From Frankiaceae bacterium (GTDB lineage: Bacteria > Actinomycetota > Actinomycetes > JAFAQI01): a stretch of DNA of 64,000 nt. Numbering within the stretch: the stretch's first letter is position 1; each line of letters starts with the position of its first letter. Positions 1-64,000 of this stretch are shown here, one piece after another. Position numbers and translations under genes: made by a program. The notes beneath the pieces were generated by a model, which was not told the origin of the DNA, did no database searches, and saw nothing but the letters and a program-made list of their open reading frames with translations. Where the stretch lies: contig JAFAZI010000047.1 of NCBI GenBank assembly GCA_019239875.1, positions 39,870 through 103,869 on the forward strand. Direction: 5' to 3'.

Positions 1-2203
<2,203 letters not shown>

Positions 2204-2254
2204 GTGATCAAGTCTACGGACCGGATCCGAGCAATCCGACCGATTTCCAGCGCG

Positions 2255-2854
2255 TCAGACTTCCAGCGCGCGACGTCCTTCGAACGCGCGGCCGAGGGTG
2301 ACTTCGTCCGCGTACTCGAGGTCGCCGCCGACCGGGAGGCCGCTTGCCAGCCGGGTGACCTTGAGGTCCATCGGTTTCACCAGCCGAGCGAGATAGGTCG
2401 CGGTGGCCTCGCCCTCGAGGTTCGGGTCGGTGGCCAGGATCAGCTCCGTGACTGTGCCGTCGGCGAGGCGGGTCATCAGCTCGCGGATGCGCAGATCGTC
2501 GGGCCCGACTCCCTCGATCGGCGAGATGGCCCCGCCCAGCACGTGGTAGCGGCCGCGGAACTCGCGCGTGCGCTCGATCGCGACGACGTCCTTCGGCTCC
2601 TCGACGACGCAGATCACGGCGAGGTCGCGACGTGGGTCCCGGCAGACTCGGCACTGGCCTGCTTCGGAGACATTGCCGCAGATCGTGCAGAACTTGACCT
2701 TGTCCTTGACCTCGGTGAGGGCGTCGACGAGCCGCCGTACGTCGGCCGGGTCGGCGGCGAGCAGATAGAACGCAATCCGCTGCGCGCCCTTCGGACCCAC
2801 GCCGGGCAGCCGCCCAAGCTCGTCGATGAGGTCCTGGACAGGTCCCTCGTACAT
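2255..2854 (-). CDS. recR: recombination protein RecR
   Basis: [29 protein letters not shown]... with C4 zinc finger CxxC...CxxC and Toprim region. Start taken at internal ATG (2852-2854), matching canonical RecR N-terminus; the track ORF extends 15 codons upstream. Confidence 0.9.
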
Positions 2855-2957
2855 CGCGTTACGCCCCCCAGGAATCAGCGTGTGACTTGTCAGCCTCACC
2901 GGTCGCTATGACGACCTCAGCGGCTGACAAGTCGGTGGGTGCGGGGACGAACGGCAC

Positions 2958-3287
2958 TTACAGCCCCGGGATCCCGAGGGCGCCACCCATGCCGCCGGCC
3001 AGCGGGCCCATTGTCTTGGCGGCGAGCCCATCAGCCTCGTCCTTCGCCGCGTGGACGGCAGCGACGATCAGGTCCTGCAGGGTCTCGATATCGTCCGGGT
3101 CGACCACCTTGGGGTCGATCGCGATCGCGGTGAGCTCGCCCGCACCGGACATCGTGGCCTTGACCAGCCCGCCACCTGCAGAACCCTCGACCGACTGCTG
3201 CGCGATCTCCTCCTGGGCGGCCATCAGGTCGCGCTGCATCTTCTGAGCCTGCTTCATCAACTGCTGCATGTTCGGCTGCGGAGGCAT
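2958..3287 (-). CDS. ybaB: YbaB/EbfC nucleoid-associated protein
   Basis: 109 aa, [25 protein letters not shown]...; conserved dnaX-ybaB-recR synteny. Confidence 0.85.
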
Positions 3288-3425
3288 GGCCCGAGCCTAC
3301 GGCGCACGGGTGACACCCGCCGCGGTTCGGCGACGTGAGTTTGGTGTCGTAGCCGACCCGCACCAGATCCGCATCGCGACACCAAGTCCGCATCGCCCAG
3401 CTTCCAGGGCTGCGGGCCCGGGGTA

Positions 3426-5291
3426 CTAGTTGTTGTCGATCTCGCCGATGACCTGGCCGCCCAAGATGTCTTGCGCGAGCGCAAGCGCGGCGTCGGCGGG
3501 GTCGCCTGCCGCCGCGGACTCGACCTCGTCGGACAGGTCGATCTCGTCCGGCTCGAGGTTCTCCGACGACACGGGTGCGACCGGTGCCGCAGGCTCGCTC
3601 GCACCCGGCGCTGGGGCGGGCGCTGTGGTTGGCGGCGGAGGTGAGCCGTCCCCCGTCGTCGCGCGGACTTTCAGGTCGAGGCCGACGACCTCTCGCAACG
3701 CCTCCGTCACGAAGTCCGCCACGTCGTTCGCGAAGCGGGTGGCCAAGGTCGGTGTCTTGAAGGACAACGTGAGGACGAGGCCGTCGAGGGACTCGATTTG
3801 CGACGACATCATCAGCGCGTGTGCCGTGCGACTGCGCTGCTTCACGGCGTCGAGGACCGAATCCCAGAGCCGGCGCAGGCCCGCGACATCGAGGCCGCCG
3901 CTCGACGGCGCGGGTGCCGCAGGCGGCGTCGGGCCGGGGGTCGCAGCGGCCGGCTCGGGCTCGCTCGCCGCAACCGGTTCCTCGGGTACGACGGGAGCCG
4001 CGGGCTCGGCGTGCCCGGGCTCGTCGGGACGCCGGACCGCTGCGTCGGCGACGTCAGGCGTGTCGGTGGCGACCGGTGGCACGCCGACCGCCGGCGCAGC
4101 CGCAGCGGCAGGCACGGCCCCGACGACGCCCGCTGCGATCCGCCGCTCGAGATTGTCGAGCCGGGCGAGCAGCGCCGAGGTGTCAGAGGCAGCGCCGGGC
4201 AGCAGGACCCGGGCACAGGCCAGTTCGAGCACGAGGCGCGGCGACGTCGTACCTCTCATATCCACGAGCGCCGCTGCCATCACATCGGCGGCACGTGACA
4301 GTGACGCCCGGCCGTAGTGTTCGGCCTGCGACCGCATCCGCTCCAGCTGGTCCGCGGGCGCGTCGAGCAGGCCGCTGTCCGCCGCGTCGGGTACGGCGTC
4401 GAGCACGAGCAGGTCGCGGAACCGCTCGAGCAGATCCTGCACGAAGCGGCGCGGCTCGAGGCCAGCCTCGATCACCCGGTCGATCGCACTGAACACCGCC
4501 GCGCCATCGCCGGTGACGAACGCATCGACGACCTCGTCCTGCAACGCCGCGTCGGTGTAGCCCAACAACGACAACGCTCGCTCGTAGCCGATGCCCTCGT
4601 CGGTCGCCCCAGCAGCGAGCTGGTCGAGGATCGACTGCGCATCGCGAGCCGAGCCGGCGCCGGCGCGGACGATCAGCGGCAGCACCAGCGGGTCGATCGT
4701 GATGCCCTCCGCCTCGCACAGCTTGGCGAGGTGATCGCGCATCACGTGCGGCGGAATCAGCCGGAACCGGTAGTGGAAGGTGCGGGACTTGATCGTGGTC
4801 AGAACCTTATCGGGTTCCGTCGTCGCGAAGATGAACTTCACATGCGGCGGCGGCTCCTCCACCACCTTCAGCAACGCGTTGAACGCCGCGGTGGTGATCA
4901 TGTGCGCCTCGTCGATCACGTAGATCTTGAACTGTGACGACACCGGCGCGAAGAACGCGCGTTCGCGAAGGTCCCGGGCGTCGTCGACCAGCCCGTGCGA
5001 CGCTGCGTCGATCTCGATGACATCGAGCGAACCCGGCCCCATCGGCGCTAGCGCGACGCACGAGTCGCAGTCGCCGCACGGTGTCGACGTCGGACCCTTC
5101 TCGCAGTTCAGCGACCTCGCAAGGATTCGCGCACTCGAGGTCTTGCCGCAACCGCGCGGCCCGGAGAACAGGTAAGCGTGATGGATCCGGCCAGAGTCCA
5201 GCGCCTGGCAGATCGGCTCGGTGACGTGCTCCTGCCCGATGACCTCCGCGAAGGTGCCCGGCCGGTACTTGCGATACAGCGCCAGCGACAT
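3426..5291 (-). CDS. dnaX: DNA polymerase III subunit gamma/tau
   Basis: MSLALYRKYRPGTFAEVIGQEHV...GPRGCGKTSSARILA...CGDCDSC; AAA+ clamp-loader motifs, Pro/Ala-rich linker, C-terminal tau domain. Start set at ATG 5289-5291; the longer track ORF runs through ffs and a tRNA and is an artefact. Confidence 0.9.
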   Translation of the reverse strand: MSLALYRKYRPGTFAEVIGQEHVTEPICQALDSGRIHHAYLFSGPRGCGKTSSARILARSLNCEKGPTSTPCGDCDSCVALAPMGPGSLDVIEIDAASHGLVDDARDLRERAFFAPVSSQFKIYVIDEAHMITTAAFNALLKVVEEPPPHVKFIFATTEPDKVLTTIKSRTFHYRFRLIPPHVMRDHLAKLCEAEGITIDPLVLPLIVRAGAGSARDAQSILDQLAAGATDEGIGYERALSLLGYTDAALQDEVVDAFVTGDGAAVFSAIDRVIEAGLEPRRFVQDLLERFRDLLVLDAVPDAADSGLLDAPADQLERMRSQAEHYGRASLSRAADVMAAALVDMRGTTSPRLVLELACARVLLPGAASDTSALLARLDNLERRIAAGVVGAVPAAAAAPAVGVPPVATDTPDVADAAVRRPDEPGHAEPAAPVVPEEPVAASEPEPAAATPGPTPPAAPAPSSGGLDVAGLRRLWDSVLDAVKQRSRTAHALMMSSQIESLDGLVLTLSFKTPTLATRFANDVADFVTEALREVVGLDLKVRATTGDGSPPPPTTAPAPAPGASEPAAPVAPVSSENLEPDEIDLSDEVESAAAGDPADAALALAQDILGGQVIGEIDNN

Positions 5292-5299
5292 CCAGCCGT

Positions 5300-5398
5300 C
5301 CTCCACCAGAAAGAGGACCCCCCGCGCACCCGCCAGAGCCCACTTACCCTTGCTGCCTTCCGGCCCTGGGGGAGTTGGGCGGGATAGCGCCGCACGAG
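5300..5398 (-). ncRNA. ffs: signal recognition particle RNA (small/4.5S-type SRP RNA)
   Basis: Minus-strand sequence ...CCCAGGGCCGGAAGGCAGCAAGGGUAAGUGGGCUCUGGCGGG... matches the conserved domain-IV motif (GGAAG...CAGC.AAGG) with flanking complementary arms (CCAGGGCC/GGCUCUGG). Sits immediately upstream of dnaX, as in other Gram-positives. Confidence 0.6.
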
Positions 5399-5480
5399 GG
5401 GTCGGCGTCCACTGTAGCCACGGGGCCCGACACCTGCGAGACAGTCCACAGGCGCGACGAGCCTCGCTAGACTGGCCGAC

Positions 5481-5569
5481 GGAGGATTCGCCTAGTTGGC
5501 CTATGGCGCACGCTTGGAAAGCGTGTTGGGGGCAACCCCTCGCGAGTTCGAATCTCGCATCCTCCGCCA
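5481..5569 (+). tRNA. tRNA-Ser (anticodon GGA) with encoded CCA
   Basis: GGAGGATTCGCCTAGTTGGCC...CGCTTGGAAAGCG...long variable arm...GCGAGTTCGAATCTCGCATCCTCCGCCA; 7-bp acceptor stem GGAGGAT/ATCCTCC, anticodon loop CTTGGAAAG, T-loop TTCGAAT. Confidence 0.9.
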
Positions 5570-5631
5570 AGGGCGGCATGAGCGTCGCTGCTCGAACGTC
5601 GCTGGCCTACCCGGCAGCGCTGCGTCTGCCG

Positions 5632-6159
5632 TCAGCGAAATCTTCCGCGCGCCATGTCGAAGACGACCCGCGGCTGATTCGGCGCAAACGCGATCACGAT
5701 GCGTGGTGACCGAATCCGGATGATGGCGCCCAGACCGTAGTTGCCCGGCATGCGCACGACCTGAGTCGGACCATTCACTCGGTTGTAGATCACGACCCCT
5801 CGGGAATCGGTGCCCGGTTGGAGCCCAATCAGGATTGTGTACAGGGATCCGCGGGGGCGTCGGTATAAGGCGAATGCGCAGTTTGCCGCGCGATACACGG
5901 TCAGGAGCGGTCCGGGAATCGCGATCGACGTGCATCGGTTGAGAACCAGCTCGCGCTTGAGGAGGCTGCGCTGCGGAAAGTCCATCGGCTTGCCGTGCGA
6001 GGGAAGCCGCTCTGGTTCGGAGGTCGGCAAGTCAAGCGACGGCGACTGAGTCGGCGACCTGCGACCAGTCGTTAGGTCGGAGTGGCTGCCATGTGAACAA
6101 GCGACAAGGGCTGAGCAGGCAAGGAGTGCCCCGACCCGACGCACGGCGTGCGGTCGCAT
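5632..6159 (-). CDS. hypothetical lipoprotein
   Basis: N-terminus MRPHAVRRVGALLACSALVACSHG has a positive n-region, hydrophobic core and lipobox LVAC|S. Track ORF starts 5 codons upstream on TTG. Lies in a lower-GC stretch. Confidence 0.4.
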   Translation of the reverse strand: MRPHAVRRVGALLACSALVACSHGSHSDLTTGRRSPTQSPSLDLPTSEPERLPSHGKPMDFPQRSLLKRELVLNRCTSIAIPGPLLTVYRAANCAFALYRRPRGSLYTILIGLQPGTDSRGVVIYNRVNGPTQVVRMPGNYGLGAIIRIRSPRIVIAFAPNQPRVVFDMARGRFR

Positions 6160-6329
6160 ACGAGCAGTGAACAACGCCCTGATCGTTCTGCCTAAGGCGT
6201 GTGCTGGACCGCGAGACCTGCAAACTGCTGACGCGGTGGCAGCTGCGTCGACGGTTCGCAGCCCTTCGCATCGACGCTGGGAAATCGGTTCTAGACTTGC
6301 AGACTTCGCTAACTATGTAACATCCCTGC

Positions 6330-6689
6330 ATGGCGCTTTCAACCCCCGCGATCGCCACCGCGAAGGCATCGCTTTTCCGAGCGCTCGCTCATCCGGTCCG
6401 AATTCGCATTCTCGAGATATTGGTTGACGGCGAGCAGTCCGTTGGTTCGCTTGCGGACGCTCTCGACATCGAGCTCCCACCGCTGTCTCAACAGCTGGCG
6501 GTGCTGAGAAGAGCTCACGTGCTGGTCACTCGCCGCGAAGGTTCGATGGTCTTCTATCGAGTGGCCGACCCCCGCATGTCGCAGCTGCTGGTCACGGCCA
6601 AGCAGCTGCTTGCCACCGACCTCGTCGAAAGCCGAGAGATCCTGGACAGCCTCGAGGCCTACCTCGTCGACGCGAACCAGAAGCGCTAG
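6330..6689 (+). CDS. ArsR/SmtB-family transcriptional regulator
   Basis: 119 aa; winged-HTH signature FRALAHPVRIRILEILVDGEQSVGSLADAL; ATG verified. Confidence 0.8.
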   Translation: MALSTPAIATAKASLFRALAHPVRIRILEILVDGEQSVGSLADALDIELPPLSQQLAVLRRAHVLVTRREGSMVFYRVADPRMSQLLVTAKQLLATDLVESREILDSLEAYLVDANQKR

Positions 6690-6693
6690 CCCG

Positions 6694-7032
6694 TTGGACA
6701 TCGTGTGCAGTATCGAAGAGCGAGACGATGCGACGATCGTCCGCGTCTCCGGCGACGTTGACGTCGTCGGAGCTCCGACTCTCCGACAGACCCTGATCGA
6801 AGTTCTCGCTCACGGGCCCTCGACGCATCTGATCATCGACCTGTCGCGTGTCCCGTTCATCGACAGCACCGGCATCGGCGTCGTAGCCGCTGCCTACCGT
6901 CGTGTCACCGCACGAAACGGCCGTTTCTCCACCGTCGCGACCTCTGAGGCAGTGCTACGAGTCTTGGAAATGACCGGCCTGGTCAAGATCTTGCGGGTCA
7001 CGTCATCGCTTGACGACGCGCTCCGTGAATAG
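6694..7032 (+). CDS. STAS-domain anti-sigma-factor antagonist (SpoIIAA-like)
   Basis: ATIVRVSGDVDVVGAPTLRQTLIEVLAHGPSTHLIIDLSRVPFIDSTGIGVVAAAYRRV...EAVLRVLEMTGL is typical STAS (conserved DSTG/phospho-Ser region). Track ORF begins inside arsR in another frame; start placed at TTG 6694 (GTG 6703 also possible) just after the arsR stop. Confidence 0.65.
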   Translation: MDIVCSIEERDDATIVRVSGDVDVVGAPTLRQTLIEVLAHGPSTHLIIDLSRVPFIDSTGIGVVAAAYRRVTARNGRFSTVATSEAVLRVLEMTGLVKILRVTSSLDDALRE

Positions 7033-7243
7033 GGCCCTCGAAAGGCAGTAGGGCCGCTACCTCCGTTTTTGCCTTCTAAACCCGACGTGATGATCATCAC
7101 TTTGCGACACGAGGCCTGCCAGATTTGAGCGTGAGTGCTAACTATCGCAAGCGCCCGGCACGCACTGGGACCAGCCGATCTGGATATTTCACGCTCATCT
7201 TGTTAACGTGGTGCTTGCTCAGAGCAAACGCCTGAGACCGTGA

Positions 7244-8107
<864 letters not shown>

Positions 8108-8125
8108 CGCGCCTCTTCTCCTCGA

Positions 8126-8162
8126 TGAATGTCCGTGCGGCTCAAAGGCCGCGCGGACATTC
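8126..8162 (+). terminator. putative intrinsic terminator hairpin after rpf
   Basis: GAATGTCCGTGCGGC-tcaaag-GCCGCGCGGACATTC: 15-bp stem (1 mismatch), 6-nt loop, 19 nt after the rpf stop; no clear U-tract (common in high-GC actinobacteria). Confidence 0.45.
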
Positions 8163-8236
8163 GTCGTCTCAGCCGAACGTGAGGTACGCCGACCCGCCGC
8201 CAAACTCGCGCGATCTGATGGTCCGGAAGAAATAGA

Positions 8237-9703
8237 GTGACGAACAGTGCCGTTGCGACGGCAGCAGCCGCACCAGCGGACGCATCGGCAGAGGGGCATC
8301 CAGTGGATTGGCAACCCGACCCGGAATCCGGGGTGGGCACAGCATCGTCGACTCCCGTCCGCGGACTGCGGGCCTACCCCGAGCTGGCGAGCCGCCTCGG
8401 TGCGATCCTCGTCGCCCTCGGCGTACTGGTTGCGATCCTCGAGCGGCGCGACGCCAACCACGACCTGCTCGCAGTCGGCCTGGCGGCCGCCTTCCTCGGA
8501 CGTGGCATCGCACTGCGCCGACCGGTGCTGTGGCAGCACATCGTCGGCGCCGTCACCCTGCTGGTCATCGCACACTTCGCCGGCCGCCGCGGCGACTTCG
8601 TCTTCGAGCAGGTCGCCATCGTTCTCGCCGGTGTCGTCGCGTTGTGGCCATCTCCCCCGCCGGCCGCGGGAACTAAGCCGCAACGGCGGCACATAGCGTC
8701 GCTGGTCAACATCACCGCGAACGACTGCGTCGCGCCGTTCGCGATGCGGCACGACAAGTCCTACGTCTTCTCCCCCGACGGGCTCGCCGCAGTCGCGTAC
8801 CGGGTCCGCTTCGGTGTGGCGGTCATGTCGGGCGATCCGCTGGGCACGCCCGAGTCGCAGCAGCTCGCCGTGGCGGAGTTCATCGACCTCGCGGAGCGCA
8901 ACGGCTGGCGGATCGGCGTGCTCGGCGCGGGCGAGAGCTGGGCTGGCTGGTGGCGCAAGCGCGACCTGCGAGCGCTGCCGATCGGCCGCGACGTCGTCAT
9001 CGACGTCGCGAGCTTCGAGATGTCCGGCCGGTCCTTCCGCAACCTTCGTCAGGCGGTCCAGCGAACCCGCAACGCGGGCGTCACCACTGAGATCTTCCCG
9101 GCTGACGAGCTGCCGCTGGACCTGTGCGCCGAGCTCCGCGCGATCGTGAAAAACAGCCGTCGCAATCCGAACCGCGGCTTCGCGATGATTCTCGACGGCC
9201 TTCTCGACGCCGAACCGCACCCCGGCACCCTGATCGCGGTCGCGTTCAACGCCGACCGCGAGGTCGTCGCGTTCCACCGGTTCAGCACTGCGGACGGCGG
9301 GCGTGAGGTCAGCCAGGACCTCCCGTGGCGCAAGCCGGGTGCTCCGAACGGCGTGGACGAGCGCCTCGCTCACGACGTGTTCGAGTGGGCCAAGGAGCGC
9401 GGCGCGCGGCGGGTGTCGCTGTCCTTCGCCGCCTTCCCGGAGCTGTACGAAAACGAGCGCAAGACCCGTGTGGAACGCGTCAGCTATTGGCTCAGTCACC
9501 GGCTCGACACCTTCATCCGGCTCGAGTCGCTGTACCGCTACCTGCGCAAGTTCCACGCGCTCGGCGATCGTCGCTACGTCATGCTGCGCCTGCGGGACCT
9601 GGTCCCGGTTGCCGCCGCGATGCTGACCTTCGAGTTCGCCACCCGCCGGCGCTCGCACGGCCGGTCGAACCGCTTCCGCAGCCTGTCGGCACCGCGGCGC
9701 TAG
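8237..9703 (+). CDS. DUF2156-domain membrane protein (C-terminal domain of aminoacyl-phosphatidylglycerol synthase MprF/LysX type; aminoacyl-tRNA-dependent transferase fold)
   Basis: N-terminal TM segments (LGAILVALGVLVAIL..., VGAVTLLVIAHFAG) then a region with strong similarity to the MprF C-terminal GNAT-like transferase domain (ANDCVAPFAMRHDKSYVFSPDGLAAVAYRVRFGVAVMSGDPLG...FEWAKERGARRVSLSFAAF). GTG start at 8237 as in track; true start uncertain. Confidence 0.6.
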   Translation: MTNSAVATAAAAPADASAEGHPVDWQPDPESGVGTASSTPVRGLRAYPELASRLGAILVALGVLVAILERRDANHDLLAVGLAAAFLGRGIALRRPVLWQHIVGAVTLLVIAHFAGRRGDFVFEQVAIVLAGVVALWPSPPPAAGTKPQRRHIASLVNITANDCVAPFAMRHDKSYVFSPDGLAAVAYRVRFGVAVMSGDPLGTPESQQLAVAEFIDLAERNGWRIGVLGAGESWAGWWRKRDLRALPIGRDVVIDVASFEMSGRSFRNLRQAVQRTRNAGVTTEIFPADELPLDLCAELRAIVKNSRRNPNRGFAMILDGLLDAEPHPGTLIAVAFNADREVVAFHRFSTADGGREVSQDLPWRKPGAPNGVDERLAHDVFEWAKERGARRVSLSFAAFPELYENERKTRVERVSYWLSHRLDTFIRLESLYRYLRKFHALGDRRYVMLRLRDLVPVAAAMLTFEFATRRRSHGRSNRFRSLSAPRR

Positions 9704-9707
9704 CCCT

Positions 9708-11097
9708 GATGCCGCGCGCCGAGCGGTACGAAGCGGCCTTGGACCGCGCCGCCCTGCACGCGCGAGCCTGGCTCGATTCACTCGCCGACCGACGGATCGC
9801 CCCCGGCGCCGACGCCGACAGCGTCCTCGCGGACCTCGGCGGTTCGTTGCCGGACGGACCGACCGATCCGGCGGAGGTCGTCGACCGCCTGGCCGCCGCA
9901 ACCGACGCCGGCCTGATGGCGATGCCCGCCGGCCGGTTCTACGGCTGGGTGATCGGCGGGACGCTTCCCGCCGCTCTCGGGGCTGACTGGCTGGTGAGTG
10001 CATGGGACCAGAACAGCGGCATGCGCAACGCGACTCCCGGCGTAGTCGCAGCCGAGGAGGCAGCCGCCAGCTGGCTGCTCGACCTTCTCGGCCTGCCCGT
10101 CGGCTGTGACGTCGGCTTCGTCACCGGCGCGACGATGGCCAACTTCACCTGCTTGTCGGCCGCGAGATACGACGTGCTCGCAAGGGCCGGGTGGGACGTG
10201 AACGAGCGCGGCCTCCAGGGCTCGCCGCCGGTCCGCGTAATCGTCGGTGACGAGCGACACGCGACCATCGACCTCGCACTGCGCTATCTCGGGCTCGGCA
10301 AGCCCACCGCGGTCGCGGCCGATCGGCAGGGCAGGATCGTGGTCGACGCGCTCGCCGCAGAGCTGGCGCGCAACTCCGGTCCGACCGTCGTGTGCCTGCA
10401 GGCGGGCAACCTGCACTCCGGCGCGTTCGATGCGATCGCCGACGCAGCGGCGGTCGCCCACGAGCATGGCGCCTGGGTGCACGTCGACGGCGCATTCGGA
10501 CTGTGGGCTGCCGCGTCATCGAGCCTGCGGCACCATCTCGCGGGACACGAGGCAGCCGACTCCTGGGCGACCGATGCCCACAAGACCCTCAACGTGCCCT
10601 ACGACTGCGGGGTCGCGATCGTCGCCGATCCGGTGCCGTTGCGAGCCGCCATGGGGACGACCGCGAGCTACCTCATCGCCGCCGATGACGGCCCCGGCGA
10701 TCCCTTGGAACGCGTCCCCGAGTTCTCCCGGCGAGCCAGGGGGGTCCCGGTGTGGGCGGCCCTGAAGTCGCTCGGCCGGTCAGGAGTCGAAGCCATGGTC
10801 GACGGCTTCGTCCGTCACGCCCGCGCGCTCGCGGCCGGGATCGCCGACCTCGACGGCGCCGAGATCCTCAACGACGTCGACTTCACCCAGGTGTGCGTGT
10901 CGTTCGGCACCGATGAACGAACGCGCGAGGTCACTGCCCGGTTGCTCGCCGACGGCGCAGTCTGGATGTCCGGATCGCGGTGGCGGGGCCGCGACGTACT
11001 GCGTATCTCCGTCAGCAACTGGTCGACCGACGAGTCGGACGTCGCGGTGTCGATCGACGCGGTGAAGCGCGCCGCGGCCCACGGCCGACTGGACTGA
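9708..11097 (+). CDS. pyridoxal-phosphate-dependent amino-acid decarboxylase (group II, aromatic-L-amino-acid/DABA decarboxylase family)
   Basis: 463 aa from ATG 9708 (MPRAERYEAALDRAALHARAWLDSLADRRIAP...); PLP-lysine region SWATDAHKTLNVPYDCG; track ORF starts upstream inside the previous gene. The ATG lies 2 nt after the DUF2156 stop. Confidence 0.75.
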
Positions 11098-11104
11098 GGG
11101 TCTA

Positions 11105-11136
11105 TTGGCGGTGGAGGTGGTTGGCGGTGGAGGTGG
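11105..11136 (+). repeat. perfect tandem duplication (2 x 16 bp TTGGCGGTGGAGGTGG) of the tRNA-Ser 3' terminus
   Basis: tattGGCGGTGGAGGTGGttGGCGGTGGAGGTGGgatttgaaccc: the second copy is the genuine 3' end (acceptor strand + discriminator + CCA) of the minus-strand tRNA; the first copy is an extra, truncated 3'-end copy. Confidence 0.8.
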
Positions 11137-11211
11137 GATTTGAACCCACGGAGGAGTTGCCCCCTCACACGCTTTCGAGGCGTGCTCCTTCGACCGCTCG
11201 GACACTCCACC
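11122..11211 (-). tRNA. tRNA-Ser (anticodon CGA) with encoded CCA
   Basis: Minus strand GGTGGAGTGTCCGAGCGGTCGAAGGAGCACGCCTCGAAAGGCGTGTGAGGGGGCAACTCCTCCGTGGGTTCAAATCCCACCTCCACCGCCA; acceptor GGTGGAG/CTCCACC, anticodon loop CUCGAAA, long variable arm. Confidence 0.88.
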
Positions 11212-11232
11212 GGCGACGAGCCTAGCCGAGTG

Positions 11233-11682
11233 TCAGCCGCGCCTGGCCTCGAACCATGACGCGAGCAGTGCCCCGCATTCCGCTGCGAGGACCCCGGCGA
11301 CTACCTCTGGGCGATGGTTGAGGCGGCGATCGCGGACCACATCCCACAACGACCCGACCGCACCCGCCTTGGGATCGGTCGCGCCATAGACGAGCCGCTC
11401 GACGCGGGCCAGAACGACCGCACCCGCGCACATTGTGCACGGCTCGAGAGTCACGACGAGGCTGCAGCCGGACAGCCGCCAGCCCCCCACCGCCGCCGCT
11501 GCTTCACGGATGGCCACGACCTCGGCGTGGGCAGTCGGATCACCACGAAGCTCGCGCTGATTGTGCCCGCGGCCGATCACGACCCCGCTCGCATCGACGA
11601 CGACCGCGCCGATCGGCACATCGCCCGCGACAGCTGCGAGCTCGGCCTGCTCGAGGGCAAGCCGCATCCAGGCTTCGGTCAC
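11233..11682 (-). CDS. tadA: tRNA-specific adenosine deaminase
   Basis: EAWMRLALEQAELAAVAGDVPIGAVVV...HAEVVAIREAA...LEPCTMCAGAV; CDA zinc motifs HAE and PCxxC. GTG start overlaps upstream stop (GTGA). Confidence 0.9.
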   Translation of the reverse strand: MTEAWMRLALEQAELAAVAGDVPIGAVVVDASGVVIGRGHNQRELRGDPTAHAEVVAIREAAAAVGGWRLSGCSLVVTLEPCTMCAGAVVLARVERLVYGATDPKAGAVGSLWDVVRDRRLNHRPEVVAGVLAAECGALLASWFEARRG

Positions 11683-12194
11683 ACCCCGCGGAGCTTGTCC
11701 AGTACGTCGAGACAGCCGGCCGCCTCGCAGATCGCGCTGATGACGTCGGAGGGCAGCTGGCCCTCCTCGGCGCAGAGCTCGAGGAGCCGAGCAGCCGACG
11801 TACCGAGATCGGTCAGCAGCGCCGGATCGCCGACGGGGTCCCCGTCGACGCGGGTGCCCTCCTCCTCGTCGTCGGCCTCGCCATCAGCGTCGTCGTCCAC
11901 GTCGACGTCGGCGGTCTCGATCGCCGCCTCCGCGAACAGTCCCGCGATCTCACTTGTTGCGATGGCACGTGCATCAGAGAGGAAGACGCGCGGGTCGCCG
12001 TCGGCGTCGATCCGGACGACCGCGAACCACTCGTCGTCCTCTTCGACGAACAACAAGGCGGTGTCGGCGTCGTCGCCGACCACTTCGCGGAGCAGCTCGA
12101 CCACGCTGTCGAGGTCTTCGACCTCAGAGAGCTCGAGCTCGTCCCCGTGCCAGGCGGAATCGACGCGGGCCATCGCCGCCGTTGCGTAGGTCAC
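11679..12194 (-). CDS. tRNA adenosine deaminase-associated protein (acidic, Rv3753c-like)
   Basis: Acidic 171-aa protein translationally coupled to tadA, in the usual position of the TadA-associated protein in actinobacteria. Alternative ATG at 12173. Confidence 0.55.
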   Translation of the reverse strand: MTYATAAMARVDSAWHGDELELSEVEDLDSVVELLREVVGDDADTALLFVEEDDEWFAVVRIDADGDPRVFLSDARAIATSEIAGLFAEAAIETADVDVDDDADGEADDEEEGTRVDGDPVGDPALLTDLGTSAARLLELCAEEGQLPSDVISAICEAAGCLDVLDKLRGV

Positions 12195-12237
12195 TTCTCC
12201 CCCAGGTCGTCACGGGTGATCATGCTGGCAGTCTTGC

Positions 12238-12723
12238 TCACCGAGGTTGTGCTTCCAATGCCCTGTCGTAAACCTCTGCAAAACCGAGTTTGTCGGCAAC
12301 CGAGATGAGCATCTCGTCCGCGTAGGCGTCGAGGTCGGACAGGACGAAGCCGAGCTCCGTCTCGTCCATCCCGAGATCCGCAAAGATGCCGACGTCGCCG
12401 GCCGGCCAGATCTCGTCGGGGTCCTCGCCGGCGTGCTCGATCCCCAGTCGGTCGGCGACCTGCCGCGCCAGACCCCAGGCCGACGCTGCCGTCACGTCCG
12501 AGAGCATCAGCCGGACATCGTCACCGCGCACCCGCAACGCGACGAAGAACTCATCTGCGACGTTGACGAGGCCGATCGCTCCGCTGTCTCCAGGCTGTTG
12601 CCGCAGCACTCCGATGAGCCCGTCGAGGTCAGCGTTCACCCGCTCGGGCAGCACGCCTGACTGCCAGGTGCCGTCCTCCCGGTAGACGACGACGGCAACA
12701 CTCTCCGACTCCTCGCCGCTCAT
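12238..12723 (-). CDS. paralog of the TadA-associated acidic protein
   Basis: MSGEESESVAVVVYREDGTWQSGVL...EFFVALRVRGDDVRLMLSD shares core architecture with 11679-12194 (EWFAVVRIDADGDPRVFLSD); RBS GGGAGCGAGG before ATG 12723. Track ORF extends 19 codons upstream. Confidence 0.5.
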   Translation of the reverse strand: MSGEESESVAVVVYREDGTWQSGVLPERVNADLDGLIGVLRQQPGDSGAIGLVNVADEFFVALRVRGDDVRLMLSDVTAASAWGLARQVADRLGIEHAGEDPDEIWPAGDVGIFADLGMDETELGFVLSDLDAYADEMLISVADKLGFAEVYDRALEAQPR

Positions 12724-12792
12724 CGTCACCTCGCTCCCACGCCGTGGGCGCATCGTGACAGAAGAAGCGGGCCGCGCCAATAGCGCAACCCT

Positions 12793-12978
12793 TCAGGCTT
12801 CCGGCGCGGTCTCCCCCGCTTGCGACTGCAAGCTCTCGGGGGTGCCCGTGCCGATCATCGACAGCCGCCAGGCACGCCGGCACGACTGGCACCACCATGA
12901 ACCGGGTTTGTCGCCGATCGGTTGGATGTCCTCGTCCCCGCAGTAGGGGCAGTAGAACGGTACGGCGCGCTGGGTCAC
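12793..12978 (-). CDS. small 4-Cys zinc-ribbon protein (61 aa)
   Basis: MTQRAVPFYCPYCGDEDIQPIGDKPGSWWCQSCRRAW...; two CxxC pairs, GC3-rich codons, 10 bp downstream of the sirA stop on the same strand. Confidence 0.5.
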   Translation of the reverse strand: MTQRAVPFYCPYCGDEDIQPIGDKPGSWWCQSCRRAWRLSMIGTGTPESLQSQAGETAPEA

Positions 12979-12988
12979 GACGGTGACG

Positions 12989-14662
12989 TCACTGGACCAG
13001 TGCCTCGTCGGCGCGACGAACCCAGGTGGCGAAGCGCTCGCCGTCCACCCGGTCGCTCTCGTAGTTGCGAAGCACCCGCTCGATGTAGTCGGGCAGGTCC
13101 GCCGTACGGACCTTCAGACCACGGACCTTGCGCCCGAAACCGGAGTCGTCACCAATCGCGCCGCCGAGATGGACCTGGAAACCCTCGTCGTCGTCGACGA
13201 TCATGCCCTTGAGGCCGATGTCCGCGACCTGGAACCGGGCGCAGGAGTTCGGGCAGCCGTTGACGTTGATGGTGATTGGTGTGTCGAAGTCAGGCAGCCG
13301 CTTCTCGAGCTCGGCATACAGCTCGTTGGCTCGAGCCTTGGTCTCGACGATCGCGAGCTTGCAGAACTCCAGGCCGGTGCAGGCCATCATCCCGCGGCGG
13401 AACGCCGACGGCTTGGTCGGAAGATCCATGGCGTCGAGCGCGTCGACGAGCGCCTCGACGTGCTCGTCCGGTACGTCGAGGATCACCATCTTCTGCTCGA
13501 CGGTCGCCGCAACCCGACCACTGCCGTGCGCTGCGGCGAGGTCCGCGAGCGCGGTGAGCTCGGTGCCGCTGCTGCGGCCGTTGCGGAAGGTGAAGCCAAC
13601 GTAGTTGTTGCCGTCCTTCTGCTTGCGGACCCCGACGTGGTCGCGCTCCTTGGACACCTCGATCGGCGCCGGGCCGTCCTCCAGCCTGCGACCGAGGTAG
13701 GCATCGCTCTCCAACATCTCGCGGAACTTCTCCGCACCCCAGTCGGCGACCAGGAACTTCAGCCGCGCGTGGTTGCGCGAGCGCCGGAAGCCCCAGTCGC
13801 GGAAGATCTTGGTGACGCCGCTCCAGACCTCGACGCAGTCCTTGGACTCGATGAACACGCCGAGCCGAAGGGCCAGCTTGGGGTTCGTCGACAGGCCGCC
13901 GCCGACCCAGAGGTCATAACCGACCCGGCCGTCGTCGTGGCGGACCCCGACGAAGGACACGTCGTTGATCTCGTGCGCCGTGCACTGCACCGGGCACCCG
14001 CTGATGGCGGTCTTGTACTTGCGCGGCAAGTTGGAGTAGTCGGGGTTCAGCAGCGCATGCGAATTGATCGCGTGCAGGTCCGCCGTCGCGTCGAGGACCT
14101 CCTCCGCGTCGACGCCAGACAGCGGGCAGCTGAGCATGTTCCGGGGAGTGTCGCCGCAGGCCTCGCCGCTGGACAGACCGACGGACTCGAGCCGGCGCCA
14201 GATCTCAGGCACGTCCTCGATCCGGATGTAGTGGTACTGAACGTTCTGCCGGTCGGTGATGTCGGCGAAGTCCCGACCGAACTCGGTGGCGATGCCGGCC
14301 ACGACGCGCAGTTGCTCGTTGGTCATGGCGCCGCCCGGGATGCGGACTCGCATCATGAAGAACTCGTCGTCGAGCTCCTCGGGCTCCAGAATCGCCGTCT
14401 TACCACCTGAGATGCCGGGCCGGCGCTGGGTGTAGAGGCCCCACCACCGCATCCGGCCACGAAGGTCGCTCGGGTCGATCGAGTCGAACCCATTCTTCGA
14501 GTAGATATTCTCGATGCGAAACCGGACATTCAGCCCGTCATCGTCCTTTTTCATACGCTCCTGGGGCGTCAACGGCTCGAGATGACCGAGCGCCCACTGA
14601 CCTTGACCCCGGGGGCGACCTGCTGCTGGCATGGCTGGATTCGTTCCTGCTCGCGGTGACAT
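12989..14662 (-). CDS. sirA: ferredoxin-dependent sulfite reductase (NirA/SirA, siroheme-[4Fe-4S])
   Basis: 557 aa; GQWALGHLEPL...RFRIENIYSKNGFDSID...MRVRIPGG...CGDTPRN...NGCPNSCAR; collinear with characterised mycobacterial NirA (SirA). Confidence 0.9.
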   Translation of the reverse strand: MSPRAGTNPAMPAAGRPRGQGQWALGHLEPLTPQERMKKDDDGLNVRFRIENIYSKNGFDSIDPSDLRGRMRWWGLYTQRRPGISGGKTAILEPEELDDEFFMMRVRIPGGAMTNEQLRVVAGIATEFGRDFADITDRQNVQYHYIRIEDVPEIWRRLESVGLSSGEACGDTPRNMLSCPLSGVDAEEVLDATADLHAINSHALLNPDYSNLPRKYKTAISGCPVQCTAHEINDVSFVGVRHDDGRVGYDLWVGGGLSTNPKLALRLGVFIESKDCVEVWSGVTKIFRDWGFRRSRNHARLKFLVADWGAEKFREMLESDAYLGRRLEDGPAPIEVSKERDHVGVRKQKDGNNYVGFTFRNGRSSGTELTALADLAAAHGSGRVAATVEQKMVILDVPDEHVEALVDALDAMDLPTKPSAFRRGMMACTGLEFCKLAIVETKARANELYAELEKRLPDFDTPITINVNGCPNSCARFQVADIGLKGMIVDDDEGFQVHLGGAIGDDSGFGRKVRGLKVRTADLPDYIERVLRNYESDRVDGERFATWVRRADEALVQ

Positions 14663-14877
14663 TTTGGGCCCGACGAGACGCCGTCGTCTCAGATGGTGAG
14701 ATGAATTCCCAAGATCGCTGTCTGGGCGACCTTTCCTGTGCCAGACTACCTGTTATGTCCTCACCGCTGCTCTTGGTAGCGCGGCTGCATGTCGACCTGC
14801 AGCGCGTTCAGAGCTCGGTGTGTTGCATGCGCTGATCCTTCGCGCCCGCAACCCTTCTAACTCTGAGGACATCTTTC

Positions 14878-15627
14878 ATGACCGCCCAAATCGAGACGGT
14901 TCCGCTGTCATACCTGCACGATGACGCGCACGTCCTGCAAGACCTGTACGACGCATCCGACGGCCTCGCTCACCTGGCCGCACACGCGGGTCGCGCCCTC
15001 GAAGGAGCGACGCCGCAGGAGGTCCTCCGCTGGGCCTTCGCCCGCTTCGGCCAGCGTTTCGTTCTCACCTCGTCGATGGGTGACTCGGTGCTCGCGCACA
15101 TGGCCGCCACGGTTCACCCGGGGGCTCGAGTGCTCTTCCTCGACACCGGTTACCACTTCGCGGAGACGCTGGGTACGGCGGACGCCGTCTCCTCGACGCT
15201 TCCGATCGAGCTGATCACCGTGAAGCCGCACCTGTCGGTGGCTGAGCAGGACCAGGCCTTCGGTGAGGATCTCTTCGCCCGCGATCCAGACCTGTGCTGC
15301 GCGATGCGCAAGGTCGCGCCGCTGGCGAAGGCGCTCGCCCCGTACGTCGCGTGGGCGTCCGGCATCCGGCGGGACGAGTCGGCGACCCGCGCGGACATCG
15401 GCGTGGTCGAGTGGGACGACAAGCACCAGATGGTGAAGGTCAACCCGCTGGCAACCTGGACGCACGACGACGTGCAGCGCTACATCGTCGACAACGACAT
15501 CCTCGTGAACCCGCTGGTGTCCGAGGGCTATGGCTCGATCGGGTGCGCACCGTGCACCCGGCGTGGCGAGGGACGTACCGGTCGCTGGCTCGGGATGCCG
15601 AAGGTCGAGTGCGGGCTTCACAGCTAG
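14878..15627 (+). CDS. cysH: phosphoadenosine-phosphosulfate / adenylyl-sulfate reductase (thioredoxin-dependent)
   Basis: 249 aa; PP-loop SSMGDSV and C-terminal EC..GLH cluster motifs (CCAMRKV...GCAPCT...ECGLH). Confidence 0.9.
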   Translation: MTAQIETVPLSYLHDDAHVLQDLYDASDGLAHLAAHAGRALEGATPQEVLRWAFARFGQRFVLTSSMGDSVLAHMAATVHPGARVLFLDTGYHFAETLGTADAVSSTLPIELITVKPHLSVAEQDQAFGEDLFARDPDLCCAMRKVAPLAKALAPYVAWASGIRRDESATRADIGVVEWDDKHQMVKVNPLATWTHDDVQRYIVDNDILVNPLVSEGYGSIGCAPCTRRGEGRTGRWLGMPKVECGLHS

Positions 15628-15642
15628 TGCTCTACTGAGGGC

Positions 15643-16278
15643 GTGCCCGCCCTCGTCATCACTGCCCACGGCAGCAGCGACCCCCGGTTCGCCGCGGTCG
15701 TCGACGACCTCGCGGGCATCGTGCGTGGGGAGCGACCTGACCTCGACGTCCGCATCGGCTACCTGGACCACGGCACCCCGTTCGAGACGGTGACCGACGC
15801 CGACAGCGTCGTCGTTCCGGTGCTGCTGTCAAACGGCTACCACGTGCGCGAAGACATCCCTGGACGCTTCGCTGGGACCGTCACCCCGGCGGTCGGGCCG
15901 GACCGGCGCCTCACGCTGCTGCTCGTGCGCCGGCTTCGCGAGGCGGGCTGGGCCCGCGAGCCGCTGACGCTGGCAGCGACTGGGTCGGCAGACCCTCGGG
16001 CGCTGGCCGATGTCCACCAGATGGCGCGCGACCTGGGCGACGAACTCGGGCTCGACGTGCCGGTCGGCTTCATCAGCGCCGGCGAGCCCTCCCTCCGGGA
16101 ACTCGAGCCGGTCGCGGTGGCGACGTACCTGCTGGCGCCCGGAGCGTTCTCCGACTCGCTGATCGACTCCGGCGCGGCGATCGTCGCCGCGCCGCTTGGC
16201 GCCGATCCCTTGATCGCGGAGATCATCCTCGACCGGTTCGACGCCGCGGTGTCCGAGTGCGCCACTCGTCGGGTGTAG
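15643..16278 (+). CDS. sirB: sirohydrochlorin ferrochelatase (CbiX/SirB-type)
   Basis: LVITAHGSSDPRFAAVVDDLAGIVR...VPVLLSNGYHVREDIP...; CbiX-like tandem half-domains; GTG start after RBS GAGG; downstream of cysH as in mycobacteria (che1). Confidence 0.7.
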   Translation: MPALVITAHGSSDPRFAAVVDDLAGIVRGERPDLDVRIGYLDHGTPFETVTDADSVVVPVLLSNGYHVREDIPGRFAGTVTPAVGPDRRLTLLLVRRLREAGWAREPLTLAATGSADPRALADVHQMARDLGDELGLDVPVGFISAGEPSLRELEPVAVATYLLAPGAFSDSLIDSGAAIVAAPLGADPLIAEIILDRFDAAVSECATRRV

Positions 16279-16287
16279 CAAGGAGTC

Positions 16288-16626
16288 ATGAACGGCATCG
16301 AACCCGCAGTCACACCGAGCGGCACGGGCTGTGTCGAGTGCCTCGATGCCGGCGGCTGGTGGGTACACCTCCGCCGTTGGGCGCAATGCGGCCACATCGG
16401 CTGCTGCGACACGTCGCCGATGCAGCACGCCACCGCGCACTTCCACGAGACCGGTCACCCCATGATCCAGACCTACGAGCCCGGGGAGGACTGGTTCTGG
16501 AACTACGAGACCGACAAGGGGTTCATCGGCCCGGAGCTTGCGCCGCCCCGGCACCATCCGGTCGATCAACCCGCGCCCAGTCCGGCAGGGGCCGTGCCGG
16601 TCGACTGGCAGGACCACATCCACTAG
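16288..16626 (+). CDS. zf-UBP (ubiquitin-carboxyl-terminal-hydrolase-type zinc finger) domain protein
   Basis: TGCVECLDAGGWWVHLRRWAQCGHIGCCDTSPMQHATAHFHETGHPM is a zf-UBP signature; AAGGAG RBS 9 nt after the sirB stop. Confidence 0.65.
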   Translation: MNGIEPAVTPSGTGCVECLDAGGWWVHLRRWAQCGHIGCCDTSPMQHATAHFHETGHPMIQTYEPGEDWFWNYETDKGFIGPELAPPRHHPVDQPAPSPAGAVPVDWQDHIH

Positions 16627-17771
16627 CCGGGGCGGACGGCTCCGATGTAGTCGCTGCGGAAGGCGTACTCCTTGCGCACATAGGCACCGGTGTACGGCGC
16701 ATCGATCATCTGCCCACCGCCGACGTAGATGCCGACGTGATGGATGGTCGAGGCATCGGACGTGTTGGTTGCAAAGAAGACGAGATCACCGGGCTGCACC
16801 TGCGACTGGGCGACGTGCGTGCCCTCATTCCACTGGTCGCCGGTGTAGTGCGCGAGGTAGACACCGGCCTTGCCCCAGACGTATTGCGTCAACCCTGAGC
16901 AGTCGAAGGTGTCAGGACCGGCAGCGGCCCAGACATAGGGCTTCCCCAGCTCGAGGTAGGCCCAGTGAACGGCTGTCTGAGCCGCGGTCCCGGCTGACGG
17001 GACATGCTGCACCGGCTGTGGCGTTGGCTGCGACACGGGCTGGCTCTGCACCGCGGCGGCCGCCCGAGCCGCCGCGAGTCGCTGGGCTCGCAGCCGCGCC
17101 GCGCGCCGGGCGGCGGCGATCCTGGCCGCGCGTCGCTTCGCCGCGCGGATCAGAGCCCGCTCGCGCGCCTCGAGGTGACGCAGGATCGCCTGTTCCTTGT
17201 CAGCGGCCGCCGTGATCTGCTGCTTGTCGGCGGCGAGCTGCGCGGTCAGTCGTCGCTGCACCGCGAGTGCCGCGGTCGCGTCCGCCTGCGCCTGCTCCTC
17301 GGATCGCTGGGCCGCATCGACGCCAGCAAGGGTGCGGCTCTGCGTGGTCGCGATCGCCTCCATCGACGACGCGCGCTCCACCATCTGGCCGGACGAGCCG
17401 TCGAACAGGCTGAGCATCGAGGTGGCCGAGGTCCCCTTGTAGGCCGCCACGCTGAACTCAACGGCCGACTTCTGCAGCTTCGTGAGGCGGGACTGCGCCG
17501 ACGTGAGCCGGCCCTGCGCCGCCTGCGCCGTCTGCTGTGCGGCAGCGAGCTGGATCCGAGCGGCGTTGTAACGCTCGGCCGCGATCTCCGCCTGCGCGTT
17601 GAGCTTCGCGAGCTCCTTGTGCGCGCTGGCGATCTCGGACTTGACCACCTTCGCCTTCGCGCCGGGCGTCTTCGCAGTCGCAGCGGGGCCGACGGCAAGG
17701 ACGCCAGTGACGAGAGAGGCGGCGCTCACCGTGATGGCGATGGCACGGGGGAAGCGGACACGTCGTGCCAT
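16623..17771 (-). CDS. NlpC/P60 peptidoglycan endopeptidase with N-terminal coiled-coil (RipA-like)
   Basis: Signal peptide (MARRVRFPRAIAITVSAASLV); long Ala/Gln-rich coiled-coil; C-terminal NlpC/P60 catalytic domain (YVWAAAGPDTFDCSGLTQYVW...HHVGIYVGGGQMIDAP). ATG 17771 verified; track ORF is 17 codons longer. Confidence 0.85.
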   Translation of the reverse strand: MARRVRFPRAIAITVSAASLVTGVLAVGPAATAKTPGAKAKVVKSEIASAHKELAKLNAQAEIAAERYNAARIQLAAAQQTAQAAQGRLTSAQSRLTKLQKSAVEFSVAAYKGTSATSMLSLFDGSSGQMVERASSMEAIATTQSRTLAGVDAAQRSEEQAQADATAALAVQRRLTAQLAADKQQITAAADKEQAILRHLEARERALIRAAKRRAARIAAARRAARLRAQRLAAARAAAAVQSQPVSQPTPQPVQHVPSAGTAAQTAVHWAYLELGKPYVWAAAGPDTFDCSGLTQYVWGKAGVYLAHYTGDQWNEGTHVAQSQVQPGDLVFFATNTSDASTIHHVGIYVGGGQMIDAPYTGAYVRKEYAFRSDYIGAVRPG

Positions 17772-18056
17772 GGGGGAGCGGGGGCCTCTCTCGTGCTCAC
17801 CGCTTCCAGCGGTCAGCCACAACTGGCCGCCCGAATGGGCCGCTAGGTCACGTTGTGGTTACGCGCCACGTTATCCACAAGTGCAAGATCGACTCAAGGC
17901 ACGTCCGGCGCCGGATCCACGGCCACACGTGTCTGGCGGCGTACTGAATGGTGTCCGCCGGGTGACCAACCGGTGAAACCTGCCTTTGACCCGCGGATTC
18001 GACCCGAGCGAGGTCCTAGCGTTGACCCGAAGCCGCCCACCCGAGCAGGAGCTGTC

Positions 18057-19175
18057 GTGTCCTATCGCGGCCGCCATCGGCGGCGTCGCCCCACGGCGAT
18101 GGCAGCGCCTCCGGCGGTTCTCGCGACCGCCGCGGGCATAACGCTCGGCCTGTCGCAGGTATCAAGTGCCCACACGGGGGCAGCACGCGACGTCGCGAAC
18201 TCGCATCGACTCTCGACGGTGATGCCGGCCTTCACCGCGCATCCATCGAGCCGCCCACTCGATCGGGTCGTGACCCGAATAGCGGTAGACCTGAAAGAAA
18301 GGCACCGGCCGCAGGCGAGTGGACCCTCGGTCCGGCTGCCCCGCCACCTCGACCCCACAACCACATCGATCCCGCGCCGCGCCGTCGCCGCCTACGTGCA
18401 CGCGACCAGCCTGGCGAACGCGGCTGATCCCGCGTGCCACCTGAGCTGGCAAGTACTCGGCGGGATCGGGTTCATCGAGTCGGGGCATGCCCGCTCCGGT
18501 GGCTCCGGTGCGCCGCATTGGAACGGCGAAGCGAGCCCGCCGATCTTCGGACCGGTGCTCGACGGTTCCCGCGGCTTCGGGCGAATCGCAGACACCGACG
18601 ACGGCGCGATCGACGGCAACGCGCAGTGGGACCGCGCCGTCGGGCCGATGCAGTTCATCCCGTCGACGTGGGCACGCTACGCCGCGGACGGCAACCAGGA
18701 CGGAACCGCGGATCCACAGAACATCGACGATGCCTCGCTGGCCGCGGCCCACTACCTGTGTACGGCGCAGTCCGACCTGGGTAACGCCACCCCCTTGATC
18801 CGCGCCATCTACTCCTACAACCACTCCACGTCCTACGTACGGGCCGTCCTGACTGTCGCGGCGGGTTACGAAGGCGTCGATCCGGCCGCGCTGGGCATCA
18901 ACTCGCTGCCCAGCGACCAACCGCGGCGCCACGACCACAAGCACAGGGTCGACCACCACCGGCATCACCCAAAGGGCACGCCGTCGCCGCACCCCACGCA
19001 TCGGCACAACCCGGTTACCACGCCGACCGGCTCACCGAGGCCGACTCCGACTCCCACGCCGACCGAGTCAGAGTCGGGTACCCCGACGCCGTCGCCGACC
19101 CACCACAAGCCGAAACCGACCTCGACTCCGACGCCTGGCGGCGGACACCTGCCGCCGCCGCACCGCTCGCGCTAG
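18057..19175 (+). CDS. lytic murein transglycosylase (MltB/SLT-domain) with His- and Pro/Thr-rich C-terminal tail
   Basis: LSWQVLGGIGFIESGHARSGG...GPMQFIPSTWARYAADGNQDGTADPQNIDDASLAAAHYL; GTG 18057 preceded by RBS GGAGC; C-terminus RRHDHKHRVDHHRHHPKG..PTPTPTPTESESGTPTPSP. Track ORF is longer at the 5' end. Confidence 0.75.
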   Translation: MSYRGRHRRRRPTAMAAPPAVLATAAGITLGLSQVSSAHTGAARDVANSHRLSTVMPAFTAHPSSRPLDRVVTRIAVDLKERHRPQASGPSVRLPRHLDPTTTSIPRRAVAAYVHATSLANAADPACHLSWQVLGGIGFIESGHARSGGSGAPHWNGEASPPIFGPVLDGSRGFGRIADTDDGAIDGNAQWDRAVGPMQFIPSTWARYAADGNQDGTADPQNIDDASLAAAHYLCTAQSDLGNATPLIRAIYSYNHSTSYVRAVLTVAAGYEGVDPAALGINSLPSDQPRRHDHKHRVDHHRHHPKGTPSPHPTHRHNPVTTPTGSPRPTPTPTPTESESGTPTPSPTHHKPKPTSTPTPGGGHLPPPHRSR

Positions 19176-19185
19176 CCGGCAGGCT

Positions 19186-19911
19186 TCACGCCACGTGCGC
19201 TCCCTTGCGCCGCCTTCCCAGTCGCAGGAACAGCGCGCCGCCGCCCAACAGCACACCCGCGACGCCAATGAGCGCCGCGAGATCGAGGCCGGTCATGGGC
19301 ATCGGGCCCTTAGGGCCTGCGTGGTGGAGCCCGGCCGACGTCGGTAACACGCCTCCGGTTGGCGTCGGGCTCGAGGAAGGCGTCGCCGACTTGGTCGGGC
19401 GCGACGTCTTCGTTGCCTTCACGGAAGGGATCGTCACGACGATCGGCTGCGGGTCCTTCGTGTGCTTGACCACGACGACCGGCGCGGCAGGCGGCGCGAC
19501 CACGACGTACGGCGCGCTGCCGTGCGACGGTGCGTATCCCGAGGCCGGAGCTGGGTCGAAGTGAACGGACAGGACGTGCCGCCCTACCGACATCGATGAG
19601 GTCGACCAGCTCCACCGATACCGGTAGTTGGCTCCCGAAGCAACCTTCGTCTCGCCGTCGTACAACGTGACGCTCCCCCATGCGGCTGCCGGCTCGAGGT
19701 CGGCGATCAACGTCAAGGTGGAGTTGGGAAGGTGAGCTCGGGTCGCGGTTGACTCGAGGTCGATGTGGACAGCGGAGGACTGCAACGCTGTGGGCGAAGG
19801 GCTCGGCGAAGCGGTGGCGGCTGCGGCAGTCGTCAGCTGGCCCAGGGCACCGGCGCTCGACGCAACGATCGCCACCAGCGCCAGCGACACCGATCCCGCG
19901 GTGAGTGACAT
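19186..19911 (-). CDS. small surface protein with Ig-like domain and C-terminal sorting-signal-like tail (MPMTG + hydrophobic + RRRKG)
   Basis: ATG 19911 (RBS GGGGGA) gives a signal peptide MSLTAGSVSLALVAIVASSAGALG; C-terminus ...PTPTGGVLPTSAGLHHAGPKGPMPMTGLDLAALIGVAGVLLGGGALFLRLGRRRKGAHVA. Track ORF has a spurious 88-codon N-extension overlapping the upstream gene. Confidence 0.6.
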   Translation of the reverse strand: MSLTAGSVSLALVAIVASSAGALGQLTTAAAATASPSPSPTALQSSAVHIDLESTATRAHLPNSTLTLIADLEPAAAWGSVTLYDGETKVASGANYRYRWSWSTSSMSVGRHVLSVHFDPAPASGYAPSHGSAPYVVVAPPAAPVVVVKHTKDPQPIVVTIPSVKATKTSRPTKSATPSSSPTPTGGVLPTSAGLHHAGPKGPMPMTGLDLAALIGVAGVLLGGGALFLRLGRRRKGAHVA

Positions 19912-19982
19912 CGATCCCCCGAGACGGCGAGGCCACCGGAGCGCATGTGCTCGCCCCAGCGGCCTCGCCTTGTCCGAATCGG

Positions 19983-21170
19983 CTACTTCTTGATCTTCAC
20001 TGCCTTGGTCGTCGCCTTGCCGGACTTGTAGCCCGCCCGCTTGGCGGTGACCTTGCAGCTCAGCTTGCCGCCCTTGTCCTTCTTCGTGGGCGTGTAGGTC
20101 TTCTGCTTGGCGCCCTTGATCTTCTTGCCGTCGAGGTACCACTTGAACTTGAACTTCGTCGGCTTGGGAGACCACTTACCGGGCTTCACCTTCTCCGGCT
20201 CTCCGACCTTGTGCTTGCCTTTCAGCTTCGGATGCTTGAGGTTGTTGATCCTGGCTTTGGTCACCGTGACGGTCTTCGTCGACGAGCTCGACGAAGCGAA
20301 CGAGCTGTCAGTTGGCGTGAAGGTCGCCTTGATGACGTTCGATCCGGCTGGCAGCTTCTGGACGAGCGTTGCGACGCCGCTGCCGTTGACCGCCACGGCA
20401 GCACCCAGGTTGCCGCCGTTGTCGCTGAACTGAACGGAGCCGGCCGGGTGCGTGCCGCCGCCACCCGTCGTCGCCGTGAGCGTCACCTCGTCAGCGGTCG
20501 TCGCGGTTGTCCGGGACACGGCCAGCGCGGTCGTGGTAGCCGTCGGTGACGCACCTGGGTAGGTCTGGGTCCAGGTCCCACCGGTGACCGTGCCGTCGCC
20601 GTCCTTGGTGATGCCGCTGACCACGAAGTCCAGCGACTGATAGGTGCCGTCAGTCGACGTCTTGACGCGCAGTTGGAATGCATCGACGTAGCCAGGCGTC
20701 GACGTGTCCGTGTTGGGGAAGTCGCCCATGTACGTCGCGATGGTTTCGTCGGTGGCGCCACCGGTCACGACCGGACCGTCAGCGCTCGACACCACGGCCG
20801 GCACGCCTGCGCCTGCCGGGACCGGATAGGTCGTCGACAGGCTGATCTGCTCACCGCTCCACGCGCCTGCGGCGACACCGGTCTTGGGTGTGTAGAGATA
20901 CGCCGTGGCCTTCGTGTGCGCCGTGTCGGCGGTTGAACCGACCATGTACTTGGCGATCGGCGCGTCGGTGACGCTGCCGGTGGTGACCTGGTTACCGGAC
21001 GCGTCGTAAAGCGCGAGCGTCCCGACCTCGTTGGTGTCCTTGGTTCCGCTCGCCTCCCACGGCGGCGGTGTGTCCGCCCCGGCTTGGGAGGCGAGGATCG
21101 TTGCCGCGCCTGAGAAGAGCAGGGTCGCCGCTCCCATCGAGGCGAACGACCGAGTGAGTCGGCGATTCAT
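19983..21170 (-). CDS. secreted surface protein, paralog C (shared two-Trp N-terminal domain; Ig-like middle; Lys-rich C-terminal tail)
   Basis: Signal peptide MNRRLTRSFASMGAATLLFSGAATILASQAGA; conserved N-domain EVGTLALYDASGNQVTTGSVTD...GAWSGEQ...FQLRVKT...GGTWTQTYPG; C-terminus KHPKLKGKHKVGEPEKVKPGKWSPKPTKFKFKWYLDGKKIKGAKQK... Confidence 0.65.
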   Translation of the reverse strand: MNRRLTRSFASMGAATLLFSGAATILASQAGADTPPPWEASGTKDTNEVGTLALYDASGNQVTTGSVTDAPIAKYMVGSTADTAHTKATAYLYTPKTGVAAGAWSGEQISLSTTYPVPAGAGVPAVVSSADGPVVTGGATDETIATYMGDFPNTDTSTPGYVDAFQLRVKTSTDGTYQSLDFVVSGITKDGDGTVTGGTWTQTYPGASPTATTTALAVSRTTATTADEVTLTATTGGGGTHPAGSVQFSDNGGNLGAAVAVNGSGVATLVQKLPAGSNVIKATFTPTDSSFASSSSSTKTVTVTKARINNLKHPKLKGKHKVGEPEKVKPGKWSPKPTKFKFKWYLDGKKIKGAKQKTYTPTKKDKGGKLSCKVTAKRAGYKSGKATTKAVKIKK

Positions 21171-21294
21171 CGGATCCCTTTCCGGGTGATGTCGAGGGGA
21201 CGATCCGCCCCGACGTTAGAGCGATCAGCAGGCATGTCCTGCCGGACCGTCGATGTGTTCATGTCGGCTTCATGCGGCGTGCACGACGTGGTCG

Positions 21295-22161
21295 TCACGA
21301 CCGCCGCCGGAGTGCAAGACCGCCGCCACCGAGGGCGAGCATGGCGATGATGAGGACGACCGTCAGATTGCGGCCGGTGTGCGAGGACGAGGCACTGGCG
21401 TCACTGACCGGCCGAGCTCCAGCCGGCGCCTGCGGCGAGTCAGCAGTGGACGAGCTGTCTCCGTTCCCAGAGCTGGCGGTCGACCCACCAGATGTGGAGG
21501 GTCGCGGCGAGCCGGCCGCGACCGCCGCGTCGTACTTTCGTTGCGCCTGGCGGAACTTCTTCTTCGGAAGGGTGGCGGTCTCGATGGATACCGCCGATCC
21601 GGAACCCTTGCAGTCATCCGCACCGGGATGCAGCTGGGTCCACCTGCCGTCGCTGACCGAGAAGTACGACGCGTTGTACGTCGATCGGAGGGCGGGGGCG
21701 CCTGGCGCGCCCAGATACATCCGGACCTGGAAGACGCCTTCGGCCGCGAGCGGGAAGTCCTTCAGATATGTCGCAAATGACTCGTCGAGGATCGTACCCG
21801 CGGCCATCGGATGGTCAGCATCCGAGAACCGCGCCGAGCCCGTGAGCTGCTGCGGGCTCCACTCCGGCGGCGGCACGTTGGGGCGCGGTTGGAACGCGTA
21901 CAACGTCGCGGTCCCACCGACCCGATAGCCCTTTGGTGCGGACGCCGCGCCGATCGCGCGGTAGATCGCCGGCTTGGTCGCCAACGAACCGCTGGTGACC
22001 TGATTGCCCTGGCCGTCACAGAGAGTGAGCGGGCCGGCGACTTGCGGGTCGGGCGGCGGCGTCACGCCGGCAATCGCTGGCGCCGCCAACCCCACCGCAA
22101 TCCCCACACTGACCGCGACAGTCGCAGCTCCCGATGAGAGGCCTCGGACCAACAACCTCAC
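21295..22161 (-). CDS. secreted surface protein, paralog B (two-Trp N-terminal domain; C-terminal TM anchor + RRRS)
   Basis: GTG 22161 (RBS AAGGAGA, overlaps upstream stop as GTGA); signal peptide VRLLVRGLSSGAATVAVSVGIAVGLAAPAIA; AGPLTLCDGQGNQVTSGSLATKP...EWSPQQ...FQVRMYL...DGRWTQLHPG; C-terminus SSSHTGRNLTVVLIIAMLALGGGGLALRRRS. Confidence 0.6.
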   Translation of the reverse strand: MRLLVRGLSSGAATVAVSVGIAVGLAAPAIAGVTPPPDPQVAGPLTLCDGQGNQVTSGSLATKPAIYRAIGAASAPKGYRVGGTATLYAFQPRPNVPPPEWSPQQLTGSARFSDADHPMAAGTILDESFATYLKDFPLAAEGVFQVRMYLGAPGAPALRSTYNASYFSVSDGRWTQLHPGADDCKGSGSAVSIETATLPKKKFRQAQRKYDAAVAAGSPRPSTSGGSTASSGNGDSSSTADSPQAPAGARPVSDASASSSHTGRNLTVVLIIAMLALGGGGLALRRRS

Positions 22162-23243
22162 GCGGGATCTCCTTGCGGCTGGGTCGCGGGTGGCGGGTCG
22201 ATCCGGTGCCGCCCCGCCTGGCGGCGATGTTTCCGCCACCAGTACCTGAAAGCCAACCCGACGATGAGGAGCAGGAGGATAAGGAGCAAGAGCCAAGGGA
22301 TGGCCAAGAAATGAACGCTGGATGAAGTGGGCTTCAAGCCGGTGTCGACCGCTCCCTGCAACCCTTCCGGGTTGACCGTGACCTTGGCGTTCATCAGCAG
22401 CTCTGGGTACACGTTCGGCACGGTGACGACAACGGGATACGACGCACCAGGCAGCAACGGGGGAATGCTCGCGACCGCCCCGCTGCTGACGTCCTCCCCG
22501 AACAGTCCGTGGACTGACACGGATTGCGGACCGCCGAAGACGACGTTCCCGCCGTTGTGGACCACGTAGCTGACCTTCACGTCACCGCGCGCGAACGGAT
22601 TGACCGGTCCGTCGTACGACGCCGTCAAGTTCCGGATGTCGACTCGAGGGTGGATCGGACCGGTCACGCGGAACACCGCGCGGACGGCGATGCGCTGCAG
22701 GAACTTCTCGTTCTGCGTGCTGCCCTGCCCGAACCGGCCTTTGACCTTGCCGGCGAGCGAGACCACGACGCCTCCGACATGGTCGCCCGGTGGCGCGTTC
22801 ATCGGGATGTGGACGTGTACCGGCAGGACGTTGACCGACCGCGGCTGCAGCGTGAGCACCCCACGACCGTGCGGGGTCCCCACCGACATCCAGGCACCGG
22901 CGTCCCGTCGCTTGACGTCGGGCAGCGGGAAGGAGATCGCGCCTCTGGTGTCAGGGACCGCGTCGACGGTGTACGTCGTCACCCGCAGCGGACGGTGGGA
23001 GTAGTTGGTGATCGCGACGTGGTCGGTCGTCTGGCCGCCGGGCGTGGTGTTGAACGTCAGGTACGGCCGGCCGTCGGGCCCCTTCGCACTCGACGGTGCG
23101 GCGCCGAAGGTCGCGTTCTTCACCTTGGTCGGTGACGAAGAAAAACGATGCCCCACGGGTCCGGCCGACGCTGCCGTCAGGCCTCCCATGAGCATCGTCA
23201 GTACGACGAGCGCAACCGATCGTCTGTAGTGCTTCAGTCCCAT
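22158..23243 (-). CDS. cell-surface protein with signal peptide and C-terminal TM anchor (possible CscA/DUF916-DUF3324-like)
   Basis: 361 aa; MGLKHYRRSVALVVLTMLMGGLTAASA signal; C-terminus LAIPWLLLLILLLLIVGLAFRYWWRKHRRQ. Size, architecture and neighbourhood (WxL-like paralogs, sorting-signal protein) resemble Gram-positive csc clusters. The family name is inferred, not demonstrated. Confidence 0.4.
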   Translation of the reverse strand: MGLKHYRRSVALVVLTMLMGGLTAASAGPVGHRFSSSPTKVKNATFGAAPSSAKGPDGRPYLTFNTTPGGQTTDHVAITNYSHRPLRVTTYTVDAVPDTRGAISFPLPDVKRRDAGAWMSVGTPHGRGVLTLQPRSVNVLPVHVHIPMNAPPGDHVGGVVVSLAGKVKGRFGQGSTQNEKFLQRIAVRAVFRVTGPIHPRVDIRNLTASYDGPVNPFARGDVKVSYVVHNGGNVVFGGPQSVSVHGLFGEDVSSGAVASIPPLLPGASYPVVVTVPNVYPELLMNAKVTVNPEGLQGAVDTGLKPTSSSVHFLAIPWLLLLILLLLIVGLAFRYWWRKHRRQAGRHRIDPPPATQPQGDPA

Positions 23244-23323
23244 CTACTCCCCTGAGAACAGCCCGGTGGGCCGGGACTGATGCCCCGGCCCACCGGTGTG
23301 AACTATCTAGTGCGCGACCACGA

Positions 23324-25186
23324 TCAGTTCCCGTCTGAGACGGTGAAGACGATCGTGCCCTTGTAGGTGCCAGCAGCCGTCGACGTCGGTGCGTTGAGCG
23401 TCAGCTTGCCGTCGTAGGTAGCGGTACCGACGCCGTTCGCCGAACCCTGCAGCACGTTGTGGGCTCCGTTGCCGAGACCCGCGTTGCCGGTGTCGGACGG
23501 TGACACACCAGCAGCGGCCGTGTTGTCGGTCGCCGTGATCGAGCCAGGCTCGCCGGTGTAGCTGTTGACCGGAGTCGACCCGTCGGGGCAAGTGCCGGTC
23601 GACGGCGCGAGCGCCGTCAGGCCGACGTTCTCACCGTTGATCGACGTGTACGCACCGCTCGGCGGCGTCGGGCCACCAGACTGGAGCGACAGCGCACTGG
23701 CCGCAGCCTGCGCGATGAAGCCCGTGTTGACACCACTCGTGTCGGTCACCGTGATGCACTTGAACGTCTTGTTCCCGGTCCACAGGGTGCCGGTTCCGTT
23801 CAATGCGAGGTTGCCCAGGTCGAGCGGGTTCGCGTCCGTGTACGGGGTGCTGATGATCAGCGTTCCGGTCGGGATGCTTGCCGTGATCGTCTGGGTGTCC
23901 GTGCACCCCGGACCGCCCGCCGCCGCCTCGCTGGTGCAGACACCACCGGCGAGGACCGTGGTGAACGAGTTCGGCGCAGAGGCCGAGGCCTCGTAGTTCG
24001 CCGGGTTCGTCGGAGTGAAGTGAGCAACCACGGTGTGCGAACCGGCCGAGAAGCCACCGGTGATGGTCGCCGAGTAGTGACCGCTGCCGTCAACAGCAAC
24101 ACTCGAGCCGCCGTCGACTGGGAGTGCGGAACCCTTGTCCGTGAACGACACCGAGCCGTTCGGCGTGCCCGACCCTGAGGTCACGGCACCCGAGAGCGTT
24201 GCGGTTCCACCGGTCTGGGTGTTACCCGTGATCGTCAATGAGGTGTTGGTCGGGGTGGCCGGCGGGTTCACCGTCTGAGAGAGGGCGTTCGAGGTCGAGC
24301 CCGTGTAGTACGGGAAGACGGTGTTCGCGCTCGGGGTGTAGACGGCGGTGATGCTGTACGGCGAGCCCGACGCGGTCAGAGCTGACGTTGAGACCGACGC
24401 GTGGCCGGTGCCGTTCAGCGACTGTGCCGCACCAAGGTTGGCAGCGCCGTTCTTGAACTGCACGGTGCCGTCGGTCGGGTTGGTGCCGTCCGCGCCCGTC
24501 ACCTGCGTGGTGAAGGTCACCGAGTTGCCCTGGTTGGACGGGTTCGCCGACGAGGTCGGGGTCGAGGTGGTGGTCGCGATCGGCGAGCCGTAAACCTCGG
24601 TCCAGTCACCGCCGGTGACTGCGCCGCTGCCGTCCTTGGTGATGTTGCTGACCATGATGTCCGCGGCCCAGTACGTCCCCGTCGTGCCGGTCTTGACGCG
24701 GATCTGGTAGAGCCCGGCGTACCCGTCAGTGGTGCTGGTGTCGGTGTTCGGGAAGTCGCCGATGTACGTGGACAGCGGCAGGTCGGATCCAGCCCCGGTG
24801 ACGACCGGGTGGGTGCCCAGACCGTTCACCGGCGCGGGGGCGCTGGTGTTCGGGTAAGTGGTCGAGGCCGCTGCCTGCTCACCGCCCCAGGCACCTGGCG
24901 CGACACCAATCTGCGGCGTGTAGAAGAACTGCGTGGCCTTGGTGTGGCCGGCGTCAGTAGTAGAGGCCGCGTAGTAGGCCGCGAGCGGTCCGTCGGTGAC
25001 GTGACCGTGCGTGACTTGCTGGCCGCTCGAGTTGTAGAGGGTCAGCGTTCCGACCTGATTCGAGTCGGGGGTCGACTGGTACGGTGGCGTCGCTGCGTTG
25101 GCAGCACCCGCTCCCACCAGCAGCAACGCCCCGGTCGTGGCCAGGGTTGCCGCCCCGGCTGTGACCGCTGCGAAGCGGATCTTCAT
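23324..25186 (-). CDS. secreted surface protein, paralog A (two-Trp N-terminal domain + long Thr/Gly/Ser-rich Ig-like repeats)
   Basis: 620 aa; strong RBS AAGGGAGAA before ATG 25186; signal MKIRFAAVTAGAATLATTGALLLVGAGAANA; QVGTLTLYNSSGQQVTHGHVTD...GAWGGEQ...YQIRVKT...GGDWTEVY; C-terminal ...AGTYKGTIVFTVSDGN. Confidence 0.65.
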   Translation of the reverse strand: MKIRFAAVTAGAATLATTGALLLVGAGAANAATPPYQSTPDSNQVGTLTLYNSSGQQVTHGHVTDGPLAAYYAASTTDAGHTKATQFFYTPQIGVAPGAWGGEQAAASTTYPNTSAPAPVNGLGTHPVVTGAGSDLPLSTYIGDFPNTDTSTTDGYAGLYQIRVKTGTTGTYWAADIMVSNITKDGSGAVTGGDWTEVYGSPIATTTSTPTSSANPSNQGNSVTFTTQVTGADGTNPTDGTVQFKNGAANLGAAQSLNGTGHASVSTSALTASGSPYSITAVYTPSANTVFPYYTGSTSNALSQTVNPPATPTNTSLTITGNTQTGGTATLSGAVTSGSGTPNGSVSFTDKGSALPVDGGSSVAVDGSGHYSATITGGFSAGSHTVVAHFTPTNPANYEASASAPNSFTTVLAGGVCTSEAAAGGPGCTDTQTITASIPTGTLIISTPYTDANPLDLGNLALNGTGTLWTGNKTFKCITVTDTSGVNTGFIAQAAASALSLQSGGPTPPSGAYTSINGENVGLTALAPSTGTCPDGSTPVNSYTGEPGSITATDNTAAAGVSPSDTGNAGLGNGAHNVLQGSANGVGTATYDGKLTLNAPTSTAAGTYKGTIVFTVSDGN

Positions 25187-25265
25187 GAGTTCTCCCTTAT
25201 TTGTGATGGTCCGATTTGGAGCAGGGCGTTGCTGAGGAAGTCGGATGTTGCGTGGCGTGGTCGCT

Positions 25266-25304
25266 CCGGGGGTGGGCAGCCCTAGCTAGCTGGCCCACCC
25301 CCGG
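25266..25304 (-). terminator. putative terminator hairpin between PstS-like gene and surface-protein cluster
   Basis: CCGGGGGTGGGC-agccctagctagctg-GCCCACCCCCGG: perfect 12-bp GC-rich stem, 18 nt downstream of the minus-strand stop at 25322; no U-tract. Confidence 0.4.
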
Positions 25305-25321
25305 AGCCCCCCGGATTCGAA

Positions 25322-26500
25322 TCAGCAGCTGGTCGGGTTCAAGCCACAGTCCTTGTACGCGGGGTCCGCACCTGCCGCCGCGACGAGCGCTTGGCCCGGA
25401 GCGGTCTTGAAGTACGGGTTCGCGCCCGAGAACAAGGTCTGGATCATGTTCTTCGTGCCGCCCGGCTCGAAGATGGTCGACGAGGACAGGTCGCTCTGCT
25501 TGAACACCACGAACAGGCCGCGCGTGTCGATGTACGCGGATCCACCGGCCGGCGGAGCGCCGCTGAGGATCTTGATGCCGGCGGCCAACGCTGCGCCGCC
25601 GGGGTACGGCGTCGCAGGGTTGTGGAAGTAGCTGCTGTCGTAGAGGTTGAGCCGGCTTCCGGAGAACGGCGCGATGGCGTCCGCCGGCGTACCGAAGTTG
25701 CCACTCGTGATTGCGGACGGGTCGTTCTCCTCAGCGGTCTGCACGCAGCTGCCGAGGGTGATCGTGCCGCCGCCGGCGGTCTGCAGGTCGGTGATGAAGG
25801 TGCTGCGCGTACCCGAACCCGACTGCGGAATGATCGGCACGATGTTCGTGGCCGACGTGCCGCCGATGTTGGAGTCGTTCCACTTCCGGTAGCCCGCGTC
25901 GCACTGGTAGACGTGGAAGAGCTGCGCTGCCGTCAGCGGTACCGCGTTCGACCCCGTCTTGAGCGCTGCGAGGCGAAGGTCCTCGGTGCCGAGCCGCACG
26001 ACATGAAGCCCACCGAAACCAGCCGTGCCGGCGGTGGTCTCCTCGGCCGCAGTTGGGAGCCGCGAAGCGCGGACGAAGTTGATCTGTCCATCAGGGAACG
26101 CGGCGGTCGGCGCGTCATTCAGCAGCGCCGCGATGCCCGCACCGGAGCCGTTGGGACGCTGCACCGGGTTGGTGCCGGACCGCAGCACGATCGTGGGGTT
26201 GAGAGGTGCGAGGGAGGCGTTAGTGCTGCCGTTCAGGTAGCCCGCCCGAGCGTTGGCATCCGGCGTGGCATCGAAGCTCACCAGCTTGTTGATGGCGCCG
26301 CCGCCATTGAAGCCGAGGTCGCCCGTAGCGTCACCGTCGGCGCCGAAGTCGACGAGGTACTGCACCGTGTCGGACCCGACGCCCACTGCGTCGGCGCCCG
26401 AAGGTGCGTAGTCCGCGTGGGCCGGGGAGGCGAGTGAGACGCTCACCGCTCCCGCGACCGCGACTGCGAGACCGACTCGCAGCGAATTCTTCATGCGCAT
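25322..26500 (-). CDS. secreted PstS-family phosphate-binding protein (second copy)
   Basis: Signal peptide MRMKNSLRVGLAVAVAGAVSVSLASPAHA; type-2 periplasmic-binding fold with the phosphate-binding SGSGTR motif (IIPQSGSGTRSTFITDL). Confidence 0.65.
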   Translation of the reverse strand: MRMKNSLRVGLAVAVAGAVSVSLASPAHADYAPSGADAVGVGSDTVQYLVDFGADGDATGDLGFNGGGAINKLVSFDATPDANARAGYLNGSTNASLAPLNPTIVLRSGTNPVQRPNGSGAGIAALLNDAPTAAFPDGQINFVRASRLPTAAEETTAGTAGFGGLHVVRLGTEDLRLAALKTGSNAVPLTAAQLFHVYQCDAGYRKWNDSNIGGTSATNIVPIIPQSGSGTRSTFITDLQTAGGGTITLGSCVQTAEENDPSAITSGNFGTPADAIAPFSGSRLNLYDSSYFHNPATPYPGGAALAAGIKILSGAPPAGGSAYIDTRGLFVVFKQSDLSSSTIFEPGGTKNMIQTLFSGANPYFKTAPGQALVAAAGADPAYKDCGLNPTSC

Positions 26501-26565
26501 GTTTCTGCCTTTCGGAAGTCTTGGTGTGCGCCTGGCGAAACGACACTCGCCGACCGAAACCTCCG

Positions 26566-26587
26566 GCTAGTGCGTAGCGAATGAACC
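26566..26587 (-). promoter_or_regulatory. candidate PHO box (PhoP direct repeats GTTCACCGGGG/GTTCATTCGCT)
   Basis: Minus strand reads ...GACAAGTTCACCGGGGGTTCATTCGCTACGC... about 66-88 nt upstream of the PstS-like ATG: two 11-nt direct-repeat units with the actinobacterial PhoP core GTTCAyy. Confidence 0.5.
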
Positions 26588-26674
26588 CCCGGTGAACTTG
26601 TCGTGGCGGACACATCGAAACCGGACAAGGACGTCGAACCGGCGGACCGCTCCCGCACGCCCGGAAGGACGGCG

Positions 26675-27658
26675 TCACATCAGATTTGGGAGCAGCCTGA
26701 ACACGTTGCTGCTGACCACCCAGACCAACGCGAGAATCACGGGCGCTCCCGCAAGCCACGCCTGCCACAGACCCCACCGGCTGCTGGCCCAGACCGTTGC
26801 CCCGCCCACGATCAGCAACGCCTGAAGCCAGAGCACGAGCGACTCGAGACCGGATGTGTCGGAGTGCATCGCGGTGGCGGATGGCGCGATCACCGTCGGC
26901 CGGCCGGCTGGCGCGAGCAACGCCTTCTCCTTGAGCGCCGCATCCACGAAGACTTCGTGACTCGGTGCCCACCCGGCCCGCCAGCCGGAACCTTGGGATG
27001 AGACCAGGGTCAAGCGGCCGCCGCCATCCGGCACCGGCGGCGGCAGGGGGTCCCCGTTGTGCCTGACGTTTATGACGCTGTAGTGGAAGGTGCCCTGCTG
27101 CGTAGTCGCCGTGATGATGTCGCCCGGATGCAACGATCCGATGTCCTTGAAGGGTGCACCGAAGCTCACGCTTCGGCCCATGAGAACCGACCACCCAAGC
27201 TGACCCGGCAGCGGAGTGTTCTGCTGATGACCGGGACCGTCCCGAAGCACGGTCGACGTCGTGCCTTCCACGACGACCGCCCGGTTGAGCCCAGCCGCAG
27301 GCATGCTGATCACAGCTAATGGCGTGCCCGGTTTGATAGCACCCCCGAGCGGCGCGACCTCCTGCGCGAGCGAGAAGCGCAGCTGCGAGTAGAGCCTGTG
27401 CTGGGCGCTGCGCTCCTGAATACCGCTGAGGAACACGCCGTAGATCAGCAGCCAGACCGCGGTCACGCTCAGCATGAACAGCACGCTGACCGTGAGCGAA
27501 ACACCCGGCGAGGCCGGCGGGAGCGGTGGCGCCTCGCGGGCGGCGGCGAACCGAGTCCGGACCCGTGCGAGTCGCGACGCCGCGGCGGGCTCCGCTCGCC
27601 GCGCGCCGGACCGGGCAGGGGCCGGTCGACCAGGTTTTGCGAGGTCCGTAGCGGTCAT
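26675..27658 (-). CDS. sortase-fold membrane protein lacking catalytic Cys and His (class-E-sortase-like pseudo-sortase)
   Basis: N-terminal TM (VSLTVSVLFMLSVTAVWLLIYGVFL). The region IKPGTPLAVISMPAAGLNRAVVVEGTTSTVLRDGPGHQQNTPLPGQLGWSVLMGRSVSFGAPFKDIGSLHPGDIITATTQQGTFHYSV...RLTLVSSQGSG is collinear with the sortase-E consensus (IPxIGv..VveGt...LxkGpGHypxTxlPGqxGNsviaGHRTTyGAPFxxLdxLxxGDxI...TyxY...LTLvTCHP). The GHRTT His is replaced by Arg and the TLxTC Cys by Ser; the protein contains no Cys at all. Two extra C-terminal TM segments. ATG overlaps the upstream stop (ATGA). Confidence 0.6.
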   Translation of the reverse strand: MTATDLAKPGRPAPARSGARRAEPAAASRLARVRTRFAAAREAPPLPPASPGVSLTVSVLFMLSVTAVWLLIYGVFLSGIQERSAQHRLYSQLRFSLAQEVAPLGGAIKPGTPLAVISMPAAGLNRAVVVEGTTSTVLRDGPGHQQNTPLPGQLGWSVLMGRSVSFGAPFKDIGSLHPGDIITATTQQGTFHYSVINVRHNGDPLPPPVPDGGGRLTLVSSQGSGWRAGWAPSHEVFVDAALKEKALLAPAGRPTVIAPSATAMHSDTSGLESLVLWLQALLIVGGATVWASSRWGLWQAWLAGAPVILALVWVVSSNVFRLLPNLM

Positions 27659-30381
27659 GTCCTGCGTCGCTGGCGCACGTACCTGGTGATCGCCGGCGCC
27701 AACAAGCCGCTGAGGAGCGCAAGAGCGAGGAGGATGGGGAGCGCGACGCCGGCAAGCTTCGAGGAGCTCGCGACCGTGTTGCCCAGCGACGCCGGCGCTG
27801 GGGAGGCGACAGCAGGAGGGCTTGCTGGATCGCTGGGGCCTGGGGTGGCGGCGCCGTCGACTGCCGGCACAGTCGGAGCAGCCGACGACGGGGGCGACGA
27901 AGAGCTGCCCGTTCCATCTGGACCAGTGCCACCGTTGTTGCCGTCGTTCCCCTGGTTGTCGGCCTTCGACGGGACGAGCGATGGCACGTCACCACGCTGA
28001 GCTCGGACCGCGCTCGCCGCGCGCGTCGTGTACGCGACGAGCCGACCCAGTCCGTTCGACTTCGTCATCGGCAGATACCCAGGTGGCAAATTTCCTGGGT
28101 CGAAGCCCTGCGTCTGGCCGGGGCCGGCCGCGAAGTCGAGCAGCTTTGAGTAGTCCGTAGCGGCCGAGCTCGCAAGACCTTTGGTCGCAACGGTGGTGTA
28201 GACGATCATCGTGCCTGGATATGCGCCCTTCGCGGATGGTGCCTTGCGGAGCCGCTTCGAGTCGACGGGCCAGGTACCCGTCGTCATGTCCGGCTTCGCC
28301 GTGTCGGCAGCCGCCCGCATCGACGCCATCGTCGGCCGGACGAACGTGCGTCCGGCCAGGCTCGAGAAGTCGGACTTCGCGGCCGAGGTGGTCTGTGCCT
28401 CGAGTGACGCCATGCTGAGCCGATAGCGCTCAGCATCAGGAATGGTCGTCACGCCGAGCATGAACCGCGAGCCCAGCTGCTGGCGTCCGATGGCCACCAG
28501 CCGTTCACCCGAGCTCTGTCCCTGCAGCGGTTGGTAGCAGACGGTCTGCGAGTTCGCGATGGCGAACTGCATGGCCAGTGCGATCTGGCTCAGTCGCTGG
28601 ACCGGCGCTGCCACCAGCGGCAGGTATGGGACAGGGGTGTTGTAGAGGCAGTCGTTGAGTCCCGGCTGGTAGATGTCGGACGGAATGTATGTGTCGAGCA
28701 GCGGCCACGTGTTCACGGGGAGCTGGATGCGCTTGTAGGCCTTGTTGACCACCATCCCCCACGGGTCAGGTTTGCCGTCCAGCCATGCGCGAGCCTCGGG
28801 GTCGGCGTTGATGTAGGAGGTGAGGGCGTACATCACGTCTGACTGGCTGGAGAGGTTGAGGATCGTCGCACCGACTTGCGAGTCGGTGGTGACGCCGGGA
28901 TTGAGCGCCTCGAACTCTGGGTCGCGAGTGATGTTCAGCGGGTTCTTGGCAAGGGCCTTGTCCTTGTTCTGGATCTCGCTGATGGCCGGGTAGGACTCAG
29001 TCATCAGCTTCGCCAGCAACCGCGGATCGAGCTGGAGCTTGGTGACGGGGTCACCGTGAGCGTCGTCGATGTCGAAGGTGATCGCGAACCCGCTGACAGC
29101 GGTCGGCGCGTTGACCGTCGGGAACGGGAATCCCCCGGCCTGCGGCTGACTGGTGAAGGCTGCGTCGATCGAGCCCGACATCAGCTGAGTCCGAGCCTGC
29201 GGCTCGCCCACCTGAACGTGCTTGAAGTTGAACAGCGACTTCGTCAGGCAGAACTTCGGGGACCACTGTTGTGTGGCTTGCGTCATCAGCTCGGAGCCGT
29301 ACACGGGAACGGCCGCGCCCGCACCCACCACGTCGCAGACACTCGGCGTCTGCGCGAAGCTGAGTGGGACGGACAGCCGGTTCCGCCAGTTCGACGCGGC
29401 CCACCACAGCGCACCGCTCACCGTGGCGTCCTCGTGACCGTTCCCGTCACCAACCTCACCCGGTGCGAAGTGACCCTTCTTCACGCACTCGGCGGTGGCT
29501 TGCTCGATGTCGGGCGCTGGCGGCTTGTCGTCGTCCGGCAGCCCTTCGGCTGCGGGATCGCAGCTGATGCCCATGATCGGCACGGCGACCAGGCTGCACA
29601 CAACTCTTGCCGAGCAGCCCAATGACGTGTTCGTGTCCGCGGTCCACATGTCGAACTTCGTCGAACCCTGGCCGTTGGTCTGCGTGATGCCGTAGGTCTC
29701 GTTGCTCGGCATCGCCTGGTTGCTGTCACCGGTTGCCTCGGGCGCGGTGCCCGCGCAGCCGTTCGGCCCGCCGTAGTACTTGGTACCGCCAAGCGCGATG
29801 AAGGGGACCCAGTACTCCTCAGGCGCCGCGCCGAAACACTCCTCGGGCCTTGTTGTAGGCGCTCCGTACAGGGCGGATCGCTGTGCGGCCGAGGCGTACT
29901 TGTCCAGCCGCCACGGCGGGTAGGCCTGGTCGTTGCTCGCGTAGTTGGAATCGGACTGGAACCGCTCGGTGGTCGCGTTGGTCCAACAGGTCTGCGGCGA
30001 GAGTCGGTCGGCCTTGGGAGCGCGCTTCGAATCCAGGCCACGACACTCGAGCAGCACCATCGGATATTCCTCCTGCAGACCCAGGGAGGAGTTGATGTTT
30101 CCGACCAGACCGCCCGTCGGGTGCGCGCCGCTCCAGGACACGTCCACCTCTTGCCGATCGCGCAATCCCACCGTCTGAGCGACATGCAAGGAGACCTTGC
30201 GCTTGTCGACGACCGAGGTCGTGCCGTCCTTGGTTACGGTGCGGACAGCTGTGTGCTTGACGGTGACAGGCTTCAGATCGGCGTGCGATCGCCCGGGCGT
30301 TCCCGACGCGACACCTGTCGCAGCGGCGCCGACCGCCACCGCCGTCGCGGTGATAGCGGCCCAACGTTTTGTCAGTTTCAT
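27655..30381 (-). CDS. 909-aa secreted orphan protein, Cys-rich N-terminal region, C-terminal Ser/Pro-rich linker + TM anchor
   Basis: ATG 30381 overlaps the pstS stop (ATGA); signal peptide MKLTKRWAAITATAVAVGAAATGVASG; many paired Cys; C-terminus ...SSSPPSSAAPTVPAVDGAATPGPSDPASPPAVASPAPASLGNTVASSSKLAGVALPILLALALLSGLLAPAITRYVRQRRRT. No recognisable catalytic motif. Track ORF carries a 139-codon Arg-rich artefactual extension. Confidence 0.55.
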   Translation of the reverse strand: MKLTKRWAAITATAVAVGAAATGVASGTPGRSHADLKPVTVKHTAVRTVTKDGTTSVVDKRKVSLHVAQTVGLRDRQEVDVSWSGAHPTGGLVGNINSSLGLQEEYPMVLLECRGLDSKRAPKADRLSPQTCWTNATTERFQSDSNYASNDQAYPPWRLDKYASAAQRSALYGAPTTRPEECFGAAPEEYWVPFIALGGTKYYGGPNGCAGTAPEATGDSNQAMPSNETYGITQTNGQGSTKFDMWTADTNTSLGCSARVVCSLVAVPIMGISCDPAAEGLPDDDKPPAPDIEQATAECVKKGHFAPGEVGDGNGHEDATVSGALWWAASNWRNRLSVPLSFAQTPSVCDVVGAGAAVPVYGSELMTQATQQWSPKFCLTKSLFNFKHVQVGEPQARTQLMSGSIDAAFTSQPQAGGFPFPTVNAPTAVSGFAITFDIDDAHGDPVTKLQLDPRLLAKLMTESYPAISEIQNKDKALAKNPLNITRDPEFEALNPGVTTDSQVGATILNLSSQSDVMYALTSYINADPEARAWLDGKPDPWGMVVNKAYKRIQLPVNTWPLLDTYIPSDIYQPGLNDCLYNTPVPYLPLVAAPVQRLSQIALAMQFAIANSQTVCYQPLQGQSSGERLVAIGRQQLGSRFMLGVTTIPDAERYRLSMASLEAQTTSAAKSDFSSLAGRTFVRPTMASMRAAADTAKPDMTTGTWPVDSKRLRKAPSAKGAYPGTMIVYTTVATKGLASSAATDYSKLLDFAAGPGQTQGFDPGNLPPGYLPMTKSNGLGRLVAYTTRAASAVRAQRGDVPSLVPSKADNQGNDGNNGGTGPDGTGSSSSPPSSAAPTVPAVDGAATPGPSDPASPPAVASPAPASLGNTVASSSKLAGVALPILLALALLSGLLAPAITRYVRQRRRT

Positions 30382-32057
30382 ATCGAGTCCTTGGGCGGCG
30401 CGGTCCGCAGCCGGCGCGCCAGCATCGGCGGCCCAATCAGAATCAGCAGGAACAGAATCCCCGCCAGTGGCCCGAGCACGTCGGTGTTCTGCGAGGTTGG
30501 GATCTCGGTCGGTTGGGCCACGATGTTGGAGGTGTCCGTCGTCGTTCCACCCGGCGTGGTGTTGGTCGGGTTGGTCGGGTCGGCCACCTGACCCGGGTTC
30601 GTCGGATCGGTCTGCCCGCCGCCCCCTCCGGGAGTGGTCGGATTCGCGCCGCCGCCAGGATTGGTCGGGTTGGCACCACCACCGCCGCCGCCGGTGCCGC
30701 CGCCGTTTCCACCTCCGCCATTGCCGCCGTGGCCGCCGCCACCACTCGTCCCCGGGTCGCCGGCGTCGGTGCACGGGCCGGCACCAGCTTTGTCGCACGC
30801 CGGCGGCTTCGGTGCGATCTGCGCCAGGTGGTTGCCCTTCGGGTCACCCGGCACGAACGTGGGGTTGTGGCAGCTGTTGACGTTGCGCTTGGTGAGGTCA
30901 ACGCCGGAGTCGGCGGTCTTGAGCTCCGCAATCTGTTTGAAACCTGCCTGGACCAGGTTGACCGGGAGCGGTGAGTAGCCGATCGGGCCCATCTCGGTCT
31001 GCCCCGTGCAGATGGAGTAGAAGTCGAAGTCAGCGAGTGTCTGCCGTTTCGCCGTCGTCATGGTCTTGTCGTTCGACGCGATCGGAATGACTTGATAGGA
31101 GTACGACGACAGCGGGTAGGTGCGGACGTCCTTGTCGACGTACACGTTGTCGAGGTCCTGGAGCAGGTAGTCCTTCGAGTTCTTGTCGTAGTTGATCTTT
31201 GCCTTGAGCAGTGCGACGGCGACGTTGTACTGCGTGGGAAGCGTGAAGTAACCGGCCTTGTTCTCGATCTTCGCGACCGGGTAGTCCTTGCCCAAGGCGT
31301 AGGAGTACTCGTCGTAGCCGATGGCACCGTTGGCGGCCTTGGACGTGACGAAGTTCATCACGCCGTCGGAGCCATTCTGGGCGACCGCGTTCTTCACCTT
31401 CGATGCCGGAAAATACTCGGTGAGCTCGTCCAGGCCGTTGCCGTTCTGGTCCTTGTTGATAGAGGTCCACTCGTTCGGGAACTCGGTCGCGAGATAGCGC
31501 GTGAACTGTGCCGTCGAGCCCGAGCCCTCGGAGTGAACAACCGGAATGATCGGGATCGAGGGGAACTTGCGCCCGTTGTTGTCGGCGGTGATCTGTGGCG
31601 CGTTCCAGTTCGTGATCTTGCCGGTGAAGATTCCCGCCAACGTGGCCCCGGAGAGCCGGAGGTTGCGAACCAGCTGGCCCGCGACCTGGAGCTGGTACGG
31701 GAATGACGTACCGCCTGCGACGATCGGTAGATACGCGTACCCGCGTCCATCTGGTGAGTCGTCCGCGTTGGTGGCCGGATCCCGACCTTGGAACCCGATG
31801 TCGGTCACTGCGAAGTCGTTCTGCCGATTCGCGAAGTCCTTGCGGCCCTGCGCCGAACCGCTCGACGTGAAGACGACCTGCAGACCTTGTGATTGGACGT
31901 CCGCGATCCACTGGTTCACGGCGTTGGCACTCCAGCTCGAACCCGAGCCGGCGATCAACGCATGGCTGCCAGCCGCCTGGGCGGGTGTCGTCGCGCCGAT
32001 CGCCAGGCCGGCGACGGCGAGCGCCGCCAGGGCACGCCAGAAGGGGTTTCGCGTCAT
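30378..32057 (-). CDS. pstS: phosphate ABC transporter substrate-binding protein with C-terminal Gly-rich linker and TM anchor
   Basis: Non-lipoprotein signal peptide MTRNPFWRALAALAVAGLAIGATTPAQA|AGS; PstS fold with IIPVVHSEGSGSTAQFTRYL (SGSGT motif); C-terminus GGGGHGGNGGGGNGGGTGGGGGGANPTNPGGGANPTTPGGGGG...LGPLAGILFLLILIGPPMLARRLRTAPPKDSI; ATG overlaps the pstA stop (ATGA). Confidence 0.8.
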   Translation of the reverse strand: MTRNPFWRALAALAVAGLAIGATTPAQAAGSHALIAGSGSSWSANAVNQWIADVQSQGLQVVFTSSGSAQGRKDFANRQNDFAVTDIGFQGRDPATNADDSPDGRGYAYLPIVAGGTSFPYQLQVAGQLVRNLRLSGATLAGIFTGKITNWNAPQITADNNGRKFPSIPIIPVVHSEGSGSTAQFTRYLATEFPNEWTSINKDQNGNGLDELTEYFPASKVKNAVAQNGSDGVMNFVTSKAANGAIGYDEYSYALGKDYPVAKIENKAGYFTLPTQYNVAVALLKAKINYDKNSKDYLLQDLDNVYVDKDVRTYPLSSYSYQVIPIASNDKTMTTAKRQTLADFDFYSICTGQTEMGPIGYSPLPVNLVQAGFKQIAELKTADSGVDLTKRNVNSCHNPTFVPGDPKGNHLAQIAPKPPACDKAGAGPCTDAGDPGTSGGGGHGGNGGGGNGGGTGGGGGGANPTNPGGGANPTTPGGGGGQTDPTNPGQVADPTNPTNTTPGGTTTDTSNIVAQPTEIPTSQNTDVLGPLAGILFLLILIGPPMLARRLRTAPPKDSI

Positions 32058-33169
32058 CGCTTGGTCTTCTCCCGAGAGAGCAGTCGAGCCGCGATGAACA
32101 GGACGACGACGAGCACGAGCAGGACGCTGGCAGCGCCAAAACCTCGAGTGATGTACGTCGGTTCACCGCTGCGGACAGAGCTGAAGATGAACAACGGAAG
32201 CGAGTTCATCGGATTCTTGAGGGGGTTCGTGTTGAAGAAGGTGGAGGCGCCCGAGGTGATCAGAACGGGTGCGGTTTCACCGACAGCTCGGGCGAGGCCG
32301 AGGATCACTGCAGTCGCGAGTCCGGACCGCGCGGTCGGAAGCACGACGCGCCAGACCGTTGCCCATCGGCTGGCGCCAAGCGCAAGACTCGCTTCACGGA
32401 GACCGCCCGCCACCACCCGCAGCGAGACATCCGCCGAGCGGGCGATGATCGGCAGCATCATGATCGACAGCGCCATCGCCGCGCAGAAGCCGTTGCGCTG
32501 AAAGCCGAGCCCGAGCTGCAACACCGTGTAGATGAACAGCCCAGCGAGGATGTCCGGCAGCGCTGTCATCGCCTCCACGACGGTTCGCACCACCGTCGAG
32601 AACCGGCCACCGATCTCCACCATGTAGATCGCGGTTCCAATGCCGAGTGGCAAAGAGACTGCGGTGGCGATCGCAAGCTCGATCAGCGACCCCGCCACCG
32701 CATGCGTGATGCCACCGTGGGTGAGGGTCTCCGTCGGACCGACCCCCGCCATGTCATGGGTCCAGAAGTTGCCGTGGATCCATGCACCCTCGCCCTTGAC
32801 GAGGGTGTAGATCGCTACCGAGAGGACCGCGAAGAACACCACGCCTGCTGCGCCTGCGACGGCGGCGCCCCAGAGCCGGTCGACCACCACCGGGCGAGGG
32901 TTGCCGAAGCTGCTGACCAGGCCGTACACAGCAAGGAACGCGGCGTACCAGCAGAAGAGGAAGCCAACCTTCCCGGACAGCGGCAGCAGCTGGAAGTACA
33001 CGAGCCAGGTGAGCGCCAGCGAGCCGACGAAAGCGGCAACCAGTGATGCGATGTCGTCCTGCGTCAACCGGCCGACGGTGCGGGGCTGGTCGTCTGCACC
33101 ATCCGGATGGCTCGGGTTGACGCCCGTGCCCGATGTACCCGGCATCGGCGGCGGCGAGAGCAGTGTCAT
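32054..33169 (-). CDS. pstA: phosphate ABC transporter permease PstA
   Basis: 371 aa, 6 TM; ABC permease EAA-like region (LGASRWATVWRVVLPTARSGLATAVILGLARAVGETAPVL). Confidence 0.85.
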   Translation of the reverse strand: MTLLSPPPMPGTSGTGVNPSHPDGADDQPRTVGRLTQDDIASLVAAFVGSLALTWLVYFQLLPLSGKVGFLFCWYAAFLAVYGLVSSFGNPRPVVVDRLWGAAVAGAAGVVFFAVLSVAIYTLVKGEGAWIHGNFWTHDMAGVGPTETLTHGGITHAVAGSLIELAIATAVSLPLGIGTAIYMVEIGGRFSTVVRTVVEAMTALPDILAGLFIYTVLQLGLGFQRNGFCAAMALSIMMLPIIARSADVSLRVVAGGLREASLALGASRWATVWRVVLPTARSGLATAVILGLARAVGETAPVLITSGASTFFNTNPLKNPMNSLPLFIFSSVRSGEPTYITRGFGAASVLLVLVVVLFIAARLLSREKTKR

Positions 33170-33176
33170 GACGGCA

Positions 33177-34196
33177 TCACGCGTCCGTCTGCGCGCCGCT
33201 GCGGCTGCGGTTGACGATTATCGCGGCAACGGTGTTCACGGCGATCGTCATGACGAACAGGACGAAGCCGGCCGCGAGCAGAGCTGACAGCTGCGACGAA
33301 GACGCGTCGTTGAACTGGTTCGCGATCAGCGACGCGACGGTGATGCCACCGATCTCGAGCGGCTTGAACTTCAGGTCGTACTCCGGCGAGATGATCAGGA
33401 GCACGGCCACCGTCTCGCCCAGCGCACGGCCGAGCGCAAGCATCGTCCCGCCGATGATGCCGCCGCGACCGAACGGCAGCACGACGGACCGGATCATCCC
33501 CCAGCGCGTCGAGCCGAGGGCGTAGGCAGCCTCACGTTCCCCGATCGGCGCCTGCGCGAAGACGCCACGCATGACAGCGCAGGCCATCGGGATGACCATC
33601 ATCGAGACGATCAACGCCGCGATGAACGGCGAACTGACGTAGTTGTGCGCCGAGAAGGCCGCGGCCCGCGGGTCCGTGTCGACCTTCAGGAACGGCACCC
33701 AACCGAAGTAGGAGTTGATCCAGCGGGCGACGTACAGCGCATGCGGTGAGATCAGCAGCAAGCCCCACAGGCCATAGATGATGCTCGGCACCGCAGCCAT
33801 CAGGTCGACGAGGGCGACCAGCGTCCCCTTGAGCCAGTTCGGCGCGTACTCGCTGATGTAGACGGCGGTGCCGAGAGCAAGCGGGAACGAGATCGCCAGC
33901 GCGATCACGGCGATCTCGATCGTGCCGACGACGACACCTGAGATCCCCAGCAGGTTCTGCTCGGGGTTCCACACCGCCCGGGTGAAGAAACCCAGCCCGT
34001 AGTTGTGGAGCGTCGGGATCAGCTGATACCCGAGGAACAGCCCGATGGCACCGGTGATGACGAGTACGACGGCACCAACCCCTGTGGCGCTCACCTGAAA
34101 GACCCGGTCGGAGCCTCCGATGCCGGAGCCGAGCGAACGAGGTTTGTCGTCGTCCGGCAGAGGTGACGCCGGCGAGACGTCGGCTACTGCGGTCAT
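33177..34196 (-). CDS. pstC: phosphate ABC transporter permease PstC
   Basis: 339 aa; (YALGSTRWGMIRSVVLPFGRGGIIGGTMLALGRALGETVAVLLI). Confidence 0.85.
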   Translation of the reverse strand: MTAVADVSPASPLPDDDKPRSLGSGIGGSDRVFQVSATGVGAVVLVITGAIGLFLGYQLIPTLHNYGLGFFTRAVWNPEQNLLGISGVVVGTIEIAVIALAISFPLALGTAVYISEYAPNWLKGTLVALVDLMAAVPSIIYGLWGLLLISPHALYVARWINSYFGWVPFLKVDTDPRAAAFSAHNYVSSPFIAALIVSMMVIPMACAVMRGVFAQAPIGEREAAYALGSTRWGMIRSVVLPFGRGGIIGGTMLALGRALGETVAVLLIISPEYDLKFKPLEIGGITVASLIANQFNDASSSQLSALLAAGFVLFVMTIAVNTVAAIIVNRSRSGAQTDA

Positions 34197-34211
34197 TCCT
34201 GATGGGTCCCG

Positions 34212-35060
34212 CTACCCGAACCGGCCGTTGACGTAGTCCGAGGTCCGCTGGTCGCGCGGCCGCTCGAAGATGTCTCGGGTCGGGCCGGACTCGACGATCA
34301 CGCCCGGGGTCCCTTGCTCCGCGAGGAAGAAGGCGCACTGCTGGGAGACCCGTGCGGCCTGCTGCATGTTGTGGGTGACGATGACGATGGTGACCTGGTC
34401 GCGAAGCATCGCGATGGTCTCTTCGATCCGCCGCGTGGAGGTCGGGTCGAGCGCCGAGCACGGCTCGTCCATCAGCAGGACGTCCGGACTGACCGCGAGC
34501 GAGCGCGCGATGCACAGCCGCTGCTGCTGTCCACCTGACAGCGCGCCGCCAGGGCGGTCGAGCCGGTCCTTGACCTCTGCCCACAGCCCACCCCGCTGTA
34601 GACAGTCCTCGATCAGTGCCTCCTTGGCACTTCGGCTGACCTTCGCGCCGGTCAGTTTCAGTCCGGCGACCACGTTCTCGGCGATGCTCATCGCGGGAAA
34701 CGGGTTCGGCTTCTGAAAGACCATGCCGATGCGCTTGCGGGTCTCGGTGATCCGCTGGCCGGGCGCGTAGATGTCTTGACCGTTGAGCTGGACCTCGCCG
34801 GCGAGTTTCGCGCTCGGCACGGACTCGTGCATGCGGTTGAGGATCCGCAGGAACGTGGACTTGCCGCATCCGGACGGACCGATCAGCGCGCTCACCGTGC
34901 CGGGCGGCATCGACAGCGACACGCGGTCGAGGACCTTGTTGGTGCCGAACCATGCCGAGATGTTGACCGCGTCGAGCTGCGCGCCGGTCGGGTCTCGCTC
35001 CGGCTCGGGCTCCTCGAGCCGCGCCAGGTCGATGGTCGGCGGCGGGGCGATGGTCGTCAT
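34212..35060 (-). CDS. pstB: phosphate ABC transporter ATP-binding protein PstB
   Basis: Start at ATG 35060 (MTTIAPPPTIDLARLEEPE...); Walker A GPSGCGKST, signature LSGGQQQRLCIARSLAV, Walker B LLMDEP; track ORF 18 codons longer. Confidence 0.9.
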   Translation of the reverse strand: MTTIAPPPTIDLARLEEPEPERDPTGAQLDAVNISAWFGTNKVLDRVSLSMPPGTVSALIGPSGCGKSTFLRILNRMHESVPSAKLAGEVQLNGQDIYAPGQRITETRKRIGMVFQKPNPFPAMSIAENVVAGLKLTGAKVSRSAKEALIEDCLQRGGLWAEVKDRLDRPGGALSGGQQQRLCIARSLAVSPDVLLMDEPCSALDPTSTRRIEETIAMLRDQVTIVIVTHNMQQAARVSQQCAFFLAEQGTPGVIVESGPTRDIFERPRDQRTSDYVNGRFG

Positions 35061-35533
35061 CAGATCTCCCTGGTCAGAGCTGGGCCGGTCACAGGTTCGA
35101 CTGCCATCTGCCACGAGCGGGGTGGTTCACCGTTCGCGACCTCGGCGATGGCGGCTGCGGCCGCGAAAGCCGCCACGTTGTAGGTGCATTCGCGGTGGCG
35201 GGCGTAGCCGCGGCTCGATGTCGCGACTGCCAGCCCCTCCAGAAACAGTCGCCAGCCCCAGGTGGTCGTGTGGGGCACGGTGAGGATGTGAGCCTCCGCA
35301 TCGACGATTCGATCCCGGAGCAGCTCGGCGTGTTCGCGGGCATGGACGAGATCGGGGAACACCCTCGGGCTGCGACCGAGCTCGCGGTGGTTGGCGCCGG
35401 TGAGTCGCCAGGCGACCCAGGAACCATCCGCATTGAGCTCTCCCTCGAACTGTTGGTGCACGTCGGGCCACACCGGATGCGCCTCCGGGCCACGACCCAC
35501 GCCGACGACGAAAAGGAACCGCGGCGGCTTCAC
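35060..35533 (-). CDS. tandem DUF1508 (YegP-like) repeat protein, first gene of the pst operon
   Basis: GTG 35533 after RBS GGAGGGGGA; two internal repeats DGSWVAWRLTGANHRELGRSPRVF...AREHAELL and TTTWGWRLFLEGLAVATSSRGYARHRECTYNVAAFAAAAA match the YegP/DUF1508 pattern (W.[FW]RL...NGE.ia.S..Y.s...a..gi..v); stop overlaps the pstB ATG (ATGA). Confidence 0.5.
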   Translation of the reverse strand: MKPPRFLFVVGVGRGPEAHPVWPDVHQQFEGELNADGSWVAWRLTGANHRELGRSPRVFPDLVHAREHAELLRDRIVDAEAHILTVPHTTTWGWRLFLEGLAVATSSRGYARHRECTYNVAAFAAAAAIAEVANGEPPRSWQMAVEPVTGPALTREI

Positions 35534-35618
35534 CCGTCCCCCTCCTCGTCCTCCCCACCGCACGAGACGTTCGTCGGCTCCGTCAACGACAACTGATCTA
35601 CGACGCCACGGAGCGCAC

Positions 35619-35651
35619 GCAGGCCGAACGGCAGATGAGCGAAAGATGAAC
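35619..35651 (-). promoter_or_regulatory. candidate PHO box (three 11-nt direct-repeat units) upstream of the DUF1508-pstBCAS operon
   Basis: Minus strand TTGTTGTTCATCTTTC-GCTCATCTGCC-GTTCGGCCTGC, about 86 nt upstream of GTG 35533, in the divergent intergenic region shared with the alpha/beta hydrolase gene. Confidence 0.4.
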
Positions 35652-35752
35652 AACAAAAGACGGTCGACGGTTCGGGCGCGAGAACCCGTGCAAAAGCCTC
35701 AATCCGTACCGGCGATGGTGTGGCGAGCCGCAGCATGAGGCATCGTGGTCGT

Positions 35753-36667
35753 ATGCCCAGCACTACCTACGCCGCTGAGTCCAAGATCGTCGATCTGGAC
35801 GGTCCAACGCATTACCTCGACTTCGGCGGACCCTCCGACGGCCCGTTGATCCTCGCCGTGCATGGCCTGTCAGGCGCGGCGTGGAACTGGCTCGCGGTCG
35901 CGCCGTTGCTGACCCAGCGATGCCGGATGATCGCCGTCGACCTGGCCGGTCACGGCGAGACCCCGCGGGTCGACCGGTCCACAACCGTCCGTGCCAACCG
36001 TCGACTGCTCGACCGATTCATCCGTGAGGTCGTCGGCGAGCCGGTTGTGCTGATGGGCAACTCGATGGGCGGCCTGATCACCCTGCTCGAATCGGCGGCG
36101 GCACCGGACCTCGTCGAGGGCGCGATCCTGGTCGATCCGGCCGTCCCCGGCCCGTTGCTCACGTCGGTCGACCGACGCACGGCGATGCAGTTCGCCGTGG
36201 TGGCGATTCCGAAGCTGGGCGAGGCAGCGATGGCCCGGCGGCGTGGCCAGCAGAGCGTCGCGGAGCAGGTTCGCGAGACCCTGAAGTTCTGCACGGTCGA
36301 CGTCAACCGGATCCCGAACGAGGTCATCGAGGCCGGCATCGCCTCGATCAACTCGCGGAAGCCCGGCGACTTCACCCCCGCTGACATCATGATCGCGGGC
36401 CGATCACTGCTGCGCCTGATGAGCCGGCCACAGGCGCTGCGACGCCGGTTCCGGGCGGTCACCGCGCCGGTGCTGCTGATCCACGGTGACCGGGACCGGC
36501 TGGTGTCGATCAAGGTCGCCAAAGCGTGCGCTCGCGCATTTCCGGAATGGCGGCTGGAGATCGCGACGGACATCGGGCACGTCCCGATGCTCGAGACGCC
36601 CGAGTGGACCGCCGAGAAGGTCCTCGACTGGATGACGACCGACGCGAAGCTGCTCGATCCCGCCTAG
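35753..36667 (+). CDS. alpha/beta-fold hydrolase
   Basis: HGLSGAAWNW...LMGNSMGG (GxSxG nucleophile elbow)...IHGDRDRLV...GHVPMLE; ATG 35753. Confidence 0.75.
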   Translation: MPSTTYAAESKIVDLDGPTHYLDFGGPSDGPLILAVHGLSGAAWNWLAVAPLLTQRCRMIAVDLAGHGETPRVDRSTTVRANRRLLDRFIREVVGEPVVLMGNSMGGLITLLESAAAPDLVEGAILVDPAVPGPLLTSVDRRTAMQFAVVAIPKLGEAAMARRRGQQSVAEQVRETLKFCTVDVNRIPNEVIEAGIASINSRKPGDFTPADIMIAGRSLLRLMSRPQALRRRFRAVTAPVLLIHGDRDRLVSIKVAKACARAFPEWRLEIATDIGHVPMLETPEWTAEKVLDWMTTDAKLLDPA

Positions 36668-38467
36668 TCACAGGTGCGGGTAGACCGCCGACTCATCGGG
36701 CTGCGGCGGGAAGGTCGTGTCCTCGCCGGGGGGAAGCAGCGCGTCGGTCGTGAACGACTCGCATGGCCCGTAGGCGCTCGTGTAGGTCGTCGCGACTTTG
36801 CCGAGCTGATCGGCCGCACCGCGCAGCAGTGAACATGTCAGCCGAAGGCCGAACGTGTGCGACACGTTGAAGAAGTAGTTGTCGTTGCCGACCGGGTCGG
36901 GGCAGCCGACCGAGACGTCGCCAGCGCCACACGCCGGATCGCCGTTCGGCGGCGGGTCGCCACTGAGCACCGAGCGCCGCACCGGTTCGGGGTACGCCGA
37001 CAGCGGCGCGACGATGTAACCGAGGAAGTCACCCGCGGTGCCGATGTTGAGATATCCCTGCATCCCCCGCACGGAGTGCCTGACCTTCGCGACGATCTGC
37101 GGGTACATCTCCCCCGGACCGCCGCTGATCAGGAGGCGGCCGATCCGGCCGGAGTACGACGTGGTCCCGAGCAGTGCGCCGGTGAACCACGGAAAGCCGA
37201 TCGCCCGCGCCGCCGGCGCGCCGATGACAGTGCCGCCGTACAGCAGAGTGAGGAGCGTGGGTGAGGTGGCCGGGTCGAGCAGGAGGTAGCTCGACATCCC
37301 TACGATCGCCGGGCCTCGCACCGGCCTCGCGTGATGCACCGCATAGCGGACCTTCGCCATCACTCGAGCCGCATACTCGTCAAGCTCACACAGGTACTCC
37401 CGCGAGCCCTTTCGGTTGGGCTTGGAGCATCCGGTCCGGGCCGGCTGGGTCCGGCCGAGGGTGCCGACCTGATCGAATCCGAACCCGCCGTACCGCTTCG
37501 CGAGCTTTCGGTTGAGGCGACCGACGTAGTCGCCCGTGACCTTGGTGTTGTCGCTACCCAGAACGGTCGGGTGCGACGAGAAGTTCACATACGTGCCGAG
37601 CAACCGGTTGCCCTTGACGGTGCGCGCCTGCAGCACACGGATCTGGTCGTCGACCACCTGGTTCTTCGGATCGTTCGAGAACTGGTTCGTCAGCAGGGGA
37701 CCACCGCCGCCGCTTGCCGGATAACGCTTGTGCTCGCTCTCGACCCCCGCGTGGGCGACGCCGTACGTGAGTGTGGCGCGATGCATATGACGCCAGGCCG
37801 CGACCAGCGCGCTCACCGTGTGGTCGTGGACCAGGCGCAGATACGACGTCGGCACGCCGCCCCACACGCCGACCGTGTCCGGACCGCCGTGCGAGTGGTC
37901 CGAGTCGACGAGGATCTGTGCGGCGGTCGGCGCCGGCGCCGAGTGCTTGTGACGAGCAGCGAGCTTCGCGATCTTCGCGGCAGCGTCGTGCCGGATCTCT
38001 TCGATGCCGAACGGGCCCTGCTTGTACGACGCGAAGTAGCCCTGAGTCTCGATCTGACCGAAGGCGATCGTACGGCGACCGTCACTCACCATCATCGCGT
38101 GGCTGTGCGCGCCGTCACCGAGGATTCCGGTGGCATAACGGCCGGAGGTCCCGGGAACCTGGATCTCGTTGCCCACCTTGTAGTCACCGAGGCCGTAGCC
38201 ACCGAGGTAGAAGTCCTTGGCGGCGAGCATCCCCTTGGGGGGATTGATCGATCGTTTGGCGCCCCCGACCAGGTAGACGGCCTTGCCATGCACACGCGGG
38301 AGGACGTCGCTGGTGCGTGGCGCTGCCGCCGAGCCGGCGGTGCGAGGCGTTGCCGCCGCCGTACTGCTGGCGGCAGCCGGGATCACGGCGGCCGACAAAA
38401 CGCCAGCGGCAGCGACGGCGACGCTCAAGCGATGGTTCACAACACGATCCTTTGGCTCGGAGCTCAC
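36668..38467 (-). CDS. secreted neutral/alkaline-ceramidase-family hydrolase (paralog 1)
   Basis: Signal peptide (VNHRLSVAVAAAGVLSAAVIPAAA); QILVDSDHSHGGPDTVGVWGGVPTSYLRLVHDHTVSALVAAWRHMHRATLTYG resembles the ceramidase SATHTHSGPGG...HENLRPG block; exact start uncertain. Confidence 0.45.
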   Translation of the reverse strand: MSSEPKDRVVNHRLSVAVAAAGVLSAAVIPAAASSTAAATPRTAGSAAAPRTSDVLPRVHGKAVYLVGGAKRSINPPKGMLAAKDFYLGGYGLGDYKVGNEIQVPGTSGRYATGILGDGAHSHAMMVSDGRRTIAFGQIETQGYFASYKQGPFGIEEIRHDAAAKIAKLAARHKHSAPAPTAAQILVDSDHSHGGPDTVGVWGGVPTSYLRLVHDHTVSALVAAWRHMHRATLTYGVAHAGVESEHKRYPASGGGGPLLTNQFSNDPKNQVVDDQIRVLQARTVKGNRLLGTYVNFSSHPTVLGSDNTKVTGDYVGRLNRKLAKRYGGFGFDQVGTLGRTQPARTGCSKPNRKGSREYLCELDEYAARVMAKVRYAVHHARPVRGPAIVGMSSYLLLDPATSPTLLTLLYGGTVIGAPAARAIGFPWFTGALLGTTSYSGRIGRLLISGGPGEMYPQIVAKVRHSVRGMQGYLNIGTAGDFLGYIVAPLSAYPEPVRRSVLSGDPPPNGDPACGAGDVSVGCPDPVGNDNYFFNVSHTFGLRLTCSLLRGAADQLGKVATTYTSAYGPCESFTTDALLPPGEDTTFPPQPDESAVYPHL

Positions 38468-38547
38468 CCCGTGTAACGAGCCGGCTCGAGAAAGGATTCG
38501 CCTTCTATTGGGCGAAACCTCCTACACCCTCACTCGTTGGACGGTTC

Positions 38548-41481
38548 ATGCGACGACAGCTCACTGCCCTGGTGGCGATTGCGGTCCTCGCGGGAAGCGT
38601 CACCGCCACCCTGCCGCGAGCAGCGGCGACACCCGGGTGGACCGGCCTGCGCGCAGGAGCGGCACTCGTCGACGCCACATGGCATGTCGGGGCGTCCGCC
38701 GGACAGTACGCGAGCAACGTCGGCGAGTCCGACATCCAGGGCGAGTGGGACCCGCAGGTCTCGTCGACCGCCAAGCGATCGTCGTACGGCGTCGCATCCC
38801 GCCTGTCGATCAGCGCGATCGTGGTTCAGGACGGCAAGGGCAACCCTCCGGTCGCGCTCGTGCGCGACGACAACTACCTCGCGCAGGACATGCTCATCCG
38901 GCGGGCCGGGCAGATCCTCGCCGCCGCGCACAGTCCGGTGACCTACGACCACATCCTGTTGTCGGCCTCGCACGATCACAACTCGCCGTACTACTCCTCG
39001 CCGGCGGTCGGCGTCTGGCTGTTCCAGGACGCGATGGATCTGCGGATGTTCGAGTACCAGGCGCATCAGATCGCCACTGCGATCGAGCGCGCAACCGCCG
39101 CACTCCGGCCGGCGCGGGTCGGCGCGACCACCGTGCAGTTTCCAGGTTTTCAGGGCAACATCGCGGGCTCCGGCGTCCAAGAGGACGGATCACCGGTCGG
39201 CTACCCGTTGCAGGACAACGACCACGGCCTGGTCGTGATGCGCTTCGACGACATGTCGAACCCGAGCTCCCCGGAGCCGCTCGCGACCTGGGTCAACTAC
39301 GCCGAACACGGCGAGTCTCTCGACGAGTACGACCTGATCAGCCAGGACTGGATCGCGCCGTTCTACCGGTACCTGTCGCAGGCGACCGATGCGCCTGTCG
39401 TCTTCAGCCAGGGATCGGTCGGCTCGGCTGAGGGTCCGTACGAGGGCGCCTATCCGAAGGGACAGGTGCCGACGCTGCACGACGGCAGCGACCCGGTCGA
39501 CGCGATCTACGGCCACATGGGGTACGCGCAGGCGGAACGAGGCGCGCACCTGCTCGCCCAGCAGGCCATCAACGCCTGGCAGGCGATCGGTGGCGCCGAC
39601 AACGGCATCGACGTCCAGGCGCCGTACGACGACAACCCGACGGTGACCATGCTCACGCGCTGGTACGCCGGGCCGCTGTCGCATCCCTATCCCTCGGTGA
39701 GCAACTGCCGGAGTGACGAGACACTCGGTGGCGACCTCGGCGCACCCGTCCTCGGCATCCCCGACTGCGAACGGGTCGGGAGCGCGATCGGGCTCACCCT
39801 GCCGTTCTCACCCGACTTCTTCGGCCGGCTCAAGGCGCTCGGCCTGCCGATCCCGGACAACTATGACGCGCCTTCGGCGGTCGCGCTCGAAGAGAACTTG
39901 CGGCTGAAGCTGCAGGCGGTACGGATCGGCTCGAGCCTCCTCGCCTCATGCGCGTGCGAGCCGCAGAGCGACCTGATCAAGGACCTGGAGTCGCGCACCG
40001 ACGACCACGTCGGCAACCAGTTCTTCGGCTTCGACTACGCCAACCAGGCGGACGTGAACGAGGGGTGGCCGGTCGGCTACGACAATGGCGTGCCTGCGGC
40101 GCCGGTCAGAGCTTGCTATGCGGTCGACGCCTCGTCGTACTCGTGCCCGGACCCTGGCGACCGCCTCGGCGTGCGGCGGCTCACGGTCTCCAAGGCCGCG
40201 TTCGACCACATGGAGGCGGAGATCAACAATGACGCCGCCGGATGGAATGACTCGTCCTACGCCGATCAAGCCAACACGGAACCGGCCGACATCACTGCGA
40301 TCAAGGGGAACTTCACGCACACCGAGCTCGGCGCCGGCGAGTTCGCGTCCTGCCCGGGTTACGCACTGACCGTAGGGCTCGGGCACACGGGCGACTACAA
40401 CGGTTACACGGTGTCCTACCGCGAGTACGAAGCGCGCGACTCCTACCGCAAAGCGCTCACTGCATATGGGCCGCACACTGCCGACTACATGGTGACCAAC
40501 CTGCTCGGCATGGCGGCGAACCTGTTGTGCGGGACCCCAGTGCCGACCCAGCCGACGGACTCGATCGCCGCGGCCGACGAGCAGCGGCAGGTCAACGAGG
40601 CCAACACCCTCGGCGCCATCTCCGCCGCCTACTACCGGAGCTGGAGCGCGCAGATCCCGGACAGCGCCGGACCGGCCGCGATTCTCAAGCAGCCACACAA
40701 GCGCAAGCGGTTCGACACCGCGACCCTGACCTGGCGGGGCGGCGACAACTGGACCGACAACCCGGTCGTCCGGGTCAAGCGGCGGGTGAACGGGAAGTGG
40801 GTGCGGTACGCCGATCAGAGCGGGCAGATCCAGACCGTGCTCGACCGCAGACCGGCCGCGACATCCGAAGCGCTGAAGCACTACTCAGGTCAGCAGGAAT
40901 GGACGTGGACCGCGAACTTCGAGGTCTTCGACAGCTACCCGCGCGCCGACGTCGCCGGCGGGCAGACGCCGAACGGGCGCTACCGCTTCGTCGTGCGTGG
41001 CCACATCCATCGCGGCGGCACGGTTCGCACGTACCGCCTGGCGTCGAAGCCGTTCACCGTCCGGCCGTGGAGCGGCATCCGGATCAGCTATCAGAAATGG
41101 ACGAGACGCGGCGCGACTTTCTGGTTCGATCCGATCCACTACCCGCGGATGCCGAAGCACCGGTCGAAGTACGTGAAGTTCTACGCGGATGACAAGGGCG
41201 GCAAGGGCGATCACAGCTTGATCTGCAAGACCTGCACCTTCCTGCCGTGGGCGCAGACCGGACAGCTTGCCAGCGTCACCGTCACAGTGGTTCGGCATCG
41301 CCACGTCATCGGACAAGTTGCGGCGACCCGTGTCGGCGCACGACGCTGGTTCGTCCCGATACCGAAGACGAAGCACGAGCACCTCGTCGTCCGCCACGGC
41401 GGAGCCCGTGACACGTACGGCGAGATCAATCGCTACGCCGCCCGGGTGCACCCCGGCAGACAACCGCCGCCGCCACCCTGA
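38548..41481 (+). CDS. secreted neutral/alkaline-ceramidase-family hydrolase (paralog 2, 977 aa with C-terminal extension)
   Basis: ATG 38548 gives signal MRRQLTALVAIAVLAGSVTATLPRAAA; LLSASHDHNSPYYSSPAVGVWLFQDAMDLRMFEYQAHQIATAIERATAALRPARVG aligns with the neutral ceramidase core; track ORF has a 77-codon artefactual N-extension. Confidence 0.5.
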   Translation: MRRQLTALVAIAVLAGSVTATLPRAAATPGWTGLRAGAALVDATWHVGASAGQYASNVGESDIQGEWDPQVSSTAKRSSYGVASRLSISAIVVQDGKGNPPVALVRDDNYLAQDMLIRRAGQILAAAHSPVTYDHILLSASHDHNSPYYSSPAVGVWLFQDAMDLRMFEYQAHQIATAIERATAALRPARVGATTVQFPGFQGNIAGSGVQEDGSPVGYPLQDNDHGLVVMRFDDMSNPSSPEPLATWVNYAEHGESLDEYDLISQDWIAPFYRYLSQATDAPVVFSQGSVGSAEGPYEGAYPKGQVPTLHDGSDPVDAIYGHMGYAQAERGAHLLAQQAINAWQAIGGADNGIDVQAPYDDNPTVTMLTRWYAGPLSHPYPSVSNCRSDETLGGDLGAPVLGIPDCERVGSAIGLTLPFSPDFFGRLKALGLPIPDNYDAPSAVALEENLRLKLQAVRIGSSLLASCACEPQSDLIKDLESRTDDHVGNQFFGFDYANQADVNEGWPVGYDNGVPAAPVRACYAVDASSYSCPDPGDRLGVRRLTVSKAAFDHMEAEINNDAAGWNDSSYADQANTEPADITAIKGNFTHTELGAGEFASCPGYALTVGLGHTGDYNGYTVSYREYEARDSYRKALTAYGPHTADYMVTNLLGMAANLLCGTPVPTQPTDSIAAADEQRQVNEANTLGAISAAYYRSWSAQIPDSAGPAAILKQPHKRKRFDTATLTWRGGDNWTDNPVVRVKRRVNGKWVRYADQSGQIQTVLDRRPAATSEALKHYSGQQEWTWTANFEVFDSYPRADVAGGQTPNGRYRFVVRGHIHRGGTVRTYRLASKPFTVRPWSGIRISYQKWTRRGATFWFDPIHYPRMPKHRSKYVKFYADDKGGKGDHSLICKTCTFLPWAQTGQLASVTVTVVRHRHVIGQVAATRVGARRWFVPIPKTKHEHLVVRHGGARDTYGEINRYAARVHPGRQPPPPP

Positions 41482-41496
41482 CGTCGGCGCCCGCGG

Positions 41497-42736
41497 TCAG
41501 GCGAGCAGATCCTTCGCGATGTGCGTGATCTGGACCTCGTTGCTGCCGGCGTAGATCATCAATGACTTCGCGTCGCGTGCGAGCTGCTCCACGCGGTACT
41601 CCGACATGTAGCCGTTGCCGCCGAACAGCTGCACGGCTTCCATGGCGACCTCGGTGGCCGCCTGCGACGCGTAGTACTTCATCGCCGACGCCTCCGCGAG
41701 GGTCGGGGACTTCCCAGCCCGACGCAGCTCGAGGGCCCGGAACACCATGCCTTCCACATTGAGCCGGGCGACCTCCATGTTCGCGAGCTTCAGCTGGATC
41801 AGCTGGAAGTCACCGATTCGCTGACCCCAGAGCTCTCGCTTCTTGGCATAGTCGACGCAGAGCCGCAGACACTCCTCGATCACGCCGAGGGACATCGCGG
41901 CGATGCCGACGCGCTCGGTGACGAAGTTCGCTCGCGCGCTCTCGCGGCCGTCTTGCGCCGCCGCACCTGACGGGTCGCCGAGCAGCCGATCCGGCTCGAG
42001 ATAGACATCGGAGAAGAACAGCTGACCCGTAGGTGACGCGTGGATGCCCATCTTCTTTAACGGCTTTGACTGCGTGAACCCCGGCATGCCCGCGTCGAGA
42101 ACGAAGGTCAGGACCGGACGCTTCCGCTTGTCGACCCCGCTCCCGTCGTCGAGCTTCGCGTAGACGACAGTGGTGTCGGCGTACGGACCGTTGGTGATGA
42201 AGGTCTTCTCGCCGTTCAGGACGTAGCCGTCGCCCTGCCGGCGGACCGTCGTCGTCATGCCACCGAACGCATCGGAACCGGAGTTGGGCTCGGTGATCGC
42301 CCAGGCGCCGACCTTGTCGAAAGTCAGCAGGTCGGGCACCCACCGCTCCTTCTGCTCGATCGTGCCACGCGACATGATCGTCCCCGCCGACAGTCCGACG
42401 CTGACCCCCATGGCCGAGGTGAGGCCCATGTTCACCTTGCACAGCTCCATCGACAGGATGAGGGTCATCGCCTCGTTGTTGGCTCCCGCCGTCAGTGACT
42501 TCGGCTTCTCGACCGGTGCGTCACCCGCTGCCGCGGCACGCTCCTTCTCCATCGTCTGCTTGAAGTTGTCGAGCGCCATCGCGTCGACACCGAAGGTCGA
42601 GAACAGCTTGCGGATGATCGGGTACGGCAGCATCTCACCGTCTTCGAGCGCATCCGCGTGCGGCCGGATCTCCTTGTCGGCGAACTCCCGAATCGCTTCC
42701 TGAATGGCGAGCTCGGTGTCAGACCACCCGATCAAT
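41497..42736 (-). CDS. acyl-CoA dehydrogenase
   Basis: Start at TTG 42736 (RBS GAGGAGACGAGGAAG) giving (M)IGWSDTELAIQEAIREFADKEIRP...; C-terminal QLFGGNGYMSEYRVEQLARDAKSLMIYAGSNEVQ; track ORF N-extension overlaps the upstream gene. Confidence 0.85.
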
Positions 42737-42761
42737 GCTTCCTCGTCTCCTCGGTGATGGA

Positions 42762-43625
42762 TCAGTCGGCGATCGTCGCCAGGCCGTCGCGGATGACCAG
42801 ATCTGGTCCGACCGCAGTCTCGTACGCGTAGGTCGTCGTGCCGCCGCCGCGCGCGGTCCGCCAGAACGACGTCTCGATGTCCTGTCCGGGTAGCACCGGC
42901 TTCGAGAACCGCACCGCGAGTCGCCGGAGCCGGCGAGAATCGCCGCCGGCCAGCTCGGTCACCGCGGCCCACGAGGTGAACGCCAGGGTGCACATGCCAT
43001 GCGCGATGATCCCGGGGAGCCCGGCGGCCGTCGCAAAGTCCTCATCGAGATGGATCGGCACGGGATCCCCGGCGGCTGGTCCGTAGCGATACGTCTGATC
43101 GTGGTCGACGTGCTGAACCACCGTCGCCACCGGCGCGGTCGCCTCGGCTGATGAGTCGAAGCTGTGCTCCGGCCCGAGCTCGCCGACCTTCGGGCCGGCG
43201 TCGTAGCCACGGAAGAAGAAGGTGACGTACTGCTCGTTGACGAGCTGACCGTGCCGGTCATGGCACTCGATCTGGATCGTGCCGCGAGTACCGGTCGGCT
43301 TGCCCTCGTACCCGGTCGCCTTGCATCGCGTCGTGAGGACGTCGCCAGGACGGATCGGCCGGTGGAAGTGGAAGTCCTGCTCGCCGTGGAGCAACCGCGG
43401 CAACAGGTCGACCGGTGCGATGGAGAAGGCCGCGCTACCCATCGCTCCGAAAACCGGGACGATCGCGAAGGCCGGCGGGGCGAGCTCCCCCGATCGGTGC
43501 GCTGCGATCGGATCGTTCGTGGCCGCGGCATACTCCGCGATTCGTTCGGCGGTCACCTCGAAGGTGCTCGGTTCCTGCCAGACACCGACCCCGGCCGGGT
43601 TGAACGAGATGTCGTCCTCGCTCAT
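42762..43625 (-). CDS. MaoC-like (R)-specific enoyl-CoA hydratase / double hot-dog dehydratase
   Basis: 287 aa, two hot-dog halves (…FHFHRPIRPGDVLTT… and …AHGMCTLAFTSWAA…). Confidence 0.7.
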   Translation of the reverse strand: MSEDDISFNPAGVGVWQEPSTFEVTAERIAEYAAATNDPIAAHRSGELAPPAFAIVPVFGAMGSAAFSIAPVDLLPRLLHGEQDFHFHRPIRPGDVLTTRCKATGYEGKPTGTRGTIQIECHDRHGQLVNEQYVTFFFRGYDAGPKVGELGPEHSFDSSAEATAPVATVVQHVDHDQTYRYGPAAGDPVPIHLDEDFATAAGLPGIIAHGMCTLAFTSWAAVTELAGGDSRRLRRLAVRFSKPVLPGQDIETSFWRTARGGGTTTYAYETAVGPDLVIRDGLATIAD

Positions 43626-43636
43626 CGCCGAGACCG

Positions 43637-44833
43637 TCAGCGATTCGCGGGCTGGTAGGCGGTCACGACGACTGCGCCGCCAAGGCCGATGTTGTGTTGG
43701 AGTGCGATCTTCGCGCCGTCCACCTGACGCTTGTCCGCTTCACCTCGCAGCTGCCAGGTGAGCTCGGAGCACTGGGCTAGACCCGTGGCGCCCAGCGGAT
43801 GCCCCTTCGAGATCAGACCCCCCGACGGATTGACGACCCACCGACCGCCGTACGTCGTGTCACCCGCGTCCACCAGCTTGCCGCCGTCGCCGCCGGGACA
43901 CAGGCCAAGAGCTTCGTAGGTGAGCAGCTCGTTGGCGGAGAAGCAGTCGTGCAGCTCGATCACGTCGATCTCGTCGGGGGTGATACCCGCCTGCTCGTAG
44001 ACCTTGCGGGCAGCCTCACGTGTCATCTCCACGCCCACGACGGCCGCCGCGCTGTTGTTCTCGAACGTGCTCGTCATGTCCGTGACCATTGCCTGCCCGA
44101 CGATCTCGATGGCCTGCTCACCAAGATCGTGGTGCTCGACGAACCGCTCGCTCACAATGATCGCCGCACCCGAGCCGTCCGACGTCGGCGAGCACTGCAG
44201 GCGGGTCAGCCCCAGCGGTTCGTAGATCATCTTCGACGCCTGGATCTCCTCCAGCGTGTACTCGTCCTGGAACTGCGCGTACGGGTTGTTGACCGAATGC
44301 CTGTGATTCTTCTGGCCGATCTTTGCGAACTGCTCCGGCGTCGACCCGTACTTCTCCATGTGTTCGACGCCCGCTGCGCCGAACATCCAGGGCGCAAGCG
44401 GGAAGGTCAGTTCTCGCATCTCGCTCAGCGCGACGACATGTTTGGTCATCGGCTGCTCGCGATCGTCGTACGTGGTCGTGAGCGACCCTGCCTTCATCTT
44501 CTCGAAGCCGAGTGCGAGCGCGCAGTCGACAACGCCACTGCGAACCGCTTGGTTCGCGAGGAACAGCGCCGTTGAACCGGTCGAGCAGTTGTTGTTGACG
44601 TTGATGACGGGGATGCCGGTGAGGCCGAGCTCGTAGACCGCGCGCTGGCCAGAGGTGGACTCGCCGTACACGTATCCGACGTACGCCTGCTCCACCTCGT
44701 CGTAGGAGATTCCCGCATCCTCCAGTGCCTTGGTGCCGGCCTCCCGCGCCATGTCCGGGTAGTCCCATTCGCGGCTGCCCGGCTTCTCGAACTTCGTCAT
44801 GCCGACGCCGACGACGTAGGTCTTACCGCTCAC
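43637..44833 (-). CDS. thiolase-like lipid-transfer protein (SCP-x-type non-condensing thiolase)
   Basis: GTG 44833 (RBS GAGGAG): [37 protein letters not shown]...[18 protein letters not shown]; forms a tight minus-strand operon with the MaoC and ACAD genes. Confidence 0.8.
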
Positions 44834-44971
44834 TGCACGTGCTCCTCGACCTCGGTACGGCGCCGCAGCGTCCCCCGTTACGGCGATCCGACCGGGACAC
44901 GCCGAGTGAGGACGTCCCGATCGGGCATAGGCATCGTGGGAGTTTAACGGCATACATACCGGCCCGCTGAT

Positions 44972-45889
44972 GTGTATGCCGCGGCGGAGGAGGCAGCTGT
45001 GACCGGGACCACGACCATCTCGCGACACCGCCCGGTCAACGAGAGCTACCGCTCCTTCGGCGACGTCCGCACCCGAGTCCTCGAGGTCGCCGGATCAGGA
45101 CCGCCACTCGTGTGCCTGCACGGGTACTCCGACCAGGCGGACACGTGGCGACCGTTGATGCGTGCGCTCCGGGCCGCCGATCGCCGGGTCATCGCCGTCG
45201 ACCTTCCCGGGTTCGGTCGCGCGTCCGCCCTCCAACCTGGTCTGGTTCTCCCGCAGCTCGACCGGTTCGTCGCCGAGACCGTCCGGTCGGCGGCCGACTC
45301 GGCCGGCCAGGCCGCTGTCGTCATCGGCAACTCCCTCGGTGGTATCGCCGCGCTGCGCGCCGGCGCTGATCGCGCACTGCCGATTGCCGGCGTAGTTCCG
45401 ATCTCTCCCGCGGGCTTCGGCCACTCCCGCGCTTTACGGTGGGCGCAGCACAGCGACGCTGTGCTGCCGATGTTGCAGCGCGGGCGGCTGCCGATGCCGG
45501 TGGTGCGCAGCGTCATGACGATGGCATTCCGGCGGGCGTCATGTGGAAATCCTCGGCGAGCCGACCACGAAGCGGTGCGGGCTTACGCCGGCCAGTTCCG
45601 GACGCGCGGCGACCTGTACCGGATGCTGTCGACCGCGCCGTCACTGCTCACTGAGCTCGGGCAAGGCCACGAGGTGTCGCCGGTCGACGTGCCCGTGCTC
45701 CTCCTGTGGGGCGACCATGACCGCCTGACGCTGCACCGCGGCTCGGAGCGAGTGCTCGAGGTGATCCCCCACACGGAGCTCGTCACGCTCGCGGGCTTCG
45801 GCCACTGCCCTCAGCTCGAGGCCGCTCCCCGCGTCGCGGAGCTGATCAACGACTTCGTCGACCGCGTCACCGGACCGTCCGTCGGCTGA
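44972..45889 (+). CDS. alpha/beta-fold hydrolase
   Basis: [11 protein letters not shown]...IGNSLGG...LWGDHDRL...GHCPQLE. Confidence 0.7.
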
Positions 45890-45892
45890 GAC

Positions 45893-47434
45893 TCAGCCGA
45901 TCCGCACATCGCCGTCCCAGTAGGTGTCCTTGATCTTGCGTTTGAAGAGCTTGCCGGATTCCTCACGCGGCAGGTTGTCGTCGAAGACGACCACCTTCGG
46001 GACCTTGTAACCCGCCATCCGCTGCTTCACAAAATCTCGCACCGTCGCTTCGGTGAGGCCCGCTGCGGGATCGGCGTCGATGTGCGCGGCGAGCGCCTCA
46101 CCGAAGTCCGGGTCCGGGATGCCGAAGACCGCGACGTCACGCACCCCCTCGAGCTCATAGAGAACGTTCTCGATCTCAGCGGGGTAGATGTTGACGCCGC
46201 CCGAGATGACCATGTCGTTCTTGCGGTCGGTGAGGTACAGGTAACCGTCGGAATCGACGCGACCGACGTCGCCGACGGTCAAGAACCCGTCGAGCTCCAT
46301 GTTGCGGCGCTTCTCGTCGTCGCCCAGATACGTGAAGTTCGGCCAGCTGTCGCCAGGCTTCGCATAGACCGTGCCCACCTCACCGACCGGCACCTCGTTG
46401 CCGTCGTCGTCGACGATCTTGATCGTCGAGCCATCACATGGATGGCCCACCGTGCCCGGGTGCGCAAGCCACTCCTCGCTGTCGCACCACACGACCGGCC
46501 CGGTCTCCGACCCGCCGTAGTACTCGGTGATCACCGGGCCGAACCAATCGATCATCTGCCGCTTGACGTCGACCGGGCACGGCGCGGCGGCGTGCACCAC
46601 GGTGTCGAGCGACGACAGGTCATACTTCGACCGCCCTGCCTCGGGCAGCTGGAGCAGACGGACGAACATCGTCGGGACCATCTGGATGTGGTCGACCTTG
46701 TGCTCGTCGATGATCCTCAAGAACTCCTCCGGTTCGAACCGTGGCAGCACCACCAGATCCATCCCCAGCGCCACCGCGATCAGGGCATGGACGTTCGGCG
46801 CCGTGTGGTACATCGGCGCGGGCACCATCGTGCGGCTGTTCGGCTTCATCCCGAGCCGGTTCAGCACGACTCCGAGGCCGGCGATCCGGTCCTCGGTGCT
46901 CACCGAGTCGCGGATGATGCCCTTCGGTCTGCCGGTCGTCCCGGAGGTGTAGATCACGGACATCGCGGCGGAACTCGGCGCCTCGAGCAACGGCTGGTAC
47001 GACGCGAGCCAGCTCTCGTACTCGGGATGCCGGCCGGTCGGCTGAGCGGCCGACTGCGGAAGGCGGTACGCCTCAAGCAGGTCCGGCGCGATGGCGACCT
47101 CCACGATCGTCACCCCCTCGGGGAGCACCGCCTCGATGCCTGCGACGAAGTCGGTGTGGGCGAAGACGACCTTGCTGCCGCTGTCCGTCAGCAGGTGTGC
47201 GAGCTCATGGTCCTTCCAGTGCCAGTTGACCGGCACCGGCGCCGCGCCGGCGATGGCAGCGGCTGCACTCGCCTCGAGGAACGCGAAGTCGTTGCGAAGG
47301 ACGATGGCGATCCGATCGCCGGGCACCACACCCAGGTCGCGCAGCCCGGCGGCCACCTGTGCAGCTCGAAGATGCAGCTCGGCGTACGGTCGGGACCGCG
47401 CGCCGCAGTGGACCGCCGGCTCAGAAGAGGTCAT
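45893..47434 (-). CDS. acyl-CoA synthetase (AMP-binding, FadD-like)
   Basis: ATG 47434; AMP-binding motif VIYTSGTTGRPKG, YGGSETG, GDVGRVDSDGYLYLTDRKNDMVISGGVNIYPAEIE. Confidence 0.85.
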   Translation of the reverse strand: MTSSEPAVHCGARSRPYAELHLRAAQVAAGLRDLGVVPGDRIAIVLRNDFAFLEASAAAAIAGAAPVPVNWHWKDHELAHLLTDSGSKVVFAHTDFVAGIEAVLPEGVTIVEVAIAPDLLEAYRLPQSAAQPTGRHPEYESWLASYQPLLEAPSSAAMSVIYTSGTTGRPKGIIRDSVSTEDRIAGLGVVLNRLGMKPNSRTMVPAPMYHTAPNVHALIAVALGMDLVVLPRFEPEEFLRIIDEHKVDHIQMVPTMFVRLLQLPEAGRSKYDLSSLDTVVHAAAPCPVDVKRQMIDWFGPVITEYYGGSETGPVVWCDSEEWLAHPGTVGHPCDGSTIKIVDDDGNEVPVGEVGTVYAKPGDSWPNFTYLGDDEKRRNMELDGFLTVGDVGRVDSDGYLYLTDRKNDMVISGGVNIYPAEIENVLYELEGVRDVAVFGIPDPDFGEALAAHIDADPAAGLTEATVRDFVKQRMAGYKVPKVVVFDDNLPREESGKLFKRKIKDTYWDGDVRIG

Positions 47435-47488
47435 GGCCGCACTCTGGCAGTCCTCGCGCGCTCCCGACAAACCGGGCGGCGGGCGAGA

Positions 47489-48307
47489 TCAGCGCGTGAA
47501 AGCGGCACGTGCTGCGGCGCCACCGACTGCCGAGCGGTCCCAGAACTTCAGGGTCCCGTGGTCGAGGAACTCTCGGCCGGCTTCAACCAGACCGGCGATC
47601 GCGGCGTAGGCGAACGCACCGCCGACAGAGATCCGCCGAACACCGAGTGCGGCGAGCGCCGCGACATCCGGGCCACTGGGGAGCGCGAGAACGTTAACGG
47701 GAAGGTCGACCGAACTGACCACGGATCGAATCTCGTCGGGCTTCGAAAGACCGGGCGCGTACAGCACATCCGCGCCGGCGGCCTGGAAGGCTTCGAGTCG
47801 GGCAATGGTGTCCGCGAGGTCGACCCGGCCGTGCAGATAGTTCTCCGAGCGGGCGGTGAGGACCAGGCGAATCTCCCCACCATGAGCCGCCTCAGCTGCG
47901 GCGGCCACCCGCTCGGCGGCTTGCTCCAACGGATAGATGGGATCGTCATCGGTTCCTGTGAAGTCCTCGATCGAGCATCCCGCCAGACCGGTTCCGCGAG
48001 CGAGCGCGACCGTCTCCGCCACCCCCGCTGGATCGTGCGCGAAGCAATTCTCGAGATCGGCAGACACCGGAAGGTCGGTTGCCGCAGCGATGGCTTCGGC
48101 ATGGTCGAGGGCCTGCTCTCGCGTGATCGAGCCGTCGAGCTTGCCCAAGGTTGCCGCGAACCCGCTGCTGGTCGTCGCGAGAGCCTGGAACCCGATCGAG
48201 GCGAGGACACGAGCCGATCCGGCGTCCCAGGGGTTGGGGATCAGCAGTGGCGTCGGCCCAGCGTGCAACTCGAGGAAACGCACGGCGCGTGCTGCCCGGT
48301 CGGTCAC
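47489..48307 (-). CDS. isocitrate lyase/PEP mutase-family enzyme (2-methylisocitrate lyase / carboxyvinyl-carboxyphosphonate phosphorylmutase-like)
   Basis: PNPWDAGSARVLASIGFQALATTSSG...GCSIED...; PEP-mutase/ICL TIM-barrel N-terminal signature; GTG start. Confidence 0.6.
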   Translation of the reverse strand: MTDRAARAVRFLELHAGPTPLLIPNPWDAGSARVLASIGFQALATTSSGFAATLGKLDGSITREQALDHAEAIAAATDLPVSADLENCFAHDPAGVAETVALARGTGLAGCSIEDFTGTDDDPIYPLEQAAERVAAAAEAAHGGEIRLVLTARSENYLHGRVDLADTIARLEAFQAAGADVLYAPGLSKPDEIRSVVSSVDLPVNVLALPSGPDVAALAALGVRRISVGGAFAYAAIAGLVEAGREFLDHGTLKFWDRSAVGGAAARAAFTR

Positions 48308-48450
48308 CGCGAGACGGTATCAATCCCGGGGGCTTGATCCAGCTAGCCGCATCCGTGCGAACTGTCCATGACGGTCACGTAACGCTGCGTGAGACTCGAG
48401 GGACTACACCGCGTTAGGCCGACTACCGACACCCGCCCGAGAAGGCAGGA

Positions 48451-50193
48451 ATGACAAGCCCGTTGCTGCTACTGGTGGGATTTCTTGCCGGCCTGCTGAC
48501 GATCATCTCGCCGTGCATCCTTCCGGTCCTGCCAGCCGTGATCGCCTCAGGCATCTCCACCGGTGGGCGACGCCGCGCTCTCGCCATCGCGATCGGCCTG
48601 GCGATCGCCTTCGGCTTCACCACGTTGTTCAGTCTCCGGGTGTTGAGCGCGCTGCATCTGCCGTTGACGCTTCGGCGGGACATCGGGATCGGTGCCCTGA
48701 TCGTCCTGGCCGTGGGCTTCATCGTTCCGCAACTCGGCGCCCTCATCGAACGTCCGTTTGCCAAGCTTGGCCTCAAACGCTCACCGGATGCGACCCGCAG
48801 CGGGTTCCTGTTGGGCGCGACGCTCGGCCTGCTGTACGTCCCGTGCGGCGGCCCGATCCTGTCGGCGTTGTCCGCCGTGGGCAACACGAAGTCGTTCGGA
48901 TGGGACGCCCTCTGGTTGACCGTCGCGTACTCGCTCGGCATCGCGCTGCCGATGTTCGGGCTCGTGCTGCTGACCGAGCGGTTGAGCTCGACCACGACCT
49001 GGCTCCGCAATCGCGGCCCGGAGGTTCGTCGCGTCGGTGGCGTCCTGCTTCTCATCACCGCAGTGGCAATCGCGTTCGGCGCCGGAACCTCGTTGCAGAA
49101 GTCGTTCCCCTCGGTGACCGACTCGCTCGAGAAGCACGTCACCCGCGCCGGAACCTCGCTCGGCGACGATCTCGCGAAGATCCAGAACCCGAACGAGTCG
49201 GACCAGGCCAAGCACATCCAGTCAGGCGTGGGACACCAAGCGCCGGCGCACGCCGATCCGACGGCCGACCAGGTCCCGACCATCTCAGCCACCGCGCTGA
49301 CCGACTACGGAAAGGCGCCGGACTTCGCCGGGATTTCGCAGTGGTTCAACACGACCAGCGGCGCGCCCCTATCGCTGGCCGAGCTGCGCGGCAAGGTGGT
49401 GCTCGTCGACTTCTGGACCTACTCGTGCATCAACTGCTTGCGCAGCTTGCCGCATGTCGAGGCGTGGTACGAGCGCTACCGCTCCGCGGGTCTCGTGGTT
49501 GTCGGCGTACACACCCCCGAGTTCGATTTCGAGCACGTACCGGGCAACGTCCGGTCTGCCGTGTCCCGTCTCGGCATCAAATATCCCGTTGCGATGGACA
49601 ACGGGTACGCGACGTGGAACGCGTGGGGCAACAACTCATGGCCAGCGGAATACCTGATCGATCCGAGCGGCAACGTGCGCTACGGCTCGATCGGTGAAAG
49701 CGACTACGGCTACACCGAGGCCGCGATCCGGGCGCTGCTACCTGGGCGTCCCGCGGACCTGCCACCGACTACCGCGGTGCCGAACCGCACCCCGACCGAG
49801 CAGACCACGCCCGAGAGCTACCTCGGCTACGAACGTCTGGACCGGTACGACGGCACCCGCATCGTGCGAGATGCATCGGCGACCTACTCCTTTGCGTCGC
49901 CGCTTCCGTCGGACCACCTGACCTACTCGGGACAGTGGACCGTAGAACCACAGGACATCGTCGCCGGAAAGAATGCAGCGCTACGCATCAACGTCAGAGC
50001 GAAGAACATCTTTCTCGTGCTGTCAGGACAGGGCGATGTCACGGCCGACCTCGGCGGAAGTCAGCTCGCCACGCAACACGTCACCGGCGTTCCAAAGCTG
50101 TACACGATCGCGTCCGGGCAACAGACCCGGCGCGGTCTGCTCACCCTTCACGTCCCACCCGGGGTGAAGGCTTATGCCTTCACCTTCGGCTGA
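48451..50193 (+). CDS. dipZ: cytochrome c biogenesis protein DipZ (CcdA/DsbD TM domain fused to thioredoxin-like domain)
   Basis: N-terminal CcdA TM core with the two conserved Cys (IISPCILPVLP...LYVPCGGPIL); TlpA/redoxin domain VVLVDFWTYSCINCLRSLPHV; extra C-terminal domain as in mycobacterial DipZ. Confidence 0.8.
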   Translation: MTSPLLLLVGFLAGLLTIISPCILPVLPAVIASGISTGGRRRALAIAIGLAIAFGFTTLFSLRVLSALHLPLTLRRDIGIGALIVLAVGFIVPQLGALIERPFAKLGLKRSPDATRSGFLLGATLGLLYVPCGGPILSALSAVGNTKSFGWDALWLTVAYSLGIALPMFGLVLLTERLSSTTTWLRNRGPEVRRVGGVLLLITAVAIAFGAGTSLQKSFPSVTDSLEKHVTRAGTSLGDDLAKIQNPNESDQAKHIQSGVGHQAPAHADPTADQVPTISATALTDYGKAPDFAGISQWFNTTSGAPLSLAELRGKVVLVDFWTYSCINCLRSLPHVEAWYERYRSAGLVVVGVHTPEFDFEHVPGNVRSAVSRLGIKYPVAMDNGYATWNAWGNNSWPAEYLIDPSGNVRYGSIGESDYGYTEAAIRALLPGRPADLPPTTAVPNRTPTEQTTPESYLGYERLDRYDGTRIVRDASATYSFASPLPSDHLTYSGQWTVEPQDIVAGKNAALRINVRAKNIFLVLSGQGDVTADLGGSQLATQHVTGVPKLYTIASGQQTRRGLLTLHVPPGVKAYAFTFG

Positions 50194-50202
50194 CAGCCCG
50201 GA

Positions 50203-52863
50203 TCAGAGCTCGCACCCGATGAGGTGCTCGCCGGAGCACGTGTCCGTTCCGTCACCGCCGTCGACGATGTCCAGGTCGGCCTGGCCATCGAGGGTGTCGT
50301 TCCCGCCGTTCCCCTCGATCGTGTCGTCGCCCGACCCGCCGAGGATCGTGTTCGGTCCGTCGTCCCCACGGAGGATGTCGCCGCCCGACGAACCCACGAT
50401 GTTCTCGTCGTTGACCAAACGGTCACCGCCGTCGCCGTGGGCGAAGCCGGACCGCAGGTCGACGGACAGCGCGCCGAAGGCTTTGCTGTAGTCCAGCGTG
50501 TCGACACCGTCGCCGCCGTCGAGGATGTCGCGATCGCGGCCACCGATGAGCGTGTCGTTGCCTCCCATGCCGTCGATCAGGTCGAGGCCCGACTGCCCGT
50601 TCAGCACATTGTTCGAGGCATTGCCGGTGAGGTGGTCCGCGAACGACGTACCGACGACGTTCTCGATGTTGGCAACGGTCTCCTGATCGATGTCCGAGAC
50701 CACGCCCGTCGTGAGGTTCGCATCGATGCCGACGCTCGAGTTGCCGAACGTGATCTTGTCCTGGTCGGCACCGCCGTCATATGAGTCCGCGCCCGGGCCA
50801 TCCAACATGCTGTCGTCGCCGGCATCTCCGTTGACGACATCGTCGCCCTTGCCGCTGTCGATGAGGTCGCTGCCAGGCCCACCGTTGAAGGTGTCGTTGC
50901 CGGAGACGTCGAGGAGGACGTCAGCGCCGCCGCCACCGTTGATGGTGTCGTCACCCTGGCCGCCCCAGATCGCGTTCGGGACCGCGTCGCCCGTCAGGGT
51001 GTCATCGAAGATCGTGCCTCGGATGTTCTCCGTGTTGGCGATCGTGTCGTTGCCCTGGCCCGTCGCGGTCCCGGCGTTGAGATCGACGGTTACGGGGTCG
51101 GGCGCGCTCTTGTAGTTGAGCTCGTCCAGATCGGCCTGGCCGTCCATCGTGTCGTTTCCGGAGCCGCCCTTCAGGGTGTCGTTGCCGGCTCCCGCATTGA
51201 TCGTGTCGTCCCCTGCGGCACCCTTGAGCGTGTTGTTCTGGTCGTCGCCGACGATCGTGTCGTTGAACAACGACCCGGACACGTCCTTGGTGTTGATGAT
51301 CGTGTCGTTGCCCCACCCGGTGGCCGTACCTGCGGCGAGGTCGACGATGACGCCACCCGGTGCGTCCTCGAAGCTGACGGTGTCTGGTGCCGTGTCAGGG
51401 AAGCGAGGGTCGTCGGCGGGGTCCTGACCGTCGATCAGGTCGTCGCCGGCGCCACCGGAGACCGTGTCCGTGCTGTAGCCGCCGCGGATCGTGTCGTCGC
51501 CACCCTCACCGCGGATGAAGTCCTTGCCGCTCAAACCACGAAGGACGTTCGGCCCGTCGTCGCCGATCACGATGTCGGGGCCGTCGCTGCCCGTGACGTT
51601 CTCGATGTTGCTGAAGGAGTCGTCCTGTGCGGCGTGCGCGACGCCGACGCGCAAGTCGACGTAGACGCCACTGCGGTAGGTCCGCGTGTAATCGAGCGTG
51701 TCGCTGCCGTCGCCACCGTCGACGACCTCGTACCCACTGCCGGAGACGAACGTGTCATTGCCGCCGAGCCCGTCCTCTTCGGTCGTGCCGTCCTGCCCGC
51801 CCGAGGAGTAGAACGTGTTGTCGGCGTCGTTCCCCTTCAACACGTTGTCGTTGCGGGCGCTGTCGATCGACACGTTCTCGACGTTCGACACCTGCTGGTC
51901 GCCATCCCCTGATGCGATGCCGGCCGCGAGGTCGACGTGGATGCCGTCGCCGACCGGTTCGTTGAACCTCGGCGAGGCGTGCCACAGGTTGATGGTGTCC
52001 GAGCCCGACCCGCCGTCGATCACGTCATCCGCCCGCTGGTTCGTCTTGCGGTGGCAACTGCACGCGTCGTTGCCCGTGATGTCGTCGTTGCCGTCCCCGG
52101 CGTTGATCGTGTCCACCCCGGGACCACCGAAGATCTCATCGCCACCGATGCCGCCGATCAAGTTGTCCTTGCCGTCGTCACCGCGAAGGTTGTCGCCGCC
52201 ATCGCCGCCATCGAGGGAGTCGATGCCTGAGCCGCCGTCGAGGGAGTCGTTGCCGAGGTCACCGGTGATCGTGTCGGTGCCATTACCGCCAGACAGGCGG
52301 TCGTTGCCGTCGCCGCCGTCGAGCGTGTCATTACCGACGCCACCAGACACCGAGTAGTCGTCGCCGTTGTCGCCGCTGAGGTGGTCATCGCCGCTGCCGC
52401 CCGAGAGGCTGTCCCGGCCGCTGCCACCGGACACCGTGTCGTTACCGCGCTTGGAGTCGATGTTGTCCTGGCCACCGCGACCGAAGATGTGGTCCGCGCC
52501 GGTACCGCTGTCGATGAAGTCTGCGTCGGCTCCGCCGTCGACTCGGTCACTGCCGTGACCACCCTCGACCTCGTCTTGGCCCGCACCGCTGCAGATCAGA
52601 TCGTTGCCACCGCGGCCGACGATCTTGTCGTTCCCGCCGAGCCCGACGATGACGTCTGCGTGCTTGGTGCCCTTCAAGTCGTCGTCCTTGGGACTTCCGA
52701 CGATCGTCGCGGCATGCCCGAAGCAGGTGTGCTTCGCGGCCGGCTTGGCCGAGGCGACGCTGCTTGGGAGCATGGCAGCGACGACGACTGCGGAGACTGC
52801 TGTGAGCGGAAGCGCGCGTCGCAAGACGCGGTCAATCGCAGACTGGCTCATTTTCGCGGACAC
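50203..52863 (-). CDS. secreted RTX-type calcium-binding beta-roll repeat protein (886 aa)
   Basis: Signal peptide; dozens of hemolysin-type nonapeptide repeats (GGxGxDxLx: GGNGTDTITGDLGNDSLDGGSGIDSLDGGDGGDNLRGDDGKDNLIGGIGGDEIFGG...). GTG 52863 or ATG 52851. Confidence 0.8.
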   Translation of the reverse strand: MSAKMSQSAIDRVLRRALPLTAVSAVVVAAMLPSSVASAKPAAKHTCFGHAATIVGSPKDDDLKGTKHADVIVGLGGNDKIVGRGGNDLICSGAGQDEVEGGHGSDRVDGGADADFIDSGTGADHIFGRGGQDNIDSKRGNDTVSGGSGRDSLSGGSGDDHLSGDNGDDYSVSGGVGNDTLDGGDGNDRLSGGNGTDTITGDLGNDSLDGGSGIDSLDGGDGGDNLRGDDGKDNLIGGIGGDEIFGGPGVDTINAGDGNDDITGNDACSCHRKTNQRADDVIDGGSGSDTINLWHASPRFNEPVGDGIHVDLAAGIASGDGDQQVSNVENVSIDSARNDNVLKGNDADNTFYSSGGQDGTTEEDGLGGNDTFVSGSGYEVVDGGDGSDTLDYTRTYRSGVYVDLRVGVAHAAQDDSFSNIENVTGSDGPDIVIGDDGPNVLRGLSGKDFIRGEGGDDTIRGGYSTDTVSGGAGDDLIDGQDPADDPRFPDTAPDTVSFEDAPGGVIVDLAAGTATGWGNDTIINTKDVSGSLFNDTIVGDDQNNTLKGAAGDDTINAGAGNDTLKGGSGNDTMDGQADLDELNYKSAPDPVTVDLNAGTATGQGNDTIANTENIRGTIFDDTLTGDAVPNAIWGGQGDDTINGGGGADVLLDVSGNDTFNGGPGSDLIDSGKGDDVVNGDAGDDSMLDGPGADSYDGGADQDKITFGNSSVGIDANLTTGVVSDIDQETVANIENVVGTSFADHLTGNASNNVLNGQSGLDLIDGMGGNDTLIGGRDRDILDGGDGVDTLDYSKAFGALSVDLRSGFAHGDGGDRLVNDENIVGSSGGDILRGDDGPNTILGGSGDDTIEGNGGNDTLDGQADLDIVDGGDGTDTCSGEHLIGCEL

Positions 52864-52951
52864 CCTTCGTGGTCGACCTGCGATCTCAACGTCCCCGTGG
52901 CTCGCTGAGTTGACACGGAATCCGACAAATCAGCAGCGGTACCGTGATCAT

Positions 52952-53140
52952 GTGCCGGATGTGTGGATCACACAACAACCAGATGGCTCGTGGTGGGCGT
53001 CCGGGGACCGCGAAGGCCAGATCTATGACGGCTGGGAGGGCATCGCCGCGTTCGTCGAGTCGGGTCTGACCGTGCACTGGGAGTCACCCGAAGCGATAGA
53101 GGCGTTCACCGCTGCCCTCGGCGACCCCTCCGAGATCTGA
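52952..53140 (+). CDS. possible small protein (about 62-76 aa, VPDVWITQQPDGSWWASGDREGQIYDGWEGIAAFVESGLTVHWESPEAIEAF...)
   Basis: In-frame GTG (52952) or TTG (52910) after the RTX gene start; the Trp-rich sequence looks protein-like, but codon usage (ACA, CAA, CCA, GAT, TAT, ATA) is atypical for this genome. Confidence 0.2.
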   Translation: MPDVWITQQPDGSWWASGDREGQIYDGWEGIAAFVESGLTVHWESPEAIEAFTAALGDPSEI

Positions 53141-53155
53141 TCGCCTGACCGTCAG

Positions 53156-54847
53156 TCAACTGAGACAGATCGCCGGCAGGTCGAACCAGCGAAGCGCCTC
53201 CACGTCGGCACGCAATCCGGTGGCGGTGTCGAGACCGGTCGGCGCGCTTCGCGCAGCGGCAAGCCGTCTCGCGTCGTCGAGGTGCTGATGAAGGATCGCG
53301 GCTTCGCCGGTCGCGCGATGGCGGGGGTAGCTCATCGAAGCCGACGGCCCGTCATAGCGCACGTCGTCGAGACCGAGCGGCGCGGCGACCGCGCTCGCAT
53401 CCCGATGCCGCCACAGACCTGTCGGCGGGTCGAACCGGTAGTCCGTGAGAAAGCGGTCGCCGTACCGGGCGACGAAACGCACCGCCTCGATGATGTAGTC
53501 CGCGACAGCCTCGTCGATGAAGTAGGTGAAGTTCACCCGGACCCATCCGGGTTTGATGCCTTCGCAGCCGAGCGTTATCTCATGCTGGAACGCCTGCGAG
53601 TGCTCGATGTCGATCCCGAGCAGGCGGTGGCCATACGGCCCTGCGCACGAGCAGCCGCCACGGGACTGGATGCCGAACAGGTCGTTCAGCAGCGCCACGA
53701 CGAAGTTGTGGTGCAGGTAGTTGCCACCTGGCCGGCGGATGACGAAGGAGAGTATCGACAGCCGATCCGCATCGAGGTTGCCGAGAATCTCGATAGCGGG
53801 TTCATCCGCCCAGGCGAGCACGGCACGTCGCAACAAGGCGTCCTCCACGGCCTTGATCAGCGGGACGCCGACTGCCTCCTTGAGCTGGAAGACCAGGCCC
53901 GCGCGGATTGCGCCGATGATGTCCGGCGTACCACCCTCCTCGCGGGCAACCGGATCGTCGAGATACACGTGCTCGAGCGGATTCACGTAGGCGACGGTGC
54001 CGCCGCCCGGCACGCTCGGAACCCGGTTCGTAACGAGCTCTCGTCGTACCGCCAGCACGCCGGGGGTGCCAGGACCACCGATCAGCTTGTGCGGTGAGAG
54101 GAAGACGGCGTCGAGATGCGCACCGTCCTCCGCCGGACACATGGCGATGTCGACGTATGGCGCAGCGGCGGCGAAGTCCCAGAACGACAGCGCGCCGTGC
54201 GCATGGAGTACTCGCGCGATGCCCGCCGTGTCGCTGACGATTCCTGTGACGTTGGACGCAGCCGAGAACGACCCGATCAGCAATGGCCGAGCGGCGTAGG
54301 CGATCAGTTGCGCCTCGAGCACAGTGAGATCGATGTGACCGTCGTGATCGGCGGGAATCTCGACGACGTCTGCGATCGTCTCGCGCCAGGGCAGCTCGTT
54401 CGAGTGGTGCTCGAAGGGCCCGACGAAGACAACCGGCCGGTGCGCAGCGGGAATCCCCGCCGCCAGTGAATAAGCATCCTCGAGCTGCGACGGGATGCGC
54501 AGTCCGAGGATCCGCACCAGCTTGTCGATCGCGGCCGTCGCGCCGGAACCCGTGAAGATGACGAGCGTGTCGTCGTCTCCCCCGACCGCATCCCGGATGA
54601 CGCGACGCGCGTCCTCGCGCAGTCTGGTCGTCTGCCGGCCGGTGCCGCTGGATTCCGTATGTGTGTTCGCGTAGGTCGGCAGGACAGCATCCCGGATGAA
54701 GTCCTCGATGAACGTCAGGGCGCGACCACTCGCGGTGTAGTCGGCATAGGTCACACGCCGCGGGCCGTAGGGCCCGTCCATCATCGTGTCGTCGCCGATC
54801 ACCGCGTCGCGGATCTGGTCGAGCAGGGCCGACCTCGGCAAGGTCAC
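53156..54847 (-). CDS. aminotransferase class-V-fold PLP-dependent enzyme (cysteine-desulfurase-like, long form)
   Basis: LLDQIRDAVIGDDTMMDGPYGPRRVTYADYTASGRALTFIED...; PLP-Lys region FLSPHKLIGGPGTPG; start approximate (GTG 54847 / TTG 54841). Track ORF has about 115 spurious N-terminal codons. Confidence 0.65.
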   Translation of the reverse strand: MTLPRSALLDQIRDAVIGDDTMMDGPYGPRRVTYADYTASGRALTFIEDFIRDAVLPTYANTHTESSGTGRQTTRLREDARRVIRDAVGGDDDTLVIFTGSGATAAIDKLVRILGLRIPSQLEDAYSLAAGIPAAHRPVVFVGPFEHHSNELPWRETIADVVEIPADHDGHIDLTVLEAQLIAYAARPLLIGSFSAASNVTGIVSDTAGIARVLHAHGALSFWDFAAAAPYVDIAMCPAEDGAHLDAVFLSPHKLIGGPGTPGVLAVRRELVTNRVPSVPGGGTVAYVNPLEHVYLDDPVAREEGGTPDIIGAIRAGLVFQLKEAVGVPLIKAVEDALLRRAVLAWADEPAIEILGNLDADRLSILSFVIRRPGGNYLHHNFVVALLNDLFGIQSRGGCSCAGPYGHRLLGIDIEHSQAFQHEITLGCEGIKPGWVRVNFTYFIDEAVADYIIEAVRFVARYGDRFLTDYRFDPPTGLWRHRDASAVAAPLGLDDVRYDGPSASMSYPRHRATGEAAILHQHLDDARRLAAARSAPTGLDTATGLRADVEALRWFDLPAICLS

Positions 54848-54920
54848 GCCTGAATCGTAGGCGTTGCCAGACGACTGAACCCACTGCGCTCTGCAGCATT
54901 CCAGGCCAGACTTGCGGGCA

Positions 54921-55952
54921 ATGTACGGCGCCAAAGCATTCACCCGGCTGACGGCCGTCGGTTCGGTCATCGCGGCCGGTGCACTCGCGGCCGGTGCCCT
55001 GAGCCCGACGGCCGACGCTCGGCCGACCGCGAGCCACGAACCGGCTCTTGCGGTTACCGGCTTCCACTCAGAAGGCGACCCGCTCTCACGGATCCGGGCG
55101 AGCGCGCCGGCACTGACCACTGTCGGTGTCGATGGGGTCAACATCGCCGCCAACGGCAAACAGGTCGGCGCCCCGGACCGGCTGGCCCGCAAGGCGCTCT
55201 CGGTCGCGCATCACCAGCAGCTCCGCGCCGAGTTCTTGATCGGCAACTTCGCCAGATCAGACTTCGCGGAGCGCCGCGCCCACAAGATGCTCACTACTCC
55301 GGCCGACATCGCAGCCGTCTCCGACGCGGTCGCCCACTCCGTGAAGCGCCAGGGTTGGGACGGCGCCTCGGTCGACCTCGAGGCCCTCCGCAAGCGGGAC
55401 CAGAAGGGCCTGGTTCGCTTTCTCGCTGCGATCCGTCGAAAGCTCCCGCCAGCCGCCACGTTGTCGATCTGCATCAGCAACTCGGTGACCGCCGCGGAGT
55501 ACCACAACCGGGGATACGACTTGAAGGGGATCGCGGCCCACGTCGATCGGGTCATCCTCATGGCGTACGACGAGCACGGCTCGTGGGAGAACCACCCGGG
55601 TCCGGTCGGCGACATCGCCTGGCAGAAGCGCGGGCTCGAAGCCATGGAGAAGGCTGGGGTGCCGGCCGCGCGACTCGATCTTGGGCAGGCCGGTTACGGC
55701 TACGCGTGGCGTCCCCACGAGAACGTCGCGGTCAGCGATGCCAAGGCACGCCGGCTCGTCACCCGGACGGGCGGCAGGTCCCACTTCGACGCCTCGGTCG
55801 GTGAATGGGTCGGCCACCTTCCTGACGGCTCGACGTTGTGGTGGGCAGACTCTCGGTCATACGCCAAGCGCGCCCGCCTGGCCATTCGCCGGCACCTGCA
55901 CGGCCTCGCGGTCTGGAGCCTCGGGCTCTCCGACCCCCTCCGCAGATTCTGA
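54921..55952 (+). CDS. secreted glycoside-hydrolase-family-18-like protein (chitinase-like fold)
   Basis: Signal peptide MYGAKAFTRLTAVGSVIAAGALAAGALSPTADA; GH18-like block KRQGWDGASVDLE (DxxDxDxE variant) and MAYDEHG; may be non-catalytic. Confidence 0.5.
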   Translation: MYGAKAFTRLTAVGSVIAAGALAAGALSPTADARPTASHEPALAVTGFHSEGDPLSRIRASAPALTTVGVDGVNIAANGKQVGAPDRLARKALSVAHHQQLRAEFLIGNFARSDFAERRAHKMLTTPADIAAVSDAVAHSVKRQGWDGASVDLEALRKRDQKGLVRFLAAIRRKLPPAATLSICISNSVTAAEYHNRGYDLKGIAAHVDRVILMAYDEHGSWENHPGPVGDIAWQKRGLEAMEKAGVPAARLDLGQAGYGYAWRPHENVAVSDAKARRLVTRTGGRSHFDASVGEWVGHLPDGSTLWWADSRSYAKRARLAIRRHLHGLAVWSLGLSDPLRRF

Positions 55953-56104
55953 GTCCAACCTAAGTCTCTAAGGGGTCCTTAGATCCGAACTGAGCACCTG
56001 GACGGCGAACCCGCGCCCGAAGATAGGGATTCCTCCTGATGTGCCGGCCCTCCTCAAGCGAGCAATGTGGATCCCATCGAGGACCGGATCTACCAAGGAG
56101 AGCG

Positions 56105-56350
56105 ATGAAGATGCTGGGAAACACGCACACAGACTTCGCCCAGGCCGAGATGGCCTACCGGCGGGAGCGCCTCATCAGCGACATGACCCGGATGCCGCGG
56201 GCGCAGCGCGGTGGCCGAGTTCGCTGGGTGCAGGGCCTGATCGACGCCGTCAAGACCCACCGTGACCCGGTTCGTGGCGCGAGCCGCTACGAGCTCGACG
56301 GTCCCATCGTCCGGCCGGCAGGTGCACCCCACCACGCGACATCCCACTGA
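56105..56350 (+). CDS. small hypothetical protein (81 aa)
   Basis: Good RBS AAGGAGAGCG before ATG; MKMLGNTHTDFAQAEMAYRRERLISDMTRMPRAQRGGRVRWVQGLIDAVKTHRDP; immediately upstream of the LAL regulator gene. Confidence 0.35.
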   Translation: MKMLGNTHTDFAQAEMAYRRERLISDMTRMPRAQRGGRVRWVQGLIDAVKTHRDPVRGASRYELDGPIVRPAGAPHHATSH

Positions 56351-56415
56351 CCGGCAACGCGGAGGGCCGAGAAATCTCAGTAGGAACCGTCGCCCGCACC
56401 CGGGATGATGGATGG

Positions 56416-59370
56416 GTGCCGACCGACACTCCTGCGACGCCGCTGGTCGGCCGGGTCGACGAGCTGAAGTCACTCGCCGACACGGTCGGCGTAGGCGGGG
56501 CCGCGCACGGCGCGGTTCTGCTGGGCGGCGACGCGGGTGCCGGCAAGAGCCGCCTGGTCCGGGAGCTGACGGCGCAGGTGCTCGACGACGGGTGGCAGGT
56601 GCTGATCGGGCACTGCCTGGACTTCGGTGATGGGTCCCCGCCGTACCTCCCCTTCAGCGAGGCGCTCGGCCGTCTCGACAGTGAGGACCCGGCGACGATC
56701 GCGTCGCTCGTCGCCGAGTTCCCGCCGATCGCGGGACTGCTGCCGGCACACCGGCTGATGTCGGACTCCGCGACTGCGCCCGAACCGACCCAGCGCGCGG
56801 CGCTGTACGAGGCAGTGCATGGCGCGTTGCCTCGGCTGAGTGACGGCCGCTCGTTGCTGTTCGTCATCGAGGACGTCCACTGGGCCGACCAGTCCACTCG
56901 CGATCTGCTCCGCTTCCTCTTCACCCGGCAGTACTCCTCCCCGATCGCCATCCTCGCGACCTACCGGAGTGACGACCTCCACCGACAACACCCGCTTCGC
57001 GCCGCTCTCGCCGAATGGGTCCGCCTGCCGTCGGTGACGCGGCTTCAGCTCGGGCCGCTCCCGGATGACGACGCCCGGCAGCTGGTACATGCCCTGCACC
57101 CCGCCGAGCTGCCCAGCAACGACCTCCGCCAGATCGTCGCCCGCGCCGAAGGCAACCCCTTCTTCATCGAAGAGCTCGTCGCGGCCGCGGAGGTGAGCGG
57201 CGGGCTGCTGCCGGCCGACCTCTCGGATCTGCTGCTAGTCCGACTCGAGCAGCTCTCCGACAACGGCCGGCGGGTGGTCCGTGCCGCTTCCGTGGCGGGC
57301 CGCCGGGTGTCACACGCACTGCTCGCATCCGGCACCGACCTCGATCCGACCTCGCTCGAGGAAGCGATCCGGGCAGCCGTCGAGGCCAACATCCTGATCC
57401 CGATCGGCGCCGATGGCTACGCCTTCCGGCACGCACTCCTCGGCGAGGCGATCTACCAGGATCTGCTGCCGGGCGAGCGAGTCCGCCTCCACGCTGCGTA
57501 TGCGCATGCGATTGCCAAGCATGAAGTCGAGGGCTCCGCCGCAGAGCTGTCGCGCCACGCCCGCGCCTCCCACGACCTCGTGACGGCAACCCGCGCCAGC
57601 GTCGATGCAGGCGACGAGGCGATGGCGGTGGGCGGTCCAGAGGAAGCGCTGCGCCACTACGAGCTCGCGCTCGAGCTGCTCGCCGACCCGAGCGTCGAGG
57701 CGGGGCTCGAAGCGCAGGACACCGACGGGGAGCCGATCGGCCAGGTCAGTCTGGTGATCCGCGCCAGCAGCGCCGCCGCTGCGGCGGGGCACCTCTTCCG
57801 GGCCGTATCCCTGGCGCACGCGCAGCTCGAGGCACTACCTGACGGCGCACCTTCGATCGACCGGGCCAATCTCATCTACGCACTCGTGACGACCGCCCTC
57901 GGCATCGACAACAACCTCGACGTTCTCGCCCTCACCACCGAAGCGGTCAGGTTGCTCGCCGACGACCCGCCGAGCAAGCTGCAGGCCCAGGTCCTCTACG
58001 TGCACGCCCGGGCGAACGCGGACCGCGCTCGCGACAGCGATGCCGCAAAGTGGGCGAGCGAGGCGTTGCAGATCGCTCGCGATCTCAAGCTCGCGGGCGT
58101 CGCGACCGATGTGCAGATCCTGCTCGCGAAGCTCGACGAACGCTCGGGCGACCCGCTGCGCGCCGAGGCGGCGATCTCCGCCGCGATCGCCGAGGCGCGG
58201 GCGGCGGCTGCGCCGCTCGCTGAGCTGCGCGGCCTGTACAACCTCGGCATCCTCCAGTACGGCCAGGGACGACTGTCCTCGGCGATCAAGCTCTTCCGCG
58301 AGTGCAACGAACGCGCGGCTGCGCTCGGCCGGCAGTGGGCGCCGTACGGTCTCGACTCGGCGATCTTCGGCGCGATAGCGGCGCACGTGAACGGCGAGTG
58401 GGACCTCGCCGCCTCGATGGTGGAGGACGGCCAGAACCCGCCGGAGCTCGCCGAGGCGTTCTTCGCGGCGATCCGCCTCGAGATCGCCGCCGGCCGGGGC
58501 AACGTCGAGGACCTCGACAACCTCCAGCAGATCCGCGACTGGTGGTCGCTGGACGGGCTGGTGGCGATCACGAGTGGCGCCGCCGCGATCGAGCTGCTCG
58601 GCCAGGTCGGGAAATACACGGCGATGCAGCAGCTTCACGACGACATCGCCGAACACGTCTCGACGTTGTGGCGGCGGCCAGGCTTCCAGGCCCGGGTGCG
58701 GCTCGCCGCACTGCTGCTGGGCCACCTTGCGACTCAGGCAGGGGTGGCAACCTACGCCGAGCGAGCCGACCTCGTCGCGCGAGCGGACCAGTTGGCCGCG
58801 GGATGCGTCGACATCGTCGTCGCGGGTGTCCACACCGGACCGGAGCTCACTGCGTGGGCAGATCGCGTCGTCGCCGAGAACGCCCGGTTGCGCTGGCAAG
58901 CTGGGATCGACTCACCGCCGCTCGCCTCCCTCGTCGAAGTCTGGCGACAGTCGGTCGCGTCGATGGCGGCCTTCGGCCATGTGCACGAGACCGCGCGGTC
59001 CCGAGCAAGACTGGCGGCCGTGCTGCTAGCAGCCGGGGACACCGCCTCGGCCGAGGCCGAAGCCGGGCAGGCCTACGAGGTTGCCGAGCGGCTTGGTGCG
59101 AAGCCCCTCCTCGAGGAGCTGCGGGCGATCACCGGTACGCCGGTCGCCGGGCCTCGGGGTGGCGCGGATCCGGAAGCGACGCTGACCCGACGCGAGCGCG
59201 ACGTGCTGTCCCTCGTGGCAACTGGGCGAAGCAACCGGGAGATCGGCAACCAGCTGTTCATCAGCGCCAAGACCGTGAGCGTTCACATCTCGAACGTGCT
59301 CGCGAAGCTCGACGCGTCGAGCCGAACTGAAGCGGTCGCTATCGCCCGCCGCCGCGGCCTGATCGACTGA
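56416..59370 (+). CDS. LAL-family (large ATP-binding LuxR) transcriptional regulator
   Basis: N-terminal AAA/NB-ARC ATPase with Walker A GGDAGAGKSRL and Walker B LFVIEDVHWAD; long helical/TPR-like middle; C-terminal LuxR HTH (LTRRERDVLSLVATGRSNREIGNQLFISAKTVSVHISNVLAKL). Confidence 0.85.
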   Translation: MPTDTPATPLVGRVDELKSLADTVGVGGAAHGAVLLGGDAGAGKSRLVRELTAQVLDDGWQVLIGHCLDFGDGSPPYLPFSEALGRLDSEDPATIASLVAEFPPIAGLLPAHRLMSDSATAPEPTQRAALYEAVHGALPRLSDGRSLLFVIEDVHWADQSTRDLLRFLFTRQYSSPIAILATYRSDDLHRQHPLRAALAEWVRLPSVTRLQLGPLPDDDARQLVHALHPAELPSNDLRQIVARAEGNPFFIEELVAAAEVSGGLLPADLSDLLLVRLEQLSDNGRRVVRAASVAGRRVSHALLASGTDLDPTSLEEAIRAAVEANILIPIGADGYAFRHALLGEAIYQDLLPGERVRLHAAYAHAIAKHEVEGSAAELSRHARASHDLVTATRASVDAGDEAMAVGGPEEALRHYELALELLADPSVEAGLEAQDTDGEPIGQVSLVIRASSAAAAAGHLFRAVSLAHAQLEALPDGAPSIDRANLIYALVTTALGIDNNLDVLALTTEAVRLLADDPPSKLQAQVLYVHARANADRARDSDAAKWASEALQIARDLKLAGVATDVQILLAKLDERSGDPLRAEAAISAAIAEARAAAAPLAELRGLYNLGILQYGQGRLSSAIKLFRECNERAAALGRQWAPYGLDSAIFGAIAAHVNGEWDLAASMVEDGQNPPELAEAFFAAIRLEIAAGRGNVEDLDNLQQIRDWWSLDGLVAITSGAAAIELLGQVGKYTAMQQLHDDIAEHVSTLWRRPGFQARVRLAALLLGHLATQAGVATYAERADLVARADQLAAGCVDIVVAGVHTGPELTAWADRVVAENARLRWQAGIDSPPLASLVEVWRQSVASMAAFGHVHETARSRARLAAVLLAAGDTASAEAEAGQAYEVAERLGAKPLLEELRAITGTPVAGPRGGADPEATLTRRERDVLSLVATGRSNREIGNQLFISAKTVSVHISNVLAKLDASSRTEAVAIARRRGLID

Positions 59371-59396
59371 GTGCGCCAACTCGATACCCTCGACCG

Positions 59397-61181
59397 ATGG
59401 CTTACGACGTGCTCATTAGAGGCGGCTTGTGGTTCGACGGGACTGGCGCTCCCGGTCGAGTGAGGGACATCGGTGTCGCCGGCGGTCGCGTCGTCGAGAT
59501 CGGAGAGGCACTCGAGGCAAGTGCCGACACGGAGATCATCGAGGCCGGTGGCAAGTGGGTGATGCCTGGCTTCATCGACGTACACACCCATTACGACGCC
59601 GAAGTGCTCGTGGCCCCGGGCATCAACGAGTCGGTCCGGCACGGCGTGACCACGGTCATGATCGGAAGCTGCTCGCTGTCGACGGTCCACGTCAGTCCAC
59701 TGGATGCGGCTGACCTGTTCAGCCGGGTCGAGGCACTTCCGCGCGCGCAGGTGCTCGACGCGCTCACTGAGAAGAAGAGGTGGACCAACCCCGAGGAGTA
59801 CATCGCCGCGATCGAGTCGCTGCCGCTCGGCCCGAACATCGCCAGCATGCTTGGCCATTCCGACATCCGCGCGGCGATTATGGGCCTCGGCCGGTCCACC
59901 GACCCTGACCTCGAGCCGACCAAGGGCGAGCTGGCCGAGATGGAGCGGGCGCTGGACGACGCCCTTGACGCCGGCTATGTCGGGCTGTCGACGATGACGA
60001 ATCCTTGGGACAAGGTCGACGGCGACCGTTACCGGTCCCGCCAGCTGCCGAGCAGCTATGCCAAGTGGAGCGAGTTCCGACGGCTCAACCGCACCTTGCG
60101 CCGCCGCAACCGCGTGCTGCAGGGCATTCCGAACCTCAACACCAAGTACGACATCATCTTCTTCCTCGGCGCGTCGACCGGAATCGGCCGCAAGCCGCTC
60201 AAAGTCTCGTTGCTTGCCGCGGCCGACCCGAAGTCGGACAAGCACCTCCACAAGGTTTTCGGCAAGCTCGCCAAGCTCACCAACGGCCGGCTCAAGGGCG
60301 CGTTCCGATGGCAGCACTTGCCGACCAAATTCGAGGTGTACGCCGACGGGATCGATCTCGTCGTGTTCGAGGAGTTCGGCTCTGGCCGCGCCGCGCTGCA
60401 TCTCAAGAACGAGGTGGAGCGCAACGCACTGCTGTCCGACGAGGCCTACCGGCGCTGGTTCCGCGCCGACTTCGAGAAGAGGTTCACGTCACGGGTCTGG
60501 CACCGCGACTTCGACGACGCCGAGATCATGGGGTGTCCCGACCAGGCGCTGGTCGGCAAGACCATCGGACAGGTCGCGCGCGAGCGCGGCATCCACGTGG
60601 TCGACGCTTTCCTCGACCTGGTGGTGGAGCACGGCACCAAGTTGCGCTGGCGGACGTCGATCGCCAACGCCCGCCCGGACAAGCTGAACTACCTCGTCAC
60701 GCAGCCCGGCGTGACGATCGGCTTCTCCGACGCCGGCGCCCATCTGCGCAACATGGCCTTCTACAACTACGCCATCCGGTTGCTGACGCGGATGCATGAA
60801 GCTCGCGAGTCCTTCATCAGGAAGGAGCACGCGGTCCACAAGCTCACCGGCGAGATCGGCGACTTCTACGGCCTCGACGCGGGACATCTGCGCGTCGGCG
60901 ACCGGGCCGACATCGCCGTCATCGACCCCGCTGGTCTCAGCGAGGTCGAGACGACCAGGTACGCCGAGGCCACGATGCCGGAGTTCGGCGGGATGAGCCG
61001 GATGGTCAACCGCAACGACGATGCCGTCGCGGCCACCGTCGTCGGCGGCAAGGTCGTGTTCCGCAACGGCGAGTTCGCGCCGGGTTACGGGTCCGAGTTC
61101 GCGGCCGGCCGGTTTCTGCGTGCCGGCGAGCCGCAGGGCAGTGTTCGCGATGTTGCTGTGACGGCTACCAGCGCGGCATAG
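59397..61181 (+). CDS. N-acyl-D-amino-acid deacylase-family amidohydrolase (D-aminoacylase-like)
   Basis: YDVLIRGGLWFDGTG...GKWVMPGFIDVHTHYD (metal-binding HxH) and the extended D-aminoacylase insertion domain. Confidence 0.75.
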   Translation: MAYDVLIRGGLWFDGTGAPGRVRDIGVAGGRVVEIGEALEASADTEIIEAGGKWVMPGFIDVHTHYDAEVLVAPGINESVRHGVTTVMIGSCSLSTVHVSPLDAADLFSRVEALPRAQVLDALTEKKRWTNPEEYIAAIESLPLGPNIASMLGHSDIRAAIMGLGRSTDPDLEPTKGELAEMERALDDALDAGYVGLSTMTNPWDKVDGDRYRSRQLPSSYAKWSEFRRLNRTLRRRNRVLQGIPNLNTKYDIIFFLGASTGIGRKPLKVSLLAAADPKSDKHLHKVFGKLAKLTNGRLKGAFRWQHLPTKFEVYADGIDLVVFEEFGSGRAALHLKNEVERNALLSDEAYRRWFRADFEKRFTSRVWHRDFDDAEIMGCPDQALVGKTIGQVARERGIHVVDAFLDLVVEHGTKLRWRTSIANARPDKLNYLVTQPGVTIGFSDAGAHLRNMAFYNYAIRLLTRMHEARESFIRKEHAVHKLTGEIGDFYGLDAGHLRVGDRADIAVIDPAGLSEVETTRYAEATMPEFGGMSRMVNRNDDAVAATVVGGKVVFRNGEFAPGYGSEFAAGRFLRAGEPQGSVRDVAVTATSAA

Positions 61182-61184
61182 CGG

Positions 61185-61661
61185 TTACACCCGGTCGTCG
61201 AAACGCGCTCGCACCGAAGGCACAGCCACACCGATCAGGCCACGCAACGACGATCGCGCGATTGCCCAGAAGTCGAAGTAGTCCCGCCACAGGCTGATCT
61301 GTCCGTCCGTGATCTCAAACGTGCCGCACACCCAGAACTGCGAGCGGTACCCGCGGAAGAACAGGGCATCGGTGCGCTCGGTCAGCACCGTGCTGCCTTC
61401 CTCCGCGATCCGATGGATCCGCACGTCGAATCCGATCCCGCGAGCCGCGAACTGGCGCGCACCTTTCGCGAACCGCTCCCGGCCCCGGATGGTCGGCAGA
61501 CCAACGTTCTCGTACACGATGTCCGACGCCACCAGATCGACGGCCGTCTCCGTGTCATTCGCCGCGAGGGCTTCGAGGAAGCTGCGGACCACCTGACTCG
61601 GCGTGGGCTGCACCGTCGCAGACCTCACGCCGTTCGGGTTCGGTTCGATGGACATCGACAT
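61185..61661 (-). CDS. limonene-1,2-epoxide hydrolase-family (SnoaL-like) protein
   Basis: MSMSIEPNPNGVRSATVQPTPSQVVRSFLEALAANDTETAVDLVASDIVYENVGLPT..., NTF2-like fold; ATG 61661 or 61655. Confidence 0.55.
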   Translation of the reverse strand: MSMSIEPNPNGVRSATVQPTPSQVVRSFLEALAANDTETAVDLVASDIVYENVGLPTIRGRERFAKGARQFAARGIGFDVRIHRIAEEGSTVLTERTDALFFRGYRSQFWVCGTFEITDGQISLWRDYFDFWAIARSSLRGLIGVAVPSVRARFDDRV

Positions 61662-61759
61662 CAGTTCCCTTCGCCGCCGGTGCGAGGGCAAGAGTAGGAC
61701 AACGGGTATACAGGCGGTCCCGGGGACTCCGGGCGACTGAAGCGAAAGGGTCACCACTC

Positions 61760-62572
61760 ATGAAGCCGAATCGGACCGGCCGCGTCATCGGGCTTGGGGT
61801 AGCGAGCGCCGCCGTACTCGGAGCCGCAGTCGCGATCACTGCGTCCGTTGCCGCCGCCTCGAGCAAGGCATCCGCTGGCGTGACGCTGTGTGCGGGCAAG
61901 CATTCGACCGTCACGTACGCGCACCGTGGCTCGTGCCCCAAGCACACCAAACGGCTCACCGTTGCCGATGCTCCTCGAGTGGCAAAGCTTCAGCATCAGG
62001 TCAAGTCGCTCACCAAGCGCGTGAAGACCCTCGAATCCACCTTGACGGGCGTGAGCCGCACGCAGCACCACGGCATGCCGTTGCTCACGATCTCCGGCGA
62101 GAACGTACAGGTGGTGAACGGCACGGGTGACGAGACGGTCGTGAACGGACTAGGCAACTTGATCTTGGGTTACAACAACAATCCCGATGCGCTCGACCGG
62201 ACCGGTTCACACAACTTGGTCGTCGGCGACGACAACGGCTACTCCAGCTACGGCGGGATCGTCGCTGGCTACGGCAATCTGATCAGCGGGATCTACGCCT
62301 CGGCAAGCGGAGGCTTCGGAAACTCCGCCAGCGGCGAATATGCCTCTGTCAGCGGCGGGACCGACAACGAGGCCAGCGGACGGTGGTCGACCGTGATCGG
62401 CGGTGACAACAACATCGCCTCCGGCATCGAAGCGTCGATTACCGGCGGAGTACTCAACACCGCGGCCGGAAGCGGAGCGTCGATCCTCGGCGGCTACAAC
62501 GGCACCGTCGCCACCGACAACTGCGCCTCAATCCCCAGCAACCCGAATACGTCGTCCCAGTGCTCGCCGTGA
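61760..62572 (+). CDS. secreted protein with Hep_Hag/YadA-head-like short repeats (..ASG..AS.SGG.N.ASG..)
   Basis: Signal peptide MKPNRTGRVIGLGVASAAVLGAAVAITASVAAA; coiled segment; then 7-mer/14-mer repeats GYGNLISGIYASASGGFGNSASGEYASVSGGTDNEASGRWSTVIGGDNNIASGIEASITGGVLNTAAGSGASILGG typical of trimeric-autotransporter head or phage-fibre beta-helices. Confidence 0.5.
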   Translation: MKPNRTGRVIGLGVASAAVLGAAVAITASVAAASSKASAGVTLCAGKHSTVTYAHRGSCPKHTKRLTVADAPRVAKLQHQVKSLTKRVKTLESTLTGVSRTQHHGMPLLTISGENVQVVNGTGDETVVNGLGNLILGYNNNPDALDRTGSHNLVVGDDNGYSSYGGIVAGYGNLISGIYASASGGFGNSASGEYASVSGGTDNEASGRWSTVIGGDNNIASGIEASITGGVLNTAAGSGASILGGYNGTVATDNCASIPSNPNTSSQCSP

Positions 62573-62661
62573 GCTGACCCGCCGACCGTGTTCCGTGGCT
62601 CTTCGCCCGGTGGCGGCCGAGCGGACACCTCCCGGACACCATCCGGGAGCACCCTTGAGGC

Positions 62662-63045
62662 ATGGGCATTCACAAGACGGTGCGGCCTACCAATCGGCGA
62701 ACTCGGGCGTCGTTGCCAGCCGACTTCACCCTCGACCACGACGAGACCACCGGACACCGATTGCGACGGCTCGCGCTCGATCCGCGCATCGACGAATTCC
62801 TCCTCGACGGCCGCGCCGTCCGGGAGGTCTCCGCTCGCGCGCTCGGACTTCTCGTCGCCATCCGTCGGCTGGCCGATGCCCGCGGCGCGGTGATGGCGCT
62901 GATCGACCCGAGTCCGGAACTGATCGAATCGATCGAGAGGCGTGGATTGGCGGGCACTCTGCTGCCACCGGAGCCCGCCGCGGTGATCAGGCAGATGTGG
63001 CCACGGCCGGACCAGATGTCGCGCGTACTTGAGCCGATGGACTGA
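62662..63045 (+). CDS. STAS-domain protein (anti-sigma-factor-antagonist-like)
   Basis: RAVREVSARALGLLVAIRRLADARGAVMALIDPSPELIESIERRGLAGTL fits the STAS pattern; RBS TTGAGG before the ATG. Confidence 0.5.
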   Translation: MGIHKTVRPTNRRTRASLPADFTLDHDETTGHRLRRLALDPRIDEFLLDGRAVREVSARALGLLVAIRRLADARGAVMALIDPSPELIESIERRGLAGTLLPPEPAAVIRQMWPRPDQMSRVLEPMD

Positions 63046-63148
63046 CATCGGAGCCGCGCGGCGCGGCTCGCTCGCTCCTCTACTACCGTGACGAGCAGTC
63101 ATCCGGGGCGGTGGAAGCGAGAGCCAAGTGCGCAGCCCGAGCAGGTTC

Positions 63149-64000
63149 GTGAGGCGCCGAGTGGCGTTCGGCCTCGCCATGGTGGCGGCTGCGGCACTCA
63201 CCGGCCTCCAACCGTTGGCGCACGCCGCTGAGACCACCATCTCTGTGAACAACCTGCGGACCGGGTGGGACCCGCACGAACCCGGACTCTCGGGTCTCGC
63301 GCCGACCGAGTCCGACTTCGGTGAACGCTTCGACGTGGCCCTTGAGGGCCAGATCTACGCACAGCCACTGATCATCGACGCCACCGGCAGCACGCCGGCC
63401 ACCCTCATCGTCGCAACGGAGACCGACAAGGTCTACGCCCTCGATCCCGACACGGGAGCGGTCCGATGGACCGACGATCTCGGCGACCCGTGGCCGGTGT
63501 CAGCCGTGAACTGCGGAAACATCAACACGCGGATCGGGATCACCTCGACCCCCGTGTACGACCCGGCGACGAAGTCGGTCTACGTGATGGCGAAGACCAA
63601 CGGCGTCACCGTTACCGGCGAACCCGACTCCGACCATCCCAACTGGCGCCTTCATGCCCTGAAGGTCACTGATGGCCACGAGCGCAGGCACTGGCCGGTC
63701 GCGATCGGCGGCTATCCGGACAACGACGCGCTCAACGCCTTCAATCCGAAGACGGTCGCCCAACGTCCAGGGCTCCTGCTGCTCGATGGCAACATCTACG
63801 CAGGGTTCGCGAGCTACTGCGACGCCGGGCCGTTCGACGGGTACGTCGCAGGCATCAGCACCACGACGCACACGATCACCTCGTTGTGGACGACAGCGGC
63901 CGGTACCGACAACGGCTGGGCGGGCATCTGGCAATCCGGCGGTGGGCTGGTGTCCGATGGGCAAGGTCGGATCTTCGTCGCGACTGGTAACGGGAACGGG
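63149..64000 (+). CDS. secreted PQQ-like beta-propeller repeat protein (N-terminal part; continues beyond window end)
   Basis: GTG 63149 gives signal peptide (V)RRRVAFGLAMVAAAALTGLQPLAHA|AETT; then QIYAQPLIIDATGSTPATLIVATETDKVYALDPDTGAVRWTDDLGDPW... (PQQ/BamB-like repeats). No stop before 64000, so absent from the track. The minus-strand ORFs 63083-63277 and 63500-63964 are shadows of it. Confidence 0.5.
   Translation, partial: MRRRVAFGLAMVAAAALTGLQPLAHAAETTISVNNLRTGWDPHEPGLSGLAPTESDFGERFDVALEGQIYAQPLIIDATGSTPATLIVATETDKVYALDPDTGAVRWTDDLGDPWPVSAVNCGNINTRIGITSTPVYDPATKSVYVMAKTNGVTVTGEPDSDHPNWRLHALKVTDGHERRHWPVAIGGYPDNDALNAFNPKTVAQRPGLLLLDGNIYAGFASYCDAGPFDGYVAGISTTTHTITSLWTTAAGTDNGWAGIWQSGGGLVSDGQGRIFVATGNGNG

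Follow-up and report, generated by a model that had tools for sequence, protein, structure and literature searches.

[quoted passage not shown] In the 64-kb stretch of DNA analyzed here (the window), one gene encodes a sortase-like protein without a single cysteine, which raises the question of whether its product is an enzyme of another kind, a damaged sortase, or a sortase descendant that has been put to a different use. The original prediction, made from the sequence alone, described a 327-aa protein collinear with class E sortases across the barrel, in which the catalytic His is replaced by Arg and the catalytic Cys by Ser, and considered it to be either a dead scaffold or chaperone for co-encoded C-terminally anchored proteins or a variant with a Ser nucleophile. 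The open reading frame was found as described (Table 1), and its product is referred to as pSrt (pseudo-sortase) in the following.

Table 1. Features of the pSrt locus, with positions given in the window
Feature	Position	Strand	Remarks
pSrt CDS	26675..27658	(-)	327 aa, 0 Cys
pSrt TM1	27428..27496	(-)	aa 55-77, LTVSVLFMLSVTAVWLLIYGVFL; opens long helix aa 51-98
pSrt sortase-fold beta-barrel	26924..27331	(-)	aa 110-245
R162 codon, catalytic His position	27173..27175	(-)	sortase 'vaGHr' aligns with 'lmGRs'
S221 codon, catalytic Cys position (TLxTC)	26996..26998	(-)	'LTLVTCE' aligns with 'LTLVSSQ'
E235 codon, catalytic Arg position on beta8	26954..26956	(-)	aligned to 'sHRLIV'
D239 codon, beta8	26942..26944	(-)	family-specific near-invariant Asp (201/202 and 125/144); Trp in SrtE
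pSrt C-terminal TM2-TM3 hairpin	26681..26854	(-)	aa 269-326; conserved W277, W290, R294-W295, W301, P306, W313
pSrt C-terminal LLPNLM	26678..26695	(-)	LLPN(L) near-invariant in family; P324 200/202, N325 198/202
Giant	27655..30372	(-)	secreted protein of about 905 aa, 12 invariant Cys, C-terminal TM helix and basic tail
PstS-like substrate-binding protein	30378..32057	(-)	C-terminal TM anchor, basic tail
PstA	32054-33169	(-)	NCBIfam 200.6 bits, above cutoff 193.45
PstC	33177-34196	(-)	NCBIfam 239.5 bits, above cutoff 196.45
PstB	34212-35114	(-)	NCBIfam 333.5 bits, slightly under cutoff 343.2
Three GTTCA-type 11-nt direct repeats	35619..35651	(-)	GTTCATCTTTC GCTCATCTGCC GTTCGGCCTGC; upstream of pstB cluster end; read by eye, no statistics
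PHO-box-like pair of 11-nt direct repeats	26576..26597	(-)	GTTCACCGGGG GTTCATTCGCT; between pSrt and PBP gene
PBP_like_2 secreted protein	25322..26500	(-)	392 aa; next after pSrt in most loci
Co-conserved surface-protein block	19186..25186	(-)	five genes
Ig620	23324-25186	(-)	surface-protein block
WxLIP/DUF916-like TM protein	22158-23243	(-)	WxLIP_PGBD 25.9 bits, under Pfam cutoff 27.3
P333	21295-22296	(-)	TM and RRRS tail, 'SHTG'
Ig395	19983-21170	(-)	surface-protein block
Ig-domain protein	19186-19911	(-)	MPMTG, TM and RRRK sorting signal

A sortase fold without the catalytic triad

Judged from the sequence, the homology between pSrt and sortases is far above chance. The protein exceeds the family threshold of the Pfam Sortase model PF04203 (44.3 bits, E 1.8e-11, cutoff 26.6), with a match restricted to profile positions 1-83 of 125, and the family profile of pSrt matched S. 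avermitilis SrtE (5go6) in the PDB with an E-value of 2.2e-18, in an alignment that spans the whole barrel and bears out the claimed collinearity. Structure prediction and the PF04203 search had both been suggested along with the original prediction; the AF2 model (pLDDT 90.6) features the eight-stranded beta-barrel that characterizes sortases (PF04203; MEROPS C60), and the best 50 Foldseek matches listed were sortases without exception. The two additional C-terminal TM helices were likewise recovered in the model (269-295 and 297-326), besides the N-terminal TM helix. The Arg-rich N-terminus of pSrt is predicted to be cytoplasmic, followed by TM1, an extracellular barrel and the TM2-TM3 hairpin, with the C-terminus located outside.

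Class E sortases, represented by S. coelicolor SrtE1 (5CUW), S. avermitilis SrtE (5GO5/5GO6) and C. diphtheriae SrtF (5UUS), are the class closest to pSrt, and class E also scores best among the NCBIfam sortase classes. The barrel of pSrt retains the class D/E motifs VVEGT, GPGH, LPGQxG, FGAPF, GD.I, GDPLP and RLTLV(T/S), those in common with class E being VxEGT, G(P/L)GH, (L)PGQxG, (F/Y)GAPF, DP(L/V)P and LTLVT; furthermore, an N-terminal membrane anchor, a domain outside the cell and an actinobacterial host are features of both. The beta6/beta7 'GDPLP' of pSrt aligns with 'iDPVP' of SrtE, and in SrtE1 the beta3/beta4 and beta6/beta7 loops touch the substrate (PMC5148588). In contrast to class E sortases, however, pSrt has all three catalytic residues replaced, remains below the cutoff of the class E model (NF033747; 64.7 bits, cutoff 160), carries at its C-terminus the two additional, conserved TM helices with LLPNL at their end, and possesses a longer, Trp-rich beta7/beta8 loop and an invariant Asp on beta8. 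Its gene resides in a Pst-like ABC/surface-protein operon, whereas class E sortases adjoin LAxTG substrates. The class D sortase of the Firmicute Clostridium perfringens (4D70), with 24-26% identity, is a true Cys transpeptidase without a C-terminal TM hairpin.

The equivalence of R162, S221 and E235 with the catalytic His, Cys and Arg, respectively, was deduced from the profile alignment to 5go6. Both proposed substitutions were thereby confirmed, and the replacement of Arg by E235 represents a third catalytic loss that the original prediction had missed. Residues were counted in 202 family members and then in 144 further 50%-cluster representatives, giving 346 distinct relatives. The His position is occupied by Arg or Lys in 337 of the 346 (R175/K18/H9 among the members, R133/K11 among the representatives), and His occurs only in nine copies from Dactylosporangium, all with Ala in place of the catalytic Cys. 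Cys was found at the Cys-equivalent position in none of the 346 relatives, where Ala (176) and Ser (125) are followed by Thr (14), Gly (12), Val (10), Leu (5) and Glu (1); the separate values were S96/A77/T8/G8/V7/L3 for the members and A99/S29/T6/G4/V3/L2/E1 for the representatives. At the third position, Arg was absent from the commonest residues tabulated (the top six to seven, comprising T, A, V, P, S, L and I) in both sets. Since Ser is not conserved at the Cys-equivalent position and about half of the family has Ala there, the proposed Ser-nucleophile variant is refuted.

D239 is located four residues past the former catalytic Arg and, as judged from this spacing, the periodicity of a strand and the description of SrtE1 (PMC5148588), is expected to point to the same face of the strand. 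In our reading, pSrt is a descendant of class E-like sortases that has lost the His-Cys-Arg triad and gained a conserved C-terminal two-helix hairpin.

Conservation of the family and genetic coupling to Giant

Genes for pSrt were detected in the genomes of at least 525 species, and the family comprises 764 clusters at 50% identity (E<=1e-30). Cultured hosts bearing the cluster include Actinosynnema, Kibdelosporangium, Dactylosporangium, Nocardioides and Kribbella. With dN/dS values between 0.08 and 0.35 for 13 pairs, the gene is not decaying but is under purifying selection. Hence, pSrt has lost its catalytic residues, has kept the fold and is maintained by selection, the three features by which pseudoenzymes are recognized operationally. 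Near-invariant and specific for the family are D239, R199, T186, Q188, the C-terminal LLPNL and the 'GxGWRxGWAP' loop after beta7, which is longer than its counterpart in SrtE.

The closest genetic partner of pSrt is the gene for the large secreted protein named Giant, which directly precedes pSrt in almost all loci whose upstream flank is long enough, the start codon of pSrt and the stop codon of Giant overlapping in ATGA. The order PstB-PstC-PstA-PstS_TM-Giant-pSrt was observed in essentially all of 83 loci, ranging from Frankiales to Acidimicrobiia and Solirubrobacterales. Moreover, natural fusions of the Giant-TM-linker-pSrt type were identified in a Microthrixaceae lineage (P0169, 1214 aa, and P0175, 1211 aa), and their topology is consistent, as the TM of Giant runs out-to-in and TM1 of pSrt in-to-out. 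Because the two proteins share about 79% identity along their whole length and 75% within the C-terminal construct, and belong to a single lineage, they represent one fusion event. When the last 412 aa of P0169 were modeled with AF2, the tail and TM of Giant formed one long helix of low confidence (pLDDT 61-74) and no strand was docked on the barrel; thus, a Giant tail lying in the old substrate groove is not supported by this model.

The window copy of Giant had no Pfam match, while weak PBP_like_2 matches were obtained for 9 of 44 homologs. Its profile did not match any PDB entry, no similarity to the two PBP-like cluster proteins was detected by BLASTP, and Giant lacks an LPxTG-like motif.

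The Pst-like transporter and the surface-protein block

The genes for PstA, PstC and PstB (32054..35114, (-)) encode the permease and ATPase components that make up a Pst-type ABC transporter core. A small ORF upstream of pstB was considered to be DUF1508-like, which was not supported. The adjacent PstS-like protein scored 172.9 bits against TIGR00975 (cutoff 205), and it aligned to PstS structures with an E-value of 2e-22, including the GxGxS(F/W), SxGS, xTD and GSG(T/S) motifs. Most binding motifs are kept, with a His aligned to the Arg of 'RSDGSGTT'; the roles of the phosphate-binding residues in this alignment are presumed from E. coli PstS. Homologs of the PstS-like protein feature the juxtamembrane motif P-T-[DE]-L-A-A, represented by QPTEIPTS in the window copy, the patterns having been set after viewing the data.

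Direct repeats of the GTTCA type, resembling the PHO box (consensus from PMC4415409), were present upstream of the PBP gene in 32 of 58 loci and upstream of PstC in 22 of 65, compared to 4.2% of random windows, when scored at up to two mismatches with a consensus that is derived from Streptomyces. The repeats suggest that the cluster is probably Pho-regulated, that is, induced by phosphate limitation.

The surface-protein block on the other side of pSrt is reminiscent of the Csc/WxL cell-surface complex clusters that Siezen et al. (2006, PMC1534035) described in Firmicutes. It encodes secreted proteins, among them a small one with a sorting signal of the LPxTG type, Ig-type surface proteins and a TM protein resembling DUF916/WxLIP. 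However, the WxLIP match remained under the cutoff, a Pfam search detected no WxL domain in the C-terminal part of Ig620 (620 aa), and Csc clusters lack both an ABC transporter and any sortase-like gene. The sole basis for a WxL resemblance of Ig620 is the motif YxGT(I/L)T(W/F)T(L/V), which we take to be typical of WxL domains. Within the window, neither a true sortase gene (TLxTC) nor an LAxTG signal with TM and basic tail was found, the MPMTG protein carrying the only clear sorting signal.

Possible roles of pSrt

The dead triad, the broad conservation and the adjacency to Giant in a Pst-like operon point to an undescribed pseudo-sortase that acts as a structural partner and not as an enzyme. 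We consider it reasonably probable that pSrt derives from a sortase, is without catalytic activity, and serves in the membrane as the partner subunit of Giant in a surface complex that acquires phosphate and is probably under Pho control. Accordingly worded as a mechanism, pSrt would neither cleave nor ligate, but would be produced together with Giant as a structural subunit in the membrane. It would bind Giant, and perhaps also the TM-anchored PstS-like protein, with its TM helices, which are conserved, and with the barrel close to the membrane, in which the former substrate loops are still conserved, and may in this way keep binding proteins assembled at the Pst-type ABC importer within a wall-spanning surface complex. 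Physical binding, the contact surfaces and a part in phosphate acquisition are what we infer from these data. The scaffold or chaperone function offered by the original prediction thus fits the family-wide loss of the triad, the purifying selection, the adjacency and overlap with Giant, and the fusions, whereas its mechanism is likewise inferred. In a more far-reaching version, put forward tentatively, pSrt may constitute the first pseudo-sortase family, undescribed and widespread in Actinomycetota, whose barrel would be a non-cleaving receptor for C-terminally anchored proteins that nucleates a PhoP-controlled, wall-spanning phosphate-harvesting machine. The parts proposed for this machine are the Pst-like importer, three PBP-like proteins and the Ig/WxLIP-like wall proteins.

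In agreement with the original prediction, which knew of no characterized equivalent, a search of the full-text literature for pseudo-sortases, inactive or degenerate sortases, and sortases together with PstS or WxL retrieved nothing relevant, and a paper on five sortase candidates of Actinoplanes does not cover the pSrt family. Analogies are offered by other systems. Inactive rhomboids (iRhoms, derlins) retain a dead membrane-protease fold under selection and are thought to bind TM-anchored clients without cutting them; the likeness to pSrt is one of analogy and not of homology, the fold and the kingdom being unrelated. In FtsEX-EnvC, an ABC transporter that is not an importer is combined with a degenerate, non-catalytic LytM-domain partner, EnvC, which activates amidases. 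Analogously, both EnvC and pSrt are envelope pseudoenzymes genetically coupled to an ABC transporter, the coupling of EnvC being also physical; however, FtsEX-EnvC has an amidase effector, and no such effector is known for pSrt.

Alternatively, the dead barrel could bind LPxTG-like signals, such as those of P333-like proteins and the MPMTG protein, and shield them from, or hand them to, a housekeeping sortase, thereby controlling whether the proteins stay in the membrane or become linked to the wall. The cluster does contain true or degenerate signals, namely MPMTG with TM and RRRK, 'SHTG' of P333 with TM and RRRS, and LPRTG or LPKTG in the P333 homologs of Dactylosporangium, and the substrate-contacting loops of pSrt are conserved. 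Only the nine Dactylosporangium copies, which adjoin these LPRTG/LPKTG homologs, keep His162, but this correlation originates from one genus and is therefore not independent evidence. Since, moreover, overlap, fusion and near-universal adjacency tie pSrt genetically most tightly to Giant, a protein without such a motif, and a nearby LPxTG protein is missing at many pSrt loci, a decoy function appears unlikely.

A new active site is quite improbable as well. In that case, candidate residues such as the hydroxyl of T/S220 together with R/K162 and D239, or alternatively H144-S157-D239, would catalyze a non-thiol reaction, for instance hydrolysis or transfer, with a protein or a cell-wall component as substrate. 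A Thr or Ser occupies position 220 in 191/202 members and 144/144 representatives (about 97%), and D239, R199 and H144 are almost invariant. S157 is shared by 191/202 members and 121/144 representatives (84-95%), and some of these residues are specific for the family, SrtE having Phe, Pro and Trp at positions 157, 199 and 239, respectively; the elongated 'GxGWRxGWAP' loop could also be read in this sense. However, Thr220 and the His of GPGH were inherited from true sortases, in which they are not nucleophiles, 11 members have Ala or Gly at position 220, D239 is replaced in 19/144 representatives, and most relatives have Arg at position 162, which would serve badly as a general base. We also know of no characterized Ser/Thr-nucleophile sortase, which counts against this explanation.

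It is even harder to accept, and very improbable in our view, that the barrel has kept the site for the second substrate (lipid II or stem peptide) and thereby tethers the ABC complex to the wall without a covalent bond or keeps it where the wall is synthesized. The enlarged, conserved beta7/beta8 loop lies in a region that we take to approach the nucleophile substrate in sortases, and other putative wall-binding modules are encoded in the cluster, such as the WxLIP_PGBD-like domain, but the latter match is below the Pfam cutoff, and a tether would leave the coupling and fusion to Giant unexplained. Finally, a decaying sortase pseudogene, or a frameshift, sequencing or assembly error masking a normal TLxTC sortase, as the missing Cys and the public record names 'class E sortase' or 'sortase A' might suggest, is practically excluded and already refuted by the same substitutions in more than 340 independent homologs, the dN/dS values, an intact ORF with high GC3 (0.82), the absence of TLxTC from all frames of the gene and the low class E score.

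With pSrt regarded as a non-catalytic partner of Giant, a large and conserved dead branch would place sortases among the enzyme folds that were recycled as binding modules, and its recognition would correct a systematic mis-annotation that inflates sortase counts in Actinobacteria. Furthermore, pSrt marks an uncharacterized cluster of about 11 genes in at least 525 species, encoding a second Pst-like importer and large surface proteins, which bears on the scavenging of phosphorus across a thick wall by Actinobacteria of soil and fresh water.

Reading frame and fold of the pseudo-sortase

The pseudo-sortase (pSrt) is encoded by a genuine open reading frame of 327 aa with zero cysteines, as stated in the original prediction, and its GC3 of 0.82 is usual for genes of this actinobacterial window (67% GC). 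Judged by profile searches, its sortase homology is far above chance. The Pfam Sortase profile was matched with 44.3 bits (E 1.8e-11; match confined to profile positions 1-83 of 125), the best NCBIfam sortase class was class E (64.7 bits, well under the cutoff of 160), and phmmer searches of the PDB recovered C. diphtheriae SrtF, S. avermitilis SrtE and S. coelicolor SrtE1. A family profile built from a 59-member alignment was aligned with S. avermitilis SrtE (5go6) over the whole barrel (E 2.2e-18), confirming the proposed collinearity with class E sortases. The AF2 model was confident (pLDDT 90.6, pTM 0.80) and contained a long N-terminal transmembrane (TM) helix, an eight-strand barrel and the C-terminal helical pair anticipated from the sequence (see table).

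In the public record, the identical protein is named 'class E sortase' (Frankiaceae MAG) and annotated from a downstream start; this 266-aa version (P0001) begins at Met62, within the first TM helix. The start at 27658, which overlaps the stop codon of the upstream Giant gene in the sequence ATGA, yields a complete TM helix and an Arg-rich cytoplasmic N-terminus, and the overlapping start is kept in other genomes, e.g., with 4 nt in Nocardioides conyzicola (L001).

Catalytic positions and family conservation

The sortase triad consists of His120/Cys184/Arg197 in SaSrtA and His251/Cys320/Arg329 in SrtE1 (PMC5148588). Pairwise and profile alignments placed R162 at the catalytic His ('AGHR' vs. 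'MGRS') and S221 at the catalytic Cys ('LTLVTCE' vs. 'LTLVSSQ'), so both substitutions claimed at first reading stand; the beta8 Arg, the loss of which had been missed, aligns with E235 ('sHRLIVWAHL' vs. 'sHEVFVDAAL'). The whole triad is therefore gone.

Alignment of 202 distinct family members (120 database matches and 82 from genome loci) to the family HMM revealed S96/A77/T8/G8/V7/L3 at position 221, R175/K18/H9 at position 162, and T, A, V, P, S or L at position 235. An exhaustive HMMER search supplied another 144 sequences, each representing a cluster at 50% identity, with A99/S29/T6/G4/V3/L2/E1 at position 221. Cys was found at this position in neither set, and 112 of the 202 proteins lack any Cys. 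Since Ala occupies position 221 in half of the family, the catalytic nucleophile cannot lie there, and the rare Ser-nucleophile variant considered originally is refuted. A pseudogene or a sequencing error hiding an active sortase is likewise excluded. With dN/dS values of 0.08-0.35 (13 ortholog pairs) and relatives encoded in at least 525 species-representative genomes, pSrt is not a decaying gene. The reading as a catalytically dead pseudo-sortase gained support. At E<=1e-30, the pSrt profile matched 764 clusters (50% identity).

By fold and Pfam match, pSrt belongs to the sortase superfamily, but it has none of the catalytic residues of that superfamily and scores below the class E cutoff, so it does not belong among the annotated sortase enzymes. 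We conclude that it is a sortase-fold pseudoenzyme descended from class E-like sortases. In NCBI and JGI records, members of its family go by the names 'class E sortase', 'sortase' or 'sortase A', despite the loss of the triad and a class E score of 64.7 against the cutoff of 160.

His is retained at the catalytic position only in nine Dactylosporangium copies (L015, L017, L018, L020, L025, L028, L029, L043 and L072), all with Ala at the Cys position. The same nine loci encode a neighbour resembling P333, the 333-aa TM-anchored protein of the cluster, with a canonical LPRTG or LPKTG signal; this correlation is not independent evidence, because all nine loci come from one genus.

Several near-invariant residues have no counterpart in true sortases, among them D239 on beta8 (201/202; Trp in SrtE), R199 (Pro in SrtE), T186, Q188 and S157. 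Conservation extends to the loop that follows beta7, which is rich in Trp (GxGWRxGWAP), to Trp, Pro and Arg residues in TM2/TM3, and to the motif LLPN(L) at the C-terminus (P324 in 200/202, N325 in 198/202). A new non-thiol active site, which would comprise T/S220, D239, R/K162 and H144, was ranked below a non-catalytic role. Sortase motifs beyond the triad are kept, e.g., 'GDPLP' between beta6 and beta7, aligned to 'iDPVP' of SrtE; in SrtE1, the sorting signal is contacted by the beta3/beta4 and beta6/beta7 loops (PMC5148588).

A surface gene cluster with a probable phosphate link

Features of the pSrt cluster and segments of the pSrt protein
Feature	Position	Strand	Remarks
11-nt direct repeats, GTTCA-type	35619-35651	-	pstB end of cluster
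PstB	34212-35114	-	
PstC	33177-34196	-	
PstA	32054-33169	-	
PstS-like protein (PstS_TM)	30378-32057	-	C-terminal TM helix, basic tail
Giant	27655-30372	-	905 aa; C-terminal TM, RQRRRT
pSrt	26675-27658	-	ORF, 327 aa
pSrt region absent from P0001	27476-27658	-	
pSrt N-terminal TM helix	aa 51-98		AF2 model
pSrt eight-strand barrel	aa 113-242		AF2 model
pSrt C-terminal helical hairpin	aa 269-295, 297-326		AF2 model
11-nt direct repeats	26576-26597	-	between pSrt and PBP genes
PBP_like_2 protein (PBP)	25322-26500	-	secreted
Ig-domain protein	23324-25186	-	620 aa
WxLIP/DUF916-like TM protein	22158-23243	-	
P333	21295-22296	-	333 aa, TM-anchored
Ig-domain protein	19983-21170	-	395 aa
Ig-domain protein	19186-19911	-	bona fide sorting signal: MPMTG, TM, RRRK
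SLT-type lytic transglycosylase	17853-19175	+	
NlpC/P60 peptidoglycan hydrolase	16623-17822	-	coiled-coil N-terminus

When ORFs from 83 loci in other genomes were compared to the proteins of the window, the order PstB-PstC-PstA-PstS_TM-Giant-pSrt emerged in essentially all loci having enough flank, usually followed by PBP, Ig, WxLIP and P333 genes, a block that is inverted in Acidimicrobiia. Hosts include Dactylosporangium, Kibdelosporangium, Actinosynnema, Nocardioides, Kribbella, Terrabacter, Jatrophihabitans, Acidimicrobiia and a Solirubrobacterales MAG. Four loci (L001, L048, L049 and L059) carry a second PstC-PstA-PstS_TM-Giant-like set directly after the first cluster.

PstC and PstA passed the NCBIfam equivalog cutoffs, PstB nearly did so, and the PstS-like protein fell somewhat short (172.9 vs. 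205); solved PstS proteins aligned with the latter at E 2e-22, including binding-site motifs. Most of their phosphate-site motifs are present, with His for the Arg of 'RSDGSGTT', and the protein features a Gly/Thr/Pro-rich linker of ~180 aa and a TM anchor replacing the lipoprotein anchor. Streptomyces PhoP binds 11-nt direct repeats with the core GTTCACC (PMC4415409), and two such 11-nt repeats, GTTCACCGGGG GTTCATTCGCT, precede the PBP gene; further GTTCA-type repeats resembling PHO boxes are located at the pstB end. Across the 83 loci, PHO-box-like repeats (Streptomyces PhoP-type consensus, <=2 mismatches in 14 core positions, <=220 nt upstream) were found before 32/58 PBP and 22/65 PstC genes, compared to 4.2% of random windows; with <=1 mismatch, the values were 14/58 and 0.6%. 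Together with the Pst genes, these repeats indicate that the cluster probably belongs to the Pho regulon.

The C-terminus of the smallest Ig-domain protein (Big_7, 22.7 bits) is an unusual yet complete sorting signal. The 64-kb window contains no TLxTC sortase gene, so the processing enzyme must be encoded elsewhere. P333 and the two larger Ig-domain proteins share an N-terminal domain of ~200 aa (BLASTP E 7e-61, 4e-12 and 4e-18) and differ in their C-terminal ends, one being '...GTYKGTIVFTVSD', one a Lys-rich basic repeat, and the third 'SHTG' followed by a TM helix and RRRS tail; the shared head may thus be displayed by three anchoring modes. The wall-remodelling NlpC/P60 and SLT-type enzymes adjoin this surface-complex operon. 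Its downstream half bears a loose likeness to the Csc/WxL surface-complex clusters known from Firmicutes (PMC1534035), based on a WxLIP match under threshold; no WxL domain was detected.

Proposed partnership with Giant and proposed role

The 826 homologs of Giant are nearly all named 'hypothetical', occasionally 'ABC-type phosphate transport system substrate-binding protein'. The family shows 12 invariant Cys and a weak PBP_like_2 similarity in 9/44 members. Two natural Giant-pSrt fusions, P0169 (1214 aa) and P0175 (1211 aa), occur in a Microthrixaceae-type lineage (contig of L079, a Microthrixaceae MAG), with the topologically consistent layout Giant, TM helix, cytoplasmic linker and pSrt. 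Since they share about 79% identity along their full length, and 75% in the C-terminal construct, they were counted as one fusion event. This Rosetta-stone evidence points to joint action of Giant and pSrt. The long representatives P0267 and P0309, the N-termini of which resemble the tail and TM helix of an upstream surface protein, could represent additional fusions or starts that were called wrongly.

At the C-termini of PstS_TM and Giant, a TM helix is preceded by a short conserved juxtamembrane segment and followed by a basic tail, a layout resembling sorting signals but lacking LPxTG or LAxTG. In PstS_TM homologs, P-T-[DE]-L-A-A lies ~10 residues ahead of the helix (T[DE][LI]A in 21/64 tails vs. 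0/767 protein-body windows), and in Giant homologs, [LVA]G.T or (K/R)T lies ~12 residues ahead (29/75 tails vs. 5% of body windows); both statistics are optimistic, because the patterns were chosen after the data were seen. In a model of the C-terminal 412 residues of a natural fusion, the Giant tail added no strand to the barrel and formed one helix with the TM segment (pLDDT 61-74). Docking in the groove is therefore not supported, and pairing via the conserved TM helices is no less likely.

Most likely, pSrt is a non-catalytic membrane subunit that would pair with Giant, and possibly also with PstS_TM, in a surface complex under Pho control that would supply a Pst-type importer. Two other roles were ranked lower: pSrt might act as a decoy for, or retain, LPxTG-like proteins of the cluster, or it might serve as a tether to peptidoglycan or lipid II. 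As analogies rather than homologies, inactive rhomboids and the FtsEX-EnvC pair are the nearest conceptual parallels. Full-text literature searches brought up no account of a sortase family without Cys, and a recent survey of all Actinoplanes sortase candidates included no Cys-less member. The pSrt family is large, conserved and systematically mis-annotated, and it marks an uncharacterised phosphate-linked envelope system.

Follow-up and report, generated by a model that had tools for sequence, protein, structure and literature searches.

The gene at 27655–30381 of the window (the whole 64,000-nt stretch of DNA that was analysed) encodes a Sec-exported, C-terminally membrane-tethered surface protein that is a PstS paralogue in disguise and belongs to a large unnamed family restricted to Actinomycetota. 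Its residues ~351–800 have the PstS fold, and a rigid, disulfide-stapled, family-specific beta-sandwich domain precedes them. Judged from architecture and gene context, the protein would best be explained, tentatively and with somewhat less than even confidence, as a tethered receptor that is accessory to a specialised Pst-type importer, probably under Pho control, and not as an enzyme. Most phosphorus in soil is tied up in minerals and organic matter, from which soil Actinomycetota must obtain it; to our knowledge, how the high-affinity Pst system reaches substrates beyond the thick cell wall is poorly understood. What we describe here is a PstS fold whose pocket appears to have been conservedly changed from anion-binding to acidic, and whose gene is tightly joined to those of a Pst-type importer and of a sortase without catalytic activity.

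The plus-strand translation of 27655–30381 was full of stops, and the open reading frame proved to lie on the minus strand with exactly the boundaries of the initial annotation, comprising 908 aa and a stop (Table 1). Its third-position GC (0.80) was typical of coding sequence in the window. The start ATG (30381–30379) shares nucleotides with the TGA (30380–30378) that ends the upstream 559-aa gene (ATGA), an AAGGA lies 6 nt before the ATG, and the stop codon runs into the start of the downstream gene (27658). The upstream overlap may mean that the two proteins are made stoichiometrically, as the initial annotation put forward. The upstream stop codon had been taken for that of pstS. The overlap stands, but the upstream product is PstS-like and not a textbook PstS: it scored 172.9 bits against the TIGR00975 cutoff of 205, has a C-terminal transmembrane (TM) anchor and carries His in place of Arg135. 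A longer, GTG-started open reading frame (to 30798) was rejected, as its extension is Arg-rich and runs out of frame across the upstream gene, and homologues begin at the signal peptide.

Table 1 Coordinates of the gene, its parts and its neighbours in the window.
Feature	Position	Strand	Remarks
PHO-box-like pair of 11-nt direct repeats	35634..35651	minus	GTTCATCTTTC (GCTCATC...); upstream of operon
pstB, pstC and pstA	32054..35060	minus	pstB 34212–35060, pstC 33177–34196, pstA 32054–33169; same operon
PstS-like partner, 559 aa	30378..32057	minus	Signal peptide, PBP_like_2 domain, ~140-aa Gly/Pro/Thr-rich linker, C-terminal TM anchor
Whole gene	27655..30381	minus (30381->27655)	908 codons + stop; conserved actinobacterial family, ~850–1000 aa
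Signal peptide region, aa 1 to ~34	30280..30381	minus	MKLTKR, then hydrophobic stretch; no lipobox Cys; read from sequence, homologue N-termini of same type
Family-specific N-terminal domain, aa 36–350	29332..30276	minus	Beta-sandwich core, long loops with 9 of 12 invariant Cys
PstS-fold (type II periplasmic-binding-protein) domain, aa ~351–800	27982..29331	minus	Ligand pocket remodelled
~100-aa insertion in PstS-like domain, aa ~535–635	28477..28779	minus	Absent from PstS; unaligned block in hhalign; pLDDT 50–70
Ser/Pro/Ala/Gly-rich stalk, aa ~801–864	27790..27981	minus	Sequence varies among homologues; pLDDT below 40
Juxtamembrane motif SLGNT	27775..27789	minus	9–14 aa before TM helix; consensus [S/A]-L-G-x-T-x-G; G and T >=90% conserved
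C-terminal TM helix (aa 876–898) and basic tail TRYVRQRRRT	27658..27756	minus	From sequence; family-conserved; predicted helix 876–907
Pseudo-sortase, membrane-embedded sortase-fold protein	26675..27658	minus	Start overlaps target-gene stop; PF04203 covers only N-terminal part
Second PHO-box-like pair	26580..26597	minus	GTTCACCGGGG (GTTCATT...); 80–97 nt upstream of 392-aa PBP_like_2 gene after pseudo-sortase

The protein had been regarded as an orphan, which was not borne out, as 1052 homologues were recovered with E ≤ 1e-3. The family comprised 307 representative clusters, and all of the more than 1000 homologues came from Actinomycetota, including the cultured Nocardioides conyzicola and Solihabitans fulvus. 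Full-length identity was 48–69% among the homologues listed. We found no literature on the family, which has no name and whose N-terminal domain has no Pfam model.

Pfam gave no match in the protein, phmmer and hmmsearch against the PDB gave none either, and TIGR00975 reached 16.7 bits, far from the 205-bit cutoff of this curated family. The sequence link to PstS came only from hhalign (E = 4.3e-5) and from six of 33 relatives (best E = 8e-6). The earlier statement that no motif could be assigned is right as regards Pfam but not for the C-terminal half, a domain with a two-lobed type II periplasmic-binding-protein fold of PstS topology. Compared to PstS of E. coli (1IXH), M. tuberculosis (PstS-1 and PstS-3) and cyanophage P-SSM2, the protein was only 14–17% identical, and it adds a 315-aa N-terminal domain and the ~100-aa insertion, which carries conserved C578 and C615 together with the motifs DPWGMVVN, WPLLD, NDCL and PVPYLPLVAAP. 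While actinobacterial PstS has a lipid anchor, this protein is held by a TM helix at its C-terminus, preceded by the Ser/Pro stalk.

The binding pocket also differs from that of PstS. The phosphate-ligand set of PstS was confirmed by the PhoX numbering (PMC5439949); of its eight ligands, five to six have been exchanged, with carboxylates at three of these positions. In the hhalign alignment, T10, S38, D56, R135, S139, G140 and T141 of PstS correspond to E364, E393, S411 (or a gap), L510, S514, D515 and V516, with only S139 of these seven kept. Across 203 members, T10 was replaced by Glu in 183, S38 by Glu in 185 or Asp in 18, and G140 by Asp in 202; R135 gave way to Leu, Ile, Val or Met in 198, and Arg never occurred at this position in the counts listed. 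The two members from cultured genomes had Val or Pro, not Glu, at position 364. Read from these alignments, the replacements are almost invariant, with two to three carboxylates (E364, E/D393 and D515) and a hydrophobic residue at the Arg135 position. E364, E393 and D515 would converge in the cleft, a placement taken from the alignment to PstS and not from measured distances. T724 is strictly conserved in the pocket, as is S514. Among the activities suggested initially, binding or capture came closest, given that the PstS fold makes up half of the protein, but the protein is not simply a second phosphate binder, because the phosphate ligands are replaced. The conservation of the acidic pocket argues that it is functional.

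Alternatively, the protein might itself be a genuine second substrate binder for this ABC importer, one that would take a different phosphorus compound with a positive charge (such as 2-aminoethylphosphonate, phosphoethanolamine, phosphocholine or a metal-phosphate complex) and dock on PstCA to deliver it for import. The PstS fold is intact in both lobes, the strict conservation of pocket residues (including S514 and T724) fits this idea, and the new carboxylates would suit an amine or a metal. With its overlaps, the gene belongs to the transporter operon and is presumably co-transcribed with it, and it is familiar from ABC importers that one transporter may draw on several binding proteins. 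We nevertheless consider this explanation somewhat unlikely. PstC (239.5 bits, cutoff 196) and PstA (200.6 bits, cutoff 193) score as orthodox phosphate permeases, with a pathway specialised for the anion, and PstB scored 333.9 bits, just under its cutoff of 343. The bulky N-terminal domain and the ~100-aa insertion may hinder docking, and an orthodox-looking binder is already encoded immediately upstream. That partner keeps the phosphate ligands S/T10, S38, D56, S139, G140 and S/T141, with Glu in place of D137 besides the change at R135; across nine loci, S/T10, D/E56 and G140 were kept in eight to nine, and S38, S139 and S/T141 in seven. Furthermore, we know of no PstS-family member that binds cationic phosphorus compounds or metal-phosphate.

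The features proposed earlier for the two ends of the protein were confirmed. The N-terminus has Lys/Arg followed by a hydrophobic, signal-like segment, and the Ser/Pro stalk, C-terminal TM helix and basic tail were read from the sequence at the positions in Table 1. The protein contains 12 Cys, each of them retained by no fewer than 197 of the 203 homologues, which supports the structural disulfides suspected in the Cys-rich N-terminal half. The N-terminal domain has the conserved motifs SWSGAHPTGG, QEEYP, LLECRG, TCWT, LGCS, VAVPIMGISCD and LWWSASNWRNR, and its core resembles Ig-, arrestin- and S-layer-type sandwiches, with only beta-sandwich proteins matched. The full-length model was of moderate confidence (pLDDT 70), with uncertain inter-domain geometry.

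The N-terminal domain also has invariant polar residues (H87, E105, E139, D160 and R168), which could in principle form the catalytic site of a secreted phosphate-releasing enzyme, such as an organophosphate esterase, phytase or nuclease. The position of the gene in a phosphate-uptake operon points the same way, as do the Phytase-like and PI-PLC genes that neighbour the operon in Solihabitans. However, neither Pfam nor NCBIfam matched the catalytic domain or fold of any secreted phosphoesterase considered (PhoA, PhoD, PhoX, phytases, GlpQ and nucleases), and we regard an enzymatic role as very unlikely. Of the phosphate-scavenging role put forward in the initial annotation, the link to phosphate acquisition is backed by context (the Pst-type importer operon, its synteny, the PHO-box-like repeats and the Solihabitans neighbours), whereas esterase or phytase activity is unsupported.

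The C-terminus (motif, TM helix and basic tail) is arranged like a sorting signal, and its juxtamembrane motif, [S/A]LGxTxG, is similar but not identical to the class E sorting motif LAxTG. It was present in 145 of 193 full-length members and absent or altered in ~25%. The adjacent downstream gene is annotated as class E sortase or sortase A by NCBI and JGI, and its product shares the fold of class E sortases (Streptomyces coelicolor SrtE1/SrtE2; PDB 5CUW and 5GO5), being closest to this class (64.7 bits). Unlike class E sortases, its family has no catalytic His and Cys and adds C-terminal TM helices. Alignment to PDB sortases showed GRS in place of GHR; among 120 homologues, the catalytic His position was occupied by Arg (103) or Lys (17), and the catalytic Cys position by Ser (64), Ala (38), Val (6), Thr (4), Leu (3) or Gly (2). 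Both residues were thus missing from these positions in all 120, of which 75 had no Cys at all, and no catalytically competent sortase (His-Cys-Arg) was found among these adjacent homologues. On the strength of these substitutions, the sortase annotation appears wrong, and the adjacent protein cannot be a Cys transpeptidase.

We also weighed the possibility that the protein is a sortase substrate, cleaved at its sorting signal by the adjacent sortase and linked covalently to peptidoglycan, and judged it extremely unlikely. A tripartite C-terminus with a conserved LGxT(x)G motif 9–14 aa before the TM helix would fit such a substrate, as would a sortase-family gene that is always adjacent and overlapping, and a housekeeping sortase elsewhere in the genome may act on it. 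Against this, transpeptidation is not expected of a pseudo-sortase family in which no member has the catalytic His and Cys, and the motif is neither LPXTG nor LAXTG. In addition, some pseudo-sortases are fused to their ‘substrate’, which sets them apart from class E sortase/substrate pairs. Two homologues are in-frame fusions of receptor, TM helix, cytoplasmic linker and pseudo-sortase with a consistent topology, and these natural fusions are incompatible with release of the C-terminus.

The target gene is on the same strand as pstC, pstA and pstB, with genes overlapping or adjacent, and this arrangement was kept in other genomes. Five gene-called loci in which both junctions could be read shared the order pstB/C/A, anchored PstS-like protein, target protein and sortase homologue, and 4-nt overlaps on both sides of the target gene were found in the window and in L004, L006, L008, L009 and L010. 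The synteny extended from Acidimicrobiia to Actinomycetes. Compared to known PstS systems, the operon thus has the order pstB-C-A-S*-X. The wider cluster included secreted proteins with Ig-like (Big_3_5) domains, an anchored DUF916/WxLIP_PGBD-like protein and another PBP_like_2 protein, a set that recurred in L004 and L006.

These neighbours raise the question of whether the protein is mainly a structural or adhesive component of a surface complex formed with them, its PstS-like domain serving only as a scaffold and its role not being specific to phosphate uptake. The sandwich-like core of the N-terminal domain is in line with this. However, the neighbours that never vary encode the ABC transporter, the PstS-like protein and the pseudo-sortase, while the Ig-like and DUF916 genes were missing beside the operon in L010 and lay in other positions elsewhere. 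A pure scaffold would also not be expected to conserve its pocket residues at nearly 100%, and we find this explanation doubtful, indeed quite unlikely. The WxL/Csc cell-surface clusters of Firmicutes encode DUF916/WxLIP proteins, anchored at the C-terminus, and secreted partners of these. The wider cluster resembles them in that its DUF916/WxLIP_PGBD-like protein ends in a TM anchor and is accompanied by several Ig-like proteins that are secreted. However, the DUF916 match was below threshold (25.9 bits vs 27.3), no WxL domain was detected, the DUF916 and Ig-like genes were not always beside the target gene, and the target protein has no counterpart in Csc clusters.

The favoured reading, in which the protein assists a specialised Pst-type importer that is probably under PhoP control, could work as follows. 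On its Ser/Pro stalk, the ectodomain would extend into or across the wall. The acidic pocket would bind a positively charged or metal-bridged ligand and not bare phosphate; candidates are metal-phosphate complexes, amino-organophosphates and cationic sites of minerals or wall polymers. The N-terminal domain may provide a second binding surface, and the tethered PstS-like neighbour would hand phosphate to PstCA/PstB. The pseudo-sortase might hold the LAxTG-like juxtamembrane segment and the TM helix without cleavage, keeping the receptor in the transporter complex; binding of the motif is speculative because not all members have it. A bolder version, which we consider unlikely, is a wall-spanning phosphorus-harvesting apparatus with two stalk-tethered PstS-derived receptors in tandem and a pseudoenzyme sortase as membrane holder of a degenerate sorting signal. 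One receptor, re-engineered with its acidic pocket and a new disulfide-rich domain, would capture phosphorus species that are cationic or bound to metal, or attach to the surface of minerals or the wall, and the other would pass orthophosphate to PstCAB. If true, such an apparatus would be previously undescribed in Actinomycetota and the first pairing of a pseudo-sortase with a pseudo-sorting signal. The accessory role, if true, would extend a textbook transporter by a new accessory component, illustrate how a binding protein can switch ligand class and place a pseudo-sortase in a functional context for the first time. As the operon is present in Nocardioides conyzicola and Solihabitans fulvus, the idea is directly testable in cultured strains.

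The actinobacterial PHO box consists of at least two direct 11-nt repeats with the consensus G(G/T)TCAYYYR(G/C)G near the promoter (PMC2275107). In related loci, PHO-like sites occurred only with one mismatch and at chance-level counts, and a crude test for enrichment outside coding sequence showed no significant effect (p = 0.33). In the window, two exact matches to GNTCAYY-N4-GNTCAYY were found compared to 0.12 expected, both on the coding strand and in the two promoter regions of the cluster.

The gene placed at 27655-30381 by the initial annotation is real, but it lies on the minus strand and comprises 908 codons plus a stop; the plus-strand reading was discarded because stops interrupt its translation throughout. 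The third-position GC of this gene, hereafter the target, was 0.80, a coding-type value. Its start overlaps the upstream gene, as had been claimed: the ATG (30381-30379) lies within an ATGA that shares the TGA of a gene for a 559-aa PstS-like protein (the partner), AAGGA is found 6 nt upstream of it, and the target stop in turn shares bases with the start of the gene that follows (27658). A longer ORF from GTG 30798 was rejected, as it formed an Arg-rich out-of-frame extension over the upstream gene and as the target homologues begin at the signal peptide. The protein features described earlier were recovered, including a signal-like N-terminus (Lys/Arg, then hydrophobic) without a lipobox, 12 cysteines (C578, C615 and ten within residues 113-378), a stalk rich in Ser/Pro/Ala/Gly (aa ~801-864), and a C-terminal TM helix (aa 876-898) with the basic tail TRYVRQRRRT. 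Each of the 12 cysteines was kept in 197-203 of the 203 aligned members, and this near-invariance is consistent with an extracytoplasmic protein that has six structural disulfides.

The target had been described as an orphan, but 1052 homologues at E<=1e-3 were found when 5.8 billion proteins were searched. Among the matches listed (120 of 1052), identities were 48-69% over near-full length, lengths were 850-960 aa, and the sources were Mycobacteriales, Frankiales, Frankiaceae and Acidimicrobiales MAGs; most of these homologues were named 'hypothetical' and a few 'ABC-type phosphate transport system substrate-binding protein'. No Pfam or NCBIfam models were found for the family or for its N-domain (aa 36-350), and literature searches yielded no paper on the family and nothing relevant on this gene combination, on pseudo-sortases or on degenerate PstS proteins. 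The family is large and uncharacterised, and in it two textbook folds have been put to unusual use.

The full-length protein was modelled with AlphaFold2 from a 33-sequence alignment (pLDDT 70, pTM 0.71), and the model was confident at residues ~350-800. For this PstS-like domain (aa ~351-800), the first 11 structural matches were all phosphate binders, with 290-311 residues aligned at 14-17% identity. Sequence support for a PstS fold was weak and agreed with the structural matches: TIGR00975 matched residues 672-759 weakly (E 0.003), PF12849 was matched in 6 of 33 relatives, and hhalign paired the C-terminal half of the family with residues 2-300 of PstS (E 4.3e-5), using a small alignment of four PstS sequences, one of them from E. 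coli. Comparisons by hhalign with the single partner sequence and with a single 392-aa PBP sequence were too weak alone, and PDB sequence searches with the target and with the 33-sequence profile gave nothing useful. The target clearly derives from PstS. In the hhalign alignment, its PstS-like domain carries a strongly conserved insertion of ~100 residues (aa ~535-635), which holds C578 and C615.

The N-domain has a beta-sandwich core with ~200 residues of disulfide-stapled elaborations, and Foldseek found no significant match for it in the PDB. With the N-terminal 315 residues as query, an exhaustive phmmer search of 1.84 billion representatives recovered 307 representative clusters, and in all of them the match was N-terminal in proteins of similar length, or the proteins were fragments; neither this search nor a 10-sequence profile found the N-domain in other architectures. 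The N-domain has no relatives outside the target family. It has no recognisable enzyme fold. The earlier statement that no motif could be assigned holds only in part, since the C-terminal half has a PstS fold; apart from this statement and the word 'orphan', the observation stands overall. The proposed phosphate-related role is borne out in part by gene context, but the enzymatic suggestions that came with it are unsupported, and a phosphoesterase is very unlikely.

Luecke and Quiocho are said to have found in 1990 that phosphate is held in E. coli PstS by Thr10, Phe11 (backbone), Ser38, Asp56, Arg135, Ser139, Gly140 and Thr141. The same set of phosphate ligands is obtained with PhoX numbering (+24) (PMC5439949). 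The target equivalents from hhalign are, in PstS order, E364, L365, E393, a gap or S411, L510, S514, D515 and V516. Across 203 members, residue 364 was Glu in 183, residue 393 was Glu in 185 and Asp in 18, residue 514 was Ser in 191, and residue 515 was Asp in 202. At residue 510, the counterpart of Arg135, 198 members had Leu, Ile, Val or Met, and Arg was absent from the counts listed. Judged from these alignments, the anion-binding site appears to have turned acidic under strong constraint, which counts against the binding of bare phosphate and equally against a decayed relic of a pocket; homology suggests that the acidic residues cluster within the cleft. Because the ligand set fails, the target falls outside PstS in a functional sense. 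That the target is a true alternative substrate-binding protein, whose substrate would be a charged organophosphate or metal-phosphate, is somewhat unlikely. The target is a conserved, exported and tethered two-domain protein with a PstS fold, an acidified conserved pocket and a novel N-domain.

The minus-strand gene order was a 157-aa ORF, pstB, pstC, pstA, the partner, the target and a 327-aa sortase-fold protein (the pseudo-sortase). The order of pstB, pstC, pstA and the pstS-like gene differs from the canonical pstS-C-A-B, and no phoU was seen adjoining the operon in the window. The 157-aa ORF had no Pfam or NCBIfam match; by eye, it has a W-R-L..N-R motif, which is also present in two tandem small ORFs before the ABC gene of the related locus L006 (4334-5252). 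The partner keeps S10, S38, D56, S139, G140 and S141, but His stands in place of Arg135 and Glu in place of Asp137. Both replacements are common to most orthologues; the second Nocardioides copy and Solihabitans keep Arg/Asp. It lacks a lipobox, scores below the TIGR00975 cutoff, and has a Gly/Pro/Thr-rich linker of ~140 residues followed by a C-terminal TM helix; it is plausibly the phosphate binder of the system.

Positions of features in the window and of core operon copies in two cultured genomes
Feature	Position (strand)	Remarks
157-aa ORF	35062-35533 (-)	stop overlaps pstB start (TGATG)
pstB	32054-35060 (-) block	top match TIGR00972, 333.9 bits, slightly below 343 cutoff
pstC	32054-35060 (-) block	239.5 bits, cutoff 196
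pstA	32054-35060 (-) block	200.6 bits, cutoff 193
Partner, 559 aa, PstS-like	30378-32057 (-)	matches solved PstS proteins, E 2e-22
Pseudo-sortase, 327 aa	26675-27658 (-)	sortase-fold membrane protein
Third PstS-family paralogue, 392 aa, PBP_like_2	25322-26500 (-)	secreted without anchor
Three paralogous secreted proteins	23324-25186, 21295-22296, 19983-21170 (-)	common N-terminal domain of ~150 aa
361-aa protein	22158-23243 (-)	sub-threshold DUF916/WxLIP_PGBD, 25.9 vs 27.3 bits; C-terminal TM helix and basic tail
ORF ending ...MPMTG, hydrophobic stretch, RRRK	19186-20175 (-)	LPXTG-like sorting signal; weak Big_7 match
599-aa ORF	36668-38467 (-)	called 5' end overlaps that of 1054-aa ORF head-to-head
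1054-aa ORF	38317-41481 (+)	called 5' end overlaps that of 599-aa ORF head-to-head
PHO-like pair GTTCATCTTTC GCTCATC	35651-35634 (-)	upstream of small ORF and pstB
PHO-like pair GTTCACCGGGG GTTCATT	26597-26580 (-)	80-97 nt upstream of 392-aa PBP gene
Core operon copies, N. conyzicola	L009 3426-10921 and 16087-20921	
Core operon, S. fulvus	L010 11633-16119	

The core block (ABC, two permeases, PstS-like, target and sortase-like genes), with 4-nt overlaps on both sides of the target, was found in an Acidimicrobiales MAG (L004), two metagenomic contigs (L006 and L008), Nocardioides conyzicola (L009) and Solihabitans fulvus (L010). Two long-read MAG loci (L003 and L007) had the identical order with fragmented upstream genes. 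The linkage of the target to a Pst-type importer, a ligand-competent tethered PstS-like protein and a pseudo-sortase is obligatory. Of the cultured genomes, that of N. conyzicola contains the core operon twice, in tandem, and that of S. fulvus once, with Phytase-like (PF13449) and PI-PLC-C1 genes flanking it.

The pseudo-sortase has a TM helix at its N-terminus and a hydrophobic region at its C-terminus, and the sortase match spans only the N-terminal two-thirds of the domain. Databases name it 'class E sortase' or 'sortase A'. A Frankiaceae MAG encodes a protein 100% identical to it, and this gives the taxonomic placement of the window. Compared with class E sortase structures, it has GRS at the catalytic GHR position. 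Among 120 homologues, the catalytic His position was Arg in 103 and Lys in 17, the catalytic Cys position was Ser (64), Ala (38), Val (6), Thr (4), Leu (3) or Gly (2), and 75 homologues had no cysteine at all; the family is a conserved one of pseudoenzymes. A sortase with a Ser nucleophile, prompted by five sequences with TLVTS for TLxTC, was rejected because Ser occupies the Cys position in only 64 of the 120, Ala in 38, and Arg or Lys invariably replaces the His. In 145 of 193 target members, an [S/A]-L-G-x-T-x-G motif (SLGNT in the window), resembling the class E sorting signal LAxTG, precedes the TM helix by 9-14 residues. Two homologues from outside the window (P0049 and P0055) are in-frame fusions of ~1210 aa with a consistent topology, in which the receptor and its TM helix are joined by a basic cytoplasmic linker to the TM helix and domain of the sortase-like part. 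The dead catalytic positions, the juxtamembrane motif and the fusions suggest a former sortase-substrate pair that is now a permanent, non-cleaving membrane complex. That the target is still a sortase substrate, cleaved and wall-linked, has the motif in its favour and the lost catalytic residues against it, and is highly improbable.

Our tentative reading is that the target is an accessory receptor in a specialised phosphate-acquisition system. It would act alongside the tethered PstS-like protein that supplies PstCAB, would recognise not free phosphate but either a ligand that is cationic or metal-bridged or a surface, and would be kept within the complex by the pseudo-sortase. Cultured Nocardioides and Solihabitans make this idea testable.

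In Actinobacteria, the PHO box is built of 11-nt direct repeats that follow the consensus G(G/T)TCAYYYR(G/C)G (PMC2275107). The 64-kb window contains two exact matches to GNTCAYY-N4-GNTCAYY, where chance would give 0.12; they lie on the cluster's coding strand, one in each of its promoter regions, and such sites make phosphate control plausible in this genome. One-mismatch PHO-like sites occupied comparable intergenic positions in related loci (L001 13741, L006 16857 and 19082, L009 15948), where their counts were at chance level. Across loci, enrichment of PHO-like sites in the non-coding fraction was not significant (p=0.33, with a crude coding mask that left 35% 'non-coding'), so no conservation of the sites is claimed. 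A one-mismatch run of three PHO-like repeats was also seen at 22299-22327 (-), just upstream of a 333-aa gene.

After a short intergenic gap past the pseudo-sortase, the cluster continues with the 392-aa PBP_like_2 protein, with Big_3_5 proteins and with an anchored protein of DUF916/WxLIP-like type. Beside such neighbours, the target could be a chiefly structural or adhesive surface component, which we regard as improbable. The 392-aa paralogue keeps the SGT motif, differs from PstS at other ligand positions and has its own PHO-like site upstream.

The N-terminal domain of the three paralogous secreted proteins has the pattern PPWE...GTL.LYD..G..VT.G..., and two of them contain Big_3_5 Ig domains. 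The 620-aa one of the three ends in a conserved 'DG.LTL.APTST..G.Y......FT' segment, possibly a WxL-like module, which was also found in L004 and L006. No family match was obtained for the 599-aa ORF, and the 1054-aa ORF had a weak sub-threshold match to the neutral/alkaline ceramidase N-terminus (27.7 vs 32.1 bits). The 361-aa protein adjoins Big_3_5 genes in L004, L006 and L008 too, a neighbourhood reminiscent of Firmicute Csc/WxL surface clusters, and a 1051-aa Big_3_5 protein in L006 has a canonical LPNTG signal at its end.
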